Virus record (IMG/VR): IMGVR_UViG_3300034631_000059
Length of the DNA: 64,000 bases
Source of the DNA: a virus
Direction: 5' to 3' (one strand)
The notes under the pieces were generated by a model. The model was not told the origin of the DNA. It worked only from the letters and a program-made list of their open reading frames with translations, and made no database searches. The translations under genes were made by a program, and so were the position numbers. This document shows positions 1 through 64,000 of the stretch, piece after piece; within the stretch, counting starts at the first letter, position 1; every line of letters begins with the position of its first letter.

Positions 1-149
1 CAACCTCGGTCAACGTTCGTTGACTAAGTTTAGACGGATGGGTGTTTGGAACGCAAGGGAACAGACAGAACCGGCAGGAAACAATAAACCATTGAAATAA
101 CCGGCGTTTTCGCGAAATCAGTGCTTGCGGGGCGAATCTTCTGGCCCTT

Positions 150-575
150 ATGGCTATCGGTATGAGCGAGATTGCCCCGCAAATGGCGCCCGCCAGGAAC
201 GCCGCCGCGCCCCGTAAGGCGCCGGCAAAGCGCGTGGCCGGCCCCTATGCGGGCCTGGCGCGGCTATCCGCTCCGGACCTGCGCACCCGCTACGGCCGGA
301 TCCTAAAGGGGGTGCGTGACGATCTTACTGCGCATGTCGGTGCGCGACCGTCCGCTACCCAGAAGATGCTGATCGAGCGAGCCGCCCAGCTCTCGCTCCG
401 CGTTGCGATGATGGATGACCTGGCCGCCGCCGGTAAGACGCTCACCGATCACGACAGCCGCACCTATCTCGCGTGGTCGAACACCCTGACCCGCACCCTA
501 CGGCAGCTTGGCCTTAAGGGAGCGGAGGCCCGGCCCAAGTCCCTCGCAGACCACATCGCGAGCCGCACGGCATGA
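150..575 (+). CDS. Hypothetical protein, putative small-terminase-position protein
   Basis: 141-aa helical ORF whose stop overlaps the TerL start (ATGA); call is positional. Confidence 0.55.
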   Translation: MAIGMSEIAPQMAPARNAAAPRKAPAKRVAGPYAGLARLSAPDLRTRYGRILKGVRDDLTAHVGARPSATQKMLIERAAQLSLRVAMMDDLAAAGKTLTDHDSRTYLAWSNTLTRTLRQLGLKGAEARPKSLADHIASRTA

Positions 576-2035
576 ACATCCGGGAAGCCATGACCGACCC
601 GGAGACCTTCGGGCCGCACTTCCGCGGCGATAGCTGGAGGGCCTGGGGCGCGTTCCTGGACGCTCTGTTTGCCCTGCCGATGGATGACGAAGCGCTCGCC
701 ACCTATCGGCGCCAAACCGGCCGTCAGGAGCCACCCGCCGCTCCTTTCAAGGAAGCCACGCTCGTTTGCGGCCGACGCGCCGGGAAGTCGCGCATCATGG
801 CGTTTGTGGCGGTCTACCTCGCCACCTTCCGCGACTATGCCCCGTATCTCGCGCCGGGCGAGGTTGCCACCGTCGCCGTCATGGCTAGGGACAAGAGACA
901 GGCACGGACGATCTTCAACTACGTGAAGGGTGCCTTCGAAACGGTCCCCATGCTGACGGACATGCTGGAGGACGAAACCAAGGAACAGCTCACTCTCAGT
1001 AACCGTGTGGTCATCGAGATCAGCACCGCCAGCTATCGCGGCACCCGCGGGTACACCTATGCGGCGGTGCTGGCCGATGAGACGGCCTTCTGGCGGACGG
1101 AGGAGACTTCGGCCAACCCGGACGAGGAGATCATCGCGGCCATCCGCCCGGGGCTCTCATCTATCCCCTCCTCCGTCCTGCTGATCGCCTCCTCCCCCTA
1201 TGCCAAGCGAGGGGTGCTTTGGACCAACTTCCGCAAGCACTTCGGCCATGACGGGGCGCGGGTGCTAGTGTGGAAGGCCAGCACGGCGGAGATGAACCCG
1301 AGGCGTGACGCGGCGCTGGAGGCTGAGGCCTACGAGGAAGACCCAGCCCGGGCATCGGCCGAGTGGGGAGGCAACTTCCGCGATGACGTAGCAGCCTTCG
1401 TCACGGCTGAGGCGGTGGATGGCTGCACCATGTGGGGTCGGCTGGAACTGCCCCGCATGGATGGCGCCCGCTACGTGGCCTTCGTGGACCCCTCTGGCGG
1501 CACCCGTGACAGCATGACCCTGGGCATTGCGCACACTGATAAGGGCGTAGCGGTTCTGGACGCGGTGCGGGAAGTGAAGCCGCCCTTCAGCCCCGAGGGG
1601 ACGGTGGAGGAGTTCTGCACCTTCCTCAAATCCTACGGCCTCTCCAGTGTCACGGGGGATCGATACGCGGGTGAATGGCCTCGGGAGCAGTTCCGCAAGC
1701 ACGGCATCGCCTATGAACTGAGCGAGAAGCCGAAGTCCGACATCTACCGCGACCTGCTCCCTCTGCTGAACAGCGGGCGGTGCGAGCTGCTGGACCTGCC
1801 TCGCATCCGCCAGCAGCTCACTGGTCTTGAGCGGCGCACGGCGCGCGGCGGCAGAGACAGCATCGACCACGGCCCGGGCGCCCATGACGACTTGGCGAAC
1901 GCGGTGGCCGGCGCGCTCCTACTGGCAGCCCAGAAGAAGCAGCCGATGAAGATCAACCCTTCCGTGGTCGCGCGGATCCGCGCCCAGCCCTTGCCTGGCC
2001 CGGTGGGAACTTTTCAGACGAGGCTACGCGCATGA
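572..2035 (+). CDS. terL: Terminase large subunit
   Basis: Walker A GRRAGKS, Walker B VLADE, IASSP coupling-type motif, nuclease-domain FVDPSGG and HDDLANA motifs. Confidence 0.88.
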   Translation: MNIREAMTDPETFGPHFRGDSWRAWGAFLDALFALPMDDEALATYRRQTGRQEPPAAPFKEATLVCGRRAGKSRIMAFVAVYLATFRDYAPYLAPGEVATVAVMARDKRQARTIFNYVKGAFETVPMLTDMLEDETKEQLTLSNRVVIEISTASYRGTRGYTYAAVLADETAFWRTEETSANPDEEIIAAIRPGLSSIPSSVLLIASSPYAKRGVLWTNFRKHFGHDGARVLVWKASTAEMNPRRDAALEAEAYEEDPARASAEWGGNFRDDVAAFVTAEAVDGCTMWGRLELPRMDGARYVAFVDPSGGTRDSMTLGIAHTDKGVAVLDAVREVKPPFSPEGTVEEFCTFLKSYGLSSVTGDRYAGEWPREQFRKHGIAYELSEKPKSDIYRDLLPLLNSGRCELLDLPRIRQQLTGLERRTARGGRDSIDHGPGAHDDLANAVAGALLLAAQKKQPMKINPSVVARIRAQPLPGPVGTFQTRLRA

Positions 2036-2868
2036 GGCTCATGGCATTCGACCGCTCGGTGCGGTCCTTCGACCGGGCCGGGCATCTGCACGTCGCCTCG
2101 GCGAATATCAGCAAGGCTTGCGTCAGCCCCTACCTCGGCGCGGAGATCCCGGACTGGAAGCAGATGGGGCTCTCCCCCAACCGCGTCTATCACCTCCTCC
2201 GCGACCCCGAGGAGCTGCGCCGGGCGGCCTCCACGTTCACCGGCAAGCCCCTGGTGCTGAAGCACCGGGCGCAGATCGCGTCTGACCACAGCCGGGACAT
2301 CACCATCGGCACGGTCGGGGAGGCGTCTTGGACTGCTCCCTACCTGCGGGCGCCCCTGGTCGTCTGGGACGGCGCCGGTATCGCGGCCATCGAGAGCGGC
2401 GCCCAGAAGCAACTGTCCCCTGGCTACTTCTTCGAAGCCGTCATGACCCCGGGCACCTTCGCCGGGGAGCCCTACGACGGCCGAATGGCCAACATTACCG
2501 GCAATCACGTCGCCCTGGTTCCCGAGGGGCGGCAGGGGCCGGACGTCGTGGTGGGAGATGCCCTCCCGACGCGGTTCAGAAACCTTGGAAAGGATAGTGC
2601 CATGTCGGATCCGGCAGGCGGCCTGATTGCAGGCGAACAGCTCAATCTCCGTTTGATTGACGCTTTCCGCGAATTCCTGTCCGGCAAGCTCTCGCCGGAC
2701 GACCTGGCGGGCTTCGACGCTCTCTGGATGCCCTATGTCTCGCAGACCGCTGACGCCGACCCCGAACGGCTCGCGGGGGACCGCCGGATGCCTGGCGCGT
2801 TCCGGCATGGTGACCGCGCCGGCTTCGAGAAGCGGTTCTCGACCCCCGTTCCGCTGAAGCACCTGTGA
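2032..2868 (+). CDS. DUF2213 family protein (putative head maturation protease)
   Basis: Starts MAFDRSVRSFDRAGHLHV, has YLGAEIPD, KQLSPGY and GNHVALVPEGRQGPDVVVGDA, typical of DUF2213. ATGA overlap with terL. Confidence 0.85.
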   Translation: MRLMAFDRSVRSFDRAGHLHVASANISKACVSPYLGAEIPDWKQMGLSPNRVYHLLRDPEELRRAASTFTGKPLVLKHRAQIASDHSRDITIGTVGEASWTAPYLRAPLVVWDGAGIAAIESGAQKQLSPGYFFEAVMTPGTFAGEPYDGRMANITGNHVALVPEGRQGPDVVVGDALPTRFRNLGKDSAMSDPAGGLIAGEQLNLRLIDAFREFLSGKLSPDDLAGFDALWMPYVSQTADADPERLAGDRRMPGAFRHGDRAGFEKRFSTPVPLKHL

Positions 2869-3581
2869 GGGCGGTCATGCGGATGCTGACCCCGGCAGGC
2901 GCCGAGAAGACCGCCTCTCCTGAGCGGGAGGCACTTGCCCGCGCCCAGCAGAGGCACCGTCTCTGTGCCCGCGCGGCCGAGGAGGCGCGCGACGCGGACG
3001 AGCGGGGCGCTGCCCTGGTCCGTGAGGCGCAGGAGGGGCTGGAGGCGGCACAGCAGCGATTGGAAGCAGCCAAGGGCGACCTGGCCAATTCCATGGCCGC
3101 GGCGGCCAAGGGCGGGCCTGCGGCCAGCGCCTCCTCCCTATCCCGCTGCCGGGCGGACGAGGCCGCTGCTATCGACGTGCTGGAGGCGGCCGAGGCGGCG
3201 AAAGGCTCCCTGGAGGCCAGCCGCCGGGACGCCGAGCGCGAGGCAGAGGCAGCCACGCGCTACGTTGAGCAGGCGGCGGGCGCGGTGGTGTTGGAATCTC
3301 TCGGCCCGCTTCTGGCGGAAGCGGTGGAGATGCAGCAGCGCCTCATTCGGTTTCGGCTGGGCCTGCGCTGGCTGATGCAGTCGCGCGTGGTCGCCGGCAA
3401 TCCAGCTCTCGCCGCCTTCATGGAGCGAGACGTTTTTCTACCCGGCCTTCACGGCGGGGAGGCCGATAACTCGATGGCCGTCATTTGGCAGCGCATGGAT
3501 GCCCCTGGACCCTGGAGGGCCTTCGTCCACGCCTTGCGCGGGGATCCGGACGCGCCGGCCCCTAGTGTGGTGGGAGGCTGA
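2865..3581 (+). CDS. Hypothetical coiled-coil protein
   Basis: Ala/Glu/Arg-rich heptad-like ORF overlapping the DUF2213 stop. Confidence 0.65.
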   Translation: MRAVMRMLTPAGAEKTASPEREALARAQQRHRLCARAAEEARDADERGAALVREAQEGLEAAQQRLEAAKGDLANSMAAAAKGGPAASASSLSRCRADEAAAIDVLEAAEAAKGSLEASRRDAEREAEAATRYVEQAAGAVVLESLGPLLAEAVEMQQRLIRFRLGLRWLMQSRVVAGNPALAAFMERDVFLPGLHGGEADNSMAVIWQRMDAPGPWRAFVHALRGDPDAPAPSVVGG

Positions 3582-3616
3582 GACGTGCGCCTGCCCCCCC
3601 TACCTCAGGAGGCTCA

Positions 3617-4522
3617 ATGACCAGCCTCCGGAAGCGCCTGATCGACGTCGAGATCACGCTGAACCCGGTGACCGACAACACCACCGGCGCCGTGACCCGC
3701 CCCACCTTCAGTCGCAGCGGCAAGGACACGCTGCTCCTCCAGGGCTACCGCTGCCAGGCGGTGATCCGGAAGGAGGGCTACATCTCGCAGAACCCGCTCT
3801 CCCTGCGGATCTACGGCCTCTCGCTGGACCTGATGAACGAGATCTCGACCCTGGGGCGGCTCCCGCTCGCCGGGCGGAACAACACCATCACAGTGAGCGC
3901 CGGGGACGAGATCGACGGCGTGGCGGTGGTCTACAAGGGCACCATCGCCAAGGCCTGGGCGAACTTCCAGGCCATGCCGGACGTCTTCTTTCAGATTGAG
4001 TCCTACACCGGGCTCTACGCCGCCCTGGCCCCCACGGATGCGACTTCCTTCGTGGGCGCGGTGGACGTGGGGACGGTCATCAGCGGGATCGCGAACCGGA
4101 TGGGCCGGAGCTTCCGGAACCATGGAGTTCAAACCAAACTGACCGACCCGTATTTCCACGGCACCCTCCTCCAGCAGCTCCAGTCCTGCGCGCAAGCTGC
4201 GGACATCGAGTACGAGGACACCGGGGATTCCATCGTCATCTGGCCGAAGAATGGAATCGTTCCCGGTGTGAAGCCCCTCGTCTCGCCCCAAACGGGCATG
4301 ATCGGCTACCCGTCCTTCACCCATAGCGGCATCGCGGTCAGCACACTCTACAACCCGAACATCGGGCGCGGGCAGCTCATCGAGGTGGAGAGCGACCTGA
4401 CCCCGGCCTGCGGGACGTGGCGTGTCTACACGCTGACCCACGTCCTGGAGAGCGACATTCCCAACGGCGAGTGGACCACCTACCTGGAAGCCGCGGAGCC
4501 GCCATATGCCGCGGTCCGATAA
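3617..4522 (+). CDS. Baseplate hub-like phage tail protein
   Basis: LRIYGLS, ITVSAGD, WANFQAMPD, SPQTGMIGYP, LYNPNI and GTWRV motifs resemble myovirus hub proteins; AGGAGG RBS upstream. Confidence 0.7.
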   Translation: MTSLRKRLIDVEITLNPVTDNTTGAVTRPTFSRSGKDTLLLQGYRCQAVIRKEGYISQNPLSLRIYGLSLDLMNEISTLGRLPLAGRNNTITVSAGDEIDGVAVVYKGTIAKAWANFQAMPDVFFQIESYTGLYAALAPTDATSFVGAVDVGTVISGIANRMGRSFRNHGVQTKLTDPYFHGTLLQQLQSCAQAADIEYEDTGDSIVIWPKNGIVPGVKPLVSPQTGMIGYPSFTHSGIAVSTLYNPNIGRGQLIEVESDLTPACGTWRVYTLTHVLESDIPNGEWTTYLEAAEPPYAAVR

Positions 4523-4866
4523 ACAGCGCGCCTGTGACACGATCCCAAACGAGGCAGCGCTGGGTCCTAGCGAAGCGGCGGCCGCTCCGGGGCCAGTTGT
4601 CGTTCATGGTGTCTTGTTTCTTCCCGACCTAAGGCGACCTCTCGCGCTCGCGTCTGGTGTGGGCTTTCCAAGCAGTCTGCGGATAGTGCCGGGGCTGCCA
4701 CGTTGCCCGACTCTTCTGGGGCAACGCGGTGCCGCCAAGCACGGCATCGGCGCGTAGTTCGCATCGTCGGCCGGCGAAGGTTCTGCTTGACGGCCAAGCG
4801 CTCTTGGCCTACATCACCGCCACGCCACGGTTGCAGAGCATTTACGTTTTAGCAACTGTGGTTTAC

Positions 4867-4893
4867 AAAAGGGCGCCTGCGGGCGCCCTTTTT
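4867..4893. terminator. Bidirectional intrinsic terminator-like hairpin
   Basis: AAAAGGGCGCC-TGCG-GGCGCCCTTTTT: perfect stem with A and T tracts on either side. Confidence 0.75.
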
Positions 4894-4915
4894 ACGTTTA
4901 GAGGTCTGGTTTTCA

Positions 4916-5782
4916 ATGGGTCGTGTGGCGGTCTTTGTGGATGCTGGGTACCTCTTTGCTGCTGGGACGGCACTCATTGCCGGTAGCAAGCAGCCCCGCC
5001 ACCTCACCCAGTTAAACGAGCAGTTGGCGGTTCAGGAGCTGATTGTTAAGGCGCAAGAATGTACGTCCTCGCCGCTACTTCGAGTTTATTGGTATGATGG
5101 TGTGAGCCCTAGGGGCCCGGGCCCGGAGCACCATCGGCTTGCTGCACTTAATAACGTAAAACTCCGGCTTGGCTTCATAAATAGTAGCGGGCAGCAGAAA
5201 GGGGTCGACAGCCTCATCGTCACGGATCTGATTGAGCTTGCGCGGAATAATGCCATGTCCGACGCCGTGGTCCTAGCCGGTGATGAGGATGTGCGGATCG
5301 GTGTGCAGGTGGCGCAAAGCTACGGCGTTCGGGTCCATCTATTGGGGGTAGTTCCCTCGCGCAGCAATCAAAGCCGCCAGTTAATGCAGGAGGCTGACAC
5401 GACTCACGAATGGGATAAGGACGTCGTTGGCAAGTTTATCGCCACCACACCAGTAGTTGCGACAGGCACTATCAAGCTCACCGCGACTACAGGTGCCGCA
5501 GGTGTTCCTGCGGTAATGCAATCAGCCACGGTAGTACCACAAGCGGACCTGACCCTAGAAGAGTGTGCAACTGCTTTCCTTGTGACCCTTGAGCAAAATG
5601 AGGTCACGCTGATACTAGAAGAGTGGCGCGATTACGGGCAGCTTCCATCCTCGTTCGACGGAAGACTCCTCGGATCCACCAGGGATAGAATGGGCCGAAA
5701 GCTGGAGCAGTCTGAGAGGCACTCGTTGCGCCGGGCGTTTGTCACGCAACTCCATGCCAGAACTCAGGAGCCGCCACAGTAG
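4916..5782 (+). CDS. NYN (LabA/DUF88, PIN-like) domain protein with C-terminal extension
   Basis: VFVDAGY, RVYWYDG, QQKGVDSLIVTDL and LAGDEDV carry the conserved acidic residues of NYN nucleases. Confidence 0.9.
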   Translation: MGRVAVFVDAGYLFAAGTALIAGSKQPRHLTQLNEQLAVQELIVKAQECTSSPLLRVYWYDGVSPRGPGPEHHRLAALNNVKLRLGFINSSGQQKGVDSLIVTDLIELARNNAMSDAVVLAGDEDVRIGVQVAQSYGVRVHLLGVVPSRSNQSRQLMQEADTTHEWDKDVVGKFIATTPVVATGTIKLTATTGAAGVPAVMQSATVVPQADLTLEECATAFLVTLEQNEVTLILEEWRDYGQLPSSFDGRLLGSTRDRMGRKLEQSERHSLRRAFVTQLHARTQEPPQ

Positions 5783-5812
5783 CCTTCTGCGAGTCTCACC
5801 ACGCAGTCAGCG

Positions 5813-6685
5813 TCACCATAGCCCCAACCAGGACCCGAGTTGAGCTGCCTTGCTTGCCGCCTCTGGAGCACGCACAGCAATGTCTTGGGCATCCTTTATT
5901 GCGCCGAGCGCTGCCCGGATTTTCGCTAAAGGAAGCCGTCCCGCCCTCAGCTCCGCCTCAGCCTCACGAAGTTCACCTGATGCTGCTGCCGGGGCCAAAC
6001 TGCCCATAGCAGACAGGCTCTCCACGAGAGAGCCGACTGCCTCGGCTATCTCCTGTGGAGAAGGAGAAATAGTTTGTGTAATCGACGAGATCGATCCGCC
6101 GCCATGGGCCAAGCCGCCTACCGGGCCATAAATATTGAACTGCGTACCAACAGTGCTGGCTGCCTTGGCCTCTTCCTTTGTGAAAGACAGCCCTTCGCCC
6201 TTAACGCCAGCCTCATCTAGCTTGAGAGCCCAGTCCATCACCGCATTCCGGGCGGCCTCTATTATTCCAGCCAAGGCAGATTTTGGAACGTGGATCTTAA
6301 CGTCTGCTGGGAAGCCAAGCTGAGAGCAGATCCTCTCGGCCAATTCCGGACGAACACCCACATGAAAATAACCGGAACTACTAAGTTCAAGCAAAGACGT
6401 CACGAGGGCCATTGGAGCTCTGATTTGCTGTGTCCCCATGCGCATCCCCATAATCGGCTGCCAGCCATTGTAGGGATTGAGATATTTGAGCTCACCAGCC
6501 GCGTGCCGGTAAAGTGGTAGCTTCGCCCCTTCACCGTAGCCGTTGATTTCGAATTCTACCCATTGAGCAAAGTCAGCCGCCTTCAGTTTGGCCGCGACAA
6601 GCTTCGCTTTGCGGAGAAGATCGGTGACGGGCGCATTGCGATCAATGGAATCGATTTGCAGTTGCTCAATGATGCTGGCGGACAT
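5813..6685 (-). CDS. AbiTii-like domain protein
   Basis: N-terminus SIIEQLQ...VTDLLRKAKLVAAKL...WVEFEINGY...LPLYR...NPYNGWQPI matches my recollection of the AbiTii family. Confidence 0.8.
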   Translation of the reverse strand: MSASIIEQLQIDSIDRNAPVTDLLRKAKLVAAKLKAADFAQWVEFEINGYGEGAKLPLYRHAAGELKYLNPYNGWQPIMGMRMGTQQIRAPMALVTSLLELSSSGYFHVGVRPELAERICSQLGFPADVKIHVPKSALAGIIEAARNAVMDWALKLDEAGVKGEGLSFTKEEAKAASTVGTQFNIYGPVGGLAHGGGSISSITQTISPSPQEIAEAVGSLVESLSAMGSLAPAAASGELREAEAELRAGRLPLAKIRAALGAIKDAQDIAVRAPEAASKAAQLGSWLGLW

Positions 6686-6692
6686 CGGCTTC

Positions 6693-6926
6693 CTATTTGG
6701 CAGCGGCCATACGTTGCGCCACTTCCTCCAGGTACTCGATCAGGCACCGAACCTGCTCTTTTGTGGTCGCGATCGGGTATTCGCCGATGGCGGATCTCAG
6801 CACGTCGTGATGGTCCACGAAGAACAGATTATTCCGAACATAGCTGTCGTAAGCCTCCAGCGTGGTATCGGTCATTTCAGGAATGTCGATGGCTTCCGCA
6901 TCGGTCTTCACTGTGATCCAGCTCAT
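6693..6926 (-). CDS. Hypothetical protein (77 aa)
   Basis: ATG at 6926 within the longer ORF; globular composition; directly upstream of and co-oriented with the AbiTii-like gene. Confidence 0.6.
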   Translation of the reverse strand: MSWITVKTDAEAIDIPEMTDTTLEAYDSYVRNNLFFVDHHDVLRSAIGEYPIATTKEQVRCLIEYLEEVAQRMAAAK

Positions 6927-7021
6927 TGATACCCTCCGGCTTCCGCTGAGGCCTGCTGGCCTGTCCGATTCGACGGGTCCGACGTCGTCCGCCATCCTGT
7001 CAACCGGACGGAGATTCGGCC

Positions 7022-7525
7022 ATGGAAATCGTCGCATCTAGCTCGGACGATGAGCGTGCGAGGCGCCGGGCACTTGATGACGCCGGCAGTGCCTTAGCGA
7101 CGCTGGCCGCCAACCTCATGCGCATCAGCCGCGGCGCGGGGAAGCCTGCCGACGTGGCGGTCCAGGCCGCAGAGGTCGTAATCATCGTCCGCGAGTATGA
7201 AGCCCTTACCGGGCATGGAGTGCCTGTGGGGGCAGTGTCGGATGCGCTTTCTGTTCGCCCGGCTTATGAATGGACCATGCAATTCCCGGACGATGAGCGG
7301 GAACGGATTCGCGCCACTGAACAGATGATTGCCGGTGCGCTTCAGGTGGCGGCATCGCGCCTCGTCGGCCAGAAGACCCAGGAGCGGGCAGGCGACGATG
7401 AGCTGTACCGAGGGGTGAGCAGGCTTCGCGAGTTACAGGAAGAATTGCGGAGGCAACGGCAGGCAGCGACGCGGGCCGCGAAGCCGAAGGCCGACAAAGT
7501 CTCGCGACGGATACAAAAAAAGTAA
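7022..7525 (+). CDS. Hypothetical helical protein
   Basis: 167-aa ORF with normal protein composition, filling the gap between opposite-strand genes. Confidence 0.65.
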   Translation: MEIVASSSDDERARRRALDDAGSALATLAANLMRISRGAGKPADVAVQAAEVVIIVREYEALTGHGVPVGAVSDALSVRPAYEWTMQFPDDERERIRATEQMIAGALQVAASRLVGQKTQERAGDDELYRGVSRLRELQEELRRQRQAATRAAKPKADKVSRRIQKK

Positions 7526-7530
7526 CATAG

Positions 7531-7743
7531 TTACCCCAGGCGGCGCCCAAGCTCCCTAAAGTCAATCGCGGGCTCATCCGACTTGGTAGGTGGGGGATTA
7601 GGAGCGAACTGCCTTTCAAGTTCCTCCAGCACCATCTTGTATCGCGCAACAACAAATGGGGCAGAGTGAGACTTCTCACCCACAAGCATTCCGGGCGTGA
7701 GCATGGCTGCGATCATCGGCAGCTCGTCTAGCTTGGGTGGCAT
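7531..7743 (-). CDS. Hypothetical protein (70 aa)
   Basis: GAGGA-type RBS upstream (AATGGAGAAAAGCTATG); follows the GNAT gene co-directionally. Confidence 0.55.
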   Translation of the reverse strand: MPPKLDELPMIAAMLTPGMLVGEKSHSAPFVVARYKMVLEELERQFAPNPPPTKSDEPAIDFRELGRRLG

Positions 7744-7755
7744 AGCTTTTCTCCA

Positions 7756-8307
7756 TTAACCCCGAGCGTTGTGCTGGATTTCCTTGAGCGGCAACATGAG
7801 GGTCAAGGGTGTCACACGGCTCGGCTTAAAGCCCATGTGCCGGTAAAAGCTCTCTGCCTCTTCGTGCAGGGCGTGAACCAGCAGGGCCGCGGTGCCGACG
7901 TAATCGGATACCTGCAATGTGCGCTGGATTGCGTCCTTTAAGAGGGCGGGGCCTAGACCGCGCCCTTTGAACCTCTTGTCCACCGCAAGGCGAGCAAGGA
8001 TGGTGATCGGGACGGGATTGGGCATCCCGTGCCTGAGGTCGCGAATGCAATCCGCGTGCGAGACAGATCCAGACGCAAGACTGTAGTAGCCCGCAACTTC
8101 ATGGGATTCGTCTGTGGTGATCACAAAGGTCCGACTGGCTCGACTGACCTGATTAGCCATAGCCCAACGGGTGAGCCACGCATTCAGCGTTGGCTCACCG
8201 CAATCGAAGTCTTCCAGCCCGTGGTCGGTTGTCAGCGCATGTGGCGCCCGGAGTGACCCAGGCGCCGCAATCTGAACAACCTTCCCCCTTGTTAACCCTT
8301 GGCCCAA
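7756..8307 (-). CDS. GNAT acetyltransferase toxin (AtaT/TacT-like)
   Basis: FDCGEPTLNAWL, SRTFV, VAGYYSL, ILARLAVD, KGRGLGPALL (acetyl-CoA motif) and FYRHMGF. Start codon uncertain. Confidence 0.9.
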   Translation of the reverse strand: MGQGLTRGKVVQIAAPGSLRAPHALTTDHGLEDFDCGEPTLNAWLTRWAMANQVSRASRTFVITTDESHEVAGYYSLASGSVSHADCIRDLRHGMPNPVPITILARLAVDKRFKGRGLGPALLKDAIQRTLQVSDYVGTAALLVHALHEEAESFYRHMGFKPSRVTPLTLMLPLKEIQHNARG

Positions 8308-8600
8308 GGCGACCTCTTCGAGAGCAGGCGCTTGAGCGCCGGGTTGTCATCAGGCGGCGCGTCGAGCGCAGCCACAAACTCATCCCAACGATCGCCATCT
8401 ACGAAGAACTGACGCTGATCCAAAAGTGTGTCCAATGCAGCCTTTCGGGCGCTCTCTAACATGAATGCAGTGCGGGTCTTCCCCTGCACCTTGGCAGCAC
8501 GATCGATCAGGTCGGTCTCATCTTTGCGCGCGCGGAGATTGATCTTGACCTCCGGGGATGCAACGTCGCTCCTATCGTGCCCCCTGCGCATGGCGGTCAT
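8292..8600 (-). CDS. DUF1778 ribbon-helix-helix antitoxin (AtaR/TacA-like)
   Basis: INLRA...LIDRAAKVQGKTRTAFMLESA...FVAALDAPP..NPALKRLL; overlaps the GNAT start. Confidence 0.9.
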   Translation of the reverse strand: MTAMRRGHDRSDVASPEVKINLRARKDETDLIDRAAKVQGKTRTAFMLESARKAALDTLLDQRQFFVDGDRWDEFVAALDAPPDDNPALKRLLSKRSPWAKG

Positions 8601-8747
8601 TGTGGGTGCTCCTTTCTGAACACATGCAGTGTCGGCTGCTTGTGTTGACGGCGTGTGTACGCTTCTGTGCGGACAACGTCAATACGCAATTCGTAGTTGC
8701 TGCGTTCGCCCGTTTTCCAGAGCTGGATCCAAATCCTACTGATTTTG

Positions 8748-8975
8748 CTAGGTTTTCCTCAGCCTAACCCCAGCCCCGCCACCGTTCTCCGCGATGAACT
8801 CGACCCCCGCAGCCTCCAGCGCGGCACGGATGGCGGCGAGGGTGGAAGCGTTGGCCGGCTGATCGGCTTCGATGCGGGTCACCGTGGCAGGCGAGACTTT
8901 CGCCCAGGCAGCCAAATCCCTGACGCCCAGCTTCAAGGCAGCCCGGGCCATCCGGCATTGTGCCCCTGTTATCAT
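8748..8975 (-). CDS. XRE-family HTH regulator
   Basis: MITGAQCRMARAALKLGVRDLA...VSPATVTRIE...GVEFI..NGGGAGVRL, a common alphaproteobacterial mobile-element repressor type. Confidence 0.88.
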   Translation of the reverse strand: MITGAQCRMARAALKLGVRDLAAWAKVSPATVTRIEADQPANASTLAAIRAALEAAGVEFIAENGGGAGVRLRKT

Positions 8976-8987
8976 CCGATCACCCTG

Positions 8988-9017
8988 TTGACGTGCCGCG
9001 GCTGGAGTGCCTAGATT
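8988..9017 (+). promoter_or_regulatory. Putative sigma70 promoter for the rightward operon
   Basis: TTGACG (8988-8993), 18-nt spacer, TAGATT (9012-9017), divergent from the XRE gene. Confidence 0.5.
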
Positions 9018-9124
9018 GGCACCACGTTATCGCATGAGCGCGATGACGGCAACAGAACGGCCTGGGAAGCGGCGGCAACCGCAACCCCGGCCTAACCTCA
9101 ACCCGCTGAGGAGATCAGCAGGCT

Positions 9125-9373
9125 ATGGCTAAGTGCACCCTATCACTTGCCGGGCATCCGGTAGAGCCCTCCCTTGGTAAGGGAGAGCACCACGGCACTC
9201 ATAATGCCGGGGTCCGACCGCCCTTTCTCGCCCACCAGAGCGCACCGCTCTGCGTCGTGCGTACCACCAACTTCCTCCGCCCCACCCGCTCCCAAATGCG
9301 GCAAGCCTACCGCCGCAACGGTGACCCGGTGCCCGTGAACCTGTGCGGCCTGTTTGGGAGGGCCTGGGCATGA
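9125..9373 (+). CDS. Hypothetical protein
   Basis: GAGGAG RBS upstream; first of four ORFs chained by ATGA overlaps. Confidence 0.5.
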   Translation: MAKCTLSLAGHPVEPSLGKGEHHGTHNAGVRPPFLAHQSAPLCVVRTTNFLRPTRSQMRQAYRRNGDPVPVNLCGLFGRAWA

Positions 9374-9567
9374 GCCCCGAGGCTATCCGCGCCATCAGCG
9401 TCGCCCCTCGCATGGCCGCCTACCCCTGCAAGCTCCGCTGCCCGCTGGCGACGGGGTGCGACCGCGCCAGCAGCCGCAACGGCCGCGCCGTCACCTGCCC
9501 TGTTCTGGGCGACCGGCGCGTGGCGTTGGCGCCCTTCGTGCCTGTGCGCCGGAGGGCTTCCGCATGA
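9370..9567 (+). CDS. Small Cys-containing hypothetical protein
   Basis: ATGA overlaps at both ends (9370-9373 and 9564-9567). Confidence 0.45.
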   Translation: MSPEAIRAISVAPRMAAYPCKLRCPLATGCDRASSRNGRAVTCPVLGDRRVALAPFVPVRRRASA

Positions 9568-9953
9568 GCGAGCAAATCTCTTCATCCGAAGGTGCCCCAG
9601 CGCCCCGCTTCGATTTCCAGGCCCTCGCCGCCCGGGCCAGCTCCGACAACCCCGATGCCCTGTTGTTCCAGGCCGTGGAGCGGCTGGAGGACAGTCGCAG
9701 GGCGCTGAGCGGCGCGCGGGCCGCGAACCGTGGCGAACTGGCCTACGCCTGGCTGGAGGCGGAACGGGTGTTGGCAGGCATCACCCCCCGCACCCCCGAA
9801 GGCGCCGCCGCGAAGCTGCGGGCCGCGACCTTGGGCATGTCGCGGAGCGGCCTCTGCGATCTGCGCCGTTCCGCAATGTGTGACGCAATCAAGGTGCTGG
9901 CCGCTCTTGGGGCGCCGAGACGACGCCAGCGGACCAGGCGAGGTGCCGCATGA
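9564..9953 (+). CDS. Hypothetical helical protein
   Basis: GGAGGG RBS, ATG at 9564, ATGA overlap with the next ORF; TPRTPEGAAAKLRA motif. Confidence 0.65.
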   Translation: MSEQISSSEGAPAPRFDFQALAARASSDNPDALLFQAVERLEDSRRALSGARAANRGELAYAWLEAERVLAGITPRTPEGAAAKLRAATLGMSRSGLCDLRRSAMCDAIKVLAALGAPRRRQRTRRGAA

Positions 9954-10369
9954 TCGCCCGTCGCCGCACCCTTGTAGCCTTCGGGAGCGCCGCCGTCGCG
10001 GCGGGCGTTAGCGGCACAGGGGCGCAATCCTCCACCCCGCCGGCCAGCGATGCCCTTTTGCTGCAACTGGACGCATCCCGCGCCAGTGCAGTGCAATGGC
10101 TTTCCCTCTCTTGTCTGGACGAGGATCGGGATTTCCCGACCGAAGAGGCGCGTGCGATTGCGGTTGCCGCACGGGAGGCGGCAGACGAGGCTCTGGACAG
10201 CGTCATCCGACAGATGGCGAGAACGCCGGCCGAGGGGCTGACCGGCCTCGCCATAAAGGCTGCACAACTCTGCCGTGCCTTGAAGGACGGAGCCAGCATC
10301 GAGGACCATGCACTGCGCGCCAGCCTCCAGGCGGATATAGCCCGGTTGGTGCCTGGGGTCGTGACGTGA
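9950..10369 (+). CDS. Hypothetical helical protein
   Basis: TPAEGLTGLAIKA motif resembles the motif in the preceding ORF; ATGA coupling. Confidence 0.65.
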   Translation: MIARRRTLVAFGSAAVAAGVSGTGAQSSTPPASDALLLQLDASRASAVQWLSLSCLDEDRDFPTEEARAIAVAAREAADEALDSVIRQMARTPAEGLTGLAIKAAQLCRALKDGASIEDHALRASLQADIARLVPGVVT

Positions 10370-10426
10370 GGAACGCCCTCCCTGTCTGCCCCGCGTCTGC
10401 TATCATCCCTTCTAGCGGGGCTAGGT

Positions 10427-11155
10427 TTGACTGCCACGGAGATGCCCATGAGCGACCTGACCTTCAGCGGCGTCGTGCCAGACTGGCTTTCGCCAGAAAG
10501 CCTCGGTGTGCCATTCGTGAAGGCGGCGTGGTACTTCGGCAGGGACGAGTTGTTTCGACGTTCGGAGATCATCAATCGGAACCTTCCTTCCGACACGCGG
10601 ATCACCCACTCGCCAGCCTACTTCGCTGACTTGGAGTCCTTACTTCCGCGGTGGGGTCAGGAACCAATGCTGATCTATATGCTTGGCCGGCTTCAACGCG
10701 GGGAGTGCAGAGCGCTTGGAGATCCCGACCGGGCCGGCGCTATGCCAGAGTGGATACCTTCGCGGTTGTGGCTGGATCTGGAGCCGGACCCGATGAACGA
10801 TCGGCGCTTTGCAGGAGGCGGCACCACTTTCTGGAACGTCCGCGTCGTCGATCCAGACGCCGTGATCCGGATAGCGAGAGCGCTTCAGTCCAGAGAGACT
10901 GGAGGCAAGGAAGAAGGGGCAAGCAGCGAAAAGAGGGGGCGCCGGCGCAGGGCAGAATTCATGCCATTCGTCCGAGAGGTTGTCCGGATAGCCAACAAGC
11001 CGGATGGATTGCCGGACCTCCCGGCCAGGCCCGGCGAGCCCGATCCCTTGTTTCAGAGGTTGCAAGACTGGGCGGAACGACAGTCGTTCGAGCTTGCAGA
11101 CTCTACGTTGCGGGACTGGTTGCGGGACGTGGATTATCGAAGGCCTCGCGAGTAA
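10427..11155 (+). CDS. Hypothetical protein with possible C-terminal HTH
   Basis: 242-aa ORF ending LADSTLRDWL; start may be an internal ATG. Confidence 0.65.
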   Translation: MTATEMPMSDLTFSGVVPDWLSPESLGVPFVKAAWYFGRDELFRRSEIINRNLPSDTRITHSPAYFADLESLLPRWGQEPMLIYMLGRLQRGECRALGDPDRAGAMPEWIPSRLWLDLEPDPMNDRRFAGGGTTFWNVRVVDPDAVIRIARALQSRETGGKEEGASSEKRGRRRRAEFMPFVREVVRIANKPDGLPDLPARPGEPDPLFQRLQDWAERQSFELADSTLRDWLRDVDYRRPRE

Positions 11156-11159
11156 CCCC

Positions 11160-11184
11160 CGCACGGAAATTCAATTTCCGTGCG
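11160..11184. promoter_or_regulatory. Perfect inverted repeat (operator or hairpin) upstream of the AlpA-like gene
   Basis: CGCACGGAAAT-TCA-ATTTCCGTGCG. Confidence 0.5.
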
Positions 11185-11265
11185 GCCGTTCGGCTAATCT
11201 CCGCGGCTGACGCATCGTCCTCCGGGTCGCCCGGACTCATCCGGGGACTCCCGAGGACCTGAAGG

Positions 11266-11469
11266 ATGATCGACGTTCAGACCCGCCTGACCGTGCCACT
11301 GGCCCGCGCGCCGTCCGAGATCGGCCTCTCCCGCAGCGCCATCTACCGCGCCGCTGCTGAGGGCAAGATCGTACTGAAGAAGCTGGGCCGGACCACGCTC
11401 GTGGACATGGCGAGCGCCCGCGCCTTCATCGACGCACTGCCCAAGGCCGAGATCCGCCGCGCGGCCTGA
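11266..11469 (+). CDS. AlpA/excisionase-like HTH DNA-binding protein
   Basis: EIGLSRSAIYRAAAEGKIVLKKLGRTTLVDMAS...FIDALP, a winged-HTH recombination-directionality-factor pattern. Confidence 0.85.
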   Translation: MIDVQTRLTVPLARAPSEIGLSRSAIYRAAAEGKIVLKKLGRTTLVDMASARAFIDALPKAEIRRAA

Positions 11470-11604
11470 GAACGCAACAACCCGCCACGGTCAGGACCGG
11501 GCGGGCTGCAGGTACGCTACGCTACTACTTGGAGATATATGCCTTCACTCTATGTAGCGCGCCTCCTGCCGCTTTGCCAGTCCTTTCGCCGTGGTCTTCA
11601 ACGA

Positions 11605-11844
11605 ATGGAAGCCACGATGCCCAAGATCCTCTCGCGGCGCCCGCGCCGCCTTCTTGCCCAGCCTACGACCGCCACGATCCGCCTCGTCCATATCCCGAAC
11701 GCCGCTGACGCGGACGGCGAGCCGCGGGTGGCCCTGGAGGTGCCGCCGAAGCCTGGCTCGGTGAACCGCCGCCCCGTGCTGCTGATGTTCGCCAGCATGG
11801 CCGCCGCCCTCGACAGCAAGCGCAGCATGGAGGGCCATCGGTGA
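11605..11844 (+). CDS. Hypothetical protein
   Basis: ORF whose stop overlaps the primase start; start uncertain (11539, 11605 or 11617). Confidence 0.55.
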   Translation: MEATMPKILSRRPRRLLAQPTTATIRLVHIPNAADADGEPRVALEVPPKPGSVNRRPVLLMFASMAAALDSKRSMEGHR

Positions 11845-14408
11845 TGGACTTGTACACCCTCGCTCCCTTGCCGCGCTGGGTCGCCTGGCAGACCGAAGGA
11901 CGAGGCCCCCAGGGCAAGCCGACGAAAGTCCCGTACAACCCCGTCACGGGCCGGAAGGCTATGGCGGATCAGCCTCGCACATGGGGCACCCGCCAGCAGG
12001 CCGAAGCCCGCGCCCCGCAGCTTCCCCGCCCGTTCGACACGGGCGGGATCGGCCTGGAGCTGGGATATCACGACGGCCACGCGATCGGCGGTATTGACCT
12101 AGATTCCTGCTTCAGCGGTGACGCGCTCGCGCCCTGGGCCGAGTTGGTGATGCAGCGCTTCGCAACGTACGCGGAGACCTCGCCCAGCGGCACGGGTGTG
12201 AAGCTGTTCTTCAGCTACGACCCGGCCGACGCCCCTGCCCTCCGCAAGATCATGGGCACGGAAACAGGCAAGAAGTGGTGTGAGCGCAGCGGGGGTGACC
12301 ACCCGCCGGGCATTGAACTCTACATCTCGGGCCGCTTCTTCGCCGTGACCGACCAGCAATTCCCCGGCGCGCCCGCCGATCTACGGCAGGTCACGCGCGC
12401 GGATCTGGAATGGCTGATCCTGGACGTGGGCCCGAAGCTGGCGGCGCCGGCAGCAAAGCCTGCCACATCGGCGTCTGGCAAGATCCGGAAGGCACTGGAG
12501 CGCTCCAAGAACGGCGATGGCAGCCGTAGTGCTGCCGCCTTCAAGGTGGCCGCCCAGACGAAGCGCCGCGGCGGTGACTACGCCGCCTTCCTGGAGGCTC
12601 TGGAGGCTTCATCGGAGACGGCGGACTGGAAGGCGGAGAAGGGCGAGGCGGACGGCGGACGCGAGCTGCGGCGCTGTTGGGAGCGGGCCGGTGAAGACCC
12701 GCAGGACGAGGGCAAGCCTCGCCTCCTACTGGAGGCCCACAACCCCGACCGTACCGTCATCGGGCTGCGCGACATCCTCGCGAGCACGGGTCGAATCTTC
12801 GACCGCGGCGTGCCGGTGCGGCTGACCTTCGACCAGATGCAGCAGGGCATGGTCGCCAAGCCCATGACACCGGATGCGACGGTACTGGAGGCGCACCGGG
12901 CTTGCCGCCCCTACGTCCTGAAGGAGCGGGACGGTGAACTGGAGGAGGTAGCCGCCCGCCTGCCTCGCACGACCGCAGTCATGTACCTCGACAGTCATGA
13001 GTGGAACCTGCCTGTCCTCAACGGCATCGCTTCCGCGCCGCTGTTGCACGAGGACGGCTCCATCCACGCGGCGGACGGCTATGACGCCGGCACGGGTCTA
13101 TGGTGCGAGAACGTGCCGGATCTCGCAGGCCTGGTGCCCGATCGACCGTCGAAGGAACAGGCCGCCGCCTCCCTGCTGACGCTGCGAAAGGCATTCCGCA
13201 CCTTCCCCTTTGCGGACGCTGAGATGGTGCAGCCCGAAGGGCAGGCGGTGCCCACCGTCGATCTCACCAAGCCACCCGGCGCCGACGAAAGCGGCTTCCT
13301 GGTCGGGCTGCTGACGGCTGCATCCAGAGCCAGCCTCCACCTCGCCCCCGGGATGCTTCTCACCGCCGCTCCGATGAGCGGTGCCGGCGCCGGCAAGGGC
13401 CTGCTTGCCCGATGCACCTGTGCCATTGCCTTCGGCCGGGCACCGCACGCCGTCACGAGTGGCGGAACACCGGAGGAGACCGAGAAGCGCATTGCGACAG
13501 AGCTGATGGAAGGCGCTCCGACGCTCTTTCTCGACAACCTGAACAACCAGGCCTTCAAATCTGACCTCCTGGCGAGCGCCATCACGGAGCGGCCGGCACG
13601 GGTCCGGCTGCTGGGCAAGTCACAGTCCGTCCCGCTGAACGCCACAGCCTTCATCGTTCTCACCGGCAACGGCCTGACCGTCTCGGAAGACCTGGCGCGC
13701 CGCTTCCTCACGGTCGAACTAGACCCGCGGACGGAGGACCCGGAGGCCCGTGCCTTCAACGGGGACCTGTTGACGGAGGTGATAGCACGCCGGGCGAAGC
13801 TGCTGGCCGCCCTGCTCACCATCTGGCGCTGGGGCCGACAGACCGGTGACCTGAAAGCCGGGCGTGCCATGGGAAGCTTCGGGCAATGGGGCCGATGGGT
13901 TCGTGATCCCTTGCTCGCCCTGGGCTGCAAAGACCCGGCAATGCGTGTCGGCGAGGCCAAGACCAAGGATCAGCGCCGCATCCGGATCGTAGAACTCTTC
14001 ACCACTTGGTGGGCCAAACACCACGACCTTCCCATGCAGGCGAAGGATCTGCACGAGGAGGTGCGTGCCATCCTGGATCCGCAGAACCGAGGCCGTCAGT
14101 TTCAGGCGGCCGAGCTTGGCCGTTTGGACGGGACCCGGATTGCGGGACTGGTGATGAGCCGGGTGAAGACGGAAGCAAAGTGGTCGATCGCGACCTATGC
14201 CCTCTCTAAGACCCTTGCGGCGTCCTCTACCCCCTATGCCTCCCCCCTATGCCTCTCCGCCGAAAGGCAGGCATGGGGGTCTGCTGAGATCGTAGAAGTG
14301 ACTGATTTTGCTGGGTTGTCCGAGAGCCGGACCCCTATGCCCCCTATGACCCCTATGGGTTCGGCTCCCCGCCAGGAAAATCCAGCAAACTGGAGCAGCA
14401 CGCTGTGA
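11841..14408 (+). CDS. Primase-polymerase fused to an ATPase/helicase-like domain (satellite replication protein)
   Basis: N-terminal RWVAW...KVPYNP...GGIDLDSC...YAETSPSGTGVK prim-pol motifs; C-terminal P-loop GAGAGKG and LFLDNL. Confidence 0.8.
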   Translation: MMDLYTLAPLPRWVAWQTEGRGPQGKPTKVPYNPVTGRKAMADQPRTWGTRQQAEARAPQLPRPFDTGGIGLELGYHDGHAIGGIDLDSCFSGDALAPWAELVMQRFATYAETSPSGTGVKLFFSYDPADAPALRKIMGTETGKKWCERSGGDHPPGIELYISGRFFAVTDQQFPGAPADLRQVTRADLEWLILDVGPKLAAPAAKPATSASGKIRKALERSKNGDGSRSAAAFKVAAQTKRRGGDYAAFLEALEASSETADWKAEKGEADGGRELRRCWERAGEDPQDEGKPRLLLEAHNPDRTVIGLRDILASTGRIFDRGVPVRLTFDQMQQGMVAKPMTPDATVLEAHRACRPYVLKERDGELEEVAARLPRTTAVMYLDSHEWNLPVLNGIASAPLLHEDGSIHAADGYDAGTGLWCENVPDLAGLVPDRPSKEQAAASLLTLRKAFRTFPFADAEMVQPEGQAVPTVDLTKPPGADESGFLVGLLTAASRASLHLAPGMLLTAAPMSGAGAGKGLLARCTCAIAFGRAPHAVTSGGTPEETEKRIATELMEGAPTLFLDNLNNQAFKSDLLASAITERPARVRLLGKSQSVPLNATAFIVLTGNGLTVSEDLARRFLTVELDPRTEDPEARAFNGDLLTEVIARRAKLLAALLTIWRWGRQTGDLKAGRAMGSFGQWGRWVRDPLLALGCKDPAMRVGEAKTKDQRRIRIVELFTTWWAKHHDLPMQAKDLHEEVRAILDPQNRGRQFQAAELGRLDGTRIAGLVMSRVKTEAKWSIATYALSKTLAASSTPYASPLCLSAERQAWGSAEIVEVTDFAGLSESRTPMPPMTPMGSAPRQENPANWSSTL
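14231..14357. repeat. Iteron-like CCCCTATG repeats (putative origin)
   Basis: Direct copies at 14231, 14244, 14332, 14341 and 14350, plus an inverted near-copy CATGGGGG at 14272, inside the primase 3' end. Confidence 0.65.
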
Positions 14409-14743
14409 ATGCGATGCGCGTCCTCCTCCGCGCTGAAGCGGCCGGCGTGCGCTTCTGGGTGGAGGGGGGCGAGGTGCGAATGAGCGCAGCGGCCCCTCCC
14501 CCGTCCGACCTGCTGGCAGATCTGCGCGAGCACCGGAGCGAGATACGAGGACTGCTCGACCATGACCAAGCTGAGGCTGAAGCCATGGCAGCCTTCTACG
14601 CCGCCCCAGCCGCGGCGTCTGGGGATCATGTAGACTGGTTCCGACCGGAGGGGCTGGACGGACCTGACCGGCTCGCCGAGGGACTGCTGAGAGGCGCCGT
14701 CGCGTACCACGTAGGCTCGTCTCAGTCCGATGAGACTACCTGA
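14405..14743 (+). CDS. Small primase-associated protein (TubC N-terminal docking-like)
   Basis: LLRAEAAGVRFWVEGGEVRMSAAAPPPSDLLADLREHRSEI pattern often seen after satellite primases; GTGA overlap. Confidence 0.6.
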   Translation: MNAMRVLLRAEAAGVRFWVEGGEVRMSAAAPPPSDLLADLREHRSEIRGLLDHDQAEAEAMAAFYAAPAAASGDHVDWFRPEGLDGPDRLAEGLLRGAVAYHVGSSQSDETT

Positions 14744-14803
14744 GACCGTCTCAGGGGAATCTCACCGCCGTCTCACGCTGAGTGTGGGGCCATTTGTGGG
14801 GCC
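14719..14803. repeat. Recombinase arm-type repeats
   Basis: Five TGAGAC/GTCTCA hexamers (14719, 14731, 14741, 14748, 14770) and two TGTGGGGCC direct repeats (14783, 14795) just left of the att core. Confidence 0.55.
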
Positions 14804-14846
14804 CCAGTGGGAAGCGCCCCGAATACTCAGTAAAAACAAGGATGTT

Positions 14847-14864
14847 TGGCGTCCCGTACGGGAT
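14847..14864 (-). other. att core: duplicated 3' end of a tRNA-Glu
   Basis: Minus strand reads ATCCCGTACGGGACGCCA (T-stem 3' side, acceptor strand, CCA). Upstream sequence is not tRNA, so this is a fragment and not a gene. Confidence 0.75.
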
Positions 14865-14880
14865 CGCCTTAGACGTGCAA

Positions 14881-14938
14881 AATCAACACCTTGGCGCGCC
14901 AGAAATGGCTAGCTTCTTCAAGCTGAATCAAGGGCTTG
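14881..14938 (+). promoter_or_regulatory. Two IHF consensus sites in the att arm
   Basis: AATCAACACCTTG (14881-14893) and AATCAAGGGCTTG (14926-14938) both fit WATCAANNNNTTR. Confidence 0.6.
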
Positions 14939-14988
14939 GAAGCCGATTGGCTAGCATCCCCCTCACCTGAAGAAGCCTTGCCCAATCT

Positions 14989-15011
14989 ATTTTCCTGGTT
15001 CATTTTCTGGT
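14989..15011. promoter_or_regulatory. Putative operator shared with 63626-63640
   Basis: ATTTTCCTGGTTCAT (14989-15003) is the exact reverse complement of 63626-63640; followed by the half-site TTTTCTGGT. Confidence 0.5.
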
Positions 15012-15049
15012 CGCCCTAAAAAGGGCAGCCATGCAGCAGGAGAGTAGAT

Positions 15050-15466
15050 GTGGATTCCATCCAACCCGAGGGCCGGATCGAGGCATCCGATCCCAGCACC
15101 CACGCGAACATCGTCGCCTCTGCGGCCGTGCTTCAGGTGATGTGCTTCGGCCTGGCCCGCCAGTCCGGCTGGCATAACGGCCCCATCGCGGATAATGCCC
15201 TGCGGGTCCCCACACGCCTCATGCTGACCGTCTCGGAGCTGGGCGAGGCCATGGAGGGGCACCGCACCGGCGCCATGGACCAGCACCTGCCACACCGCCC
15301 GAGCGTGGAGGTTGAGTGCGCCGACGCGGTGATCCGTCTCTTCGACCTTGCCGGGGCGGAGGGCTGGGATCTGGCCGGCGCCATCGCGGAGAAGCTGGCC
15401 TACAACCAGCGCCGCGCCGACCACAAGCCGGAGAACCGGGTCAAGGCTGGCGGGAAGCTCTACTGA
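15050..15466 (+). CDS. MazG-like nucleotide pyrophosphohydrolase
   Basis: LMLTVSELGEAMEG and VEVECADAVIRLFDLAG (ExxE...ExxD) motifs; AGGAG RBS. Confidence 0.85.
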   Translation: MDSIQPEGRIEASDPSTHANIVASAAVLQVMCFGLARQSGWHNGPIADNALRVPTRLMLTVSELGEAMEGHRTGAMDQHLPHRPSVEVECADAVIRLFDLAGAEGWDLAGAIAEKLAYNQRRADHKPENRVKAGGKLY

Positions 15467-15723
15467 TGGCCGAGGCAGCGCGCGAGCGCCCGCCCGCCGG
15501 GTCCGTCTGGCGGGATATGTCCTCCCGGTCGGCCGGCGAGCTGCGGAAGGTCACGGGCTACGCCTCCTTCCAAAGCACCGAGCCCGCGGCCGGGATCAAC
15601 TCCGGCAAGCCCCTGGTGCTGCATGTCCCCTTCGGCGGCAGCCCCTACAGCGAGCCCCAGGCCACGCCGATGGTGGAGTTTCAGGGCCGGTTCACCCGCG
15701 AGAAGCGGTTCGACCAGCGATGA
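15466..15723 (+). CDS. Hypothetical protein
   Basis: TGATG coupling to the MazG-like gene; 85 aa. Confidence 0.6.
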   Translation: MAEAARERPPAGSVWRDMSSRSAGELRKVTGYASFQSTEPAAGINSGKPLVLHVPFGGSPYSEPQATPMVEFQGRFTREKRFDQR

Positions 15724-15869
15724 CCCCGGAGCAGGCACACGACGCCATCGTCGGCTTTCTGCGGGCCATGCTCTGCGGCTCTCTGATCGTCATGGGGATC
15801 GCGTGCCTGCTGTTTGTCATCGCGGGATGGCGGAGCTGGGGGAAGAAGCGGCCGAAGGACGGCGCGTGA
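15720..15869 (+). CDS. Small membrane protein (49 aa)
   Basis: ATGA overlap; one long hydrophobic helix followed by a basic tail. Confidence 0.55.
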   Translation: MTPEQAHDAIVGFLRAMLCGSLIVMGIACLLFVIAGWRSWGKKRPKDGA

Positions 15870-15944
15870 CCCATCGGGCGCGGGCCGGCTCCGGCTGGCC
15901 CGTACCTCATGTGCCATCGCGGCGCAGCAGCAGGAGCAAAGAGC

Positions 15945-16619
15945 ATGCCCGACGAGAACAAGAACGAGGCGCAGTCCGCGCCGCTCGACGTGTCGATTCA
16001 GAGGGTGTCGAATGGGTTCTCCCTCTACATCGGCGGCACCGCCTGGAACAGCCGCGGCGGGGTCGGGGAGACCCAGGTGGCCGAGACGGTACCGGCACTG
16101 TTGCGCCTGGTGGACGGCTGGGCCCAGCGACACGACCCCCGGCAGGGCGACATGCTGGACGAGGCGCGGCGGCCGGATGGGATTGTGCCGCCCGAAGTGG
16201 CGGCGCACCTGGAGGAGCTGGCCCGGCAGGGCAAGCTGGTTCAGCAGGAGCGCACCACGGATGGCTGCCAGGTGGGGCTGGCGGTCTCGGCCGGCGACCT
16301 CATCACCGGCTCTTTGACCGACGCGATCATGGAGCGGGCCTGTTTCCCGGTGCCTGATCGGGAGGAGGTGCATCGGCGCGTGATGGCCTTGCTGCAGGGG
16401 CTGGAGGCCGATGCCGCGGCCGCCCAAAAAGCCGAGCCCGCGCCGCGCACTCTCTACGTTACGATCCAGATCCCCGAAGGCCGGGATGTACGTGAGTTCC
16501 CCGCAGGCTCGACGCCCCACCGCGCGAACGGCATGGGGTGGCTGACTGTCATGGACAGGAACGGCCAGGAGCTGGCGTTCTTCGAGAGGGATACCTGGAC
16601 CGGCTACCACTACGGCTGA
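15945..16619 (+). CDS. Hypothetical protein
   Basis: AGGAG RBS, ATG at 15945; followed by a terminator. Confidence 0.7.
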   Translation: MPDENKNEAQSAPLDVSIQRVSNGFSLYIGGTAWNSRGGVGETQVAETVPALLRLVDGWAQRHDPRQGDMLDEARRPDGIVPPEVAAHLEELARQGKLVQQERTTDGCQVGLAVSAGDLITGSLTDAIMERACFPVPDREEVHRRVMALLQGLEADAAAAQKAEPAPRTLYVTIQIPEGRDVREFPAGSTPHRANGMGWLTVMDRNGQELAFFERDTWTGYHYG

Positions 16620-16641
16620 TCCAGCCTCGACCCCCTTTCCT

Positions 16642-16676
16642 GGCCCTGCGGATCAACCCCGCAGGGCCTTTTTCTT
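16642..16676 (+). terminator. Intrinsic terminator
   Basis: GGCCCTGCGG-ATCAACC-CCGCAGGGCC followed by TTTTTCTT. Confidence 0.85.
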
Positions 16677-16708
16677 GCCTTGCGCCGCATCTTCCTGGTT
16701 GTCATTTT

Positions 16709-17341
16709 ATGGCTATGCCCAAGAACCAGCCCGCGCAGCCGCCGGCAGTGCCCGAGCGGAGGACCCTGACGGGCGAAGAACAGCTTTTCGTCCAGGAGTA
16801 TTGGCGCACCGGGAATCCGGTGAAGGCCTACCTCGCCGTGTGGCCCTTCACCGCCAAGCGCGTAGCCCCCGGCGCGGCAAAGCAGCTCCTCGACCTCCCG
16901 CACATCCAGCAGGAGATGGAGCAGTGGCAGGACCGCATGAACAAGCGGTTCAACCTCTCCCGCGAGCGCGTGATGCAGGAGCTGGCCCGGCTGATCCTCT
17001 TCGATCCCCGCCAGCTCTACCGTGATGACGGCTCCATGAAGCTGCCCCACGAGCTGGACGCGGACACGGCCGCCGCAATCAGCGGCTTCGAGAGCATCCA
17101 GATGGGCACCTCGAAGGGCAACGAGGAAGGCGAGACCATCGAGATCACGGTCAAGAAGGTGAAGTGGGCGGACAAGCACGCCGCCATCAAGACCTATCTC
17201 GAGGCCCAGGGCTGGAAGAAGCAGGTGGACACGGAGCGGGACAGCAACCCCCTCGCCAACCTGCTGAAGCAGATCGGGGAGCGGAGCGCCATCCCCGTGG
17301 TCCACATGGATGGGCAGGCCGAAGAGGTGGAGGACGCGTGA
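16709..17341 (+). CDS. terS: Terminase small subunit
   Basis: LTGEEQLFVQEY, ERVMQELARL..FDPRQLY..DGSMK.PHELD, KVKWADKHAA; directly precedes terL. Confidence 0.85.
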   Translation: MAMPKNQPAQPPAVPERRTLTGEEQLFVQEYWRTGNPVKAYLAVWPFTAKRVAPGAAKQLLDLPHIQQEMEQWQDRMNKRFNLSRERVMQELARLILFDPRQLYRDDGSMKLPHELDADTAAAISGFESIQMGTSKGNEEGETIEITVKKVKWADKHAAIKTYLEAQGWKKQVDTERDSNPLANLLKQIGERSAIPVVHMDGQAEEVEDA

Positions 17342-18933
17342 GCGCCGCCCTGGCGGAGGAGCCGCCACCGACCTTCGACCTGGACCACCGCCCTACCGAC
17401 GCGGCCGAGCTGGTCATGTGCTTGCAGGATCCGCTTTGGCGGCTGTGCAGCGGCTTCCTCTACAAGATCATCGTCAAGTCTGAGAGCAGCGAGACGGGCA
17501 ACGTGGTGATGCCCTTCCGCCCGAACGCTGCCCAGATGGACTTCCTGATGAACCTCTGGCACCGCAACCTCATCCTGAAGGCGCGGCAGCTTGGGTTCAC
17601 CACCCTCATTGCGCTGATGTGGCTGGACCACGCGCTGTTCAATGCGAACCAGCGGTGCGGCATCATCGCCCAGGACAAAGACACCGCCGCAGTCATCTTC
17701 CGCGACAAGGTGCGCTTCGCCTACCTCAATCTGCCGGACGACCTGCGCGCCCAGATGCCCCTGGCCCGCGACAGCGCCGCCGAGCTTCTCTTCGGGCACA
17801 ACAACAGCTCCATCCGCGTGGCGACCAGCGTGCGCGGCGGCACCCTGCACCGGCTCCACGTGTCCGAGTTCGGCAAGATTGGCGCGAAGTACCCGGCCAA
17901 GGCTGAAGAGGTGGTCACGGGCTCCCTTCCCGCCGTGCCCACGGATGGCATCGCCATCATCGAAAGCACGGCCGAGGGCCAGGAAGGCCACTTCTTCAAG
18001 ATGAGCCAGAAGGCGGAGGCCGACCACCAGGCCAAGCGCCGTCTGAGCCAGAAGGATTACCGCTTCCACTTCTATCCCTGGCACGAGAACCCGGAATACA
18101 GCATCGACCCGCGCGGCGTGCGGATCACCGCGAAGGACCACGAATACTTCCACAAGGTGGAGGCGGCGACCGGGCGGCGACTCTCCATGCGCCAGCGCGC
18201 TTGGTACTGCGTCACGCGGGACAGCGAGTTCAGCGGCGATCCGGCCCTGATGTGGCGGGAGTACCCCTCCACCCCGACCGAGGCGTTCCAGCAGTCCACC
18301 GAGGGCACCTACTACGCCACGCAGCTCGCGGCGGCGCGCATCGCCGGCCGGATCGGCCGCGTCCCCTATGTCGAAGGCGTGCCGGTCAACACCTGGTGGG
18401 ATATCGGCAACCGAGACGGCACCGCCCTCTGGCTGCACCAGCGCATCGGCGCCGAGCATCGTCTGATCGGCTTCATGGAGGCCTGGGGCGAGCCCTACAG
18501 CTACTTCGTCCGCCTGCTGCAGGCGACTGGCTATGTCTGGGGCACCCATAACCTGCCTCACGACGCCACCGCGAAGCGGCAGCAGGGCACCGTCATCCGC
18601 AGCCCGCTCGACATGCTGGAGGAGCTGACGCCCGGCTGGCGCTGGAACATCGTGCCCCGGGTGGACGAGATCCAGACGGGCATCCAGGCCACCCGCGCCC
18701 TCTTCGGCCAGTGCTGGTTCGATGAGGTGGCCTGCAAGGAAGGACTGGCGCACCTCGCCGGCTACCGAAAGACCTGGGACGACAGGCTGGGCGTGTGGCG
18801 CAACGAGCCCCGGCACGACATCCACTCCGAAGCCGCCGACGCATTCCGTCAGCTCGCGCAGGGCTGGGAAGACCCCGCCCCCCCGGCCGGCTCCCGCCCC
18901 AAGCGTCGCCGCCGCGGCGGCATGGCCGTCTAG
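17338..18933 (+). CDS. terL: Terminase large subunit
   Basis: ILKARQLGFTT, LHVSEFG, IIESTAEG, WWDIG, LPHDA and HSEAADAFRQ motifs; GTGA overlap with terS. Confidence 0.92.
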   Translation: MSAALAEEPPPTFDLDHRPTDAAELVMCLQDPLWRLCSGFLYKIIVKSESSETGNVVMPFRPNAAQMDFLMNLWHRNLILKARQLGFTTLIALMWLDHALFNANQRCGIIAQDKDTAAVIFRDKVRFAYLNLPDDLRAQMPLARDSAAELLFGHNNSSIRVATSVRGGTLHRLHVSEFGKIGAKYPAKAEEVVTGSLPAVPTDGIAIIESTAEGQEGHFFKMSQKAEADHQAKRRLSQKDYRFHFYPWHENPEYSIDPRGVRITAKDHEYFHKVEAATGRRLSMRQRAWYCVTRDSEFSGDPALMWREYPSTPTEAFQQSTEGTYYATQLAAARIAGRIGRVPYVEGVPVNTWWDIGNRDGTALWLHQRIGAEHRLIGFMEAWGEPYSYFVRLLQATGYVWGTHNLPHDATAKRQQGTVIRSPLDMLEELTPGWRWNIVPRVDEIQTGIQATRALFGQCWFDEVACKEGLAHLAGYRKTWDDRLGVWRNEPRHDIHSEAADAFRQLAQGWEDPAPPAGSRPKRRRRGGMAV

Positions 18934-18941
18934 GAGACAGC

Positions 18942-19376
18942 ATGAAGCACCGCATCGCCATCGACCTCACCAGGAGGTTCTTCCAGCGGGTCACGCGCGG
19001 CTACGTCATCACGGGCACCTGGCGCCTCGATCAGAGCCCGCCCGAGCCGTGCCTTGTCGTCACCCTCCCCTACCGCGCCATCAGCTTCGAGCGCACGACC
19101 CCGTGCGTGGTGCCTCTGCGCTCCGCGCACATTTGGGCCGGCACCTCGCGGAAGGACCATGAACACGTTGCCGAGATGTGCGGCGAGTTCCTGGCCGCGC
19201 TGGGCGAGAGGTTCAGCGGCCCGGCGGCCATCCAGCTCGCGCTGGCGGTCCATGACCACATTCCCGACCTCCTGATGATCCCGCCCTACTCCGGCGAGAG
19301 GGAGGTGGTGGGCGAAGTCACCCGCACCGGGCCGGACGGTAAGGTCCACGAAGACACCATCATGGAGCGCATCTGA
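18942..19376 (+). CDS. Hypothetical phage protein
   Basis: AGGAG RBS; lies between terL and portal, coupled to the portal start. Confidence 0.75.
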   Translation: MKHRIAIDLTRRFFQRVTRGYVITGTWRLDQSPPEPCLVVTLPYRAISFERTTPCVVPLRSAHIWAGTSRKDHEHVAEMCGEFLAALGERFSGPAAIQLALAVHDHIPDLLMIPPYSGEREVVGEVTRTGPDGKVHEDTIMERI

Positions 19377-21787
19377 TGTTCGAGGGCGAGCGGCGCGATA
19401 GCCCCATGGGGTTCACCGGGGGCGGGAAGAAGACGGATGCGGTGGATCGCGTCCTCTCTCGCCCTGCCGCCACTGCCCTGGATAGGGCACGGAAGGCCGG
19501 GGACGGTGCGGACAAGGGCCTGGACAGCGACGAGGCGATCCGCCTGCACGGCACGCTCATGTCCTTCTACACGCGCGAGCTGGAACGGCAGGGCGTGAAC
19601 CGTGCCGAGATGGCCCGCGACGAAGCGTTCTATGACAATGAGCAGTGGGACCCCCAGGACGCCGCGACCCTGCGCGACCGCGGCCAGGTGCCCCTCGCCT
19701 ACAACGTCATCTCCACGGCCGTTGACTGGATCATCGGCACCGAGAAGCGCGGCCGTACGCAGTACAAGATCCTCCCACGCCGCAAGGACAGCTCGAAGCA
19801 GGCCCAGCGGAAGACGGACCTGTTCAAGTACCTGGACGATGTAAACTACGCCCCCTTCCAGCGGAGCCGCGCCTTCGAGGATGCGGTGAAGGTCGGTCTC
19901 GGCTGGATGGAGTGCGGTGCCCAGGAGGATGACGAGGGCGAACCCCTCTTCGACCAGTACGAGAGCTGGCGGAACATCCTCTGGGATAGCGCCTCCACGG
20001 ACCCGGCGCTGCGCGACTGCCGTTACCTCACCCGCACGAAGTGGCTGGACCTGGACTTGGCGCAGGCCATGTTCCCGAACCGCGCCGGTATGCTCCGGCT
20101 AGCGGCCGAGAACGGCACGGAGGGCTATCACGGGTCCGACACCATCCACGGCGACGAGGCCATGGACAGCCAGGAGCAGTCCCTCGACGCCCATACCGGC
20201 CTGACGGAGATCGAGGCCGCCCCGCGCCGCCGCGTGCGCGTGATCGAAATGTGGTTCCGCAAGCCGGTCATGACGAAGAAGATCAAAGGCGGCGAGTTCG
20301 CGGGAGAGGTGTACGACGACTTCTCGGCCGGGCATCGGGAGGCGGTGGCGGCGGGCAACGGCCGCCTGATCGAGAAGGTGACGATGCGGATGCACGTCGC
20401 CGTCATGAGCATCAACGGCCTCCTGTTCGTGGCGCAGAGCCCGTACCGCCACAACGACTTCCCCTTCACGCCGATCTGGGCCTACCGGCGCGGCAAGGAC
20501 AACTTGCCCTATGGCGTGATCCGCCGCCTCCGGGACATCCAGGACGACATCAACAAGCGCGCCTCGAAGGCGCTGCACATCCTCTCCTCCAACAAGACCA
20601 TCATGGACGAAGGGGCCGTGCCGGACCTGGAAGAGTTCGCGGAGGAGGTGTCTCGCCCCGACGCGATCATCGTGAAGCGGGCGGGCAAGGAGCTGGTCAT
20701 CAACGCCGAGCGCGAGCTTGCCCCGGCGCACATGGAGCTGATGAGCCGGTCCATACAGATGATCCAGCAGGTGTCCGGCGTCACCGATGAGGCCATGGGG
20801 CGCACGACCAACGCCACCGCCGGCATCGCCATCCAGGCGCGGCAGCAGCAGGCCGGCATGGCGACGGCCGCCCTCTTCGACAACCTGCGCCTGCACTACC
20901 AGGTGCATGGCGGCAAGAAGCTCTCGGTGATCGAGCAGTTCTGTTCGGAGGAGAAGGCATTCCGCATCACCAACGCGCGCGGGACGCCGACCTATATCCA
21001 GGTGAACGATGGCCTGCCTGAGAACGACATCGTTCGCTCCAAGGCCGATTTCGTCATCTCCGAGGAGGACTGGCGGGCGAGCGTGCGGCAGGCGCAGGTG
21101 GCCGAGCTGATGGACCTGATGGCGAAGATCGCGCCCGTGGCTCCGCAGGCCGTGCTGGTCCTCCTCGATTTGGTCGTGGAGAGCATGGACATCGGGAACC
21201 GCGAGGAGATCGTGAAGCGGATCCGGCAGCTCTCCGGCCAGCGTGACCCCGACGCCGAGGAGCTGACGGCGGAAGAGGTGGCCCAGATGCAGGAGAAGCA
21301 GCGCCAGGCGCAGCTTCAGGAGCGGGGCTTCATGGCGGAGGTGCTGCTGAAGGAGGCCAAGGCTGGCCTCACCCAGCAGCAGACCCAGGAGGTGGGTGCG
21401 AAGATCAACCAGATCGTCGCCACCATAGCCGGCACCAATGTCGGGGCACAGAAGGCTGCCCTGGAAGCCGCCCTTCTTGCCCTTTCGGCGCCGCCGGCCG
21501 CTCAGGTGGGCGACCTCATCCTGCACGAGAGCGGCTTCCAATCCCGCACCGAGCAGGAGGCGGACGCGCGGGCCCAGGGGATCATGCAGGGCGAGGAGCT
21601 GCAGGCCGCCCAGCGCGAGCAGGAAGCCGCGCAGGCGCAACAGCAGCAGGCTCAGGCCGAGCAGGAGCAGGCCCAGCAGGTGGCCCAGCAGGTGGCCCAG
21701 GCCAGGGAACAGGCGAACCCCACCGAGCGGGCGGCCATTGACCAGGCAGTGGCGCAGCAGCGCGGCGCCGGCCCGATGCCGGCGTGA
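19376..21787 (+). CDS. Portal protein (P22-like)
   Basis: 803 aa; FYDNEQW, RGQVPLAYNVI, AVKVGLGW, PYGVIRRLRDIQDDINKRASK, SGIA-like AGIAIQARQ, long Gln/Ala C-terminal barrel. Confidence 0.9.
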   Translation: MFEGERRDSPMGFTGGGKKTDAVDRVLSRPAATALDRARKAGDGADKGLDSDEAIRLHGTLMSFYTRELERQGVNRAEMARDEAFYDNEQWDPQDAATLRDRGQVPLAYNVISTAVDWIIGTEKRGRTQYKILPRRKDSSKQAQRKTDLFKYLDDVNYAPFQRSRAFEDAVKVGLGWMECGAQEDDEGEPLFDQYESWRNILWDSASTDPALRDCRYLTRTKWLDLDLAQAMFPNRAGMLRLAAENGTEGYHGSDTIHGDEAMDSQEQSLDAHTGLTEIEAAPRRRVRVIEMWFRKPVMTKKIKGGEFAGEVYDDFSAGHREAVAAGNGRLIEKVTMRMHVAVMSINGLLFVAQSPYRHNDFPFTPIWAYRRGKDNLPYGVIRRLRDIQDDINKRASKALHILSSNKTIMDEGAVPDLEEFAEEVSRPDAIIVKRAGKELVINAERELAPAHMELMSRSIQMIQQVSGVTDEAMGRTTNATAGIAIQARQQQAGMATAALFDNLRLHYQVHGGKKLSVIEQFCSEEKAFRITNARGTPTYIQVNDGLPENDIVRSKADFVISEEDWRASVRQAQVAELMDLMAKIAPVAPQAVLVLLDLVVESMDIGNREEIVKRIRQLSGQRDPDAEELTAEEVAQMQEKQRQAQLQERGFMAEVLLKEAKAGLTQQQTQEVGAKINQIVATIAGTNVGAQKAALEAALLALSAPPAAQVGDLILHESGFQSRTEQEADARAQGIMQGEELQAAQREQEAAQAQQQQAQAEQEQAQQVAQQVAQAREQANPTERAAIDQAVAQQRGAGPMPA

Positions 21788-21999
21788 TGTGGCGGGTTCG
21801 GAGGCAAGTCATCGGCACCCATCACTTTCGGGTGCCGCCATGGCGGCTGCGGCGCGGCGACATGAGCGCCCGATGGTCCCGGCGCTGGCGCTGGAAGGCC
21901 TGGGGCCCGACCACCCGGTGCGACCGCCGGGACGCCTCCCCTGCACCGCGCATCACAGGAACCCCCGTGCCAATCCCGGCCGGACGAAGGAGAGAGAGC

Positions 22000-22437
22000 A
22001 TGAACGACATAACCAAGCCGGTGACGGAAGAGGAGCTGCAGGCGAAGGCCGTCGCGCCGCGCGTCAGCATGGAGCGCCTGGAAGGGCTCGTTCGCACCAC
22101 CGAGTTCCACCGACCGAACGATGCCTCAACCCTGACCATCTGCACCGTCACCACGAAGCAGGGGTTCTCCGTGGTGGGCGAGAGCGCGGCAGCCGCCGGG
22201 CCCAACTTCGACCCCGCCATCGGCATGCGGATCGCGCGCCAGAACGCCCTGAACAAGTTGTGGCCGCACGAGGGCTACCTGCTGCGGGCGATCCTGGCGG
22301 CCAGCGAGGGTGAGGGGCTGGAGCGGCTGGTGACGGAGCTGGAGGACAGCCGGGCGGTCAATGGTGGCGACCTCACCACGGCCGACACCGTGAAGGAGGT
22401 GCTGCGCCTCTTCCGTAACCTGATGACGGAGGGGTAA
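22000..22437 (+). CDS. Phage gp49/gp66 family protein (possible Acb4-like sponge)
   Basis: LTICTVTTKQGFSVVGESA...NFDPAIGMRIARQNALNKLWPHEGYLL pattern; AAGGAG RBS. Confidence 0.8.
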   Translation: MNDITKPVTEEELQAKAVAPRVSMERLEGLVRTTEFHRPNDASTLTICTVTTKQGFSVVGESAAAAGPNFDPAIGMRIARQNALNKLWPHEGYLLRAILAASEGEGLERLVTELEDSRAVNGGDLTTADTVKEVLRLFRNLMTEG

Positions 22438-22555
22438 GCACCACATTACCCAAGCCATATTATTGGATAGGAAATCTTCCATCGCGGCGCGGTTCATGCC
22501 AAGAATCATGAGCCGCGCCGGTCGGAGATCACCGGCAGATAAATAGGAGGCCTTC

Positions 22556-22780
22556 ATGGTCAAGCCCGCCACCTCTGCCGAGCCCAAGAAGAAGGCCACC
22601 GACGCCTTCAAGAAGGGCCAGAAGATCACCTTCGCCATCGGCCACCGCACCGGAACCCTGACCGGCGACGGCACCATCACGGGCGCGATCAGCCCGGACG
22701 GCCGCCGCATGGAGATCCAGAAGAAGGACGGCTCCGGCACGACCTGGGCCTTCCCGTCGCAGATCAAGGCCGCCGCCTGA
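22556..22780 (+). CDS. Small basic beta-rich protein (74 aa)
   Basis: TAGGAGG RBS, preceded by an AT-rich spacer and a long hairpin. Confidence 0.75.
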   Translation: MVKPATSAEPKKKATDAFKKGQKITFAIGHRTGTLTGDGTITGAISPDGRRMEIQKKDGSGTTWAFPSQIKAAA

Positions 22781-22826
22781 CGCAGCCGGGGCGGCCTGGC
22801 GCCGCCCCTCTACGAGGAGAGACGGC

Positions 22827-23222
22827 ATGATCCGTTCCTACCCGCTGGGCTTCTCCGGCGCCGCCATCGCCGCCATCGCGATGGCGTGCCACGAGGCCAA
22901 CCGCGCTTGGTGTGAGGCGCAGGGCGACCGCTCCATCAAGCCCTGGGCCGAGGCGCCCACGAACATCAAGGACAGCGCCGTCGATGGCGTCTGCTTCCAC
23001 ATCGAGAACCCCGATGCCGGCGCGCAGGCCAGCCATGACAATTGGCTGAAGTTCAAGGAGGCCGATGGCTGGGTCTATGGCCCCGTGAAGGACGCCGAGG
23101 CGAAGACGCACCCCTGCATGGTGCCCTTCGCGGAGCTGCCGGTGGAGCAGCAGGCCAAGGACGTGATGTTCCGCAACATCGTCCACTCGCTCGCACCCGC
23201 GGCGCGGGTGGTCTTTCCCTGA
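22827..23222 (+). CDS. RyR-domain protein
   Basis: HEANRAWC, SHDNWLKFKEADGWVYGPVKD..AKTHPCMVPFAELP..QQAKD; GAGGAG RBS. Confidence 0.85.
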   Translation: MIRSYPLGFSGAAIAAIAMACHEANRAWCEAQGDRSIKPWAEAPTNIKDSAVDGVCFHIENPDAGAQASHDNWLKFKEADGWVYGPVKDAEAKTHPCMVPFAELPVEQQAKDVMFRNIVHSLAPAARVVFP

Positions 23223-23236
23223 TCGGAGGCTGAAGC

Positions 23237-24145
23237 ATGAGCGGAACCCAGGGCGGGGCCGTGATCCCCGACGACGACAACGCCGATGTCGAGCTGACCG
23301 AGGAGGAGCGCGCGGCACTGGCCGAGCCGGATGACGGCGCGAACGGCGATCCCGACAACGGGCAGGAGACGGTCCCGGCTGGCAAGACCGGCGACGCCAA
23401 GCCGCCCGAGGGCAAGGACGCCCAGCCCGGCGCCGACACAGAAAACCCCGGCGCCGACTCTCAGCCCGCCGGGCGCGACGACGGCGGGGCGGTGGACGAT
23501 GAACCCACAACCTCACCGCAGGTTCTTCGCCCCAGCGCGCCCGAAGGCGCTGCCGATCGGCTGAAGGCCATCGACACCGAGCGCACCGAGCTGGCCCAGA
23601 AGTTCGATGATGGCGAGCTGACCGGCAAGGAGTTCCGCGAGGCGGACAAGAAGCTGGAGGAGGAGCGCGCCGGGCTGGCCTGGGCCATCCAGAAGGATGA
23701 ACTCGCCGGGGAGCTGAACAGCCAGCAGCGAGAGCGCGACTGGTTCCGTGAGGTGAATGAGTTCGTCGCCGCCCACCCCGAGGTGAAGGAGAACGAGACC
23801 CTCTGGGCCGCCTTCGACCTCCATGTTCGGAAGGTGACGGGCAGCGAGGATGCCAAGGGCCTGTCCGACCGAAAGATGCTCGCCAAGGCCTTCGACGGCT
23901 GGAAGAAGGATCTCGGCCGCGACAAGCCCGCCGCTCCCGCACCAAAGGTGGAGCCCAAGCCCACGGCCGAGCGCCCTGCCCTGCCGCCGACGCTGCGGAA
24001 CGCGCCGGCTGCCGAGGCGCCGAACGCCAGCGACGGCGAGTTCGAGGCGCTGGATCGCCTCGCGAACACCGACCCGCTGGCCTACGAGGCCGCTATGGCG
24101 AAGCTCTCGGACGCGCAGCGCGAACGCTACCTCGCGGCCGGGTAG
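23237..24145 (+). CDS. Putative scaffolding protein
   Basis: Acidic disordered N-terminus, FDDGELT helical core, LPPTL motif; position before the capsid gene. Confidence 0.7.
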   Translation: MSGTQGGAVIPDDDNADVELTEEERAALAEPDDGANGDPDNGQETVPAGKTGDAKPPEGKDAQPGADTENPGADSQPAGRDDGGAVDDEPTTSPQVLRPSAPEGAADRLKAIDTERTELAQKFDDGELTGKEFREADKKLEEERAGLAWAIQKDELAGELNSQQRERDWFREVNEFVAAHPEVKENETLWAAFDLHVRKVTGSEDAKGLSDRKMLAKAFDGWKKDLGRDKPAAPAPKVEPKPTAERPALPPTLRNAPAAEAPNASDGEFEALDRLANTDPLAYEAAMAKLSDAQRERYLAAG

Positions 24146-24160
24146 CAGGCACGGCGCGAC

Positions 24161-24547
24161 GTGTTCCGCACCAACATGAAGGCTGGCGAGCAGGTGGCGG
24201 CCGGGGATGTGATCGTCACGTTCCTTGGTCGCCATGAAGGCCAGTGCCGCTTCACGGTGGAGGTGGGCGGGCACGTCGCATCGCACGCAACCAAAGGTGC
24301 CGAGCGGATTGATATTCTGCCCGGCATCTTCTTCATCGTGGAGCGCCGCGCGGAGATGAAGCAGGGATGGCGCGGCGGTGGAGGAGAACGCGTTCGTCTC
24401 TCTCTCGAAGCGCCATCTGCGGTGATGGTGCGCAAGCTCCCCAAGAAATCTTGTCAAGTAGAATCGCGCACGTGTAATCTCGAAGCCTCAGCATCTCGGG
24501 CGCAGGAGTGCCCATGCGGAACAACCATTCCACATGGGACCCTTTGA
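24161..24547 (+). CDS. CsrA-like tandem-domain protein
   Basis: KAGEQVAAGDVIVTFLGRHEGQCRFTVE and ERVRLSLEAPSAVMVRK resemble the CsrA beta strands; start uncertain (24161 or 24176). Confidence 0.5.
   Translation: MFRTNMKAGEQVAAGDVIVTFLGRHEGQCRFTVEVGGHVASHATKGAERIDILPGIFFIVERRAEMKQGWRGGGGERVRLSLEAPSAVMVRKLPKKSCQVESRTCNLEASASRAQECPCGTTIPHGTL
24451..24480 (+). promoter_or_regulatory. Possible promoter for the capsid gene
   Basis: TTGTCA (24451-24456), 18-nt spacer, TAATCT (24475-24480) in a locally AT-rich patch. Confidence 0.35.
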
Positions 24548-25654
24548 ATGACGCAGACCGTCATCCCGTTCGGTGATCCGCGAGCCCAGAAGAAGTGGTC
24601 CTCGCAGCTTTTCATCGACAAGGCCAAGAAGTCGTACTTCGACCGCAAGTTCGTGGGCGAGGGTGAGAACAACGTCATCCAGCGGAAGACGGAGGTGGAG
24701 TCCGATGCGGGCGACACCATCCAGTTCGACCTGTCCGTCCAGCTCCGCGGGAAGCCCGTGCGCGGCGACAACCGCGTGAAGGGCACGGAGGAGAACCTGA
24801 AGTTCTTCTCCGACGAGGTGAAGATCGACCAGATCCGGCACCCGGTCTCGGCGGGCGGCCGCATGTCCCGCAAGCGCACCGCGCACAACCTGCGCTCCAT
24901 CGCGAGGGATCGCCTGTCCGACTATTGGGCGCAGTACATCGATGAGCTGTACTTCATCTACCTGGCCGGCGCGCGGGGGGTGAACCAGGACTTCATCGAG
25001 GACACGACCTACGCCGGCCACGCCGGGAACCCCATCGAGGCCCCCGACGCCGGCCACATCCTCTACGGCGGCGCCGCGACCTCCAAGGGCACGCTGACCG
25101 CCGCCGACAAGATGAGCCGCGTGCTGATCGAGAAGGCGCAGACGGCGGCCCGCATGATGCGCGCCCAGGACCCGACCACGGCGAACATGCAGCCCGTCAC
25201 GGTGAACGGCGAGAGCCGCTACGTGATCCTGATGAGCGCCTGGCAGGAGTACGACCTGCGCACCTCCGACGCCGCGGGCTGGCTGGAGATGCAGAAGGCC
25301 GCCGCCGCCGCCGAGGGCCGCGACAACCCGATCTTCAAGGGCGGGCTGGGCATGCTGGGCAACACCGTCCTGCACTCCCACGAGAGCGTCGTGCGCTTCA
25401 ACGATGGCGGCGCGGGCGCGAACCTGCCCGTCTCGCGCGCCCTCTTCATGGGGCGCCAGGCCGCGGTGGTCGCGCACGGCACGGCCGGCGGTCTCCGCTT
25501 CATGTGGCAGGAGGAGGTGGACGACTACGGCAACGAGCCCGTGGTGAACGCCGGCACCATCATCGGCATCAAGAAGGCGCGCTTCAACGGGAAGGACTTC
25601 GGCATCATGGCGCTGGACACCTACGCCGCCGATCCGACCGGCAAGACCTTCTGA
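24548..25654 (+). CDS. Major capsid protein, N4-gp56 family
   Basis: MTQTVIPFGDPRAQKKWS, GDTIQFDL, EENLKFFSDEVKIDQIRH, GRMSRKRTAHNLR, GIKKARFNGKDFG. Confidence 0.92.
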   Translation: MTQTVIPFGDPRAQKKWSSQLFIDKAKKSYFDRKFVGEGENNVIQRKTEVESDAGDTIQFDLSVQLRGKPVRGDNRVKGTEENLKFFSDEVKIDQIRHPVSAGGRMSRKRTAHNLRSIARDRLSDYWAQYIDELYFIYLAGARGVNQDFIEDTTYAGHAGNPIEAPDAGHILYGGAATSKGTLTAADKMSRVLIEKAQTAARMMRAQDPTTANMQPVTVNGESRYVILMSAWQEYDLRTSDAAGWLEMQKAAAAAEGRDNPIFKGGLGMLGNTVLHSHESVVRFNDGGAGANLPVSRALFMGRQAAVVAHGTAGGLRFMWQEEVDDYGNEPVVNAGTIIGIKKARFNGKDFGIMALDTYAADPTGKTF

Positions 25655-25684
25655 GCCGGCAGAGCAGGAAAGGACCCCTCTCGC

Positions 25685-26128
25685 ATGGCCATTCTTCGTA
25701 CCGCGATGGCGCTGGGCATTCTGACGCCCCCGCGCCCGCAGACCGCCGGAGCGGTTCACCAGTGCCGCTACGTCTTCGACAGCGGCGATGTCGGCGCCGT
25801 TGGCGCGGGCGATCTGGTGGTGCTGGGCCCGCAGCAGCCCTTCAGCCACGTGGTGGATGCCTACCTTCAGTTCGACGGCGACTGGACCGGCATCACCAAC
25901 CTCACGGTCGGCCTGTTCGACGCCGCCGCCAACGCTGGCGCGGGCGCGGTCGGCAACGAGCTGTTCGACGCGGTTGCGCCCGGCTCCGTGCTGGTCCGGC
26001 TGACGAAGCCGGACTGGCTCCGCCTGCCGATGATCGAGGGCGAGCGCCAGATCGGCATGAAGTTCTCCGGCGCGGTCGCCCGGCTGGCGGGGCGGCGAGC
26101 CACGCTCTCGCTTCTCTACCGCCAGTAG
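25685..26128 (+). CDS. Virion structural protein (putative capsid decoration)
   Basis: AAGGA RBS; beta-rich ORF directly after the capsid gene, followed by a terminator. Confidence 0.65.
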   Translation: MAILRTAMALGILTPPRPQTAGAVHQCRYVFDSGDVGAVGAGDLVVLGPQQPFSHVVDAYLQFDGDWTGITNLTVGLFDAAANAGAGAVGNELFDAVAPGSVLVRLTKPDWLRLPMIEGERQIGMKFSGAVARLAGRRATLSLLYRQ

Positions 26129-26141
26129 GGCGGCCCCGATG

Positions 26142-26172
26142 AAGGGCGGGGTCTAGGCCCCGCCCTTTCTCT
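26142..26172 (+). terminator. Intrinsic terminator
   Basis: AAGGGCGGGG-TCTAGG-CCCCGCCCTT followed by a pyrimidine run. Confidence 0.7.
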
Positions 26173-26195
26173 ATCCACCCAAGCGGAGAGCAGAC

Positions 26196-26957
26196 GTGCA
26201 GATCGAGTGCATCATCAAGCGGCCGGGCGGTTCGGAAGTCGAAATCGACGGCATCTTCTATCGCTTCCTCCCGAATGCCCGCGGCGCGCATGTGGCCGAG
26301 GTGCGCAACCGGGCCCACGCCAAGCGCCTCCTGTCCATGCCCGAGGGCTACGAGGCCTATGTGCCCGAGGAGGACGAGGACGAGGAGGACGAGACCGGCG
26401 AGCAGCGTGTGCCCGGCTCCCCCGAGGGCGGCCCCACGCTGCCGGTGGGTGTCGGCGCCGCCACCGCGGCGACCGCGAACCAGTCCACCGCCCCGGCCGT
26501 GCCCGCACCCAAGGGCACCCCGCAGGCCAATGCCAGCATCGCCGCGCAGTCCCAGGACGGCCAGCGGGTGGATCAGACCACCGTGCCGGTGCGGCCGGAG
26601 GGTGGCTCCCGCCAGCCCATGCCGTCCGATGCCCCGACCAACGGCCCGGCCGAGAACCCGACCAACGGCCCGACCACCATGGGCGAAGGCGGCGGGTCCG
26701 AGGAGGGCGGCGAGGAGGAGACCGACGAGGAGCGCGATGCCCACGAGCAGGCGGAGCGCGATGCGGCGGACGAGGCCAAGAACCGCCAGGGCGATGGCTC
26801 CGAGGATCAGGACGCCAAGCTGACGGCGGCCGTCGCGGTCGGCAACGACCCCGACGCCTCACTGGACGCGCTCCGCGCCGCCTATGAGGTGCGCGTCGGC
26901 AAGGTGCCGCACCCGCGCATGGGCGAAGCGGCCCTGCGCAAGGCCATCACGGCCTGA
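26196..26957 (+). CDS. Phage protein with disordered middle region
   Basis: IECIIKRPGGSEVEIDG..YRF.P N-domain, PTNGP repeated twice, C-terminal helical GKVPHPRMGEAALRKAI; GGAG RBS. Confidence 0.75.
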   Translation: MQIECIIKRPGGSEVEIDGIFYRFLPNARGAHVAEVRNRAHAKRLLSMPEGYEAYVPEEDEDEEDETGEQRVPGSPEGGPTLPVGVGAATAATANQSTAPAVPAPKGTPQANASIAAQSQDGQRVDQTTVPVRPEGGSRQPMPSDAPTNGPAENPTNGPTTMGEGGGSEEGGEEETDEERDAHEQAERDAADEAKNRQGDGSEDQDAKLTAAVAVGNDPDASLDALRAAYEVRVGKVPHPRMGEAALRKAITA

Positions 26958-26970
26958 TCCGGCGCGCGGC

Positions 26971-27684
26971 GTGTTCGCTTCCCAGATAGCCGACCGCGCC
27001 GCGCGCATCGCCCTGGATGAGGGCAATGTGCGCTGGACCCTGGCCGAGATGTGCCTGTGGATCAGCGACGGGCAGCGCGAGGTGGCCCTTCTTCGCCCCT
27101 CCGCAATCTCCGCCAACGTGGTGCTGCCTCTGGTCCAGGGGACGCGCCAGGAGCTGCCGGCCGCCTATATCCAGCTCCTTCGCGTGGTGCGGAACGTGAC
27201 CCTGCAGGGCGGCCAGCGCGTCCCGGGCCGGACTGTGCGGGTGATCGGCCGCGAGGTGCTGGACGCGCAGATGCCGGATTGGCACATGCCGCGCGCCGCG
27301 CCGTACTCCGCCATCGTCAAGCACTTCATCTTCGATGAGGAAAGCCCGAGGGGCTTCTACGTTTACCCCGGCAACACCGGGGCCGGCGCGGTTGAGGCCA
27401 TCGTCTCCCGCCTCCCGGCCGAGCTGGTGGCGCCGGCGGATGCCAGCGACGAGACCCTGCGCGGGCTGATGGCCGCCTTCAAGCTGGATCTGGACGACAC
27501 CTACCTGAACCCGCTGGTGGATTACGTCTCGTACCGCATGCACTCCAAGGATGCTCAGTCCCAGGCCGGCATGGCGCGTGCGGCGGCCCACTATCAGCAG
27601 TTCGCCGGGCTTCTCGGCCTGAAGGCGCAGAGTGACCTGGCCAACAGCCCCAACCCCAAGGGGGCGGGGGTGGCGGCCCGATGA
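26971..27684 (+). CDS. Putative head-tail adaptor protein
   Basis: NVRWTLAEMCLWISDGQREVALLRP...FYVYP...LVDYVSYR..SKDA; GTG start inferred. Confidence 0.65.
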   Translation: MFASQIADRAARIALDEGNVRWTLAEMCLWISDGQREVALLRPSAISANVVLPLVQGTRQELPAAYIQLLRVVRNVTLQGGQRVPGRTVRVIGREVLDAQMPDWHMPRAAPYSAIVKHFIFDEESPRGFYVYPGNTGAGAVEAIVSRLPAELVAPADASDETLRGLMAAFKLDLDDTYLNPLVDYVSYRMHSKDAQSQAGMARAAAHYQQFAGLLGLKAQSDLANSPNPKGAGVAAR

Positions 27685-28292
27685 AGGACTTCGAAGACTT
27701 CCTGCCCGATGTGCTGATCCACGCGGCGGCCGTGCCCGAGCCGACCGCCATCCTCTACCTCCGCCGGGCGGCCCAGGAGTTCTGCACCAAGACGAAGCTG
27801 TGGCGCGAGGTGGATTGCCTTCCGGCGACCGGCGGCGAGTTCGAGACCGTGTGCGTGCCGCCCTACTCCGCCCTGGTGCAGCTCGAAAGCGTGTCTCTGA
27901 ACGGCCGAGACCTCTTCCCGCTGCGGGGCGACCGCCATGCCGGGCGAGACGGCGGGGAGCCGGACTACTTCACCCAGACAGGGCCGGACCAGATGCGCCT
28001 GGTCCCCTGTGGCGGGTCGGCGCTGGTGGGCCAGGAGATGCGGATGAGCATGATCCTGAAGCCCGCCGAGGGCGCGGAGATGACCGCCGATTTCCTCTAT
28101 GACCACCACGTGGAGGCCATCGCCGCGGGCGCTCTCTCCCGGATCCTGATGCTGCCCAACCAGCCCTACACCGACTTGGCGCGCGCGGGTGTGTTCGCGG
28201 GGCAGTTCCAGGCCGAGCTGGACCGACTCATGGGCGCCAGCATCAAGGGGCAGCAGAGAGCCAATGTCCGCAGCCGTTCTCGATTTCTCTAA
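27681..28292 (+). CDS. Putative tail adaptor / tubular protein A-like
   Basis: ATGA overlap; FLPDVL...PEP...AAQEFC..TKLWR...IAAGALSRILMLPNQPYTD pattern. Confidence 0.65.
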   Translation: MKDFEDFLPDVLIHAAAVPEPTAILYLRRAAQEFCTKTKLWREVDCLPATGGEFETVCVPPYSALVQLESVSLNGRDLFPLRGDRHAGRDGGEPDYFTQTGPDQMRLVPCGGSALVGQEMRMSMILKPAEGAEMTADFLYDHHVEAIAAGALSRILMLPNQPYTDLARAGVFAGQFQAELDRLMGASIKGQQRANVRSRSRFL

Positions 28293-28878
28293 CGTCCCCT
28301 GGATCGTTGGCGCGGGCATTGAGGCTTCCGCGCTGCCGGTGCGGAAGGATCGTCGCATCGTGGACAAGGGCCCGCACATGGCGGAGCTGGTCCACAAGCG
28401 CGGCGAGGACACGCTTGACTACTTCATCGACCTCTCCCGCTGGCTGGAACCCCATGAGGTGATCGTGGTCGCGCGGGCGCGGACGCTGCCCGCCGATCTT
28501 CAGGTGCTGAGGGTGGATTTCGCGCCCCAGGGCGCGGTGGTGTGGCTCTCCCAGGGGGCCGATGGCGTCCGGCATGAGGTGCAGGCCCAGGTGCAAACCA
28601 GCCTGGGCAAGGTGAAGCTGATCCGCTTCTTCGCGATCACGCGCGGCAACGGGGTGCCGCCCCTCCCCCCGCCGATCACCATCACCGTGCCAGACCTGGA
28701 AATCGTGCTGGCGCCGACCTCTCCGGGTCTGGAGGTGTCCGCGACCACCATCGACTTCGGCACGACCGACCTATCCGGCGGCGAGGGCATCGTCACCATC
28801 AAGAACACCGGCACGGCACCCCTCATCATCACCAGCATCACCACCACCGGGCCCTTCTCGGTGGTCAGCACCTCATAG
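28264..28878 (+). CDS. Fibre/tail adaptor-like protein with C-terminal Ig-like (ASH) domain
   Basis: DTLDYFIDLSRWL adaptor-like N-terminus; IDFG...VTIKNTGTAPLIITSITTTGPFSV Ig-like motif. Confidence 0.6.
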   Translation: MSAAVLDFSNVPWIVGAGIEASALPVRKDRRIVDKGPHMAELVHKRGEDTLDYFIDLSRWLEPHEVIVVARARTLPADLQVLRVDFAPQGAVVWLSQGADGVRHEVQAQVQTSLGKVKLIRFFAITRGNGVPPLPPPITITVPDLEIVLAPTSPGLEVSATTIDFGTTDLSGGEGIVTIKNTGTAPLIITSITTTGPFSVVSTS

Positions 28879-28887
28879 GAGAGGCTC

Positions 28888-29322
28888 ATGGCCAACCGCA
28901 CCTATCCCAAGTTCCTCAGCGCCCTTCTCTCCCCCGGCGTGAACCTGCTGACCGCGACCGTGAAGGCGGCGCTGGTCTCCACCACCAGCGGCGCGGCGGG
29001 CGCCAACTTCCCTTATTCGGCCGGGAGCGAGTTCCTGTCCGACATCCCGGCCAGCGCGATCATCGCTACCAGCCCCGCCCTCACCGGCAAGGCGGTCGCG
29101 AACGGCGCGCTCACGGCAGGCAGCTTCACCCTCCCGGCCGTTCCCGCGCAGAGCGGCGGCAAGGTGGGCCAGGCCGTGGTCCTCTACGTGGACACGGGCA
29201 CGGCCGGTACGTCCCGCCTCATCAGCTTCCTCGACACCTTCACCGGCCTGCCGATCACGCCGGACGGCAGCGACCTGACCTTCAACTGGTCGGGCAGCGT
29301 CATCACCCTCGCCCAGCCCTGA
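28888..29322 (+). CDS. Virion structural protein
   Basis: AGGAGG RBS; beta-rich; ALTGKAV and GLPITPDGSDLTFNW motifs. Confidence 0.7.
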   Translation: MANRTYPKFLSALLSPGVNLLTATVKAALVSTTSGAAGANFPYSAGSEFLSDIPASAIIATSPALTGKAVANGALTAGSFTLPAVPAQSGGKVGQAVVLYVDTGTAGTSRLISFLDTFTGLPITPDGSDLTFNWSGSVITLAQP

Positions 29323-29337
29323 TCCCAGGAGACCGCC

Positions 29338-32300
29338 ATGTCCGGCAGCCTGCCCATCACCGTTCCGCCCGGCGGCAGCATCACCCTGCGGATTGCCTTC
29401 ACCCCGCAGGCGGCGGGCGCGGCTGATGGTGGGCTGGTGGTCACGACCAATGCCGGGCCGGTGCCCGTGAGCCTGCACGGCGTTGCGGCCGAGCTACCCC
29501 CTGCCCCGCGCACCTTCACCATCCCGGGCGTGACCGTGCTGCTCACACCGGGCGGCGGCGAGGTGGTGAAGGTGACGCCGGCAGGGATCGGCTGGCTCTA
29601 TGTGGACGGCGGGCGGCTGCGCGAAGAGGGCACCGGGGAGGCCTATCGCTTCAAGGGCGCAAACTGGTTCGGCGCGAGCGCGGAAGGGCTGGTGCCGGAC
29701 GGCCTGTGGGCGCGCCCCTACCGCAGCATTGGCAACGGCCAGGGGGCGAACGAAGGGCTGTTGGAGCAGTTCAAGCGGTTCGGCTTCAACGTCATCCGCC
29801 TCCTGGTCTGCCAAGACATCACCTGGCCGGGGCGGAAGCCGGGCCGCTACATCGACCCCTTCTACAACCCGGACTTCTTCTCTCCGCGCCCGGAGGCTGG
29901 CAACGAGTACGCGACTCCCCAAAGCGCCCTCATCACCGCCATCGAGTGCCTGGACCTCTTCGTCGCGCACGCGAAGGAGCTGGGGCTTCGCGTCATCCTG
30001 GACATGCACTGTGCGGCGCCGAACGTCTCCAACGACCTGGGCCTGGGCTATAAGTGGTACACCACCACCAACCCCGGAGATCAGGGCGGCACCACGGGCG
30101 CCGTGGGCGAGCCGCGCAGCGAGGCGCAGATGCTGGCGGCCTGGCGCTTCTATGCCGACCGCTACAAGGACGAGCCGACCGTCTGTGGCTTCGACCTCAT
30201 CAACGAGCCGCTGGAATGCCGCTGGGACAGCGATCCCCATTTCGGCATCAAGGGCTTCTATGACCGCTGCGTCGCGGAGATCCGCGAGGTGAACACCAAG
30301 GCTCTCATCATCTGCGAGGGCGCTTTCAAGAGTTGGAACCCGGACTTCAACTCCTATGAGGTTTCGGCCATCTACACCTCCGAGGGGCTGCATGTTGGCG
30401 CGCAAGCATCGGGAGACCTCCGAGGCGTCGCGAGCGATCCTGTTGTTGATACGGTACCCAACAAGATCGTCTATTCGCCGCACGAGTACGGCTCCTACTT
30501 CCCCGGCTACACGGACGGGGCCGGGAATATCTACCGCAACTACATGCGCCCCGACACGGCCTTCCCGGCTAACCTCCGGGAAATCTGGGGCACGTGGTTC
30601 GGCTACATTGCCGAGCAGGGCCTTGGCGGCGTGCTGATTGGCGAAGTGGGCACCTGGTTCAACACCGATGCCTACTCCTACTCCGGAACGAAGGTTCCCT
30701 ACACGGAGCAGAACCTTGCCGCGGATCGCCTCTGGCTGGCCGAGCTGGATGAGTACATGCGCGAGTTCGGCATCGGCTTCACCTTCTGGTGCTTCAACCC
30801 TGGCGGCGAGCCGGATGGCATTACCGAGCCGGAGGACATTCCAGCAAGCGGCGCCCCGGTCGCAGGGGACGGCCAGTGGCGCACCACGATCTATCCCTAC
30901 AAGCAGGAGATTCTTGACCTCCTGCTTGCGCCGGATGCGGATGCGCCGGTCTCGCGCATCTTCACCCTTCCTGAGCAGGCCATCACCGCGACGGCCGGCG
31001 TGCCCGAGCTGGCCGTCAGCCACACCTTCGCCCTGCCCGGCACGTCTGTCACCGCGACGGCCGGGGCGCCTGCACTGGCAGGCGGCATCTCCTGGCTCTC
31101 CGCCGATGGCTCGCGCCTCGTGGATGACGGCGGCAACACCATCATCCTGAAGTCGGTGGGGTGGTTCTCCCTTGAGCAGGACAACTACTTCCGGGGCACC
31201 TCGCAGCGCACCTACAAGACGCGCCCCGTCATCCTGAACGATGAAGCTTTCAACCAGGGCGTGACGGTCCCGCACGAGCAGGAAGGCATCGTCGACATGG
31301 TGAAGCGGGCGGGGTTCAACTCCATCCGCCTCCCCATCAGCCAGCACACCATTCTCAACGCCCGCGCGCGGGGCTCCTACCAGGTGGAGCCCTACGTGAA
31401 CCCGGACTTCATCCTGGGGGCGCAGCTCCCTGCGGCGGGCCAGTGGCCGCCCACCTTCCCCGACAAGAGCCAATGGGGCGCCTATACCTCCGACCCGCCC
31501 TGGTACTCGAACAACGGTCCAGCCGAGGATCAGAAGCAGCCCATCCTGCACTCCATGGACATGCTGGACCGGATCATCGCCTACGCGCGGCAGATCGGCC
31601 TTCGCATCATCCTCGACATGCATTGCGTCTCCGCGAACTCCGACAATTTCGCAGCCAACAACGGGCGCTGGTACACCACGGCCAGCCGCACGGCTGGCGG
31701 CGCCAGCGCGGGGACGCCGGGCGAGGTGCGCGACGAGACGCAGGCCATCGCCTGCTGGACCTATCTGGCCGACCGTTACAAGAACGAGCCTACTGTCTGC
31801 GCCTTCGACATCATCAATGAGCCGCACAAGGCGACCTGGGATGCCGGGCAGGCGAACCTCGCGGACAATGTGCGCGCCTACTATGAGCGGGTGGGCAATG
31901 CTATCCATGCCGTCAACCCGAACGTCTTCCTGTGGTTCGAAGGGGTCCATGGCTCGAAGTACGTGGACGGCGCCTACCAGGAGTACGTCTCGGTCATCTG
32001 GAACGAGCTGCCGGGCGCGCCCGACCTGGGCCTACAGTTCTCAGGCAACCTCACGGGCGTTGCCGCGGCCCCGGTGGTCCTGAACACGCCGAACAAGCAC
32101 GGGTTCTCCCCGCATGAATACTCGCCCAGCGAGAACGGGGCGGTTGCCGATTTCGTGGTGAACTACGCGGGCAGCAGCGGTATGTCGCAGAAGGACGTGT
32201 GGAAGGCCCGCTGGCGCAAGCTCTGGGGCTATCTGGCCGAAGCCGACACGGCGCCGATCTGGATTGGCGAGTGGGCTGCGAAGTGGAACGGCACGCGCGA

Positions 32301-32493
32301 TGCGCAGGACGAGGCCTGGTTCGAGGCGCTGACGGAATACTGCGCCGCCCACAACATCAGCCATTCCTACTGGTGCCTCAATGCTGGCGCCTGGAACGGG
32401 ATCATGCTGGGCGACGACAACAGCGGGTTCACGGGGCTCGATGAAGTCCGCGTGGCGAAGATCCAGCCCATGCTTCAGCAGACCGGAGCCTGA
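29338..32493 (+). CDS. Ig-like domain plus two tandem GH5 (endoglucanase-like) domains
   Basis: Each repeat has WF(G/S), GFNxIRL, GLRxILDMH, FDxINEP (acid/base Glu at 30205 and 31819), SPHEY, IGE (nucleophile Glu at 30643 and 32269) and W(C)xN. AGGAG RBS. Confidence 0.9.
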   Translation: MSGSLPITVPPGGSITLRIAFTPQAAGAADGGLVVTTNAGPVPVSLHGVAAELPPAPRTFTIPGVTVLLTPGGGEVVKVTPAGIGWLYVDGGRLREEGTGEAYRFKGANWFGASAEGLVPDGLWARPYRSIGNGQGANEGLLEQFKRFGFNVIRLLVCQDITWPGRKPGRYIDPFYNPDFFSPRPEAGNEYATPQSALITAIECLDLFVAHAKELGLRVILDMHCAAPNVSNDLGLGYKWYTTTNPGDQGGTTGAVGEPRSEAQMLAAWRFYADRYKDEPTVCGFDLINEPLECRWDSDPHFGIKGFYDRCVAEIREVNTKALIICEGAFKSWNPDFNSYEVSAIYTSEGLHVGAQASGDLRGVASDPVVDTVPNKIVYSPHEYGSYFPGYTDGAGNIYRNYMRPDTAFPANLREIWGTWFGYIAEQGLGGVLIGEVGTWFNTDAYSYSGTKVPYTEQNLAADRLWLAELDEYMREFGIGFTFWCFNPGGEPDGITEPEDIPASGAPVAGDGQWRTTIYPYKQEILDLLLAPDADAPVSRIFTLPEQAITATAGVPELAVSHTFALPGTSVTATAGAPALAGGISWLSADGSRLVDDGGNTIILKSVGWFSLEQDNYFRGTSQRTYKTRPVILNDEAFNQGVTVPHEQEGIVDMVKRAGFNSIRLPISQHTILNARARGSYQVEPYVNPDFILGAQLPAAGQWPPTFPDKSQWGAYTSDPPWYSNNGPAEDQKQPILHSMDMLDRIIAYARQIGLRIILDMHCVSANSDNFAANNGRWYTTASRTAGGASAGTPGEVRDETQAIACWTYLADRYKNEPTVCAFDIINEPHKATWDAGQANLADNVRAYYERVGNAIHAVNPNVFLWFEGVHGSKYVDGAYQEYVSVIWNELPGAPDLGLQFSGNLTGVAAAPVVLNTPNKHGFSPHEYSPSENGAVADFVVNYAGSSGMSQKDVWKARWRKLWGYLAEADTAPIWIGEWAAKWNGTRDAQDEAWFEALTEYCAAHNISHSYWCLNAGAWNGIMLGDDNSGFTGLDEVRVAKIQPMLQQTGA

Positions 32494-32494
32494 C

Positions 32495-35400
32495 ATGCCG
32501 ACCACGCGCAACCTCCCGGTCTCGCTTTCCGTGGAGCCGGATCGGATCATCACGGCCGATTGGACCACCAGGGACGGGACCGCCACCGCCGGCACGGACT
32601 ACACGGCGGCCAGCGGCACGCTCACCTGGCCGGTTGGGCAGCGCATCGCCACCATCCCCCTCACGGTGCTGGACGGCGCGGGCGCTGGCACCTTCTACGT
32701 GGACGTGTCCAATCCGACCGGCGGCGCGGTCGTCCAGGACGGCACGGGCGCCATAGCCATCGTGATCGAGGATGTGCCGCCCGACCCTGGAGGGGATCTG
32801 ACGCCCGAAGTCGGGGTGATGCTCGACGCGCTCTGGGGCTATGTGCAGCGCGCGACGGGGCAGGCGGCCGTTCAGGCCGGCATGCCGCCGCTGGTGACGG
32901 AAGAGGGGCTGGTGAAGAACAGCCAGCAGCCGGAGACGGCGCTGGGTGGCTACCTGCCTCAGAATGCCGCTACCAGCGAGGGTATCAGCCTGCTGCTACG
33001 TGGCGTGGCTCGCGCTTATGCGGCGACGGGCGACAGCGCCTATCTCGACTACGCAGGCTTCCTGATGGACGCGGCGTGCAGCTTCTTCTTCTTCGACAGC
33101 CGCCCGAGCAGCGACCCGTCCCAGGAATGGTTCCATACGTGGCTGGTGAATGGAGGCCCGGCATTTCCGGTGCGGGGTCCGGTGGCGGATGCGGCGGATC
33201 AGGGCGGCTATGTCGGCGTGCCCGTCTCCTTCGTGTCTGGGGTGGGGCAGCTACCGCACGCGCCCGAGCAGGTGTTCCAGGCCGCGACCGAAGGCGCGCA
33301 GTTCGTGTGGCACAACGTCTATGCCGATATCGTTGAAGGCACGGGCACCCGGATCGCCGTCAGCTACTACATCAACGCAGCCAGCGCGAAGGTCTATGGC
33401 ACTCAGAAGGGCGGCAGCTTCGGCCAGCCCATCGAGCCGGGCAGCAATGAGCCGCCGGGGCGCATCGTCCTGGCCTCGCCGCTGACGGGAACCTACCTGA
33501 TCAACTACAATGTCAGCGTGCCGGGGGACACCATCGCCTATGGCGACCCCTACGAGGCATGGCCCTTCTGGCGCCGCCTTGGTGCCGCCGAGCGCAGCCA
33601 CGCGGCCGACGCGATCCACTGGTTCGCGGACGCCTTCCGAGTGATGAAAGAGGCGGACCCCGGCAACGCAGAGTGGGCGCGAGCGCACGCTCGCACGCTG
33701 GACCTGTGGCGCATCTGCTGCGAGCAGGAGAGCGACACCACCCTCATCTTCAAGGCGGGCACGAAGGGCTTCTACAACTCCTTCCCCATCACCTACGCCT
33801 ATGCCTCCGGGCAGGATCAGGCTGGCGAGGATGGCACGGCCTGGGCCGGGCCGCCGGCCGCGCCGTACATGACCGCCGAGCGCGGCAGCGACGGCTATGT
33901 GAACTTCATCCTTCCGAAAATGGACGGCGCGCCGGGCAGCGGCCTGCCGGTTCGCTACAACATGGCCTTCGAGAACGGGACCCTCTTCCTTCGCTACAAT
34001 CTGGGGGCGACGATCAAGGCGAACATCTACGCCTCCGCCCCCACCATCGTCACCGCCACCATCCAGCGCACGGACGGCGCCAAGGGAACGGCCCTGATGG
34101 CGCTGGGCACGACGCCAGAGGAGCATACCATCCTCCTCAACGGTTTCCGCGCCTTCCAGATGGAGCCGGGCGACGCCACGGGCGACAAGACGGGGGATTG
34201 GAGCGGGAGCGGCGAGTACACCCCTCCGACCTACCTTCCTGTGCCCTTCCCCGGGCGACGCCGCGCGATGGTCGGGGACTCCATCACCTGGCTGAACACC
34301 TTTTGGAATCCCCCCACGGGCACGGATGCGCCCTGGCAGGATGGCAGCGGCGCCAACACGCCAGGCGGCGGCTGGGGCGGGGTGGGCGGCGGCGGCCAGG
34401 GCAACCCCCTGGCGCCCGGCTACTATGAGTATTTCGGCCACTCGATGTCGGGGTATCTCACCTACGAGAACCAGCTCATGAACCAAGGCCTGGTCATCGA
34501 GCCCCACCTGCAGGACCGCCAGGCGCTCGAAGCTGCCGCCAGCCAGCCCGTGGGCCGCTGGAAGAACGGCAACAACTTCGCTATCGCGGGCAGCCGGGTC
34601 ACGCAGTGGAATGAGCCCCAGAACGACACCCTGGGCAACGGGGTGCTGGAGGTGGGCCCGATGTTCAACGCCCGCCGCTACATGAATAAGTTCGACGTGG
34701 TGGACGTGCTGGGCGGCACCAATGACCTGGGCGGTGGCACCGTCTCCGCTCAGACGGTCTTCAACGCCATGCGCCCCTACATTTATGAGCTGGCGGAAGC
34801 CGGGAAGTGGGTGTTCCTGCACACCGTGCCGCCGCGCACGCGCGAGTGGTTGGGGGGCTACTACTCCCCGGCCGGCGCCGGATGGAAAGACCCCGGCACC
34901 GCCGATCCCGAGGCCGCTTATACGATCGAGAAGCAGGACCTCGTGCGGTCGCGGATCGAGGAGCTAAACAACCTCTTCCGTGAGGAGTTCGGCTACTCGC
35001 AGCCGGGCGTCGTCGGGTCGCACAAGCGCGCCAATATCTGGCTTGTGGACCACTACTTCGGGCTGCTGGGGCCGAATGGGAAGGACCCCTTCGGCCATCA
35101 GTCCAACGACAGCGATCCACTCGCGCAGGCCACCATCGGCAACTTCCGCAGCGACCTGCCGGGCAAGGTCGCGCTCTATGACGGCCTGCACGAAGGGCCG
35201 CCGGGCGCCTACGTCATGGCGCTGGAAGGGCGCCGCGTGAAGCTGGGCGCGGGGGTACCGCTGGGAGGGGCATCTCCGGCCTCGCCCCTGACCTTCGGGG
35301 CGAACCTGTTGCCGAACCCGGCATTCCAGATCAGCACGGCCCGCCCGCCGGCCGAGAACGGTCAGTCCAGCTCGCGCGGCCGGGCGCGAGGCCTGGGGGC

Positions 35401-36307
35401 TCCGCTTCGCGACGCCACGCACCAGCAGTGGACGGGCAGCGGCCCCATGCCCGCCGATATCGACCAATTCGCGAATGTCGGGCTGGGCTACGAGCATGGG
35501 CAGGTGCCCAACTACTGGCAGTTTTACCGCGCCCACAATCCCGGCCCCGGAGAGCCGGCCGGCGAGGGGTGGAGCAACTTCAATGAGTACACCTGGGGCG
35601 CCCTTGCCCAGCAGTTCCCCAATCTGAACGCCTACATGGGCAGCAGCACGTGGCAGAACGGGGCTGCGCAAACTTCCGTTGTCAGCTTGGACGGGGAGCC
35701 CGCCTTCAAGATCCACTTCAGCGTGGGGCAGACGGGCAACAAGAACGAATCCTTCGTCGTCCGCACCCTGTGCCCCGGCGGCCAGCACGGGGCCTGGGAC
35801 AGCTATGGCTACGCGGAGTTCGATTGGGCGGCATGGTTTGCCGCGGGAAACACCGGCCAGCCCCCGCAGTCCGCGGTGAACATCGTGCCCAACACGCTCT
35901 ATGCCCCCGGCGACAAGCTCATGGCGAAGGCCGAGGTTCGGATGGGTAACATGGTCGGGTGCTACACCTGGCGGATGGCCCTGAACTTCCTCTCAGTGGA
36001 CATCGACGCGGTGAACGCCAACGACATGACCACCACGGGCGCGCCGATCTGCGCCTATGCGCACTCGCAGAACTTCTGGCCGCCCTCCCTGCTGGATGTG
36101 GTGCGCTCGCCGCGCGACATGGAGCCGCTAATCTACCAGACGCCTATCGTGACGGCGCCCGCCAAGGGCCTGGGCAACCGGCAATACTTCGCGCAGCTCA
36201 ACTTCGAGTTCGCCTTTGACGCCAGCCAGGGCCCGGCGGGCGGCGACATCATCATTCGCCGCCCTGGCCTGTACAAACTGACCAGCAATCCGGAGGCGCT
36301 GCGGTGA
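32495..36307 (+). CDS. Multidomain protein: Calx-beta-like + GH8-like segment + SGNH/GDSL esterase
   Basis: Calx-beta-like WTTRDGTATAGTDYTAASGTLTW; ATSEG (32972-32980) and AADA (33608) like the GH8 catalytic motifs; SGNH blocks GDS (34274), GGTND (34712) and DGLH (35180). Confidence 0.75.
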   Translation: MPTTRNLPVSLSVEPDRIITADWTTRDGTATAGTDYTAASGTLTWPVGQRIATIPLTVLDGAGAGTFYVDVSNPTGGAVVQDGTGAIAIVIEDVPPDPGGDLTPEVGVMLDALWGYVQRATGQAAVQAGMPPLVTEEGLVKNSQQPETALGGYLPQNAATSEGISLLLRGVARAYAATGDSAYLDYAGFLMDAACSFFFFDSRPSSDPSQEWFHTWLVNGGPAFPVRGPVADAADQGGYVGVPVSFVSGVGQLPHAPEQVFQAATEGAQFVWHNVYADIVEGTGTRIAVSYYINAASAKVYGTQKGGSFGQPIEPGSNEPPGRIVLASPLTGTYLINYNVSVPGDTIAYGDPYEAWPFWRRLGAAERSHAADAIHWFADAFRVMKEADPGNAEWARAHARTLDLWRICCEQESDTTLIFKAGTKGFYNSFPITYAYASGQDQAGEDGTAWAGPPAAPYMTAERGSDGYVNFILPKMDGAPGSGLPVRYNMAFENGTLFLRYNLGATIKANIYASAPTIVTATIQRTDGAKGTALMALGTTPEEHTILLNGFRAFQMEPGDATGDKTGDWSGSGEYTPPTYLPVPFPGRRRAMVGDSITWLNTFWNPPTGTDAPWQDGSGANTPGGGWGGVGGGGQGNPLAPGYYEYFGHSMSGYLTYENQLMNQGLVIEPHLQDRQALEAAASQPVGRWKNGNNFAIAGSRVTQWNEPQNDTLGNGVLEVGPMFNARRYMNKFDVVDVLGGTNDLGGGTVSAQTVFNAMRPYIYELAEAGKWVFLHTVPPRTREWLGGYYSPAGAGWKDPGTADPEAAYTIEKQDLVRSRIEELNNLFREEFGYSQPGVVGSHKRANIWLVDHYFGLLGPNGKDPFGHQSNDSDPLAQATIGNFRSDLPGKVALYDGLHEGPPGAYVMALEGRRVKLGAGVPLGGASPASPLTFGANLLPNPAFQISTARPPAENGQSSSRGRARGLGAPLRDATHQQWTGSGPMPADIDQFANVGLGYEHGQVPNYWQFYRAHNPGPGEPAGEGWSNFNEYTWGALAQQFPNLNAYMGSSTWQNGAAQTSVVSLDGEPAFKIHFSVGQTGNKNESFVVRTLCPGGQHGAWDSYGYAEFDWAAWFAAGNTGQPPQSAVNIVPNTLYAPGDKLMAKAEVRMGNMVGCYTWRMALNFLSVDIDAVNANDMTTTGAPICAYAHSQNFWPPSLLDVVRSPRDMEPLIYQTPIVTAPAKGLGNRQYFAQLNFEFAFDASQGPAGGDIIIRRPGLYKLTSNPEALR

Positions 36308-37701
36308 ACACCTACAACACCTGGTTCCCGGGCAAGCCCTTCTACAGCTTCCCCGAAGGCGCGGTCGCGCGCACCCTCTCGAACGCGGGCCTCTCCGGCG
36401 CGACGATGGCCGTGGACAGCTTCACCATCCCGAATCAATCCGCCGGCTTCGGTGTGGTGGCGGAGCATATCTACCCGCCGTTTGCCATCACGAAGCCCCC
36501 CAAGATCGCATACACCAGCGACAAGGATCTGCGCCTCTCGATCAAGGACGCGGACGGCTGGATGTGGGTGGCGCCCATGCCCGCGCAGGGCGCTCTCGCG
36601 GAGCGCGGGTGGAGCTGGGACCTGTTCGAGCTGGCGGATGTTCAGGACAACGGCGGCGAGCCCCCGAGTGCGCCGGCACAGGGCAACGTGCAGGCCTTCC
36701 AGATTCAGGGCGCGCCGGAGATCAGCGGCGCCGTCACGGTGAAGATCGCGTACATCGCTGGGCGTTCCCCGGGCACGGTCAGCAACAGCGGAGAACTCTC
36801 CCTCTTCTCGATCACTAGCACCGACCCGCAAGCCCTCACGCTGAAGATCGGGGACGTGCGGCTTGAAGGCGGCAGCCGGCGGCCGTTGAAGTACAACGGC
36901 GCCCTGCCCTTCGGCTTCATCGTCGGCGGCCCGAACCGCTCGAACCTGTCCACGGCCCCTTACCGCGGCCCCTATATCGCGGGCTACCAGTCCGGCACGC
37001 CATGGGTGGACCTGGGCGAGACAGTCAAGCTGGGCGCCCTGCTGGACTTCATGCAGGAGAGCCAAGTGCAGTTCCGGGACCGCCACCCGCAGCGCATCCT
37101 TGGCCCCTTCATGCACTGCTATCTGCCGGTCGTGTGGGACGCCATCCAGACAGGCCCGGTGGACTCCTGGGTGTGGGACGCGCCGGACGGCAACCCGGCC
37201 TGGTCCGGCTGGCAGTATCGAGCCTTCGATGCCATCGCGGAGACCTGGGCATTGATGGCGGAGAAGAACATGGTCGGCATGGCCAAGGCCGCCACCGTGA
37301 CCAACCGCTTCGCGACATGGCTGGCCGCCTGGTTGGCCGAGCATCCCACGGCCGACCTCATCCCGTCCGATTGGGCGCCGCCGGGCTGGGCACCCGGCCA
37401 GCCGCTTGCGCCGGAGAGCTATCTGGATCCGAAGGGCACCTTCAAGGTGCCGCACGACATGGCCCTTTGCCTGAAGGCCGCGCTCTATGCGCGCAAGGCC
37501 GGTGGCGCGGCCGCAACCTATCGGCCGATCATCCGGCGCATGATCCGCGCGCTCGCGACGTGCCAAGTGCCCGCGGGCGAAAGCCCGATGCGCGGCGCGT
37601 TTTCGCTGAACCCCGAGGCCTACGAGTCCTACGGGTTCCATCAGGGCGAGATCATGGACGCCCTCGCGCTGGCACTGCAGAATCCCGATTACCTAACCTA
37701 G
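36304..37701 (+). CDS. Tail-associated protein, possible C-terminal half of an (alpha/alpha)6 glycosidase fold
   Basis: GTGA coupling; aromatic-rich helical C-terminus WSGWQYRAF...GFHQGEIMDAL. Confidence 0.65.
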   Translation: MNTYNTWFPGKPFYSFPEGAVARTLSNAGLSGATMAVDSFTIPNQSAGFGVVAEHIYPPFAITKPPKIAYTSDKDLRLSIKDADGWMWVAPMPAQGALAERGWSWDLFELADVQDNGGEPPSAPAQGNVQAFQIQGAPEISGAVTVKIAYIAGRSPGTVSNSGELSLFSITSTDPQALTLKIGDVRLEGGSRRPLKYNGALPFGFIVGGPNRSNLSTAPYRGPYIAGYQSGTPWVDLGETVKLGALLDFMQESQVQFRDRHPQRILGPFMHCYLPVVWDAIQTGPVDSWVWDAPDGNPAWSGWQYRAFDAIAETWALMAEKNMVGMAKAATVTNRFATWLAAWLAEHPTADLIPSDWAPPGWAPGQPLAPESYLDPKGTFKVPHDMALCLKAALYARKAGGAAATYRPIIRRMIRALATCQVPAGESPMRGAFSLNPEAYESYGFHQGEIMDALALALQNPDYLT

Positions 37702-37714
37702 AACCGAGGACAGG

Positions 37715-39415
37715 ATGGCGATCCGACTGACGGCATTTTCCGGAGAGACGCCCGCCGTCAACCCTCGCCTGCTGCCCGACAACTCGGCACAGATCGCCCA
37801 GAACGTGCGGCTGGAACGGGGCGACCTGGTGCCGATGCGCACGAGCAAGCTTGCCCACACCTTCAATGCCGATGCACAGACCATCTACCTGTTCCACGGC
37901 ACGTGGCTGGGCATTCCGAGCATCGCGAACATCGTGCCCGCGCCCGTGGCCGAGAACCGGCTGTACATGACCCTGGCAGAGGGGCCGCCTCAGATGCTGG
38001 TGGACGGCGCAACGCAGCTTGGTCTTGCCGTCCCCCGGCCTGGCGCGCCGCCCATCCTGACCACCAGTGGAACGCTCGATACCGACCTCTCGTTCTCGAT
38101 CATCTACGTGACTACGTTCGTGACCATTTACGACGAGGAAAGCGAGCCGTCCGATGTGTCGGCGTCCTTTGTTGTTTCGCCCAACATGACCGTCAATCTC
38201 GGGCAGATGGAAGTGCGGACGGATCGCGGCATCAACAGGCGCCGGATTTATCGCTCTCAAACCGGCACGTCCGGCAGCACCGAATTTTATTTGGTGGGCG
38301 AGCAGTCCGTTGCAGCGACGACTTTCAGCGACAATCTGGCGGCAAATCCCATTCAGGAGCTTTTGCCATCCGTAGATTATAACCCACCGCCCGATGGGCT
38401 GAAGGGCATCGTCGCCATGCCCAACGGCATTATGGCGGCGTTCGTGGGGAAGAAGCTCTATTTCAGTGAACCCTTCATTCCTCACGCATGGCCTGAGAAA
38501 TACGTTCTCACGACCGACTACGATATCGTCGGTCTGGGCGTGGTCGGGCAATCGGTTGTGGTGGCGACCACCGGCCACCCCTATCTCGCCTCCGGCATGA
38601 CCCCAGAGAGCATGACCATGGAGCGCCTGCGGGTGAACCTGCCGTGCGTCTCGGCGCGAGGCATCGTTGATCTGGGCGTGGGTGTCGCCTACCCGTCCAC
38701 GCGCGGGCTCGTTCTGGTCAGTGCGAACGGCGCGCAGATCGTCAGCCAGGGCATGATGACGCCGGACCAGTGGGCGATGCTCTCCCCGGAGCGGATGATC
38801 GCGAGCGACATCAACGGCCGCTATGCCGCCAGCTATGTGGTTCGGGACACCACTTACGGCGGGGTTATCCTCATCGACTTAACGGGCCAACAGCCTTTCG
38901 TCTTGCGCGCCAGCGACAGCTTTCAGGCCGCCTTTACGGAAATCGGGACCGGCCGCCTTTTCGTCCTCACGGACAACCGAAAGGTTTATGAATGGGACGC
39001 ATCTGGCGCGGCAGCCACTGAGTATATCTGGCGCTCGAAGGCTTTCGTGCTGCCCGAGGCGACCAATTTTGGTGTGGTCCTGGTGGAGGGCGACAACACC
39101 ATGTCACCCGAGGAGCAGGACGAAAACAGGCTCCGCGCGCCTGGGCTGAATCTTGGCATCGAGCCCATCGGCGCGCCGCCAATCTGGCTTGAACCCGCCT
39201 ATAGCAGCCTCATGAGCGGCGGTGCCCCACCCCCTCCCGGCTTCATGGCCGTGATCTATGCGGACGGCAAGGCGGTGGCGCGCGTCACCACCATGAACCG
39301 GCCGGTGCGCCTGCCCGGCGGCTTCGCGGCGCGGCAATGGGAGGTGGAGGTGCGCGGCAACCAGCGCGTGAGCCTCATCACCCTGGCGAACACCGTTTCC
39401 GAGCTGGCCGTCTGA
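37715..39415 (+). CDS. Tail nozzle / tubular protein B-like
   Basis: FSGETPAVNPRLLP, RRIYRS, LKGIVAMPNGIMAAF.GKKLYFSEPFIPHAWP, VRLPGGF.ARQWEVEV. Confidence 0.75.
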   Translation: MAIRLTAFSGETPAVNPRLLPDNSAQIAQNVRLERGDLVPMRTSKLAHTFNADAQTIYLFHGTWLGIPSIANIVPAPVAENRLYMTLAEGPPQMLVDGATQLGLAVPRPGAPPILTTSGTLDTDLSFSIIYVTTFVTIYDEESEPSDVSASFVVSPNMTVNLGQMEVRTDRGINRRRIYRSQTGTSGSTEFYLVGEQSVAATTFSDNLAANPIQELLPSVDYNPPPDGLKGIVAMPNGIMAAFVGKKLYFSEPFIPHAWPEKYVLTTDYDIVGLGVVGQSVVVATTGHPYLASGMTPESMTMERLRVNLPCVSARGIVDLGVGVAYPSTRGLVLVSANGAQIVSQGMMTPDQWAMLSPERMIASDINGRYAASYVVRDTTYGGVILIDLTGQQPFVLRASDSFQAAFTEIGTGRLFVLTDNRKVYEWDASGAAATEYIWRSKAFVLPEATNFGVVLVEGDNTMSPEEQDENRLRAPGLNLGIEPIGAPPIWLEPAYSSLMSGGAPPPPGFMAVIYADGKAVARVTTMNRPVRLPGGFAARQWEVEVRGNQRVSLITLANTVSELAV

Positions 39416-39416
39416 G

Positions 39417-39719
39417 ATGCCCAGCACCGACACCGACTACCGCCAGCTCAAGGAGAAGGTGGAGATCCTGACCGGCGAGCGCGGTGGGAAGAACGATGCC
39501 GCTATGCGCCGAAAGGACTTCGACCTCATCGTGCGCCGTCTCGATGCTACGGAGCGGGGCCTGACCGACACGGAGAAGGCGCTGGCCGCTGTGGTGGTGC
39601 CGGGCATCACTATCGGCGCCATCGCCGCTCCGCCGGACGCCGCAACCTTCAACGCTTTGGTGGACCAGGTGAAGGCTCTCCGCGAGGCGGTGGAGGAGAT
39701 CAGGCGGGCCCTGGCATGA
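39417..39719 (+). CDS. Hypothetical phage protein
   Basis: LKEKVEILTGERG motif; tightly packed in the operon. Confidence 0.7.
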   Translation: MPSTDTDYRQLKEKVEILTGERGGKNDAAMRRKDFDLIVRRLDATERGLTDTEKALAAVVVPGITIGAIAAPPDAATFNALVDQVKALREAVEEIRRALA

Positions 39720-40147
39720 CACGGAGGGTGGTCTATGAGGATCCGCCGCGCCTGCTGGCCTGGGCGGAGGGGATCAACCGCACTGAGTTCATGTCAGACG
39801 CCCACGCCATCGGCCTGGAGGATGCGGAGGGCAAGCTGCTGGCCGTGGCCGTGTACCAGTGCTTCACCCATTACGAATGCGACCTCCACATTGCTACGGT
39901 GGACAGCGGCCGAGCCATGAACCGGGAGTTTCTGGTTCATGGGTTTAGCCACCCCTTCATCCGGTTGGGGTTGGTGCGCGTGACCGGCCTGATTCCGTCC
40001 AATCACGCGAAGTCTAACCGGGTTGCCCGGCACATCGGCTTTGTTCTTGAGGGGCGGAAGCGGGAAGCTTTTCCTGGTTGCGATATTCTGGTTTGGGGTA
40101 TGCTGCGGCGAGAGTGCCGCTTCATCCCGGAGCGGTTCAGAACCTAG
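39716..40147 (+). CDS. GNAT-fold protein of podovirus tail regions
   Basis: PFIRLGLVRVTGLI...RHIGFVLEGRKREA...ILVWGMLRRECRF. Confidence 0.75.
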   Translation: MTRRVVYEDPPRLLAWAEGINRTEFMSDAHAIGLEDAEGKLLAVAVYQCFTHYECDLHIATVDSGRAMNREFLVHGFSHPFIRLGLVRVTGLIPSNHAKSNRVARHIGFVLEGRKREAFPGCDILVWGMLRRECRFIPERFRT

Positions 40148-40156
40148 GAAGCCTTC

Positions 40157-40993
40157 ATGGGCGGCGGCAGCAAGAACACGGTCAGTACCGCCCCCGATCC
40201 GGCGGTGGGCATCGCCGCCATGAAAGAGGCCGAGCTTGGCGAGAAGTGGCTCGTGGAGAGCCAGAAGCAGTACGAGATCGCGAACACGCGTCAGGAGAAG
40301 CTCGACGCCATCTCGAACGAGGTGTCGGCCCAGCAGCTCTCGGCCTCGAGGGAGGCGCAGCGTTGGGCGGAGCAGGACCGGACCCGCTCCGTGGGCGTGT
40401 TCCAGCCGCTTCAGGACCAGTTCATTCAGAAGGCCGCCGATTGGGACAGCCCGGCGCGCCAGGACGGGGTGGCGGCCGAGGCCGCCGCGGATGTCCGGCG
40501 CAATGCCGGTATCGCGGACAGCACCCAGGCCCGCCAGATGGCCGCGATGGGGGTCAACCCCACCTCCGGCCGGTATGCTGGTGTGGACCGCGCCGCGAAG
40601 CTGCAGACGGCTCTTGGTGTGGCGAGTGCCGAGAACAACGCCCGCTCCACCGTTCGCAACCAGGCGATGGGGCTCATGGGCGACGCGATCAACCTGGGCT
40701 CCGGCCTGGGCGTGAACCCCGCGACCTCCCTGAGCCTGGGGAGCCAGATCGGCAGCGCGGCGCAGGGCACGCAGCTCACCGCCAACCAGGCGAACACCGC
40801 CAATATCGGCATCCTCAAGAGCGGCTACGATCAGGCGATGCAGGGCTACAACGCCCAGGCTAATATCCTCTCCACCCAGCGCGGCCAGAACATCCAGCTC
40901 GCGGGGCAGCAGGCGCAGCAGCAGGCCAGCAACCAGTCCTCCACGATGGGCGCCATCGGCTCCATCGCGGGCGTGGCGGTGATGGCGTTCTGA
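40157..40993 (+). CDS. Putative DNA ejection (internal virion) protein
   Basis: MGGGSK start, MGVNPTSGRY, Gln/Ala/Gly-rich, hydrophobic C-terminal GAIGSIAGVAVMAF. Confidence 0.65.
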   Translation: MGGGSKNTVSTAPDPAVGIAAMKEAELGEKWLVESQKQYEIANTRQEKLDAISNEVSAQQLSASREAQRWAEQDRTRSVGVFQPLQDQFIQKAADWDSPARQDGVAAEAAADVRRNAGIADSTQARQMAAMGVNPTSGRYAGVDRAAKLQTALGVASAENNARSTVRNQAMGLMGDAINLGSGLGVNPATSLSLGSQIGSAAQGTQLTANQANTANIGILKSGYDQAMQGYNAQANILSTQRGQNIQLAGQQAQQQASNQSSTMGAIGSIAGVAVMAF

Positions 40994-41676
40994 TGCGACC
41001 GAACCCGCCGCCCTTCGACCTCGCCAAGGTGGACGCCGCCACGGCCGTTCTCCTGGCGGAAGGCGTGCGCCTCTTCCAGACGCACTTCTATGCCCACGAC
41101 AAGGAGGAGCATGTGCGCCTCCTTCTGCGCTGGATGGCGCCGCCAATGGGGGCGGTGGTGGTGGACATGGGCTGCGGGGTGGGAGAGGTGGCCCGCCTCA
41201 TGCGCGCAGCGCGGCCGGATCTTGAGTTCGTGCTGGTGGACCTATCCCGCCGGAAGTTGGACCATTGCCCCACCGGCGAGGGCTTCTATCGCGTCCTGGC
41301 CGATGCGCACGCGACCGGCCTGCCCGGCGAGCGCGCGGACGTGGTGATGTTCCACTCCGCACTCATCAATATGGACGCCCAGCACGCGCTGGCGGAAGCG
41401 ACGCGCCTGCTGAAGCCGGGCGGGATTTGCTTCGTCAATGAGCTGATCCGCAAGCAGGGCGACAACCGGCGCTTCGAGGAAGTTCTCGGCGCTTGGGCGC
41501 CGACCGAATGGGAGCTGCGCAATTGGGCCGCGCTCGCGGGGCTGTTCTGCGATGGCGGACCCATGGTGCCGCCGGGCCTGATGGAGGAGTTCCGCGCGCG
41601 GCTGGAAGCGATCCAGGAGGCAGCTCTTTTGGATGACGTGCAGCCCCAGGTGTGGAGGTTCACGCGCCGTGTTTGA
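40993..41676 (+). CDS. Class I SAM-dependent methyltransferase
   Basis: VVDMGCGVG motif I, LVDLS, ADAHA, RLLKPGG. Confidence 0.85.
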   Translation: MRPNPPPFDLAKVDAATAVLLAEGVRLFQTHFYAHDKEEHVRLLLRWMAPPMGAVVVDMGCGVGEVARLMRAARPDLEFVLVDLSRRKLDHCPTGEGFYRVLADAHATGLPGERADVVMFHSALINMDAQHALAEATRLLKPGGICFVNELIRKQGDNRRFEEVLGAWAPTEWELRNWAALAGLFCDGGPMVPPGLMEEFRARLEAIQEAALLDDVQPQVWRFTRRV

Positions 41677-42430
41677 CGCAGACGCCGCCCTGGCCGCCGC
41701 CCGCGCCATGATGGAGGGGCATGAGCGCATCGCCCTGGAATGCTCCGGCGGGCGCGACAGCCTCGCCCTCGTCCACCTCCTCCGGCCGGAGCTGGATCGC
41801 ATTACGGTGTTCTGGCTGAACACGGGCGCCGCCATACCCCAGACGGTGTAGGCGATGGAGCGGGTGCGCCAGCTCGCGCCTCACTTCGTGGAGGTGCAGG
41901 GCAACCAGCCCCAGGTGATCGCGGAGTTCGGCATCCCGACCGACATCCTGCCGCGGAGCGCCACCCCCATCGGCATGTTCGCCGGGCAGTCCACGTCCGG
42001 CCTTCTGATGCAAGATTCCTACTCGTGCTGCGCGCGGGTGGTGATGGTTCCGCTGCACAAGGCCGTCATGGAGTTCGGTGCTTCGCTGGTGATCCGGGGC
42101 CAGAAGCTATCCGACCGGCACAAAAGCCCCGTGCGCTCCGGCGATGTCATCGACGGGGTTCGCTTCCTCTTTCCCCTGGAAGGGTGGGAAGCCGAGGACG
42201 TGATGACCTTCCTTCGGTCCCGCCGCGTCCCGATCCCGCGCTTCTACGACACCATGGGCGGCGCGCCGGACTGCATGACATGCACCGGCTGGTGGAGCGA
42301 GAACCACGGCCAGTACCTCAAGCGGCATCACCCCGAGGCCCACGCGACGGTGCAGGCGGGGCTTCGAGCCATCATGGCCGAGACGATGCCGCATATCGAG
42401 AATTTCAACCGCGAGCTGGAGCAGGAGTAG
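41669..42430 (+). pseudogene. PAPS-reductase-like (adenine nucleotide alpha hydrolase) gene interrupted by an in-frame TAG
   Basis: ECSGGRDS and LNTG motifs in 41669-41851, TAG at 41849-41851, same frame resumes GCG ATG (41855) with RGQKLSD, FPLEGW and PDCMTCTGWW. Confidence 0.7.
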
Positions 42431-42433
42431 GCC

Positions 42434-43678
42434 ATGGCCTTCGGTGTCGGGGCGGGAGCCTTCCTTCAGGGCCTTCAGGGCGGCATGGGCCTGTACGCCA
42501 AGTTCCAGGACGCCCAGGACCGCGCCACGCAGCGGGCCGCGCTGGGGGCGGCGGCGACGGAGGCAAGGACGGCGCGGGAAGCGGATATTGCTGGCGCGGT
42601 GACGGCCATTCCTGGCGCCGATGGGCAGGCGAGCGGCTTCCGCGTCGGACAGCACACCTTCGCTACCCAGGAAGAGGCGAACAAGATGGCCGAGCGCCAG
42701 GTGGGGTCCTTCATGGACTACTACCGGCGGGTCGGCGCGCCGCGCGTGATGGAGGGCTACCTTCAATCCGGCGACCCCGACAGGGCGGCGGCGTTCGCGA
42801 AGTGGCTGGACACGGAGGGCAGCCGGAGCGGCATGCGATCCTGGGCGCAAGCCATGCGCGCGGCTCAGTGGGGAGATGCGGATGGCTTCGCCCGTCACCT
42901 GACCTCCGCCTACAACAACCAGGACTATTTCGGGGATGGGCAAAGCGTCGGCCGCGCCGAGGTGCTGAGGGACGAGCGGGGGAACGCCACCGGCATGACC
43001 CTCACGATCCGCGACCGTGACGGCCGGGAGCGCACCCAGACCTTCAACGGCATGAATGACGTGTACCGCGCGGGGCTGGGCTTTCTTTCGCCCGACAAGG
43101 CGTTCGAAGTCCTTCAGCGCGAGAGCGAGTCCGCAACCCGGGCCCGCCTCACCCTGGCCCAGGAAGACCGTCGCTTCGGCCGGCAGGTGGCGCTTCAGCG
43201 CGACAACCAGAACTTCCAGGTTGAGCAGGGGAACGTGACGGAGCGGCGCGCCATCGCGCGGGAGGGGCGGCAGGAAGACCGCACCGAGGCCCGCGAAGGC
43301 CGCCAGGAGGTGCGCGAGGTTGCGCGGGAGGGGCGTGCCCAGCAGCGCACGCTGGAAGTCCAGGGCAACCAGTCCATGCTGCGCCAGGCCGAGAGGACAG
43401 CGGAGGACAACTCCCCGCGCCCGGATCGGGTCCGGCGCGACCTGGAAAGCATCCGCAGCAGCCTCGCGAATGGCACGACCATGTACCCCTCCACCGGGTC
43501 GGACGGGAAGCCGACGCGGGTTCTCTTCTCGGCCCTCCCGCCGGAGCGCCAGGCCGAAGAGGCGCGCAGGGTCTATGACGAGCAGATGGCGCAGGCGCGC
43601 CGCACGCGCCAGGAGCGCGGCGTGGGAGCATCGAGCCCCGCCCAGGGTGGCCGCGGAGTGACAGTATATACCCCCTAG
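42434..43678 (+). CDS. Putative DNA ejection (internal virion) protein
   Basis: MAFGVGAGAFLQGLQGG start, helical, RQE(D/V)R repeats; AGGAG RBS; precedes the giant gene. Confidence 0.65.
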   Translation: MAFGVGAGAFLQGLQGGMGLYAKFQDAQDRATQRAALGAAATEARTAREADIAGAVTAIPGADGQASGFRVGQHTFATQEEANKMAERQVGSFMDYYRRVGAPRVMEGYLQSGDPDRAAAFAKWLDTEGSRSGMRSWAQAMRAAQWGDADGFARHLTSAYNNQDYFGDGQSVGRAEVLRDERGNATGMTLTIRDRDGRERTQTFNGMNDVYRAGLGFLSPDKAFEVLQRESESATRARLTLAQEDRRFGRQVALQRDNQNFQVEQGNVTERRAIAREGRQEDRTEAREGRQEVREVAREGRAQQRTLEVQGNQSMLRQAERTAEDNSPRPDRVRRDLESIRSSLANGTTMYPSTGSDGKPTRVLFSALPPERQAEEARRVYDEQMAQARRTRQERGVGASSPAQGGRGVTVYTP

Positions 43679-43742
43679 GAAAATGGTGGTGTAATCCCCG
43701 CCAGGAAAAGCGGCTTCATGCCGTCTGGACGGGGATTCTTCG

Positions 43743-46700
43743 GTGGCGGAACGCAGCGTATTCCAGCAGGGCATCGCGGATCAGGCGGTCGGAGAATACC
43801 TGAGCGCCAACCCCCTGCCCTCCATTGGCGACGACCGCCCGGCCGCGTTCGTTGGTCCGGATCGTGCCCCCGGCACGCGGCTGAACCCTTCAGAGCCCTT
43901 TTCCCGTCCGGCGGAGGAGCGCGGCGGGGCGCCGGGGCGCCTTCGGATCAGCGATGCGCCCGCGCAGCTTCTGCCGCTGTTCGAGGAGGCCAGCGCTCGG
44001 CACGGCGTGCCCATCAACATCATCATGTCCCTGGCCGACCAAGAGAGCGGCTACAACTCCCGCGCCGTGGGCACCCAGACCCAATGGGGCCATGCCAAGG
44101 GCATGATGCAGTACCTCGACAGCACGGCGCGGGGGCTGAACATCAACCCCTACGACCCCGCCCAGGCGATTGACGCGGCGGCCCGTCAGATCCGCGAGCG
44201 CCTGGACCGGGGCTACTCCATGGTGGACGCGGTGCGAGAGCATTTCGCAGGCCCTGACCGCCGCCAGTGGGGCCCCAAGACCGTCCGCTACGGCGAGGAG
44301 GTGCTGGAGCGGGCCGGCGTGCTGGCACAGCGCATCGGGGACCGCTACGCCCCGCGCCCCAACCTGCCTCCCGCCGCATCGGAGCCGCCGGCCCAGACCG
44401 AGGCGCCCGCGGGCGAGGGCGGCATGCTGGGCGATGCCGGGCGCCTGCTGAAGATCGGCGCCAACTCCGCCGCGGCGAATGTCCGCGAGCTGGCGACCCG
44501 CATTCTGCCGCGCGGCGCCGTGGACTTCATCGACAGCATCGACCGCTGGGCGACCGGCAAGAGCAGCGACGAGCTTCTGCGCGCCGACACCAGGGCGATG
44601 GAAGAGGCCATGACGCCCGCCATGCGCGAGGCCATGCGCCGGGACTGGTGGGACAGCGAGCGGGGCACCTTCGGCTCCGCCTGGACCGACCCGCGCGCCT
44701 ATGCGGCTGGCGTGCTGCAATCCCTCCCCGAGATGGCCGTCACCATGGCCCCGGCCATGCGCATGGCGCGCGTGGTCTATGGCGCCCGCGTGGCTGCCGG
44801 CGCCGCACCCGAGGTGGCCGCGCGCGCGGCGGCGCGGGCCGCCGCCCTGACCGGTGCCATCACCGAGGGCGGCATGGGCGGCGCCGCAGCCGCCCGCGAG
44901 GTGCGGGACGCGGTGAACGCGCTTCCCATTGAGACCCTGCGGCAGTCCGATGCCTTCAAGGCCCTGGTCGCGTCCGGGCAGGATGAGGCCACGGCCCGGC
45001 GCGCCCTGGCGGAGGATTCCTCCACCCGCGCGTTCATCACGGCCGGCGTGGCGACCGGCATCTTCGGCGGCATGGGCGACCGGGCGATTGCCAAGCTCAT
45101 CACGGAGGGCGTGGCCGGGGGAATGACCCGGCGGGCGCTGCGCGGCGCGGCGACCAGCGCCGCCGCCGAGGGCCTGTTCGAGGAGCTTCCGCAGAGCGCG
45201 CTTTCCCAGGTGGCGCAGAACGAAGCCATCCGCCGGGCGAACCCGAACCAGTCCCTCACGGAGGGCGTGGCGAACGAGGCGCTGGGCGGGCTGGCCGTGG
45301 GGTCCGTCCAGGGCGCCGGCATGGGCGCCGTTGGTGGTGCTGCGCGGCGCCGCCAGGAAGCGCCTGCAGGCAGCCCCAGCCAGCCCGCACCCTCCCCCGA
45401 CAGCCCGGCGTCTCCCCCAGCCTCTCCAATTCCGGAAGAGGACGCGGCGCCGGGCCGCCAGCCGGAGGCGGTTGCCTCCCCCGCCGCCCCGGCTGGCCCC
45501 CTTCAGCGCGCCATCGCGACCGCGGCGCCCGCCGTGCAGAGCGAGCAGGGCCAGCGCGTGTCCCTGCGCGCGGAGGGCATGGACGACATCGCGGCGGTGG
45601 TGGATCACCACACGCCGGAGGGCGTCATGCTCCGCACCGAGGACGGCGAAAGCCTCCTGGTGACGAACGAGGACGTGGCCTCCGGCGCGGTGGAGATCGT
45701 GCGCGAGGCGACGCCGGCCACCGGCACGCAGCCCGCCCCTGCCGCCCAGCCTGAAGCGCCCCAGCAGGACGCCATCCGCCCGGCCCAGCAGGAGGGCACG
45801 GCCGCCCTGCAAGCGGCCATCGAGCAAGCGCCGCCTCTCCCCAAGAGCGGCGAGGCCCCTGCCCCTGCCCCGGCCCCGAAGGCCTCCGGCGCGCAGCATG
45901 TCTATGACTTCAAGGGAGCCTTCCTGGGCGCGGAGCCCTCCGCCCATCTCCGCGACGGGCTGTGGGCAGCCGTCCAGGCGGGCAGCGACACCCATGCGGG
46001 CATCCGCGAGAACCTGCTGATCGCGGCCAAGACCGCGCGCGAGGGGGGCGGGCTTGAGACCCGGAAGCAGTTCGACGCCTTCCTGAAGGATTGGCACGCC
46101 TCCATCGTCGCGCCGCGCGTGCGGATCGGCACGGCCGAGGGCAACGCCACTGCCATGGAGGTGATCCGGCGTCACGCCGTCGCCCCCAAGGAGCATGCGG
46201 CGCGGGACCGTGAGCAGGCCCGCATGGCCGAGGAGGACGCGCGGCAGGGCGGCGGGCTGGACCTCGCGACGGCCACGGAGTCCGAGCTGCGCGAGCGGCT
46301 GCGGTATCTCGCCCGGCAGGCCCGGCAGCAGGGGTGGACCAAGCCCCTCCTCGCGGCCCGCGCGGAGGTGGAGAAGGCCATCAACCGCCTGGCGACGCAG
46401 CCGGCACAGGAGAAGCAGGGTGCTGGTGATCGAGGGCTTGGGGCTGGTAGCGGCGCAGTGGGTGCTGGGAGCCCGTCCGGCACTGCTGAAGGCCCGGCGG
46501 CTGCGGCTGGTGACGCCCCAGCAGCACGTGGCGATGCTTCGGGCGATGCGGCACGAGGGAAGGCTACCGCCGGAGCTGCACCCCGTGGCGAAGGCGATGT
46601 TTCTGCTTCAGCTCGACGGCCCAAGCCTAAGCCTTCACTGATCGAGGCTGCGCCCGCCGACATGGGCGAGCGGTGGAGTGGGATGAACCACGATGAGCGC

Positions 46701-49700
46701 GCGGACCTCCTGCGCGCCGCGGGTCTCCCCTCCTCCCGGCGGTTCTCATCCTGGGCGGGCCTGAACGACGCGACCCAGAAGAAGCTGGCCGGCGCTGACC
46801 CTGCCGGCACGGTGGCGACGCAGCCCGAGCCCACGCGCGGCAAGAGTGGGTATGAGACGGCCGATCTTCCACGCCTCTACGCCGCCAACATCGACACCCT
46901 GCGGCGACTGCCGGAGGACGCAGGGATTGCGGCCGTCGATCAGGCTGACCAGGCGCTCCGCAACGCCCGGATGTTCTCGGACCTCCTGGCGGAAGAGGGT
47001 GGTCAGCCGGACACCGATGGTGAGCGGGCCCGCACGATGGGCGAGCTGGAGGACCGGCTAAACCGCACCTACAACGCCGCGCAGGACCGCCGTGAAGCGC
47101 AGCCCGGCGAGGAGAAGGTGCCGCGCCGGAAGACGCGGAAGGCCGCTGCCGCTTCCGACGCAGAGCCGAACGGCGGCGCGAAGCTTCAGGCGGCGGCCCG
47201 CGAGGCCTGGGAGCGGTCCAACCTCGCGACGGATCTGGGCGACACGACGCCGATCCGCAACGCCTTCGCGGGGGGCTTCAGCGACGGCGCCGGGGTGCAG
47301 ACCCACATCGCGGAAGGCAAGGGCAAGGCCGCCATCGCCTTCAAGGCGGGCCAGGAAGGCGGGCGGCGCTGGGCTGGGAAGCCGAACCTCTCCCCGACCG
47401 CCGCGAAGCGCGCCAAGGCGCGGCCCGCCGAGGCACCGCCCGCTCAGACCGAGAATCGCATCTTCACGGCCGATGCCGCGGAGAAGGCCCGCGCGCTGCT
47501 GAAGGCCCGGCTGACCCCGAACCATCTCAACTCCGGCGTGGACCCGGAGATCCTGCAGGCGGGCATTACCCTGGCCGGCTACCACATCGAGCGCGGCGCC
47601 CGGACCTTTGCCGCCTATGCCCGCGCGATGGTGGGCGACCTGGGCGACGTGGTTAAGCCTTACCTCAAGAGCTGGTACATGGGGGTGAAGTACGACCCCC
47701 GCGCCGCCGCCTTCGAGGGCATGGACGGGGCGGCTGCGGTGGACGCGGCCGATGTGGATGCCGCCCTGAAGGAGAACGAAGGTGGAGAGGGAGACCGTCT
47801 TGCGGGTGGAGCAGGAGTACCGGCAGCGGAGGGCCGACCCGCGGACGCTGCACAACACGGAGCTGCACCGGCAGATCCTAGCCCGGTGGAAGCAGGACAG
47901 CCCGAAAGCGATGGCGAAGCTGGAAGCGGCGGGGATCGCGTCGAAGCTGGCGTTCGTCCGGCAGGCGAGGATGTGGGACCAGAAGGACGAGCTGGTGGCG
48001 GGCGGGATGCCGGTGACGGACGCCCAGGAGGAGGCCGAGCGGGACAACCTGGTGCTGGACGAGACGGAGGAGACGCCGGAGGCGTAGCGTCCGGCAAGCC
48101 CAGGGCCGACCGAAACGGCGACCTCGCGCGCGCGGCTGGCTTCGTTGAGCGGCCGATGCCCGCCGACATGCCCGAGAAGCGGGTATGGCACCGTGGCGAG
48201 ACGGACAAGATCGCGCAGGACGGTCCTAACACCTTCATCCCCATCGGCGTGGAGCGGCCGGACAACGGCAGCGGTTCCTTCCGCACCATGGCCGCCACCC
48301 TGGCCGCCTTCGCGCGGCGCGACGCGGCGCCGAGCCCGGCCGCCGTCATCGACGCGGTACCGGAGACGCCTCCGGCAGCCCCGAGCCCCGGCAACTACCA
48401 CGTGGCCGATACCATGGCGGGCCGCTCCGGCGGGCCGGTGGCACGTTTCAACCGGAACACCGACGCCATCGAGCTGCTGGCGGCGCTGCGCGAGGCCGGG
48501 CGGCAGGCGACCCGTGAGGAACAGGCGGTCCTCTCCGGCTACACCGGCTGGGGTAGCTTCGGGCAAGAGCTATTCCAGGGCTTCTGGACCAAGCCCATGC
48601 CAAAGGAGGGCTGGGAGGAGCGCGACCGCTGGCTGCGTGACCACCTGGGGCAGGCCGAATGGGAGAGCGCGCAGCGGTCCATCACCAACGCGCACTACAC
48701 CGACCCGCAGACCGTGAAGGCGATGTGGGATGTGGCGCGGCGCCTTGGCTTCCAGGGCGGCCGGGTGTTGGAGCCCAGCATGGGCATCGGCAACTTCTTC
48801 ATGATGATGCCGCAGGACATGGCGGCGCGCTCCCAGCTCTCAGGGATCGAGATGGAGCAGGTGACGGGCAGCATGGCCCAGCACCTTTTCCCCGACGCCA
48901 ACGTCAAGATCATGCCCTACCAGGACAGCCGCACGCCGGATGGCTTCTATGACCTGGTGATCGGCAATTGGCCCTTCGAGAACACGGTGGTTGCCGACCG
49001 CCGATACAACAAGCTTTCGCCCTTCCTCCACGACTTTTTCTTCCTGAAGGCGCTCGACCAGACGCGCCCCGGCGGGCTGGTGATCGGCGTCACCTCCTCC
49101 GGCACCATGGACAAGAAGGGCGTGGGCGTCCGCGCGGCCATGGCAAAGAAGGCCGAGCTGGTGGCGGCTATCCGCCTCCCCTCCGGCGCCTTCCAGGACT
49201 ATGCCGGGACGAAGGTGGTGACGGATATCGTGGTGCTGAAGAAGCGCCCCGAGGAGCTGACCACCCTCCCCCGCGATGCCGAGTGGGTGAACACCGAGGA
49301 GCATCGCGTCGCCAGTGGCGGCAGCTTCGCCCTCAACAGCTACTTCATCCGCAATCCCGGCCAGATCCTGGGGACCCTCGACTTCGGCTCCGGCACGACG
49401 CGCGGGCGGCCGGGCATGATTGTGAATCCGCCGGCCGACCTGGCGGCCGACCTCGCCGCGGCGGTGGGGCGCCTGCCGGAGGGCATCTTCGAGCGCGACC
49501 GGGAGCCGGCGAAGCGGATCAGCTACGTCAGCAACCACACGGCTGACCGGCAGGGCTCCCTCACCATCCAGGATGGCAAGCTCTACGTGGTGCGCGGCGA
49601 GCAGCTCGCGCCGGCCGAGGAGATCACGAAGTACAGCGTCAAGGATGCTGCCGAGACGGCGAGCCGTGACGCGCAGCTTCGGGCCCTGATCGGGATGCGC

Positions 49701-52700
49701 CGTGCTTATGCTGCCCTGATCGACGCGGAGCGGGCTGGCGGTGGCGACAAGGAGCGCGCGGCGCTCCGGGCCTCCTACGACGCCTTCCGAGAGGCCCATG
49801 GCAGCCTGGGGGAGAGCTTCGGTCTTCGCTACCTCGCGAACATCCGCGACCCCTTCTACCCGGCCCTGGCGGCGTTGGAGACGAAGGGCAAGGCGGCGGA
49901 GATCCTTTCCCGCTCCACCATGCGCGGGAAGCCCGCCATGGAGAACCCCGGGATCCAGGACGCCTTCATCCTGGCCCGCAACGAGGCGGTCTCCCCCACC
50001 CTGGCGGATGTGGCCCGCCTGGCGAAGCGCACGCCGGAGGAGGTGAAGGCCGAGCTGATCGCGGCCAATGCCGTCTTCGAGACGCCATCCGGGGACATCA
50101 TCCCGAGCGACATCTACCTGTCCGGCAACGTGCGCCAGAAGCTCCGGGAGGCGGAGGCGGCCGCGGCGGAGGGGCTGGATGGCCTCGCCCGCAACGTGGA
50201 GGCGCTGCGCGCCGTCCAGCCGCCCGACATTCCCTACTTCCAGATCGAGACCCAGCTTGGTGCGACGTGGGTGCCGCCCGCTGTCTATGCCGAGTACGTG
50301 GCCCACATGCTGAACCTGCCGAGCGCGGCCGGCATCGGCGTCACCTTCACCAATGGCCGCTGGACGGTGCGCCTGCCGGAGGGCGCCACCAGCCGCCCCG
50401 AGGCCCTGACCGGCTACGGCACCAGCGAGTACCGCTTCGACCGCCTGGTGAACGCCGCCTTCTCCAACCAGACCGTCACCGTGAAGCGGAAGGACGCGGA
50501 CGGGAAGGAGTTCGTGGACGCCAAGGCCACGGAGGAGGCCAACGCCCGCATTGCCAAGATGCGCGATGATCTGGGCGACTGGCTGTGGTCCGACCCGGAG
50601 CGCCGCGCGGAGCTGGAGCGCGAATACAACGAAGTGCGGAACGCCTATGCGACCCCGCGCTTCGATGGGTCCTTCATGCGCATGGAGGGCATGGCGCTCT
50701 CGGTCGGGCGCGGCCCCTTCGACCTCCGCGCCCACCAGAAGGACGCCATCTGGCGCGCCCTGGTGAACCGCAAGTCCATCAACGCCCACGAGGTGGGCAC
50801 CGGCAAGACCTTCACCATGGGCGGCATTGCCGTGGAGAGCCGGCGCTACGGCATCGCAAAGAAGCCGCTGATCCTGGCTCACAACGCCAATTCGGCCAGC
50901 GTTGCCGCCGAGATCCAGCAGATGTACCCGGCGGCCAAGGTTCTCTACCTGGACAACCTCGCCCCTTCCGTCCTGGAAGTGCGCCTGCGCCAGATTGCGA
51001 ATGATGATTGGGATGCGATCGTGGTGCCGCATTCCGTCATCGACCGCTTTTCCATGCGGGAAGAGACCCTGATGGAGATGGCGCGCGAGGACATCGCCGC
51101 CCTCGAAGAGGAGGCCTATGCCGCCGCGAAGGATGACGGCGAGCGGCTGACCGAGGACATGATGGATGATGAGGAGGCGCTGAAGAAGCTCCGGTCCCCG
51201 ACCGCGAAAGAGCTGGTGAAGGCGCGCAACGCCATCATCTCCACCATCCAGCAGCAGGCGCAGCGTGCCAGCCGGGAGGGCGCGGTGCCCTTCGAAGACC
51301 TGGGCGTGGACATGCTCCTGGTGGACGAGGTTCACGAGTTCAAGAAGCCGTCCATCTCGACCCGGATGCGGATGAAGGGCCTGAACACCCAGACCTCGAA
51401 CCGCTCCATCGCCTTGCAATTCCTCGCCCGCTACGTGCGGAGCCAGAACAACGGCGCCAACATCCACACCTTCACGGGCACGCCGGTCACGAACACCTTG
51501 ACCGAGGTATTCCACCAGATGCGCTACGTGATGGAAGACGAGATGAAGGCTGCCGGGGTGGACACCTGGGACGGCTGGTTCGGCTCCTTCGCGAAGGAGG
51601 TGCAGGACGTGGAGCTGTCCGCGGCGGGCGAGTACGAGCCCGTCACGCGCCTCGCCGGCTTCATCAACGTCCCCGAGCTGCGCCGAATGATCGGCCAGTA
51701 CATGGACGTGGTGTTCGCGGAGGACATGCCGGAGATGAAGCCGCGGCGCACCGCCAGCGGCAAGACGATGGCGAGTCGCGACCTCACGGAGGCGGAGCGC
51801 GCGGAGCTGCTGAACGGCCGCACCGAGGGCGCCATGGACCGCCCTTACCGCAAGGTGGTCAACGTCACCTCCGACCTCACGCCGGAGCAGCGGGGCATCT
51901 TCGCCCGCCTGCAGGGCTACGCGAAGGCGTGGCGCGCGATGGGACCGATGGCCCGGAAGACGGCCATGCTGGAAGGTGCGCCGGAGAGCCCGATCATCAC
52001 CGAGGGCATGGCGAACCGCGCGAGCTTCGACGTGCGCATGCTCGATGGCGAGGACACTGCCGGCCAGGAGGGCAAGGGCGGGGACGATCCGGGCAGCAAG
52101 AGCAGCAACGTGGTGGACCGGGCACTGGCCATCTATGCCAGCCATCCCCTCGCCAACCAGGTGATCTTTGCCGAGCAGGGGTTCAGCACCTCCGCGACCC
52201 GCAGCGCCGGCAAGGACGCCGAGGGTAAGAAGCGCACGAAGACGGTGCCGACCTTCAGCACCATTCGCGACATCGTGGAGCGGCTGGTGCAGGGCGGCAT
52301 TCCGCGCGAGCAGATCGCGGTGGTGGACGGGAAGGTATCGAAGGAGAAGCGCAAGCAGATCGCGGAAGACATGAATACCGGGCGGATCCGCGTGGTGCTG
52401 GGGTCCACCGATACCCTGGGGGTGGGCGTCAACATGCAGCGCAACCTGCGCGCTATGCACCACATGGACGCCCCCTACATGCCCGGCGAGCTGGTGCAGC
52501 GGAACGGGCGCGGCGAGCGCCAGGGCAACCAGTGGAACACAGTGATCGAGTACCGCTACATGACCGACCGCCTTGACGGCCGGCGGTGGCAGATCCTCGC
52601 GACGAAGCAGCGGTTCATCAACGCGTTCCTCCGCTCGAACGCCGATACCCGCGTGATCGAGGGCGATGCTGCGGCCGACGAGGAGAACGACATCCTTCAG

Positions 52701-55700
52701 TCCTTCTCCGAGGCGGCGGGCGATCCCCGCGTGCTGATCCGGGAGAAGCTGAAGCGGAACCTGGAAACGCTTCAGCGGCGGGAGCGGCAGCACGGCCTGG
52801 GCGTGGCCGACGCCAGGAGCAAGGTTCGGGTGCTTCAGGGGCGCCTCGCCGCCCAGGAGCGGGACCTTGCCGAGATCGAGGCGCAGAATACCGTCCAGGA
52901 GGTGAACGCGCTGATCGAGGCGCAGCGCGCGGACGGCTTCCGCATGACGCTGGCGGGGGAAGACTACACGAAGCGCACCGAGGCGGACGGGGCGTTCCAG
53001 AACCTCATGGCGACCGGCGGCGTGAAGCTGGGGGACTCCCGGCGCCTGATCGGCAGCTATGCGGACTTCCCCCTGGATGTGGAATGGAAGGCCTCGCAGC
53101 CGAACCCAACCCTGATCCTGAAGGTTGGGTCCGAGGAGTTCGAGGGGCGCAGCGTGCGCTCCCTGGAAGGGCAGCTCCGCGGCTTCCCGGCGGAGGTGCG
53201 CGGCCGGCAGGCCGATCTGGGGGCCACCCGTTCCAGCCTGGAACGCATGGAGGAGGTGGCCCGGTCTCCATTCCAGCGCGCGAAGGAGCTGGACCTCGCG
53301 CGCGGGCGACTGGCCGCCCTTGAGACGGACATCGCGGAGAACCCCGTCCCGCCGCCCGCCTGGCTCCGCGCTGGCGCCCCGGTGGAGAGCGTGGCCTATC
53401 GCAATGGCCAGGAGTTCGTGGTGTCCGGCCACCGCTGGAACAGCGACGGCTACTTCGTCACGAAGGAGGACGGCCGGGGCACCGCGAATATCCCCTACAT
53501 GGAGGTGACGGACGCCCAGGGCGTGCCGCTCTACGAGGAGCGGCCCTTCGAGGCGCCCGTGGTCCAGCAGCAGGCCCAGCGCCCGGCCGTGCAGGCGAGC
53601 ATCCCGGACGCGCCCTCCCCCGTGGCCACCCTGACCGGCGAAGAGATCGGCGGAGCGACCACCCCCGAGCGCCGGAAGGCGGCCGTGCAGTGGATGAACG
53701 CCAACATCCGGGGCCGTCCGATCTTCAGCGCGGCCTTGGGCGCCAGTGTCGTGGTCAATCGCAAGGGCATGACCAAGACGGTCTCAGGCGGCGTCGGAGA
53801 CCGCATCCTGGACGGGGTGCCCGCCATCGAGGCCATCATCCGCGACGGCCGCCTTGTCGAAACCCTCCCGCCGCGCCCCGAGAAGGGCGACACGGCGGCC
53901 GTTGCTTGGCACCGCCTGGAGGGCACGGTCAGCGTCGCCGGGGAGCCGCGCACCTATCGCGTCCTGATCCGCGAAGAAGCCAACGGCAGCTTCCACTACC
54001 GCCTTGAGGCCGACAGGGGGGAAATGGAGACGCCCCGCACCTTGTCCTCGACTGACCAGCAAGGGAAAGCTGGGGAAGAGGCCGGTATGCGGGGCGCCGT
54101 TCTAAACTTGGAGGAGGCGCCCGGTTCCTTCAAGCCCTCTCCGCAGGGCTGGGGCGAGGTGGACGCTGCCGGCTCGCCGGTCATGTCCGAGAAGACCTTC
54201 GCCCTTGTCACCGCGGCCCTGCGCCAGGTGGCCGGGCCGGAGCTGGTCGTGGAGAGGGGCGCGACCCCCCGGAGCGTGGAAGGCCTGGCCTATGCGCATA
54301 TCGTGCGCTTCGCCATGCATGTGGGCGATGACCGGGCTCCGTGGGTGGCCGTCCACGAGGGGCTGCACGCCCTCCGGAACATGGGCCGGATCACCGCGCG
54401 GGAATGGTCCGTGCTGGTGGACGCCGCGAAGCGGGAGGGCTGGGCGCAGCGGTTCAACATCGAGCGCCGCTACCAGGGGCAGAATGCCGCCACCCAGGAG
54501 GAGGAGGCCATTGCCGAGGCCTTCGCGGCCTGGGCCACCAACCGCTTCGAGGCGAAGGGGCCGGTGGCCCGGATCTTCGCCATGGTCCGCACCTTCCTTA
54601 CCCGACTTCGCAACGCCCTTGCACAGCGCGGCTTCCAGACGGCGGAGGACGTGTTCGGCCGCGCCCTTTCCGGGGAGATGGGCGCGCGGCCCCTGGGATC
54701 GGCAGACCGGGACGGGGCGCGGTCCCAGACGGCCGAGCAGCAGAGCGCCTTCCTCGACAGGTACGCGGCGGACCAGTCCGCCCGCCCGGACATGCGGGCG
54801 AGCCGGGAGCCCATCCAGGCACCGGAGCCGGGCAAGGTGCGCGATTTCCTCCGCTCCATGCTGGACAAGGCCGAGCCCCGGATCCTGGCAGCCATCCCTC
54901 TTCGTCCCCTTATGGAGGAGGTGGGGCACTACCTTCCCAGCGCAAAGAGCTTCCTGAAGACGAAGCAGGCGATGGATGCCATGCGGGCGGAGTGGTTCAA
55001 CACCTCCGCCGAGGTGTCCAATCGCTGGCTGAAGTTCCGCAGCGCCGACAAGGCCGGGAATGCGGCGCTCATGGAGATCATGCACGCCGCGACCCTCGCC
55101 GGGGTGGACCCCAGCAAGCCCTTCGTGGCCAGCAGGAATCCTGCCCTGGACGCCGACCGCCGACCGGAGTGGGACCGCCTGCGGAAGCGGTTCGAGGCGC
55201 TTCCGGAGGAGGGCCGCGCCCTCTTCCAGGTGGTGCGAGACACCTATTCGGAGCTGGCCGACGCGTTCGACGCCGCGCTGCTGAACAGCGTGGACAAGAG
55301 CGTGCGGGTGCGCGAGCTGCAGGCGGAGCGGCAGCACAAGCGCGAGCTGAAGCGGATCGACGCCTCCCCCACCATGACGGAGGAGCAGAAGGAGGCCGCG
55401 CGCGGCGCCGCCGAGCGCACACTGAAGGGGGTGCGGACGCGGGTTCGGTTGAACCGCGGCGCCCGCATGTACCAGCTCCGCGCGCAGTTCGAGAGCAACC
55501 GGGTTCAGGGGCCCTATTTCCCGCTGGCCCGCTTCGGGGACTACTACGTCACGGCGCGCAACACCTCCGGCGAGGTGGTCAGTTTCAGCCGCTTCGAGAA
55601 CAGCGCCGACCAGCGCCGGTTCGCCCGCCAGATGGAGAAGGCCGGGCACCTGGTGGAGATGGACCGCATCGCCAATGACAAGGCGAATGGCCTGCGTGGC

Positions 55701-57572
55701 GCGGTGGACCCCACCTTCGTCGCTGAGGTGGAGAGCATCCTGGAAGGCGCCAACGCCCCGTCCGACCTCATGGACGAAATCTGGCAGCGGTTCCTTCAGC
55801 GGATGCCGGACCTGTCCATCCGGACCAGCAAGATCCACCGCAAGGGCACGGCCGGCTTCACCGCCGACGCCATCCGGGCCTTCGGCTTCCATATGTTCCA
55901 TGGGAGCCACCAGCTCGCGCGTCTGAACTATGCCGCCGATCTGAGCAACAATGTGGACGACATGGCGGAGGAGGCGCGGGACAGCGGCCGGGTAAACACC
56001 GCGACGGCCGTGGTGAACGAGGCGCGCAACCGCCTTGCCTTCATCATGAACCCGACCGGCGGCAGCCTCGCCCAGGGCATCTCCACGGCAGGCTTCCTCT
56101 ACCACCTGTCCGCAAGCCCGGCGGCGGCAGCCATCAACCTCACCCAGACCACGATGGGCGGCATTCCCATCCTGGCCGCCTATGAGGGGACGTGGAGCAA
56201 GGGCTTCACCTCCGCCGCCGCGCAGCTCACCCGCGCGATGAAGGATCTGATGGCCGGCTATGGGAAGATCGGCCAGGCCCCCAACCTCACCGACGATGAG
56301 CGGGACATGGTGAAGACCATGTACGAGATTGGGCTGGCCGACCGGACCCAGACCCACGACCTGGCCGGCGTGGGCGAGGTGGGCGTTCGCTACAACGCCA
56401 CCCGGCAGAAGGTGGTGAACGCCCTGTCCTTCGCCTTCCACCATGCCGAGCGGGTGAACCGCGAGATCACCGCCCTGGCGGCCTACCGCATGGCCCGCAA
56501 CAAGGGGCTGGCGCATGCGGAGGCTATTGACGCGGCGAACAGCCTGACGTGGAAGATCCACTTCGATTATCAGAACACCTCCCGCCCCCGGATCATGCAG
56601 AACGATGCGGCCAAGGTGCTGCTGATGTTCCGCAACTTCACCGTGAACATGCTCTACCGCCTGTTCCGGGACATGAGCGTGGCGGTGCAGGGCGAGACGC
56701 CGGAGCTGCGGAAGGAGGCCCGCATGCAGCTTCTGGGCACCACGATGATGTTTCTGTCCCATGCCGGCATCAAGGGCGTCTGGGGCTTCAGTCTCGCCAT
56801 GATGCTGGCTGGCCTGTTCATGGGCCCGGCGGAGGATGCGGAGGACGAGCTGAAGAAGTGGATGCAGGCCAACCTGGGCGCCGCCATGACGGCGGTGCTG
56901 ATGGACGGCATCCCCGGCTGGGCGACCGGCACGGCCCTGTCCAACCGCATCGGTATGGGGGACCTGTGGTTCCGCAGCCAGGACCGCGACCTGGAAGGCA
57001 AGGAGGAGTGGTGGGCGCTCATTGGCCAGTTCCTGGGGGCCGGCTTCGGCATTTTGGAGAACATGCGCCGCGGCACGCAGATGGCGATGGACGGCAACGT
57101 GGTGCGTGGGATCGAGACCGCCGCGCCGAAGGCGATCCGCGACATCATGAAGGCGCTTCGCTACGCCATCGAGGGTGCGACCACCGCCAAGGGCGATCCC
57201 CTGCTGGAAAGCGTCCCTACCCAGGACGTGGTGAAGCAGCTTCTGGGCTTCACCCCCGCGCGGGTGGCCGAGGTTCAGGAGCGGAACAACGCTGCCCTGA
57301 ACATGCAGAAGGCCATCACTGAGCGCCGCAGCGACATCATCCGTGACTATGCGGCGGCGTTGCGCGAGGACAACCAGGCCGCGCTGGATCGGGCGCAGAA
57401 CAGGCTTGAGGACTTCAACCGCGACTTCCCCGAGAAGGGCATCTCCGGCGCCGACATCATCGGCTCGAACCGGACGTTCCAGCGGAACCGGGGGCGCGCG
57501 GATGGCGGCATCAACCTGGACCCGAAGCTGAACGAAGCCATCCGGGGACGCCTGCCAGCACGAGCATACTGA
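43743..57572 (+). CDS. Giant DarB-like polyvalent virion protein (4609 aa)
   Basis: SLT lysozyme (DQESGYN...GMMQ), N6-MTase-like (VLEPSMGIGNF, IGNWPF), SF2/SNF2 helicase (AHEVGTGKT, VDEVH, QRNGRGERQGN), zincin-like HEGLH, PLARFG motif. Confidence 0.9.
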   Translation: MAERSVFQQGIADQAVGEYLSANPLPSIGDDRPAAFVGPDRAPGTRLNPSEPFSRPAEERGGAPGRLRISDAPAQLLPLFEEASARHGVPINIIMSLADQESGYNSRAVGTQTQWGHAKGMMQYLDSTARGLNINPYDPAQAIDAAARQIRERLDRGYSMVDAVREHFAGPDRRQWGPKTVRYGEEVLERAGVLAQRIGDRYAPRPNLPPAASEPPAQTEAPAGEGGMLGDAGRLLKIGANSAAANVRELATRILPRGAVDFIDSIDRWATGKSSDELLRADTRAMEEAMTPAMREAMRRDWWDSERGTFGSAWTDPRAYAAGVLQSLPEMAVTMAPAMRMARVVYGARVAAGAAPEVAARAAARAAALTGAITEGGMGGAAAAREVRDAVNALPIETLRQSDAFKALVASGQDEATARRALAEDSSTRAFITAGVATGIFGGMGDRAIAKLITEGVAGGMTRRALRGAATSAAAEGLFEELPQSALSQVAQNEAIRRANPNQSLTEGVANEALGGLAVGSVQGAGMGAVGGAARRRQEAPAGSPSQPAPSPDSPASPPASPIPEEDAAPGRQPEAVASPAAPAGPLQRAIATAAPAVQSEQGQRVSLRAEGMDDIAAVVDHHTPEGVMLRTEDGESLLVTNEDVASGAVEIVREATPATGTQPAPAAQPEAPQQDAIRPAQQEGTAALQAAIEQAPPLPKSGEAPAPAPAPKASGAQHVYDFKGAFLGAEPSAHLRDGLWAAVQAGSDTHAGIRENLLIAAKTAREGGGLETRKQFDAFLKDWHASIVAPRVRIGTAEGNATAMEVIRRHAVAPKEHAARDREQARMAEEDARQGGGLDLATATESELRERLRYLARQARQQGWTKPLLAARAEVEKAINRLATQPAQEKQGAGDRGLGAGSGAVGAGSPSGTAEGPAAAAGDAPAARGDASGDAARGKATAGAAPRGEGDVSASARRPKPKPSLIEAAPADMGERWSGMNHDERADLLRAAGLPSSRRFSSWAGLNDATQKKLAGADPAGTVATQPEPTRGKSGYETADLPRLYAANIDTLRRLPEDAGIAAVDQADQALRNARMFSDLLAEEGGQPDTDGERARTMGELEDRLNRTYNAAQDRREAQPGEEKVPRRKTRKAAAASDAEPNGGAKLQAAAREAWERSNLATDLGDTTPIRNAFAGGFSDGAGVQTHIAEGKGKAAIAFKAGQEGGRRWAGKPNLSPTAAKRAKARPAEAPPAQTENRIFTADAAEKARALLKARLTPNHLNSGVDPEILQAGITLAGYHIERGARTFAAYARAMVGDLGDVVKPYLKSWYMGVKYDPRAAAFEGMDGAAAVDAADVDAALKENEGGEGDRLAGGAGVPAAEGRPADAAQHGAAPADPSPVEAGQPESDGEAGSGGDRVEAGVRPAGEDVGPEGRAGGGRDAGDGRPGGGRAGQPGAGRDGGDAGGVASGKPRADRNGDLARAAGFVERPMPADMPEKRVWHRGETDKIAQDGPNTFIPIGVERPDNGSGSFRTMAATLAAFARRDAAPSPAAVIDAVPETPPAAPSPGNYHVADTMAGRSGGPVARFNRNTDAIELLAALREAGRQATREEQAVLSGYTGWGSFGQELFQGFWTKPMPKEGWEERDRWLRDHLGQAEWESAQRSITNAHYTDPQTVKAMWDVARRLGFQGGRVLEPSMGIGNFFMMMPQDMAARSQLSGIEMEQVTGSMAQHLFPDANVKIMPYQDSRTPDGFYDLVIGNWPFENTVVADRRYNKLSPFLHDFFFLKALDQTRPGGLVIGVTSSGTMDKKGVGVRAAMAKKAELVAAIRLPSGAFQDYAGTKVVTDIVVLKKRPEELTTLPRDAEWVNTEEHRVASGGSFALNSYFIRNPGQILGTLDFGSGTTRGRPGMIVNPPADLAADLAAAVGRLPEGIFERDREPAKRISYVSNHTADRQGSLTIQDGKLYVVRGEQLAPAEEITKYSVKDAAETASRDAQLRALIGMRRAYAALIDAERAGGGDKERAALRASYDAFREAHGSLGESFGLRYLANIRDPFYPALAALETKGKAAEILSRSTMRGKPAMENPGIQDAFILARNEAVSPTLADVARLAKRTPEEVKAELIAANAVFETPSGDIIPSDIYLSGNVRQKLREAEAAAAEGLDGLARNVEALRAVQPPDIPYFQIETQLGATWVPPAVYAEYVAHMLNLPSAAGIGVTFTNGRWTVRLPEGATSRPEALTGYGTSEYRFDRLVNAAFSNQTVTVKRKDADGKEFVDAKATEEANARIAKMRDDLGDWLWSDPERRAELEREYNEVRNAYATPRFDGSFMRMEGMALSVGRGPFDLRAHQKDAIWRALVNRKSINAHEVGTGKTFTMGGIAVESRRYGIAKKPLILAHNANSASVAAEIQQMYPAAKVLYLDNLAPSVLEVRLRQIANDDWDAIVVPHSVIDRFSMREETLMEMAREDIAALEEEAYAAAKDDGERLTEDMMDDEEALKKLRSPTAKELVKARNAIISTIQQQAQRASREGAVPFEDLGVDMLLVDEVHEFKKPSISTRMRMKGLNTQTSNRSIALQFLARYVRSQNNGANIHTFTGTPVTNTLTEVFHQMRYVMEDEMKAAGVDTWDGWFGSFAKEVQDVELSAAGEYEPVTRLAGFINVPELRRMIGQYMDVVFAEDMPEMKPRRTASGKTMASRDLTEAERAELLNGRTEGAMDRPYRKVVNVTSDLTPEQRGIFARLQGYAKAWRAMGPMARKTAMLEGAPESPIITEGMANRASFDVRMLDGEDTAGQEGKGGDDPGSKSSNVVDRALAIYASHPLANQVIFAEQGFSTSATRSAGKDAEGKKRTKTVPTFSTIRDIVERLVQGGIPREQIAVVDGKVSKEKRKQIAEDMNTGRIRVVLGSTDTLGVGVNMQRNLRAMHHMDAPYMPGELVQRNGRGERQGNQWNTVIEYRYMTDRLDGRRWQILATKQRFINAFLRSNADTRVIEGDAAADEENDILQSFSEAAGDPRVLIREKLKRNLETLQRRERQHGLGVADARSKVRVLQGRLAAQERDLAEIEAQNTVQEVNALIEAQRADGFRMTLAGEDYTKRTEADGAFQNLMATGGVKLGDSRRLIGSYADFPLDVEWKASQPNPTLILKVGSEEFEGRSVRSLEGQLRGFPAEVRGRQADLGATRSSLERMEEVARSPFQRAKELDLARGRLAALETDIAENPVPPPAWLRAGAPVESVAYRNGQEFVVSGHRWNSDGYFVTKEDGRGTANIPYMEVTDAQGVPLYEERPFEAPVVQQQAQRPAVQASIPDAPSPVATLTGEEIGGATTPERRKAAVQWMNANIRGRPIFSAALGASVVVNRKGMTKTVSGGVGDRILDGVPAIEAIIRDGRLVETLPPRPEKGDTAAVAWHRLEGTVSVAGEPRTYRVLIREEANGSFHYRLEADRGEMETPRTLSSTDQQGKAGEEAGMRGAVLNLEEAPGSFKPSPQGWGEVDAAGSPVMSEKTFALVTAALRQVAGPELVVERGATPRSVEGLAYAHIVRFAMHVGDDRAPWVAVHEGLHALRNMGRITAREWSVLVDAAKREGWAQRFNIERRYQGQNAATQEEEAIAEAFAAWATNRFEAKGPVARIFAMVRTFLTRLRNALAQRGFQTAEDVFGRALSGEMGARPLGSADRDGARSQTAEQQSAFLDRYAADQSARPDMRASREPIQAPEPGKVRDFLRSMLDKAEPRILAAIPLRPLMEEVGHYLPSAKSFLKTKQAMDAMRAEWFNTSAEVSNRWLKFRSADKAGNAALMEIMHAATLAGVDPSKPFVASRNPALDADRRPEWDRLRKRFEALPEEGRALFQVVRDTYSELADAFDAALLNSVDKSVRVRELQAERQHKRELKRIDASPTMTEEQKEAARGAAERTLKGVRTRVRLNRGARMYQLRAQFESNRVQGPYFPLARFGDYYVTARNTSGEVVSFSRFENSADQRRFARQMEKAGHLVEMDRIANDKANGLRGAVDPTFVAEVESILEGANAPSDLMDEIWQRFLQRMPDLSIRTSKIHRKGTAGFTADAIRAFGFHMFHGSHQLARLNYAADLSNNVDDMAEEARDSGRVNTATAVVNEARNRLAFIMNPTGGSLAQGISTAGFLYHLSASPAAAAINLTQTTMGGIPILAAYEGTWSKGFTSAAAQLTRAMKDLMAGYGKIGQAPNLTDDERDMVKTMYEIGLADRTQTHDLAGVGEVGVRYNATRQKVVNALSFAFHHAERVNREITALAAYRMARNKGLAHAEAIDAANSLTWKIHFDYQNTSRPRIMQNDAAKVLLMFRNFTVNMLYRLFRDMSVAVQGETPELRKEARMQLLGTTMMFLSHAGIKGVWGFSLAMMLAGLFMGPAEDAEDELKKWMQANLGAAMTAVLMDGIPGWATGTALSNRIGMGDLWFRSQDRDLEGKEEWWALIGQFLGAGFGILENMRRGTQMAMDGNVVRGIETAAPKAIRDIMKALRYAIEGATTAKGDPLLESVPTQDVVKQLLGFTPARVAEVQERNNAALNMQKAITERRSDIIRDYAAALREDNQAALDRAQNRLEDFNRDFPEKGISGADIIGSNRTFQRNRGRADGGINLDPKLNEAIRGRLPARAY
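46420..46641 (+). CDS. Putative nested overlapping gene (+1 frame, 73 aa)
   Basis: AGGAG 7 nt before GTG; 61 of 73 codons end in G/C; the giant-protein frame here is a Gly/Ala linker with many T/A-ending codons. Confidence 0.5.
   Translation: MLVIEGLGLVAAQWVLGARPALLKARRLRLVTPQQHVAMLRAMRHEGRLPPELHPVAKAMFLLQLDGPSLSLH
47782..48087 (+). CDS. Putative nested overlapping gene (+1 frame, 101 aa)
   Basis: AAGGAG 7 nt before GTG; 98 of 101 codons end in G/C; globular helical protein over a low-complexity linker of the giant protein. Confidence 0.65.
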   Translation: MERETVLRVEQEYRQRRADPRTLHNTELHRQILARWKQDSPKAMAKLEAAGIASKLAFVRQARMWDQKDELVAGGMPVTDAQEEAERDNLVLDETEETPEA

Positions 57573-57652
57573 TTGCCGAGATTCTTGGCCCCGTCTTATG
57601 TAGGCGGGGCCAGGGCGCAGGAGCGCGGGGCGGATGAAGGCCCCCGCGCTCC

Positions 57653-58066
57653 ATGGCAGCCAAGAACATCCTTCTCGATATGATGGTGAATGGCGGCAAG
57701 CCCCAGCCGGTGGCCGCATACCTCATGGATCCCGTGACGGGCGAAGCAATCACGCCCAGCGGCGAGCGTGCCCAGCAGACCGCGAGCCTTCTGACCAACG
57801 CGACCCAGAACGGCGCCGGCAATGCGGTGGCATGGCAGGGCGGGCGCGGCACCGTATTCGTGAGTGGCGTCTGGGGCGGCGCAACCGTCGCCCTCGAAGC
57901 GGTCTATGGCGGCCAGGCCCATGCCATGGGGACGCAGGCCAGCGCGACCTCGAACGCGGCGATCCTTTTCGAGCTGCCGGCCGGGGCGAGCATCCAGGCG
58001 CGCATCAGCGGCGCCAGCGGCACGACCAACCTCAACGCCACCGTCCTCTCCAACCGGACCATCTGA
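57653..58066 (+). CDS. Virion structural protein (beta-sandwich-like)
   Basis: Ala/Gly/Thr-rich; VSGVWGGATVALE...FELPAGASIQARISGA. Confidence 0.7.
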   Translation: MAAKNILLDMMVNGGKPQPVAAYLMDPVTGEAITPSGERAQQTASLLTNATQNGAGNAVAWQGGRGTVFVSGVWGGATVALEAVYGGQAHAMGTQASATSNAAILFELPAGASIQARISGASGTTNLNATVLSNRTI

Positions 58067-58069
58067 CTC

Positions 58070-59344
58070 ATGGTGGCGTTCGCCCCTATCGGCGTGGATG
58101 GGCTCGGGCTGCTGTCCATGCAGATGGCAGCACTGGAACCCGCCTTTCGCGGCGATGCGGATATGCAGCGCCTCGTCGCTCCAGGCACCATTCATCGTTC
58201 CATGAACTTCGCCCGCGCCTCCGCCGGCCTGGCGGTCGGGGCGGACGGCGTGACTTGGCAGAGCTACGAGCCGAATGCGCCACGCTTCACTGGGGTAGCG
58301 CAGCGTTTGCTGGTTGAGGGGCAGAGATCCAACGAGGCCCTCTACAATACCGCATTTGCGCCAGGCTGGAGTATTCAGGGGATCGAAAGCACGACCCCGC
58401 TTGTCGCGCCGGACAATAGTACAAATGGTCGTCGTATTACCGAAACCTCGGCCTCCTCGCGCCATATTCTGGAACGAGGCATCACCGTAACAGGCGGTAC
58501 GCCTTACACGATCAGCATCGCGGCGAAGGCCGGCACCACACCGTACTTGCAGATCTGCTTCGGACTTGCTTCGAGCGGACACGCCAACTTCGATCTTGCT
58601 GCCGGCGCAGTCACGGTTATCGGGTCCGGAACCACGGCGGCGATTACCCCGATGGGTAATGGCTGGTATCTCTGCGAAGCGACAGTGACGCCCGCCGCGA
58701 GCGGCACAATGAATTGCGGTTTTGGTCTGGCCAACTCGGCCACCATGGCACGCATCGCGACCTATGAAGGGACCGGCGCCTATCTGGATGTGTGGTGCTT
58801 CCAGGTGGAGAGAGCCGCCTTCGCCTCCTCGCGGATGATGACGACGACCTCGGCCATCGTCACCCGGGCGGCGGACGTGGCGACCTATATCCTCTCGGCC
58901 GCGCAGGCCCAGCAGGGAACACTGGTTGGCACGTTTATGACCCAGGCGGTCGGCATCAATCCTGTGAACACCGGCTTCCTTGTTCTGGATGGCGGCTCCA
59001 ACACGAACAGGATGCTCCTGCGCCTCTTTCCAAACTCGGCCATCGTGCGCGGCACGATGACGCTAGACGGCACGACGACCAGCGGTGCGGCATCGGGCCA
59101 GCCGTCAATCACTAACGGCGAGGTGTTTAAGATCGCATTGGCTTGGGACAGATCGGGTTTTGCGTATGCCACGAAGGGTGGCCCAGTGGTCACGATGGCG
59201 GGCCTCCCTCCGCTGACCCGTCTCATGCTCGGGCAGGGGGACGGGTTTGCCCTGAACCAACCACTTTGTGGCGAGATCGGTCCCCTCGACCTCTACCCCA
59301 CCCGACTGCCGGACAGCGTCCTGCAGGCCATGACCGCAGCATGA
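58070..59344 (+). CDS. Spike/fibre-like protein with lectin/ConA-like domains
   Basis: NFARAS, NAPRF, LLVEGQRSN, YTISIAAKAG, GNGWYLCE, VTRAAD, RLPDSVLQAMT. Confidence 0.7.
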   Translation: MVAFAPIGVDGLGLLSMQMAALEPAFRGDADMQRLVAPGTIHRSMNFARASAGLAVGADGVTWQSYEPNAPRFTGVAQRLLVEGQRSNEALYNTAFAPGWSIQGIESTTPLVAPDNSTNGRRITETSASSRHILERGITVTGGTPYTISIAAKAGTTPYLQICFGLASSGHANFDLAAGAVTVIGSGTTAAITPMGNGWYLCEATVTPAASGTMNCGFGLANSATMARIATYEGTGAYLDVWCFQVERAAFASSRMMTTTSAIVTRAADVATYILSAAQAQQGTLVGTFMTQAVGINPVNTGFLVLDGGSNTNRMLLRLFPNSAIVRGTMTLDGTTTSGAASGQPSITNGEVFKIALAWDRSGFAYATKGGPVVTMAGLPPLTRLMLGQGDGFALNQPLCGEIGPLDLYPTRLPDSVLQAMTAA

Positions 59345-59354
59345 GGACCGGCCC

Positions 59355-59834
59355 ATGAGCGAAACCTTCATCGACCACGCCTGGTACGGCCCGCCGGCCG
59401 CCATCGAGGCCGCCCTTGCAGACCAGACGAATGTCATCGGCCCCATTGTGCTGGACGGGGTCGCCTACGCCACCGTCCGCGCGACGGAGCCCCTGCCTTT
59501 GCCGCCGGGCGTGCTGACCATGGGGCCCGAGCTGTCCCGGGTGCTGCACGGCTCCTGGATGGGGGATGTGCCGGCCGAGGTGACGAACTTCCAGGCACAC
59601 ACCGCCCTCCGCCACGCAGGCCTTTTCGACGCAGCAGCCGCGGCAGTGGAGGCGAAGGCGGCCGCCATGGAGGGGGCCGGTGACATCCTGGGCGCGGTGA
59701 CGCTCCGGGAGGCCTGGGCGAAGGCGAGCTTCGTGCGGGCCAGCCCGCGCATAGCCGACCTCGCGGCCAGCCTGCAGCTCACCCAGGAGCAGGTGGATGA
59801 CCTCTTCCGGGCCGCTGCGGCGATCAGCGTCTAG
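59355..59834 (+). CDS. Fibre-associated / tail assembly-like protein
   Basis: VTNFQAHTAL...W.KASFVRASP.I...LQLT.EQVDDLFRAAA motif seen next to fibre genes; GAGGA RBS. Confidence 0.6.
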   Translation: MSETFIDHAWYGPPAAIEAALADQTNVIGPIVLDGVAYATVRATEPLPLPPGVLTMGPELSRVLHGSWMGDVPAEVTNFQAHTALRHAGLFDAAAAAVEAKAAAMEGAGDILGAVTLREAWAKASFVRASPRIADLAASLQLTQEQVDDLFRAAAAISV

Positions 59835-59849
59835 GCCGAGGGACACCCC

Positions 59850-60341
59850 ATGAGCATCCTCTCTCACGTGCGATCCAGGCTTGGGCGCGTTCGCTCCTGG
59901 CTGGGCAGACTGGTCTATCGCCTGCCGGACCTGTTTGACATCGCCTCCGGCCTGGTCACGCCGGCATTCGTGCTGCTGGCCGCGTGGAACATCAGCCGGA
60001 ACAGCCTCTCCGGTAGCGACTTGGGGCCCAGCCTCTCCTTTCTACCGGCCGTGGCGCCCCTCTGGTTCTGGCTGACGCTGGTGGGCGTGGCTGGCGCGAT
60101 GCAGCCTGTGATCCTGTGGCTCGACAACCCGCATGATCTAAGGCCGCCGGTCTTCCAGTGGACCAAGCTCGCGCGAGTCGCGCTGTCCTCCATCGTGGGA
60201 TGCTTCTTCTTCATCCTCACGTGGAGCTTGGCCCTGCTGAAGGGGCCGCACCAGGTGATGGCACTCTACGGCCTGATGATGGGCATGAGCTGGTACATCA
60301 CCTCGCACGTGCTGACGCGCGAGGGGTCCGACGCCCCGTGA
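59850..60341 (+). CDS. Multi-pass membrane protein
   Basis: About four hydrophobic segments; GAGGGA RBS. Confidence 0.7.
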   Translation: MSILSHVRSRLGRVRSWLGRLVYRLPDLFDIASGLVTPAFVLLAAWNISRNSLSGSDLGPSLSFLPAVAPLWFWLTLVGVAGAMQPVILWLDNPHDLRPPVFQWTKLARVALSSIVGCFFFILTWSLALLKGPHQVMALYGLMMGMSWYITSHVLTREGSDAP

Positions 60342-60841
60342 TTGAAGAGATCCCGTCCCAGCTCCTGGACATTGTGAGGCAGATCCACCCGGTGTGGGGC
60401 CCTATTGGCCTCGTGGCCGTGGTGGTGGTCACGAAGATCATGCGCGCCGTCACACTGGCGATGCGGACGGGGCAGAAGCTCAACCACGCGCGGCAGGACC
60501 GCCTCAACAAGGGCTTTGCGGACCTCGACGCGGGGAAGCTGGCAGACCTCGCGCGCCTGCGGAAGGAACGCGAGGAGGACGACGCCCGGCACGCGGCCGA
60601 GGTGACGCGACTCACGGCGACCATCGAATCTCTCTGGGAGGACCGCGAGCGCGGCTGGGACCTGGCGCGGCACGCCATCAGCATCGCGCACGACACCCGG
60701 CATGACGGCAACGGCCTCGCGCAGGTGGCCCACGAGGCCGGCAAGCGCGGCCTGCCCGCACCCGAACCTCTCCCCCAGATCCCCAGGCTCAACGAGCTGC
60801 GGGGCCTGAAGCCCCATGAAGTGAAGGAGAACTACACGTGA
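60338..60841 (+). CDS. Membrane-anchored coiled-coil protein (lysis cassette)
   Basis: GTGA overlap; N-terminal hydrophobic helix followed by a charged coiled coil. Confidence 0.6.
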   Translation: MIEEIPSQLLDIVRQIHPVWGPIGLVAVVVVTKIMRAVTLAMRTGQKLNHARQDRLNKGFADLDAGKLADLARLRKEREEDDARHAAEVTRLTATIESLWEDRERGWDLARHAISIAHDTRHDGNGLAQVAHEAGKRGLPAPEPLPQIPRLNELRGLKPHEVKENYT

Positions 60842-61053
60842 AGCCGAGCGACGCATCGGACGGGCTGATGGTGGCGCGCTACGCGCTCGCCGCCGTGGGC
60901 GCCATCCTCATGAAGAACGGCCTGACCGACGCCGAGGAATGGCAGGCGATCACCGGCATCGTCCTGATGGCCGCCCCGGTGGTGTACGGGATCATCGTCC
61001 GGCGCCGCATGAAGGCGGCGATCAAGACGGTGGCGTCGGAGCGCGTGTCTTGA
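60838..61053 (+). CDS. Putative holin
   Basis: 71 aa, two hydrophobic helices, basic C-terminus, directly upstream of the endolysin candidate. Confidence 0.6.
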   Translation: MKPSDASDGLMVARYALAAVGAILMKNGLTDAEEWQAITGIVLMAAPVVYGIIVRRRMKAAIKTVASERVS

Positions 61054-61577
61054 CCCCGGCCGCGTTCCGCAAGGAGATCATCGAGCCCGGGGCGGCCTGG
61101 CTTGAGGACCTGACGGGCATCGCCAGCTCGACGGAGGCCCGGCGCATGCTCCTGGCCGTCGCGGCGAAGGAGAGCGACCTGAAGGACCGGGCGCAGATCA
61201 CCAACAGCGGCATCGGCAAGGCCCGGTCGTTCTGGCAGGGCGAGCTGACGGGCGGCATGGTGACGGGCGTGATGGGGCTCTACAGCCCGTCCAAGCCCTC
61301 GCCCTTCCCGCGCGTGACCACGGCCGCCAAGGTGCTGTGCGAGGCCGCCAGCGTGCGCTGGGACCGGGACGCGGTGTGGCGGGCTATCGAGGGCCACGAC
61401 CGGCTCGCCTATGGCCTGGCCCGGCTGCTGCTGCTGACGGACCCCTACACGATCCCCACCGACGCGGACACCGCCTGGGCCCGCTACATGCGCGTGTGGC
61501 GGCCAGGGGTTCCGAACCAGCCTAAGTGGCCGGGGAGCTGGGCGAAGGCGCTTGTGGAGTACCCGCGCGGCGCATAG
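61050..61577 (+). CDS. Putative endolysin (lysozyme-like)
   Basis: MLLAVAAKES, ARSFWQGE, LARLLLLTDP, YMRVWRPG pattern; TTGA overlap with the holin. Confidence 0.6.
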   Translation: MTPAAFRKEIIEPGAAWLEDLTGIASSTEARRMLLAVAAKESDLKDRAQITNSGIGKARSFWQGELTGGMVTGVMGLYSPSKPSPFPRVTTAAKVLCEAASVRWDRDAVWRAIEGHDRLAYGLARLLLLTDPYTIPTDADTAWARYMRVWRPGVPNQPKWPGSWAKALVEYPRGA

Positions 61578-61699
61578 GATTCCGGCGTCCGATAGTCCAG
61601 CGCCGGCATAGCTCCCCCGGGAATGCAAATGCCGCCAGCAGGATGAGGACGGCGAGACCGGAAGCTACTGCCGGGCAGCGGGGGACAGCCTCGCGGAGC

Positions 61700-61733
61700 A
61701 AGGGCGGCCACCGAGAGGGGCCGCCCTTCTTCA
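61700..61733. terminator. Hairpin between convergent units
   Basis: AAGGGCGGCC...GGCCGCCCTT followed by CTTCA. Confidence 0.55.
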
Positions 61734-61734
61734 T

Positions 61735-62412
61735 TCAGTCCTCTTCCTCTTCCGCCGCGTCGCCGGCCTTCTCTCTCGCCACCTTCCATTGAGCCACCAG
61801 AAGGTCCCACTGTGCGTCCGAGATGCGCTTCAGGCCGGGTGGAATAGTCCATTCCCCCGTGATCGTCGCGTCCGGATGCTCCGCCCGGATCTTGGCAATC
61901 TGCGGCTCCGTGTCGGGCACGAAAAAGGCGTAGGTCTCGCCCATGAACAGGACATTCATGGGCTTCATGAGGAACCGCAGATCGGAGAAGCCGGAGCTGC
62001 CCATGCTGCCAGCCGGCGTCTCCCAGGACACGCCGCCAGGGAGTCCCAGGGCTTTCGCGATCTCGCGGAGTGAGTTCGGCCGCGGCACCGCATCAAAGGC
62101 CGCCTTTGCCGCCGCGGCGGCCTCCTTCTGCGCCTCGCCGCGTGGCTTGTGCTGCGGCACCATGTAGTCCACCGCGCCGCGCGTGCGCCTGATGCGCCGC
62201 CAGCCAGGCGGGATTATGCCGGACTCCGGGATCCCGACGCCGCCCAGGCCATCATCTTCGTGGTTTTGCACGCCATGCTTGGCGCCCATGCTGCGGCAGA
62301 ACTCCAGGGCCGCGCGCTGGGATGCCACGTAGCTCTCCTTCCAGGCCTTCGCCATGCCGAGCCAGGGTTCCCCCTCGATCAGCAGGATCATGGCGTTCTC
62401 ATTCTTCGCCAT
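61735..62412 (-). CDS. Hypothetical protein
   Basis: Coupled to the clamp gene stop (GTG 62418 or ATG 62412); globular composition. Confidence 0.7.
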   Translation of the reverse strand: MAKNENAMILLIEGEPWLGMAKAWKESYVASQRAALEFCRSMGAKHGVQNHEDDGLGGVGIPESGIIPPGWRRIRRTRGAVDYMVPQHKPRGEAQKEAAAAAKAAFDAVPRPNSLREIAKALGLPGGVSWETPAGSMGSSGFSDLRFLMKPMNVLFMGETYAFFVPDTEPQIAKIRAEHPDATITGEWTIPPGLKRISDAQWDLLVAQWKVAREKAGDAAEEEED

Positions 62413-62414
62413 GG

Positions 62415-63587
62415 TCACACTCGCATCGGCATAAGGACCACCGTGCGCTCCCCGGCGGAGATGGCGGTCGGAGAGCCGGCCTCGCCGGCACGGAACTTCC
62501 ATTCCGGCGCGCCGGAGAGGTGGATCAGCCCCTCCTCCATGTACCGGGCCTGGAAGCCGCGCTCCACCGTGCCCCGGTCGCGGTAGGCTACCTCCATGGT
62601 GGCGACCGATACCGGGACCGCAAGCCGCGCCCTGCCTGCGTCGGGTGAAGCGGATTCCAGCACCAGCCGGAGCAGCTTGTTCCCCTTCTCGGTCTCGGTG
62701 GCGAGCTTAATGGCCCTGCTGCGCTCCGTGCTGATCGAGGCGACGCGGCGGATGAAGGCCCGCAGGCGTTCGGGCGCGTGGATCGTCAGCACGTCCACAT
62801 GGCCCGGTTCCATAGTCGGGATCACGCGCCGATAGTCGGGGAACGTGCCGTCGATCAGCTTGGTCATAAGCATCCAGCGCGCATGCCGGAAGCGCATCTT
62901 CGTGTCCCCGAGCAGCTCCACCTCAAGCTCCCCCACTGCTTTGCCCAGGAAGGCCAGCAGGGGCTTCAGGGCGGTCTTCGGCAGGATGACGCCGATCCCG
63001 CTGTTGCTCGCCCCCGCGCGCAGCCGGATCGGCTCCGGCGCGGGCGTCATGTGCAGACGGTGGCCATCCGTGGCGCAGAAGTGCAGCCCTGGCTTGTCGT
63101 CGCGCTCATGCACATAGATGCCGTTGAGGTAGTAGCGGGTCTCCTCCGAGCTGATCGCTGGGAGGATGAAGCGCAGCGTGTCGCGCAGAGCGTCAAGGCT
63201 CCAAGCCCAGGTGCGGGAGCCCTTCGCCGGGCTCATGGTGGGGAAGTCCTCCACCGGCAGGGTGGTGAGTTCGGCCACGAAGTCCTCCGTCGCAACCTGC
63301 AACGGCGCATCGCCGCCCTTGTGGGTCAGCGTGACCTCCCCGCTCGCGCCGCCGAGGACCGCCAGCAGCCTCCGCGCATCCACCGTGACTCGCCCATCAT
63401 CGGTGGCGCCATCCAACTCCTCCTCGAAGACCTTCTCCATGTCGGTGGTGGTCAGGCTGATCGTGGCCGGCGCGACGCCGCAGATCAGGACGTGTCCCAA
63501 GATGGGAATGGTGCTGCGCCGCTCCACGATGCTCGCCGCGCGCTTCAGCGCCGGCACGAGCGCGCCGACCTGGACGGTGATCTTCAC
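62415..63587 (-). CDS. dnaN: DNA polymerase III beta sliding clamp homolog
   Basis: VERRSTIPILGHVLI, EETRYYLNGIY, ATDGHRL, KLIDGTFPDYRRVIP, C-terminal VLMPMRV. Confidence 0.9.
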   Translation of the reverse strand: MKITVQVGALVPALKRAASIVERRSTIPILGHVLICGVAPATISLTTTDMEKVFEEELDGATDDGRVTVDARRLLAVLGGASGEVTLTHKGGDAPLQVATEDFVAELTTLPVEDFPTMSPAKGSRTWAWSLDALRDTLRFILPAISSEETRYYLNGIYVHERDDKPGLHFCATDGHRLHMTPAPEPIRLRAGASNSGIGVILPKTALKPLLAFLGKAVGELEVELLGDTKMRFRHARWMLMTKLIDGTFPDYRRVIPTMEPGHVDVLTIHAPERLRAFIRRVASISTERSRAIKLATETEKGNKLLRLVLESASPDAGRARLAVPVSVATMEVAYRDRGTVERGFQARYMEEGLIHLSGAPEWKFRAGEAGSPTAISAGERTVVLMPMRV

Positions 63588-63625
63588 GGGAATGTCTGCC
63601 CTTGCTGCCTAGAACAGCCCGGAAC

Positions 63626-63692
63626 ATGAACCAGGAAAATTGACCCGACAACCATTTTTCTGGTTGACCATAAAAATACCCGCCGCCATGTT
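63626..63692. promoter_or_regulatory. Divergent promoter/operator region
   Basis: 15-bp match to 14989-15003, near-inverted AACCAGGAAAA / TTTTTCTGGTT, two TTGACC hexamers (63640, 63664), AT-rich. Confidence 0.5.
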
Positions 63693-63769
63693 CAGGGCGC
63701 CCCCGTTGGGCGCAGCAGCAGGAGCAGAGAGTGGCACCCCGCAGGAACCAGACAAAGGCGCAGGAGGAG

Positions 63770-64000
63770 GTGCCGGCAACGGCGCCCACACATTCCTCCG
63801 CGACCATCCAGGGCATCATAGACGGTGCCGCCCCAAGCCAAGGGCGCGCGACGGAACCGCACAAGGGCACCTTCTGGGAGCACCGCGTGCGTGGCGGCGA
63901 GTACGAGGTGCTGGGCATCGGGCGGTTGCAGGTGCCGGACGCGCCCGCCGAGAACCAGATACTCAACGACATGGACGAGCTGGTTGTTTACCGCGGCGCC
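63770..64000 (+). CDS. DUF1653-like protein, partial (runs off window; not in the ORF track)
   Basis: AGGAGGA RBS before GTG 63770; reads ...WEHRVRGGEYEVLGIG...DELVVYRG. Confidence 0.55.
   Translation, partial: MPATAPTHSSATIQGIIDGAAPSQGRATEPHKGTFWEHRVRGGEYEVLGIGRLQVPDAPAENQILNDMDELVVYRGA

Follow-up and report, generated by a model that had tools for sequence, protein, structure and literature searches.

Several phages with enzymes related to those described here are already known. In Erwinia phage S6 (Schitoviridae), the GH5 protein gp095 adjoins gp094, which combines a Calx-beta domain with a GH48-like (alpha/alpha)6 barrel, within the receptor-binding region; gp095 degrades carboxymethyl-cellulose (CMC), and cellulose is the first receptor of the phage (PMC9544554). 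Erwinia phage PEp14 (Pavtokvirus) carries a GH5 gene, "cel", with an N-terminal Gp77 domain, located after a phrog_437 structural gene. Ralstonia phage GP4 provides the type members of the gp77 fibre-tail adaptor domain and the gp80 fibre-monomer family. The SGNH tail fibres of the N4-like E. coli phage G7C (gp63.1) and Pectobacterium phage Possum act on acetylated surface polysaccharide (see also PMC9569702). The closest isolated relative of the module studied here is gp18-gp21 of Pseudomonas phage Skulduggery, which shows the same synteny. Its host is P. fluorescens SBW25, and the wss operon of this species makes acetylated cellulose.

Organization of the locus

The window is a 64,000-nucleotide stretch of viral DNA, classed in IMG/VR as a provirus, with a tyrosine integrase at its right end. 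Five tail genes, all on the + strand and with a GC3 of 0.86-0.94, occupy positions 28264-37701, where the initial annotation had placed them. They are flanked by the major capsid protein (MCP), portal and internal virion protein genes, in synteny with PEp14 and Skulduggery; the MCP is ~71% identical to that of PEp14 and ~69% to those of GP4-like phages. The module is hosted by an integrated podovirus of the Bcep22/GP4/PEp14/Skulduggery-like type, in agreement with the temperate podovirus initially proposed. The features are as follows.

28264-28878, +: tail adaptor protein, 204 aa; Gp77-type fibre-tail adaptor domain, Pro-rich linker, N-terminal half of an ASH/HYDIN-type Ig-like domain
28888-29322, +: fibre or "wing-arm" monomer homologue, 144 aa (phrog_644, E 1.7e-25; PDB 9d93)
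29338-32493, +: GH5 protein, 1051 aa (two stretches matching Pfam GH5 PF00150, E 4.7e-64)
29338-29502, +: split Ig-like domain, C-terminal half, located N-terminally in the GH5 protein (MSGSLPITVPPGGSITLRIAF...; Pfam ASH profile positions 59-92 of 98)
29584-30831, +: GH5 domain 1, aa 83-498 (Pfam and HMM matches; columns invariant in 23 domains)
31084-32409, +: GH5 domain 2, aa 583-1024 (match to E1 endocellulase, PDB 1ece/1vrx)
32495-36307, +: first tail-protein part, 1270 aa; Calx-beta, barrel N-terminal part, beta region, SGNH esterase, C-terminal beta-sandwich
32858-33730, +: predicted (alpha/alpha)6 barrel, N-terminal part, carrying a beta insertion; conserved TSEG motif with E162 (numbering from the 32495 start)
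34250-35260, +: SGNH hydrolase domain; S596 (GDS), G699, N743 (GGTND), D896/H899 (DGLH), same numbering
35288-36289, +: C-terminal beta-sandwich domain (confident beta-rich AF2 model; in relatives invariably found after the SGNH domain)
36304-37701, +: second tail-protein part, 465 aa; beta-sandwich region followed by barrel C-terminal helices (aa ~195-465)

The listed reading frame of the 1270-aa protein begins at 32381; we prefer 32495, one base past the GH5 stop, because the Shine-Dalgarno (SD) sequence GGAG and ATG found there fit the homologues.

Two divergent GH5 domains

The 1051-aa protein indeed contains the two complete GH5 domains that had been claimed, each with both catalytic glutamates. 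In domain 1, the acid/base E290 (INEP) and nucleophile E436 (IGEVG) are accompanied by R154, H224, N289, H382, Y384 and W484; in domain 2, E828 (INEP) and E978 (IGEWA) are accompanied by R664, H762, N827, H926, Y928 and W1012. None of these eight canonical R/H/N-E/H-Y/E/W residues varies, either between the two domains or across the 23 aligned relatives. Identity between the modules is 31% (E 5e-65), and they represent different GH5 lineages, domain 2 grouping with the second domain of the related protein P0004 with a support of 100/99. Judged by sequence, the domains are divergent yet catalytically complete. Domain 2 matches Acidothermus E1 (1ece/1vrx; whole-sequence E 1.6e-32, domain E 1.2e-23) with the NEP, HxY and GE motifs aligned. 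The nearest solved structures to the GH5 domains are E1, EngXCA and EGPh, all beta-1,4-endoglucanases, which upholds the endoglucanase likeness noted initially. Tandem GH5 domains were found in none of the isolated phages in the collection.

In relatives, GH5 is fused either to the Gp77 adaptor domain (Skulduggery gp18 and P0012) or to a P0003-like tail-protein module (P0013 and P0064), from which we infer that the GH5 enzyme is carried on the virion. GH5 and SGNH domains are fused or adjacent in nine loci, the window included.

The Skulduggery gp18 hydrolase is 36% identical to that of the window, but unites the Gp77 adaptor, complete Ig domains and one GH5 domain in a single polypeptide, whereas the window has a separate adaptor gene, an inserted fibre-monomer gene and two GH5 domains. 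PEp14 "cel" occupies the same position as the window enzyme; it has one GH5 domain, however, and the gene behind it encodes an EPS depolymerase of the beta-helix type; an SGNH cassette was not detected. S6 likewise differs in its single GH5 domain and in being an N4-like, non-temperate phage, for which there is no report of an SGNH cassette and no description of a divided Ig domain or barrel.

An Ig-like domain divided between adaptor and enzyme

The first two genes had been annotated as Ig-like adaptors. This description suits the first, which matches Pfam PF23148 (Gp77, "Podophage GP4 fiber-tail adaptor") above cut-off (E 4.2e-14) and PDB 8jou_D (E 4e-6) and ends in half an Ig-like domain; GP4 gp77, in contrast, is the adaptor domain alone (93 aa), without an enzyme cassette. 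The second is no adaptor but a fibre-monomer homologue, matching PDB 9d93, "tail wing arm gp31" (E 1.6e-12), and its gene, with a dedicated SD (GGAGAGG), separates the two Ig halves. The order adaptor, fibre gene recurs in loci L026 and L030.

The adaptor C-terminus covers only positions 1-52 of the 100 in the Ig-like profile PF22544 and stops after TTGPFSVVSTS. Its residues 16-198 (from the ATG at 28264) align to residues 16-218 of Skulduggery gp18, and residues 1-50 of the GH5 protein align to 220-271 of gp18, taking up where the adaptor alignment stops. Both halves are contiguous in four fused relatives (Skulduggery gp18, P0010, P0013 and P0015). Six further loci (L007, L008, L021-L024), N4-like phages among them, break the domain at exactly the same point, and five of the six show ATGA coupling without a fibre gene between the halves.

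When the adaptor C-terminus and the GH5 N-terminus were submitted to the complex test, the pair scored 0.60 (best control 0.00). The mark was attained by 51 of 78 solved complexes and by 2 of 108 mismatched pairs; among the 78 complexes only 5 scored 0.60 or less, as did all 4 mismatches, out of 180, that passed. Runs agreed in at least 98% of contacts with a partner pLDDT of at least 75. Each half attained a pLDDT of 75-79 with its true partner only, against 42-44 and 43 with unrelated proteins. The test hints weakly at pairing in trans.

A barrel split over two genes with a nested esterase

The 1270-aa protein matches phrog_2871 "tail protein" (E 2.4e-50), is 41% identical to Skulduggery gp20 over 93% and contains a Calx-beta domain (E 1.3e-6). 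Skulduggery gp20 has the same succession of Calx-beta, barrel N-terminal part, SGNH and beta-sandwich, with gp21 as the coupled C-terminal part of the barrel. In the window this coupled partner, which the initial annotation had also recognized, is the 465-aa protein; its gene overlaps the upstream stop (GTGA), has its own SD (GGAGG), and the product matches phrog_2871 positions 620-1039 (E 3.3e-58). In 11 relatives, this part continues the barrel N-terminal part within one polypeptide.

In the VIA comparison, the barrel N-terminal part resembles the opening portion of GH76 and GH8 barrels with Z scores of 12-14 (4q2b: Z 12.7, rmsd 2.1, 130 aligned). As a stand-in for the two chains of the window, we modelled the fused homologue P0121 (39-42% identical), which is predicted to form a single barrel (pTM 0.84) with Z scores of 28.6 to 3ren and 24.2 to 4q2b. 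Overall, its matches to GH126, GH8, GH105 and GH76 reach Z 22-29 over ~310 residues, covering both halves; those to GH8 include the BcsZ-type 4q2b and Komagataeibacter 6vc5, and the top Foldseek matches are GH48. The modelling thus predicts one GH8/GH48-type barrel, split over two translationally coupled genes with the SGNH domain and a beta-sandwich between its halves. The "GH8-like" label originally given holds at this level of fold; it fails as a sequence-level assignment, the barrel having no sequence match to GH8 or GH48. The TSEG glutamate is conserved in 26 of 29 and 22 of 23 sequences, and E162 is a candidate catalytic acid, the sole one identified in the barrel, with no base assigned. 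The barrel may also be structural or have another substrate, because Gluconacetobacter prophages carry it without GH5.

The SGNH motif reported earlier is well borne out: no variation occurs across 31 relatives in the blocks GDS596, G699, GxN743D and D896xxH899. Homologues carry PF13472/PF00657, and the window copy falls under the Pfam cut-off (E 0.002-0.004). The AF2 model of the protein (m27dc87266a7e, pLDDT 77.7) matches SGNH esterases in the VIA comparison with Z 15.8-16.2 and rmsd 2.7-2.8, namely GDSL acylhydrolases, sialate O-acetylesterase and CE3/CE16 acetyl-xylan esterases. The modelled fold is nearest to carbohydrate and sialate O-acetyl-esterases. While the G7C and Possum fibres are virion-borne trimers with the esterase as main domain, the SGNH domain of the window, itself presumably on the virion, is nested in a split barrel and paired with glucanases. 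The following beta-sandwich is possibly a carbohydrate-binding module; Foldseek matches, tied to no range of the model, include CBM and tailspike C-domains.

Proposed function and alternative explanations

We consider it probable that the block is a host-recognition and enzyme module of the tail that binds and cuts a beta-glucan on the surface, which is most likely cellulose, perhaps in O-acetylated form. The Gp77-type adaptor would anchor the module on the tail, and the GH5 enzyme would dock on it through one Ig-like domain, half from each chain, folding in trans; the two barrel halves would reassemble likewise. Split domains may be how the enzymes plug onto the tail. The SGNH domain would strip O-acyl groups, enabling the glucanases to cut, and the polysaccharide would serve as first receptor, as cellulose does for S6, while the module cuts through it en route to the outer membrane. 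A tail-module glucanase and esterase set is the part of the earlier interpretation that stands. Its comparison to a cellulosome does not hold in the strict sense. What is shared is the idea of multiple glycanases, together with an esterase, assembled on a scaffold through modular plugs between proteins; cohesin, dockerin and scaffoldin were not detected in the window, where the proposed plug is instead the split Ig-like domain. The claimed novelty of the architecture was overstated given PEp14 "cel", S6 gp094/gp095 and Skulduggery gp18-gp21, and phage tail-borne GH5 enzymes are a known kind. Apparently new are the tandem GH5 domains, the Ig-like domain split between adaptor and enzyme, and the GH8/GH48-like barrel split over two genes with an esterase nested in it.

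A somewhat doubtful alternative holds that the Ig halves do not pair, either because strands of the fibre monomer complete each by beta-augmentation or because the break is a degenerate domain boundary, and that the barrel is a non-catalytic tail scaffold. Augmented beta-sheets do join the fibre dimers of GP4-type and A1002 phages (PMC13730344), and the fibre gene of the window sits between the halves. In L026 and L030, moreover, the adaptor ends in half an Ig domain, and no partner half was found where the next large gene begins; the barrel bears neither a GH8 nor a GH48 sequence signature. Pairing is favored, however, by the contiguous halves of the fused relatives, by the break point shared with loci that mostly lack an intervening fibre gene, and by the partner-dependent pLDDT, and catalysis by the conserved TSEG glutamate.

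Cellulose itself is a likely substrate rather than an established one: GH5 is a polyspecific family, and the window protein (P0001) is only ~26% identical to the tested S6-type enzymes. The same tail-borne module might thus target another exopolysaccharide, a capsule or O-antigen (mixed-linkage or beta-1,3 glucan, mannan, acetylated heteropolysaccharide), in which case the SGNH domain would resemble in its action the fibres with which N4-like phages deacetylate O-antigen. Consistent with this, 4qnl (G7C gp63.1) is among the Foldseek matches, SGNH tail fibres deacetylating other polysaccharides are described (PMC9569702), and the two GH5 lineages may differ in specificity. We nevertheless regard such a target as unlikely, since every one of the closest solved structures is a beta-1,4-endoglucanase, the sole tested phage homologue cleaves CMC, and the Skulduggery host species makes acetylated cellulose. 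Far less probable still is that these are auxiliary metabolic genes whose secreted products, no parts of the virion, let the host feed on algal or plant cellulose. The sample of origin is an algae metagenome, and prophage CAZymes are currently taken as carbon-cycling auxiliary genes (PMC13507307), but the genes of the block are translationally coupled and lie inside the late structural operon, with the adaptor on one side and the internal virion proteins on the other, their relatives fuse GH5 to tail adaptor or tail-protein domains, and the isolated phages PEp14 and Skulduggery have the same module.

Organization of the Module

The gene block that the initial annotation had recognized at 28264-37701 is confirmed by our analysis. 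It is flanked by a phrog_437 structural gene and an internal virion protein gene, and encodes the following proteins:

28264-28878 (+), adaptor, 204 aa: Gp77 domain, Pro-rich linker and first half of an Ig-like domain
28888-29322 (+), homologue of a small fibre or 'wing-arm' subunit (the fibre monomer), 144 aa: phrog_644; PDB 9d93, E 1.6e-12
29338-32493 (+), GH5 protein, 1051 aa: remaining half of the Ig-like domain, followed by two GH5 domains
32495-36307 (+), tail protein P0002, 1270 aa: Calx-beta domain, helical region with a beta insertion, beta region, SGNH domain and beta-sandwich
36304-37701 (+), second part of the tail protein, P0003, 465 aa: GTGA overlap with the upstream gene and its own GGAGG

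The adaptor matches the Gp77 family PF23148 with 53.3 bits against a cut-off of 27 bits (E 4.2e-14 in Pfam) and is similar to a solved protein of phage GP4 (8jou_D, E 4.2e-6). For the 1270-aa protein, the start at 32495 was picked by its Shine-Dalgarno sequence (SD) and ATG and by the N-termini of its homologues; the beta region ahead of its SGNH domain is poorly modelled. None of the module proteins matches the beta-helix or pectate-lyase families of Pfam, and the folds seen in the models are of the barrel, SGNH and sandwich types instead, in agreement with the earlier remark that this is not a beta-helix tailspike architecture. The designation cellulosome-like is not supported in its strict sense, as the cohesin and dockerin families of Pfam are absent from all module proteins. 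The module can be described as a putative phage tail-borne cellulase and esterase, a kind already known, with a substrate that we infer from relatives; the earlier interpretation was broadly right in kind and overstated the novelty. What is noteworthy are the tandem GH5 domains and the two domains that are split across genes.

Tandem GH5 Domains

The 1051-aa protein matches PF00150 (GH5, clan GH-A of retaining glycosidases) in two stretches (E 4.7e-64, cut-off 23.5 bits), and each domain passes this family on its own with 100-107 bits. In domain 1, the acid/base is E290 (NEP) and the nucleophile E436, accompanied by R154, H224, N289, H382, Y384 and W484; their counterparts in domain 2 are E828 (NEP) and E978, with R664, H762, N827, H926, Y928 and W1012. 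The prediction of two complete GH5 domains with intact catalytic glutamates thus holds. The eight canonical residues are invariant in 23 domains, the two of the window and 21 related ones, and domain 2 aligns to Acidothermus E1 (1ece) across the NEP, HxY and GE motifs. The nearest solved relatives of the domains are E1, EngXCA and EGPh, which we take to be members of subfamily GH5_1.

Identity between the two domains is 31%. Of the isolated phages, 35 records match and all lack a second GH5 region; tandem arrangements occur in the metagenomic relatives P0004-P0009. In the tree, domain 2 of the window clusters with domain 2 of P0004 and domain 1 of P0007, domain 1 of the window is placed elsewhere, and the other tandem proteins join other lineages. 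Tandems were therefore built repeatedly from diverged paralogues, a hint at different specificities. Simple in-situ tandem duplication was rejected, as the tree puts the domains in separate lineages and tandems arose several times. Two relatives are natural fusions: P0013 (1173 aa) joins a P0003-like tail module to Ig domains and GH5, and P0064 (1650 aa) carries the same elements plus SGNH and a beta-sandwich. These fusions show free shuffling of the cassettes.

An Ig-Like Domain Split Between Two Genes

An Ig-like profile is covered at positions 1-52 by the last ~50 residues of the adaptor and at positions 59-92 by the N-terminal ~40 residues of the GH5 protein. When aligned to gp18 of the isolated relative Skulduggery, the adaptor covers residues 16-218 and the N-terminus of the GH5 protein residues 220-271. 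This consecutive alignment indicates that the adaptor and the GH5 protein represent two sides of one domain, which is continuous in gp18 and in the relatives P0010, P0013 and P0015. An identical break point is present in six other loci (L007, L008 and L021-L024), of which L008 is N4-like. There, the upstream reading frame ends in ...G(D/P)F/Y-x-(I/V)-x-P*, M-x-I-T-I-P-P-x-G-S or a similar sequence forms the start of the enzyme, and the junction is a CCATGA overlap in L008 and L021-L024, and a 13-nt gap in L007. Insertion of a complete gene between the Ig halves sets the window apart from these loci.

Between 28189 and 29500 of the window, one frame holds the genes for the adaptor, the fibre monomer and the GH5 protein, and all that separates them is a TAG (+9 nt) and a TGA (+15 nt). 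Stop read-through joining the three was considered and rejected as the main reading: all three genes possess an SD and an ATG of their own, which makes read-through unneeded, and the junctions of the relatives are in different frames. Separate initiation is the simple reading, next to which low-level read-through fusion products may still occur.

Prediction of the two Ig halves as a complex gave a score of 0.60, with 0.00 for the best control, which counts as 'weak support'. Of the solved complexes, 51 of 78 attain the mark of this test, as do 2 of 108 mismatched pairs; a score no higher than 0.60 was seen for only 5 of these 78 and for every one of the 4 mismatches that passed (of 180). At least 98% of contacts are shared between runs, and the partner pLDDT is at least 75. 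We consider it probable that the halves act as a plug and socket that fold in trans. The main alternative is that each half is completed by strands of the fibre monomer, as in GP4/A1002-type fibres.

A Split (Alpha/Alpha)6 Barrel

A second domain appears to be divided between the two tail proteins. In 11 relatives, a single chain contains the counterpart of residues 1 to ~556 of the 1270-aa protein and, directly after it, that of the 465-aa protein. One such fused homologue, P0121, is 39-42% identical to the window proteins, and its model reaches a pLDDT of 82.5 and a pTM of 0.84. Taken together, its N-terminal helices (residues 35-311) and C-terminal helices (714-961) correspond to entire (alpha/alpha)6 glycosidase barrels over ~310 residues, among them 3ren (Z 28.6 in structure comparison by VIA). 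As the two halves of P0121 form one barrel together, that of the window is therefore split between two polypeptides; the (alpha/alpha)6 assignment itself applies to P0121 only, and the N-terminal part of the window barrel by itself gives Z 12-14. The same split is seen in Skulduggery, L008, L023 and L024; in L007, the first barrel part is present and the contig stops before any second gene. The SGNH and beta-sandwich cassette is inserted in the excursion between the barrel halves.

The GH8-like assignment of the initial annotation stands at the level of fold. Against GH8 enzymes, P0121 gives Z 24.2 with 4q2b (P. putida endoglucanase), 23.8 with 1cem and 21.9 with 6vc5 (Komagataeibacter); VIA also matches PssZ, GH105 and GH76, and the top ranks in Foldseek are GH48 cellulases (E 4e-6). 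Membership of GH8 or GH48 (clan GH-M) is not established at the level of sequence, since neither PF01270 (GH8) nor PF02011 (GH48) matches P0121, the N-terminal part of P0002 or the C-terminal part of P0003 up to E 10. The Glu of a TSEG motif, which we presume to resemble the GH8 acid motif, is conserved and lies roughly at the GH8 acid position by VIA ranges rather than by residue-level superposition. Candidate Asp residues for the base are D372 of P0002 (counted from 32495; D410 in ORF numbering) and D279 or D295 of P0003. That the barrel is non-catalytic is a rival reading of the fold.

Two further observations concern barrel homologues. Residues 454-638 of the P0121 model (~1-150 of P0003) form a beta-sandwich that superposes on the family-11 CBM of C. 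thermocellum Lic26A-Cel5E (Z 12.4, rmsd 2.9, 144 of 170 residues). Gluconacetobacter sp. Hr-1-5, whose genus is known to produce cellulose, harbors two prophage copies (L009 and L010; 8981-12949) of an unsplit 1322-aa barrel protein, and PF00150 has no match in its genome. A scan of 401 Acetobacteraceae genomes returned GH5 matches that are all ordinary and single-domain.

The SGNH Domain

The proposed SGNH esterase motifs were recovered as four blocks of the 1270-aa protein: GDS (S596, the Ser nucleophile), G699, GxND (N743) and DxxH (D896/H899). All 31 full-length homologues retain GDS, ND and DxxH without exception, and the Gly block is nearly invariant. The window copy remains under the Pfam gathering thresholds for PF13472 and PF00657 (19 and 17.7 bits vs 32.9 and 23.6), and many homologues bear precomputed matches to these families. 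The AlphaFold2 model superposes on the alpha/beta/alpha SGNH fold with VIA Z 15.8-16.2 and rmsd 2.7-2.8, aligning 180-185 residues to targets of ~205 residues. Its neighbours, at Z 15-16 and rmsd 2.5-2.9 overall, are GDSL acylhydrolases, sialate O-acetylesterase, polyvinyl-alcohol (acetyl) esterase and CE3/CE16 acetyl-xylan esterases.

Function and Substrate

Gene position, translational coupling and natural fusions to tail domains lead us to infer that the enzymes are located on the virion. The competing view is that of secreted enzymes of the auxiliary metabolic type (compare PMC13507307). The distinction calls for caution in annotation: where prophage GH5 and SGNH genes encode parts of the virion, they should not be counted among the carbon-cycling 'auxiliary metabolic genes'. 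As for the substrate, the nearest solved enzymes and analogy with gp095, the GH5 cellulase of Erwinia phage S6, point to a beta-1,4-glucan as the likely target, with another glycan as the rival; gp095 degrades carboxymethyl-cellulose, and cellulose is the first receptor of S6 (PMC9544554). Deacetylation by the SGNH domain is an idea that builds on its structural neighbours, on the recurrent pairing of GH5 and SGNH, which are fused or adjacent in nine loci (window included), and on Skulduggery. This phage carries both domains and infects P. fluorescens SBW25, and the wssFGHI genes of P. fluorescens acetylate cellulose (PMC10302187, PMC5543642).

We put forward a broader proposal tentatively, as one that may well fail. 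The unrelated Bcep22/GP4-like and N4-like phages would share the split-Ig plug and socket, which separates a lineage-specific tail anchor from an exchangeable GH5 cassette with or without SGNH. The GH8/GH48-like barrel would be split likewise, with the esterase nested in it, and together these parts would form a non-covalently assembled depolymerase with four active sites, specialized on O-acetylated cellulose. Cellulose of this kind would, in that case, be in wide use as a phage receptor. To our knowledge, S6 is the one studied case of cellulose as a phage receptor. Together with its ~30 metagenomic relatives, the module is suggestive of a larger family of tail-located systems in environmental Proteobacteria that combine glucanase and esterase. 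The split-domain junctions provide a testable rule for the exchange of enzyme cassettes and for tail attachment, of use in phage host-range engineering and in annotation of receptor-binding proteins. Skulduggery and SBW25, whose wss mutants are well studied, constitute an immediate experimental system.

Provirus Context

The IMG/VR provirus record of which the window is part measures 81.7 kb and carries a serine recombinase at the left end and a tyrosine integrase at the right. From ~17 kb of the window onward, late genes of the Bcep22/GP4/PEp14/Skulduggery podovirus type are present: terminase, portal, major capsid protein (MCP), internal virion proteins, an N-acyltransferase and a 4609-aa polyvalent protein. 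The MCP is ~70% identical to those of PEp14, Itty13 and GP4-like Ralstonia phages. Exactly the position of the module is occupied by 'cel' and an EPS depolymerase in PEp14, and by gp18-gp21 in Skulduggery. Megablast of window positions 28000-40000 found no match among phage genomes; a scan of IMG/VR with a single protein returned zero relatives, and a profile scan 15 loci. The sequencing runs for the record stem from an algae metagenome, and portal homologues are ~60% identical equally in Alpha-, Beta- and Gammaproteobacteria. As expected, the provirus record yielded no BcsB.

Window positions 1-14900, together with 1-678 of G000, resemble a different element. Besides the serine recombinase at the left end of the record, the left ~15 kb features:

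572-2035, second terminase-like gene
2032-2868, DUF2213 gene
3617-4522, E217 gp41-like baseplate hub gene
11841-14408, primase/helicase gene

Neither a tRNA nor a long repeat was found to mark a junction of this left element; in the window, ARAGORN found no tRNA, and a search for att sites found no repeats of at least 14 bp. The 4609-aa polyvalent virion protein (43743-57572) contains an SLT transglycosylase, an SF2 helicase, LPD3 and LPD39; GGDEF, a possible link to cellulose induction, is absent from it. The adjacent reading frames 40993-41676 and 41855-42430 match positions 5-81 and 218-363 of phrog_424 (PAPS-reductase), and this pair may represent another split or a broken gene.

Follow-up and report, generated by a model that had tools for sequence, protein, structure and literature searches.

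The question raised by this locus is whether a short open reading frame, lying entirely within a far longer one and out of frame with it, is a second gene or a by-product of codon choice in the Gly/Ala-rich linker that the longer frame encodes. The window, the whole 64,000-nucleotide stretch of DNA that was analysed, is part of a complete provirus record of 81.7 kb. The longer frame (43743..57572, plus strand) encodes a DarB-like large polyvalent protein of 4,609 amino acids, recognized by Pfam and by PHROGs (phrog_10089, E=0). One giant ORF in the virion block carries SLT (residues 79-156), methyltransferase, SF2 helicase, LPD3 and LPD39 domains by Pfam, the makeup of a typical large polyvalent protein (PMC5512222) and one that places it with the DarB-like proteins. 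This host gene is the last large gene of the prophage virion/ejection block, after the tail and internal-virion genes, and its product lacks cysteine. The internal-virion genes at 40157-40993, 42434-43678 and 43743-57572 are all cysteine-free, as expected of ejected proteins.

Position, start site and codon use of ORF A

The nested frame, here called ORF A, occupies 46420..46641 on the plus strand, in +1 relative to the host ORF, and encodes 73 amino acids from a GTG start. A Shine-Dalgarno-like AGGAG (46408..46412, plus strand) precedes the GTG at 46420 with a spacing of 7 nt, and the frame ends, as read directly from the sequence, at TGA 46639-46641. ORF A thus has its own start with a ribosome-binding site and its own stop, entirely within another open frame, as an embedded gene should. 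The host frame over the same span (46419..46641, plus strand; residues 893-966) reads as a Gly/Ala/Ser/Pro linker coextensive with ORF A. Directly upstream, at 46263..46418 on the plus strand, the host frame encodes a small conserved helical module. The earlier note had reported the AGGAG 7 nt before GTG, 73 codons of which 61 end in G or C, the +1 frame, and a host reading made of T-ending Gly/Ala codons. The letters bear out each of these, the 61 as 46 G and 15 C and the last as GGT GCT GGT GAT in the host frame. The other nested frame of the giant gene, at 47782-48087, likewise lies in +1 behind an AGGAG at 7 nt.

The +1 frame around ORF A is open from 46165, that is, for 85 codons upstream of the GTG, and an ORF finder places the start at ATG 46195 to give 148 aa. 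That longer start was rejected because host-frame codon use persists up to 46419. When the change point is sought without regard to start codons, the switch in codon use falls at codon 892, exactly the GTG at 46420, and coding-type codon use then runs from the GTG to the stop. Applied blind across 90 testable nested ORFs, the same procedure finds an ATG or GTG within three codons of the change point in 60, where 31 would be expected.

GC content at host third codon positions is about 0.9 along the 13.8-kb gene and falls below 0.6 only over ORF A and over 47782-48087, so that the codon-position scan proposed at the outset confines the drops to the two nested ORFs. Over ORF A, 42 of 75 host-frame codons end in A or T, whereas the amino acids encoded there predict 6.9 (z=14.2). 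Elsewhere in the giant protein, Gly/Ala-rich stretches show just 4-17 such codons per 74, and no 73-codon window outside the two nested ORFs prefers +1 over the host frame. Because of the A/T-ending excess, and because the other Gly/Ala stretches use normal codons, the possibility that Gly/Ala codon choice alone explains the GC pattern, which would have undone the original suggestion, fails.

The bias also has a direction. G stands at 30 of the 37 four-fold sites of ORF A, against 19.9 expected, and at 3,760 of 5,162 four-fold sites across nested ORFs, against 2,599. G at the nested synonymous sites gives the host a Gly/Ala/Asp reading rather than the Arg/Pro/His-rich reading of an ordinary gene. 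In effect, most of the host linker is ORF A translated in a shifted frame.

Relatives of ORF A in two kinds of giant gene

ORF A by itself is a poor query. It finds no true relative among 5.8 billion proteins, IMG/VR or metagenomes. A search of 1.84 billion representatives returns two repeat-driven artefacts alone, one of them a rubredoxin-like repeat protein, and an IMG/VR match was set aside as chance since it falls in the capsid gene of a picorna-like RNA virus contig (L002). There is no Pfam or PHROG family match, and ESM Atlas features score at most 0.90 and point to unnamed clusters. In tblastn against 50,697 phage records, the single match at E<=10 (E=1, weak alone) is to Klebsiella phage ZX1, where it corresponds to a nested +1 ORF within a PLxRFG giant gene. 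Matches to Vibrio phage 51E28 and to a Klebsiella DNA ligase, from tblastn, were not taken as members, with profile support missing or left aside.

The route to relatives was the host gene: conserved parts of its protein were used to gather 155 giant-gene loci. One of them (L120, a Fluviibacter prophage) carries the same helical module in its host frame and, immediately behind it, a +1 ORF of 70 codons whose ATG follows an AGGAG at 7 nt. Its C-terminal block and stop are in register with those of ORF A, and it is taken as a positional ortholog. The helical module also occurs in 11 other phages with no adjacent nested ORF. An obligate partnership between the two was rejected, as either is found without the other.

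The first family profiles, of five and 43 sequences, missed ORF A (E=3-14); L120 and ZX1 served as the bridges that join it to a wider family. That family includes nested ORFs at L006, L021, L034, L035, L059, L067, L078 and L080 and 35 database proteins. With ORF A left out of its construction, a profile recovers it at E=1.1e-5 (27.8 bits) among 23,618 six-frame ORFs. The top score of 5,000 shuffles against the leave-one-out profile was 10.4 bits, and none of the 5,000 reached 27.8. Members are three-helix proteins of 58-73 residues. The core, residues ~20-73, consists of a helix, the motif vispqe, a second helix and the motif lP..L.pva..lfL, frequently with a His-stop end.

At all 30 loci with the family the copy lies in +1 of a long open ORF, in DNA of 42-71% GC, and no free-standing or in-frame copy occurs among them. 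Proteins called as stand-alone genes on short contigs proved to be nested wherever DNA was read. Homologs of ORF A thus keep the +1 frame, as the earlier note had asked of them. SD-like motifs also precede the nested starts of ZX1, BA3 and VvAW1, and a codon switch at a start codon with canonical SD spacing is seen in ORF A, L120 and L035-type members. In most full-length hosts the nested copy falls at host residue ~480-1040, upstream of the cargo enzymes; in L167 it is nearer the start. Distribution is patchy, at about 10 of the 155 giant-gene loci.

Seven cultured phages carry a member: ZX1, VvAW1, FGH, BA3, S6, Pastis and Fifi011. Four of these are Klebsiella phage ZX1, Vibrio phages VvAW1 and FGH, and Thalassomonas phage BA3. 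The sole annotated copy is BA3_0004 (GenBank EU124666, ABV74289.1), nested in +1 of the giant gene BA3_0002 and called from an upstream start as a 110-aa hypothetical protein. The records of ZX1, VvAW1, FGH, S6, Pastis and Fifi011 have no annotation of the family copy.

Erwinia phages S6, Pastis and Fifi011 represent a second type of host. The ZX1 peptide matches inside the virion RNA polymerase (vRNAP) genes of these N4-like phages, in +1 and with the same terminal motif, and a profile built without the three scores them at E=1e-10, 4e-7 and 3e-3, respectively. The Pastis copy covers residues ~918-988, aligned with residues 907-1006 of N4, a low-complexity linker between the membrane-anchoring domain and the polymerase (PMC13434306). 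N4 gp50 and the host of ORF A are both giant cysteine-free ejected proteins, and the N4 protein has a linker of about 100 residues between its NTD and enzyme; in the Waedenswilvirus group (S6, Pastis, Fifi011) that region carries a member of the ORF A family. The linker of coliphage N4 itself (L182, residues 907-1006) is closed in +1 by many stops, and the final family profile finds no match in the other Schitoviridae looked at, such as Rhizobium phage RHph_X2_28B (L183). By these sequence comparisons, one nested family occupies two kinds of giant injected-protein gene, DarB-like and N4-type vRNAP.

The Erwinia copies have weak SD-like motifs, which makes their expression less certain, and show no codon-bias signal. 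Internal SD sequences are able to stimulate frameshifting. That property and the weak SD-like motifs, together with the stretch open in +1 upstream of the GTG in the window, fit a reading in which programmed frameshifting leads into the +1 frame and yields a shorter protein, the N-terminal module with the helical domain as alternative C-terminus. We regard this as improbable: a frameshift needs no start codon, yet the codon switch coincides with one at canonical SD spacing, and no common slippery sequence was found at the 5' ends on inspection by eye. The idea that an in-frame restart of the host is translationally coupled to termination of the nested frame was also discarded, the homologs having no conserved nearby Met.

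Selection, predicted structure and other nested ORFs

Selection tests were done on homologs of ORF A, at about 25-40% identity to it. Contigs aligned over ORF A itself yielded no variants, and one from a public run, which may be the source of the window, is identical across the region. L120 and three close variants differ by 29 changes. Of these, 18 lie at third positions of nested codons; 17 leave the nested peptide unaltered (neutral expectation 27%, p=3e-4), and 5 leave the host protein unaltered. The upstream flank of the same sequences shows the opposite, with 28 of 51 changes at host third positions (p=0.003). Two further subfamilies agree (p=0.016 and 0.023), and in one of these host-frame synonymy is below neutral (p=8e-4). 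Between S6 and Fifi011, differences at host positions 1/2/3 number 3/1/25 in the flank and 14/11/8 in the overlap (p=9e-7). No family locus has its host frame interrupted, so the giant chain is kept as well. On this comparative evidence the nested frame is under purifying selection in the relatives, with the host frame intact.

These results bear most directly on the view that no second protein is made, ORF A being a shadow of a conserved or biased host linker or the relic of a once-separate gene. Ordinary genes of this phage, read in -1, have no stop in 43% of 75-codon windows, so a captured gene could persist easily, and between the window and L120 the host-frame identity, 11/37, is close to the 12/37 of the nested frame. 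Against it, close relatives differ by changes that alter the host protein and spare the nested one; start, SD and stop persist across 42-71% GC; and the family is predicted to fold with high model confidence. This view is very unlikely. We conclude that ORF A is, with high probability on the codon and comparative evidence, a genuine gene that encodes a protein out of frame within a giant ejection-protein gene. The proposal of extra genes in the linkers of this giant protein is likewise supported, by the codon test and the frame-keeping homologs.

The structure model of ORF A has three helices, at residues 7-27, 33-46 and 51-65, with a mediocre pLDDT of 62; the AlphaFold model of family member P0011 has the same three-helix topology at pLDDT 92. 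For so small a helical bundle, fold searches of the PDB give a best Z of 4.3 (VIA-align) and a best E=3.3 (Foldseek), and no solved structure stands out as a known fold. The top fold match in BFVD is A8HNW3, a protein of 110 aa at 33% identity and, going by its length, probably BA3_0004. Conserved positions of the family are hydrophobic or proline, and it has no invariant catalytic residue.

ORF A had been described as a hydrophobic/basic helical peptide. The helices are predicted for the family too, but the hydrophobic/basic character does not hold across it. Only in ORF A are the N-terminal ~18 residues hydrophobic; its best 19-residue hydropathy is 1.37, with basic residues after that stretch, while most members are near 0. 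Net charge in the family ranges from -10 to +5. There is no lipobox Cys or lipoprotein signal, as an o-spanin would have, and no conserved transmembrane helix; ORF A contains no Cys at all. A membrane-active toxin or lysis protein, comparable to the overprinted phiX174 E or MS2 L, would account for the hydrophobic N-terminus with its basic residues and for the position in a late gene. Since neither that N-terminus nor the charge is conserved, the N-terminus being missing in all homologs and several members being acidic, and since the family is modelled as a compact soluble three-helix domain, we consider such a role unlikely, about as unlikely as a frameshift.

The second nested gene, ORF B (47782..48087, plus strand; 101 aa, +1, with AGGAG at 47770-47774), belongs to a different family. 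Similarity ties it to TnpV-like nested ORFs; it clusters with 35 nested ORFs that lie just before the methylase-helicase, in a cluster of 36 members. ORF A was rejected as TnpV-like (PF14198), having no Pfam match and falling outside the cluster of ORF B; its family profile gives partial, weak matches alone to the TnpV-like ORFs (E>=0.009). Pfam TnpV is matched by 5 of 48 sampled nested peptides. Eight of the 48 match phrog_938, a giant-protein profile (at positions ~2084-2165 in two that were checked), and some database protein may carry the ORF B-type module in frame.

More broadly, a codon scan of the 155 loci identifies 176 distinct nested ORFs. Of these, 174 lie in +1, and an SD-like motif accompanies 144. 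At least one occurs in 103 of the 107 hosts rich in GC, the scan being weak for AT-rich genes. They fall into several families, the largest of which includes ORF B and touches Pfam TnpV. Avoidance of stop codons alone is insufficient to produce the 174:2 preference for +1 (43% vs 17% open windows). As a class, nested ORFs are depleted in Cys (0.16% vs 0.90%, ratio 0.18), Phe (ratio 0.37) and Gly (0.43), whereas Gln and Glu are abundant; the Cys depletion, partly shared with Phe, may reflect composition or a dual-coding constraint.

Several loci merit separate mention. In Burkholderia phage Bcep22, gp75, a DarB-like gene, has two unannotated +1 ORFs with AGGAGG-class SD motifs (L084:6580-6744 and L084:8359-8682), the first of which resembles the ORF A family by eye but has no score in the family profile. 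Operon-like pairs of nested +1 ORFs, arranged stop to start, occur at L014:6505-7053, L038:3881-4432, L072:3604-3906, L076:1762-2037 and L091:4440-4796. A 121-codon +1 ORF in another giant gene (L049:4195-4560) resembles, by eye, an HNH-type endonuclease-like insert. In Sinorhizobium phage PBC5 (L083:6651-7308) the giant gene is annotated as orf33 plus orf23, and the break falls right behind the anchor domain, at the site of a nested gene in relatives; a frameshift or a sequencing error is possible.

Possible roles and relation to known systems

Embedded phage genes are a known kind. In phiX174, E is nested in D and B is nested in A. In the Bcep22-like phage JC1 the spanins are embedded, with Rz1 inside Rz (PMC9144972). 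ORF A resembles these in being a complete shifted-frame gene inside another, with its own ribosome-binding site on the same mRNA. It differs in that the host is an ejection protein of 2,500-4,600 residues and the overlap is confined to a disordered tether, in that the product is a predicted soluble helical protein with no lipoprotein or conserved membrane signal, and in that one family occurs in two kinds of giant host. What is new is a distinct three-helix family with its own slot in both polyvalent and vRNAP genes. The survey of polyvalent proteins by Iyer et al. (2017) makes no mention of overlapping or nested genes (PMC5512222). In the literature searched, which excluded the bulk of subscription papers and the original reports on BA3 and Bcep22, we met no account of genes nested in polyvalent or vRNAP genes and no paper discussing the function or nesting of BA3_0004. 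The bare GenBank call BA3_0004 thus appears to be the only earlier description of the ORF A family.

If the signals at its start act as they appear to, ribosomes would initiate internally at the AGGAG/GTG on the late mRNA, and both the small and the giant protein would be made from it. The host may need no more than a long flexible tether at this point, from its N-terminal wall/membrane module to the cargo enzymes, and would tolerate nested sequence there. It would fix only the absence of stops and a preference for Gly, Ala and Asp, exerted through the synonymous sites of the nested gene.

As a tentative best guess, the product may be a late-made helper of the giant ejection protein, by analogy with the service of Ulx and DdrB to DarB in phage P1. 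It would be a non-enzymatic helper of the giant protein or of its ejection complex, and could keep the giant protein packageable, load it into the head, or travel with it. Such a role is favoured because the family is seen only inside giant ejection-protein genes, because it is common to hosts with different cargo (methylase-helicase and RNA polymerase), because it lacks catalytic signs, because the Pastis copy sits in the stretch aligned with the N4 NTD-RNAP linker, and because nested ORFs are poor in cysteine, as ejected proteins are. Head loading of P1 DarB requires small partners, Ulx and DdrB, and the Dar helpers comprise Ulx, DdrA, DdrB and Hdf (PMC9024508), while JC1-type phages have no homologs of the P1 helper proteins (PMC9144972); this too favours a helper supplied in another way. 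The P1 helpers are separate annotated genes, unlike ORF A, and the parallel proposed here is one of role. Precedent for an out-of-frame protein that acts on the product of its own host gene, a further point in favour, comes from GndA, a microprotein encoded inside E. coli gnd (bioRxiv 10.64898/2026.10.22.760973). GndA lies in a cellular stress gene and forms an amphipathic membrane helix, and serves here as a precedent only. Because the family is patchy and the N4 linker is closed in +1, the function would not be universally needed.

ORF A could instead be real but independent of its host protein, an accessory cassette such as a counter-defence gene or host-control effector residing in a tolerant linker and made late or co-injected. 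The patchy distribution and varying flanking domains suit this reading, as do the many unrelated nested families within the same giant genes; the spread over polyvalent and vRNAP hosts fits horizontal movement, and polyvalent proteins are themselves conflict cargo (PMC5512222). An independent gene should, however, also turn up elsewhere in genomes, and none of the 30 loci has it free-standing or in frame; nor does any PDB, Pfam or PHROG link lead to a known effector. We hold this reading possible but doubtful. Functions other than those considered here share the remaining probability.

Extending the helper role, giant ejected proteins of different types might each encode their own packaging or ejection helper within the tether. 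The ORF A family would be one such helper, moving as a unit of tether plus helper, and this might explain how Bcep22-like podophages load DarB-like proteins without the P1 accessory proteins. We offer this as a tentative generalization.

Standard annotation and virion proteomics databases miss nested genes of this kind. The well-studied phages Bcep22, Erwinia S6, Vibrio VvAW1 and Klebsiella ZX1 have candidate unannotated genes inside their largest virion gene, and mutations made in supposedly neutral linkers may strike nested genes. The region of ORF A is a clean natural case of two-frame coding, a folded domain against a spacer, in which the trade-off at synonymous sites is measurable. It is still debated how a protein of 3,000-4,600 residues is kept fit for packaging and then passes along a short tail (PMC13434306; bioRxiv 10.64898/2026.04.10.717836). 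The small conserved protein that the tether region encodes offers a testable candidate for a part in this, one that can be knocked out with no change to the host protein.

Follow-up and report, generated by a model that had tools for sequence, protein, structure and literature searches.

The segment 47782..48087 of the analysed window, a 64,000-nt stretch of viral DNA (IMG/VR record IMGVR_UViG_3300034631_000059), is very probably a genuine protein-coding gene embedded in the +1 frame of a giant gene for a DarB-like virion protein, as judged from sequence comparisons. It comprises 101 codons and a TAG stop and lies wholly within the 4609-aa ORF 43743..57572 on the same strand (all features described here are on the plus strand). 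The +1 frame encodes a conserved, acidic protein of about 100 aa for which a helical-bundle fold is confidently predicted and which we assign to class A of a TnpV-like superfamily. A first-pass annotation had proposed this ORF together with its start signals and codon usage; the frame was found open over its full length, and both of the other claims were exact on recount. In 98 of the 101 codons the third position is G or C, the A-ending exceptions being CTA, AAA and GAA, and in a frame plot the +1 frame takes over the GC3 signal from the giant frame solely at approximately 47760-48090.

As read from the sequence, the embedded ORF possesses start signals of its own, i.e. the Shine-Dalgarno motif AAGGAG (47769..47774), separated by 7 nt from the GTG at 47782. 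Most of the motif is left unpaired in the predicted RNA structure, and the folding around the start is unremarkable (z = -0.86). A TGA in the small frame (47767..47769), 5 codons 5' of the start, closes the +1 frame to any reading from upstream. No promoter or terminator was found by scanning 47200-48400. We infer that the small protein is initiated separately; ribosomes would start internally on the mRNA of the giant gene, using the AAGGAG and GTG of the small ORF.

The giant gene (43743..57572) encodes a polyvalent virion-type protein of a prophage, as assigned from the ORF list, Pfam and PHROG. Its product contains an SLT lytic transglycosylase domain, a DarB-like methylase with an SF2 helicase, LPD3 and LPD39/PLxRFG (Pfam matches SLT, ResIII, Helicase_C, LPD3 and LPD39) and matches PHROG 10089 'DarB-like antirestriction' with an E value of 1e-178. 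As is typical of DarB-like polyvalent proteins, a single large late-gene product carries an N6-methylase fused with an SF2 helicase, and virions of related phages were found to contain giant DarB-like proteins (PMC9144972). Directly 5' of the overlap, the giant protein carries the helical domain GITLAGYHIE...KSWYMGVKYDPR (47529..47750; pLDDT 65-80), which is 61-78% identical over 42 loci. It is followed by a linker at 47781..48389 (approximately aa 1347-1549) which is rich in Gly, Ala, Asp, Pro and Arg and predicted to be disordered, with pLDDT of 35-46 and no secondary structure up to the end of the model (nt 48242). Read in the -1 frame, the embedded gene gives the first 102 codons of this linker. 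Over the overlap only 41 of the 102 giant-frame codons end in G or C, compared with 89.5% in the remainder of the giant gene, and the residues are dominated by G32, A19, D10, P10 and R9, in agreement with the earlier description of a Gly/Ala/Asp/Arg linker with many A/T-ending codons. In the giant frame, 48390..48581 is the start of the DarB-type module; this segment, which runs from the GNYHV...RFNRN motif as far as GWGSFGQELFQG, is the constant 3' neighbour of the embedded gene. With GNYHV at 48390 and GWGSF at 48546 in the methylase N-terminus, the embedded ORF is indeed located just 5' of the methyltransferase-helicase core, as had been stated. The linker, predicted to be disordered, connects the methylase-helicase module with the domains on its 5' side.

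Conservation and selection in the two frames

Homologues of the embedded protein with 27-55% identity were found by tblastn, as the first-pass annotation had suggested, and by pattern scans at more than 30 loci, namely in the Pseudomonas phages USP_18/25, 20 IMG/VR contigs and 10 bacterial genomes. In 31 of the 32 loci examined, the small ORF lies in the +1 frame relative to an enclosing ORF of more than 1500 aa; the stops in the +1 frame of homologues that would have spoken against a gene were not seen, and many phages and prophages have this frame open and conserved in their DarB-like genes. The same arrangement occurs at an Acinetobacter locus of 42% GC. An exhaustive profile search with the embedded protein retrieved 274 cluster representatives at E<=1e-3. 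The first word-index protein search with the embedded protein had given no match because gene callers seldom call the embedded ORF; the gene is separately annotated in none of the 23 matching phage records, and a literature search found no description of the nested gene.

The layout recurs in more than 70 independent assemblies and the protein is conserved across phages of alpha-, beta- and gammaproteobacteria. In a window of 67% GC in which the giant gene contains dozens of spurious ORFs of more than 80 aa (e.g. 46195-46641), the ORF might be suspected to be fortuitous, or to stem from an assembly error in which two frameshifts compensate each other. This explanation, to which we give practically no credence, is already contradicted by the comparative sequence data: the cross-proteobacterial conservation with the 274 cluster representatives, the number of assemblies, the confident fold prediction and the purifying selection described below. 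This second nested +1-frame ORF, 46195-46641 (3' part 46420-46641), was considered as a gene and rejected. Its product is rich in Arg, Pro and Ser, a search of 118 loci yielded no homologue (best E 0.62), and we read the region, from its sequence, as a Gly/Ala linker.

In close pairs of loci, dN/dS of the small frame was 0.15-0.45, which indicates purifying selection, whereas the apparent dN/dS of the giant frame in the same comparison was 1.3-4.3. Over the shared nucleotides, residue identity was 0.49 in the small frame and 0.34 in the giant frame, and the least variable codon position was position 2 of the small frame. No giant-frame stop was observed over 27 loci, compared with approximately 109 expected from codon resampling. 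The selection check that had been proposed showed a +1 frame under purifying selection and a host frame merely kept open. Because the giant peptide is rich in Gly and Ala, chance alone often leaves the small frame open (P = 0.26-0.90), and the case for the embedded gene therefore rests on sequence conservation, not on openness alone. These comparisons show, at the nucleotide and codon level, that selection maintains both readings of these 306 nt, the giant frame only so that it stays open and without constraint on its residues.

The openness of the giant frame also bears on the suggestion that the giant ORF is an artefact, really consisting of an upstream gene, the small gene and a methylase-helicase gene, with frame 0 open by accident. 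Long alternative frames are common in high-GC DNA, and the GenBank record AF448724 splits the PBC5 region into two genes, orf33 and orf23. However, frame 0 is free of stops from the upstream domains to the methylase, which obliges ribosomes to read through. By resampling, 1.6-9.2 giant-frame stops are expected per locus, and none occurred in the 27 loci, some of which have only 42-56% GC; the giant frame was also open in 79 of 80 independently chosen loci. Since related giant DarB-like proteins have, moreover, been seen in virions (PMC9144972), we consider the artefact very improbable.

Start signals, fusions and the DarB-type module

Among 27 homologous loci, 26 have ATG at a conserved position, and the start codon lies 34-41 codons 5' of an invariant Trp. 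An SD-like purine motif is present at the equivalent position in nearly all 27 loci, with a spacing of 5-12 nt, and three of the loci have a stop in the small frame only 2 codons 5' of the ATG. The window has GTG in place of the ATG of 26 of the 27 relatives, a departure that counts against the proposed reading. In the window, TTG at 47800 and GTG at 47806 might serve as secondary starts.

The small domain is fused in frame to neighbouring domains of the giant protein in Skermanella (L023), P0017 (222 aa, on L035), P0071 and PBC5 orf33; in some relatives the partner is the domain of the type found at 47529..47750. Such in-frame variants could instead indicate a trans-frame product. A fraction of the ribosomes on the giant gene would shift to +1 near 47770-47790 and stop at the TAG, so that besides the full-length giant an N-terminal fragment of approximately 1,350 aa ending in the small domain would be made. 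The small domain in frame with an upstream giant domain and then followed by a stop, as in PBC5 orf33, P0017 and P0071, is what such a product would look like. In prfB, for example, +1 shifting is promoted by an SD-like element. A conserved ATG with SD-like spacing of 5-12 nt in 26 of 27 loci would, however, be needless for frameshifting, and the small-frame stops 2 codons (three loci) or 5 codons (the window) upstream of the start leave almost no window for a shift. Inspection of the junctions revealed no evident shared slippery or hungry-codon motif, and the giant frame has neither a stop nor a pause signal at the junction. The in-frame cases are short metagenomic contigs or a Sanger record from 2002, in which indel errors are possible. 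A trans-frame product is thus improbable in our judgement, and we retain separate initiation as the preferred reading.

The association of the embedded gene with its neighbours was examined in 80 loci picked only by the upstream domain. A hidden Markov model of the segment 48390..48581 detected the DarB-type methylase N-terminus in 45 of them. Class A or B embedded genes were present in 40 of these 45 loci and in none of the 35 loci without the module (Fisher p = 2e-17); the remaining 5 DarB-type-positive loci carry other coding-like +1 ORFs. In class A loci the upstream domain varies and the downstream module is constant. The upstream KSWY domain had also been considered as the partner; this was weakened by the finding that most class A loci have other upstream domains. 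The strict co-occurrence with the DarB-type module and the in-frame fusions to giant-protein domains are the reasons for regarding the small protein as a partner of DarB, as the first-pass annotation had suggested. It would be a dedicated accessory subunit of the adjacent module, acting as its chaperone, as an adaptor for packaging or as a regulator of its activity. We propose this role, which would resemble that of the small Dar accessory proteins of phage P1 in function though not in sequence, tentatively, as a possibility that falls somewhat short of probable.

The small gene might also be real and separately translated and yet functionally independent of the giant, as a moron, anti-defence or regulatory gene residing in a permissive linker. 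Linkers tolerate overprinting, and in other giants the same slot is filled by other, apparently unrelated small +1 ORFs, those of class C (Skulduggery type) and singletons; free-standing small proteins with a TnpV-like fold also exist elsewhere. On the other hand, classes A and B were found only beside DarB-type modules (40/40 vs 0/35) and practically never as free-standing genes. In short contigs in which the small protein was called alone, the giant frame is open along the entire contig. The plasmid collection contained no class A match, and its single class B match is a 59-kb phage-like Brucella replicon. The in-frame fusions to giant-protein domains speak against independence as well. We regard an independent gene as unlikely, though well worth keeping in mind.

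Fold and family of the embedded protein

The earlier claim of a globular helical protein was supported by the AF2 model, a helical bundle with pLDDT 89.7 and pTM 0.80, whereas the model of the giant-frame linker over the same overlap is disordered (pLDDT approximately 40). Searches of Pfam, PHROGs and PDB sequences with the embedded protein and all class A members assigned no family. The loose resemblance to TnpV-like small proteins that had been noted from the sequence is real, as far as sequence profiles indicate, but weak. Class A aligned with its sister class B in hhalign with 96% probability (E 3e-9), and 13 of 18 class B members gave TnpV matches (best E 3.5e-4). All these scores are below the Pfam TnpV (PF14198) gathering threshold of 27 bits, and neither the window protein nor the 27 class A members gave a match at E<=1. 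The embedded family may therefore be a distant, sub-threshold relative of TnpV, a weak assignment.

Structural searches were similarly indistinct. Foldseek and Atlas searches with the model of the embedded protein listed TnpV entries (TM 0.5-0.6) together with further small proteins of helical structure, and the best BFVD match was Q8W6J4_2, a 1093-aa piece (prob 0.98, TM 0.54). The VIA wide fold search gave a best Z of 5.6, inside the noise for helical bundles, and Foldseek against the PDB found nothing at E<=0.001. The TnpV-like fold was also found in free-standing small proteins elsewhere. With TnpV the family shares a length of approximately 100-120 aa, an all-helical structure and the succession of W-x-x-x-x-P, a helical hairpin, a G-x-x-x-x-E-A motif and a terminal L-L-x-P-E. 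The contexts differ, since TnpV belongs to Tn4451-type transposons and mobile elements of Firmicutes, whereas the embedded gene resides in a proteobacterial podophage. No established function for TnpV was found in the literature.

Comparison with known systems, origin and significance

Embedded same-strand genes are known in phages from phiX174, in which B lies within A and E within D. The two products of such pairs of the Rz/Rz1 kind are thought to work together; Rz1 is encoded inside Rz in lambda and in the embedded class of Bcep22-like phages (PMC9144972, PMC6139136). The segment 47782-48087 has the same features as these pairs: a complete small gene nested in the +1 frame wholly inside a larger one, its own start signals, and both frames conserved and under selection. 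Unlike in Rz/Rz1, the host is a 13.8-kb polyvalent virion-protein gene, the degenerate frame is that of the host (the disordered linker), and no membrane or lysis function is implied for the embedded protein. The host gene is a textbook case of the polyvalent proteins with an LPD36-methylase-SF2 helicase dyad described in phages and conjugative elements (Iyer et al. 2017, PMC5512222), and the embedded gene always precedes the N-terminal region of the dyad. The terms 'frameshift', 'overlapping' and 'TnpV' did not occur in that paper, in which out-of-frame genes are apparently not mentioned.

In phage P1, the 17-kDa protein Ulx is encoded beside darB and 'aids DarB localization' (PMC9024508). 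Like Ulx, the embedded protein is small and has its gene at that of a DarB methylase-helicase; P1 ulx lies 3' of darB without overlap, and the embedded gene is inside the DarB-like gene. Ulx was rejected as a homologue (hhalign probability of 0.15% and 0.32% against the two class profiles). It is a plausible functional analogue, by role and not by sequence.

The embedded frame has normal codon bias and a predicted folded domain and the host frame is degenerate, which suggests that the host ORF overprinted a resident gene and not the reverse. A small TnpV-like gene would once have preceded a methylase-helicase gene and would have come to be read through in the other frame once the latter was fused to upstream polyvalent-protein domains; such a read-through origin of the dual coding is likely. 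Bcep22/PBC5-like phages have no DarA homologue (PMC6630229). A broader proposal, possible but on the whole doubtful, is that the TnpV-like protein is the obligatory missing accessory factor of DarB-type modules in these DarA-less phages and their relatives. Made in cis from the giant mRNA, it would either hold the module in an inactive and soluble state inside the cell that produces it or fit it for capsid packaging and ejection; the dual coding would be the outcome of a fusion that overprinted the older gene and so captured the downstream methylase-helicase.

Giant DarB-like genes make up about one-fifth of the genome in many podophages, including cultured phages of Agrobacterium, Erwinia, Klebsiella, Pseudomonas and Vibrio, and each is annotated as one CDS. 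Since they conceal a second, conserved protein, the annotations, the databases used for virion proteomics and the knock-out designs for these phages are incomplete, and a deletion or insertion in the linker would affect both genes. The locus is a clean and statistically strong case of long dual coding in a bacterial virus in which the degenerate frame is that of the host gene and not of the embedded one, and this degeneracy bears on how neighbouring genes are assembled into polyvalent proteins. If the partner role is true, the small protein would offer a handle on how proteins of 400-500 kDa are kept inactive, packaged and ejected.

The giant host gene and its embedded frame

The giant gene of the window (a virus or prophage record of 67% GC) occupies 43743-57572 on the + strand and encodes a protein of 4609 aa which contains the Pfam domains SLT lytic transglycosylase, ResIII, Helicase_C, LPD3 and LPD39 and strongly matches PHROG 10089 (DarB-like antirestriction). 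Within it, in the +1 frame, lies a small ORF (47782-48087, +) starting with GTG at 47782, 7 nt downstream of AAGGAG (47769-47774, +); its frame is shut by a TGA 5 codons upstream of the start. G or C ends 98 of its 101 codons. In the giant frame over the same stretch this holds for 41 of 102 codons versus 89.5% in the rest of the gene, and the encoded residues form a Gly/Ala/Asp/Pro/Arg tract. In a frame plot, it is only from about 47760 to 48090 that the third-position GC signal moves to the +1 frame. The first-pass annotation, which had described the ORF, its codon endings, the AAGGAG-GTG start and the giant-frame linker, was found to be correct in all details when rechecked on the sequence. 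Between the embedded stop and the methylase N-terminus (48088-48389), the window has about 90 giant-frame residues more than the other loci with this type of small protein (class A); they look like an insertion with normal GC3.

Third-position GC is also low (0.45) at 46293-46641 in the giant gene, where the residues are again rich in Gly/Ala/Asp. The +1 ORF found there (46195/46420-46641) was rejected as a gene: its translation is Arg/Pro/Ser-rich, and 118 related loci yielded no homologue (best E 0.62). The stretch looks like a plain low-complexity Gly/Ala linker with unusual codon choice, and the ORF like out-of-frame sequence.

Relatives of the small protein and selection on both frames

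Among deposited phages, tblastn matched the peptide to Pseudomonas phages vB_PaeM_USP_25 and USP_18 (42% identity, E 3e-17), again in the +1 frame of a giant CDS; the GC3 switch recurs there, and the host-frame linker is similar. Pattern scans with alignment recovered homologues in 20 IMG/VR contigs and 10 bacterial genomes, including Rhodoblastus, Azotobacter, Delftia, Acinetobacter, Comamonas, Sphingobium, Acidovorax and Oceanobacter; the plasmid collection gave no class A match. The conservation of the +1 frame in DarB-like homologues, proposed earlier as a check, was confirmed in 31 of 32 loci, where the small ORF occupies the +1 frame within an ORF of >1,500 to >4,000 codons, one of them in Acinetobacter at 42% GC. 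When 1.84 billion representatives were searched exhaustively with a profile, 274 clusters were obtained (E<=1e-3), nearly all of 70-200 aa; the members that were traced came from short contigs in which gene callers had picked the small ORF while the giant frame was open contig-wide.

When the small protein was held fixed and its codons were redrawn from the giant gene's own usage, 1.6-9.2 giant-frame stops were expected per locus (109 over 27 loci) and none was observed. A giant ORF that is not continuous is thus highly improbable. In the converse test the small frame was often open given the Gly/Ala-rich giant peptide (P = 0.26-0.90); this test is weak, and it is conservation that carries the case for the small gene. 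On identical nucleotides, residue identity was 0.49 in the small frame versus 0.34 in the giant frame. Nucleotide divergence increased from small-frame codon position 2 through 1 to 3, and the giant-frame third position is therefore the least variable. Nei-Gojobori ratios of unsaturated pairs were 0.15-0.45 for the small frame and an apparent 1.3-4.3 for the giant frame. Selection acts on both frames, differently in each, and a chance ORF or an assembly error can practically be dismissed.

AlphaFold2, run with 27 homologues as the alignment, predicted a helical bundle for the small protein (pLDDT 89.7, pTM 0.80). In the giant-frame model, the upstream helical domain 'GITLAGYHIE...KSWY' reached pLDDT 65-80, and the overlap and the region beyond it had pLDDT 35-46 without secondary structure. 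No convincing fold match was found among solved structures; the matches listed in AlphaFold DB and ESM Atlas (TM 0.5-0.66) were uncharacterised small helical proteins and several TnpV entries.

Different small ORFs in the same slot

Relatives missed by tblastn also have a +1 ORF at the equivalent place. The diverged class B ('HWKE.LP...DEAWQM.RE.YLLLPPE', as in Atu_ph08) is homologous to class A (hhalign 96%, E 3e-9) and was found in 21 deposited records representing 12 phages (Atu_ph08, PBC5, POI1126, VvAW1, Itty13, Pavtok, PEp14, LASTA, SJM3, SopranoGao, Stean and Mwe-JY07), none of which annotates it separately from the giant CDS. Pfam TnpV was matched below threshold by 13 of 18 class B members (best E 3.5e-4); the TnpV likeness suggested in the first-pass annotation is a weak one. 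No similarity to class A or B could be detected for class C (130-171 aa; about 4170-4620 in the locus L038 of Pseudomonas phage Skulduggery and 2643-3158 in loci L104-L106), which follows the KSWY domain too, but ahead of a different downstream module.

Among 80 IMG/VR loci chosen by the upstream domain alone, the giant frame was open in 79, and at least 50 had a coding-like +1 ORF of >=95 aa directly after that domain, among them ORFs of 171 codons in contigs of 38-40% GC. As class C is kept even at such a GC content, it probably is a further genuine hidden gene. Five loci with the DarB-type module have helical-looking +1 ORFs with a coding-type GC pattern outside all three class profiles (L044 2700-3110; L048/L055 2700-3050; L059 2814-3032; L117 2730-3110), which may be further diverged members of the superfamily.

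The 'GITLAGYHIEKGARTF...KSWYMGVKYDPR' domain (47529-47750 in the window; 2501-2722 in L039-L118) is 61-78% identical across very different phages, far better conserved than the surrounding giant protein, and belongs to no Pfam family. The modules after it vary by giant: the DarB-type methylase, a second methylase type marked by a QAYSTP...EPTAGNG motif, as well as others. At class A loci the upstream domain is variable and the downstream methylase module constant, the small-gene stop lying about 42-77 aa (137 aa in locus L024) ahead of its GWGSF motif. An HMM of the methylase N-terminus detected it in 45 of the 80 loci. It was present at all 40 class A/B loci, and class A/B genes occurred in none of the 35 loci without it (Fisher p = 2e-17); the other 5 methylase-positive loci carry different coding-like +1 ORFs.

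The small domain also occurs in frame. A free-standing 222-aa protein consists of a KSWY-like domain and the small domain without an overlapping frame; in Skermanella aerolata (L023, NZ_AVFK01000106, 5887-6588) the small domain is N-terminal and a KSWY-type domain follows; protein P0071 and PBC5 orf33 are further variants. Phage structural genes do not flank the Skermanella gene. A large primase-like ORF runs on the opposite strand, and the contig ends within the gene. In Sinorhizobium phage PBC5 (AF448724; L036/L065, about 3200-3640 of L036), annotated differently in RefSeq and GenBank, the class B domain shares the reading frame of the upstream orf33 and is followed by a stop. The methylase frame is open across the whole region. 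Compared with Atu_ph08 the sequence differs by a 1-nt indel, which reflects either a genuine split of the giant gene or an error in the 2002 Sanger record.

Translation, origin and possible role

An ATG 34-41 codons ahead of an invariant Trp occurs in 26 of 27 loci, with a motif of the AAGGA, GGAG or GAGG type 5-12 nt before it; the window has GTG at the equivalent position. A +1 trans-frame product, in which ribosomes would pass from the giant into the small frame, is very unlikely. At three loci the small frame has a stop only 2 codons ahead of the ATG, and hardly any space remains there for programmed frameshifting. Neither a sigma-70-like promoter nor a terminator was found near the small-gene start, and the RNA structure of the start region is not unusual. 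As judged from these start regions, internal initiation on the giant-gene mRNA would be the simplest reading: very probably, the small protein is made from the giant late mRNA by an initiation of its own and the giant frame is kept open through the small gene as a flexible linker.

As to origin, a polyvalent ORF would have read through a resident small gene and so captured the methylase-helicase gene. This direction is favoured since codon bias is normal in the embedded frame, which also encodes a folded domain and has in-frame homologues, and the host frame is degenerate.

No description of the nested gene turned up in our literature search, and the terms 'frameshift', 'overlapping' and 'TnpV' did not occur in the searched text of the polyvalent-protein survey (PMC5512222). 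Giant DarB-like proteins have been described as parts of virions, and embedded Rz1-in-Rz genes occur in the same phage group (PMC9144972); DarA is absent from these phages (PMC6630229; PMC9144972). The 17-kDa Ulx of phage P1, encoded beside darB, aids DarB localisation (PMC9024508). Its gene lies downstream of darB without overlap, whereas the small gene is nested in the DarB-like gene; the two proteins are not homologous. The in-frame fusions and the strict co-occurrence with the methylase module suggest that the small protein may partner the giant protein physically or functionally. An independent moron lodged in a permissive linker is the somewhat less probable account of its function. As a partner of the giant protein, the small protein might, tentatively, serve the DarB-type module as an accessory factor, for instance as a chaperone, packaging adaptor or regulator.
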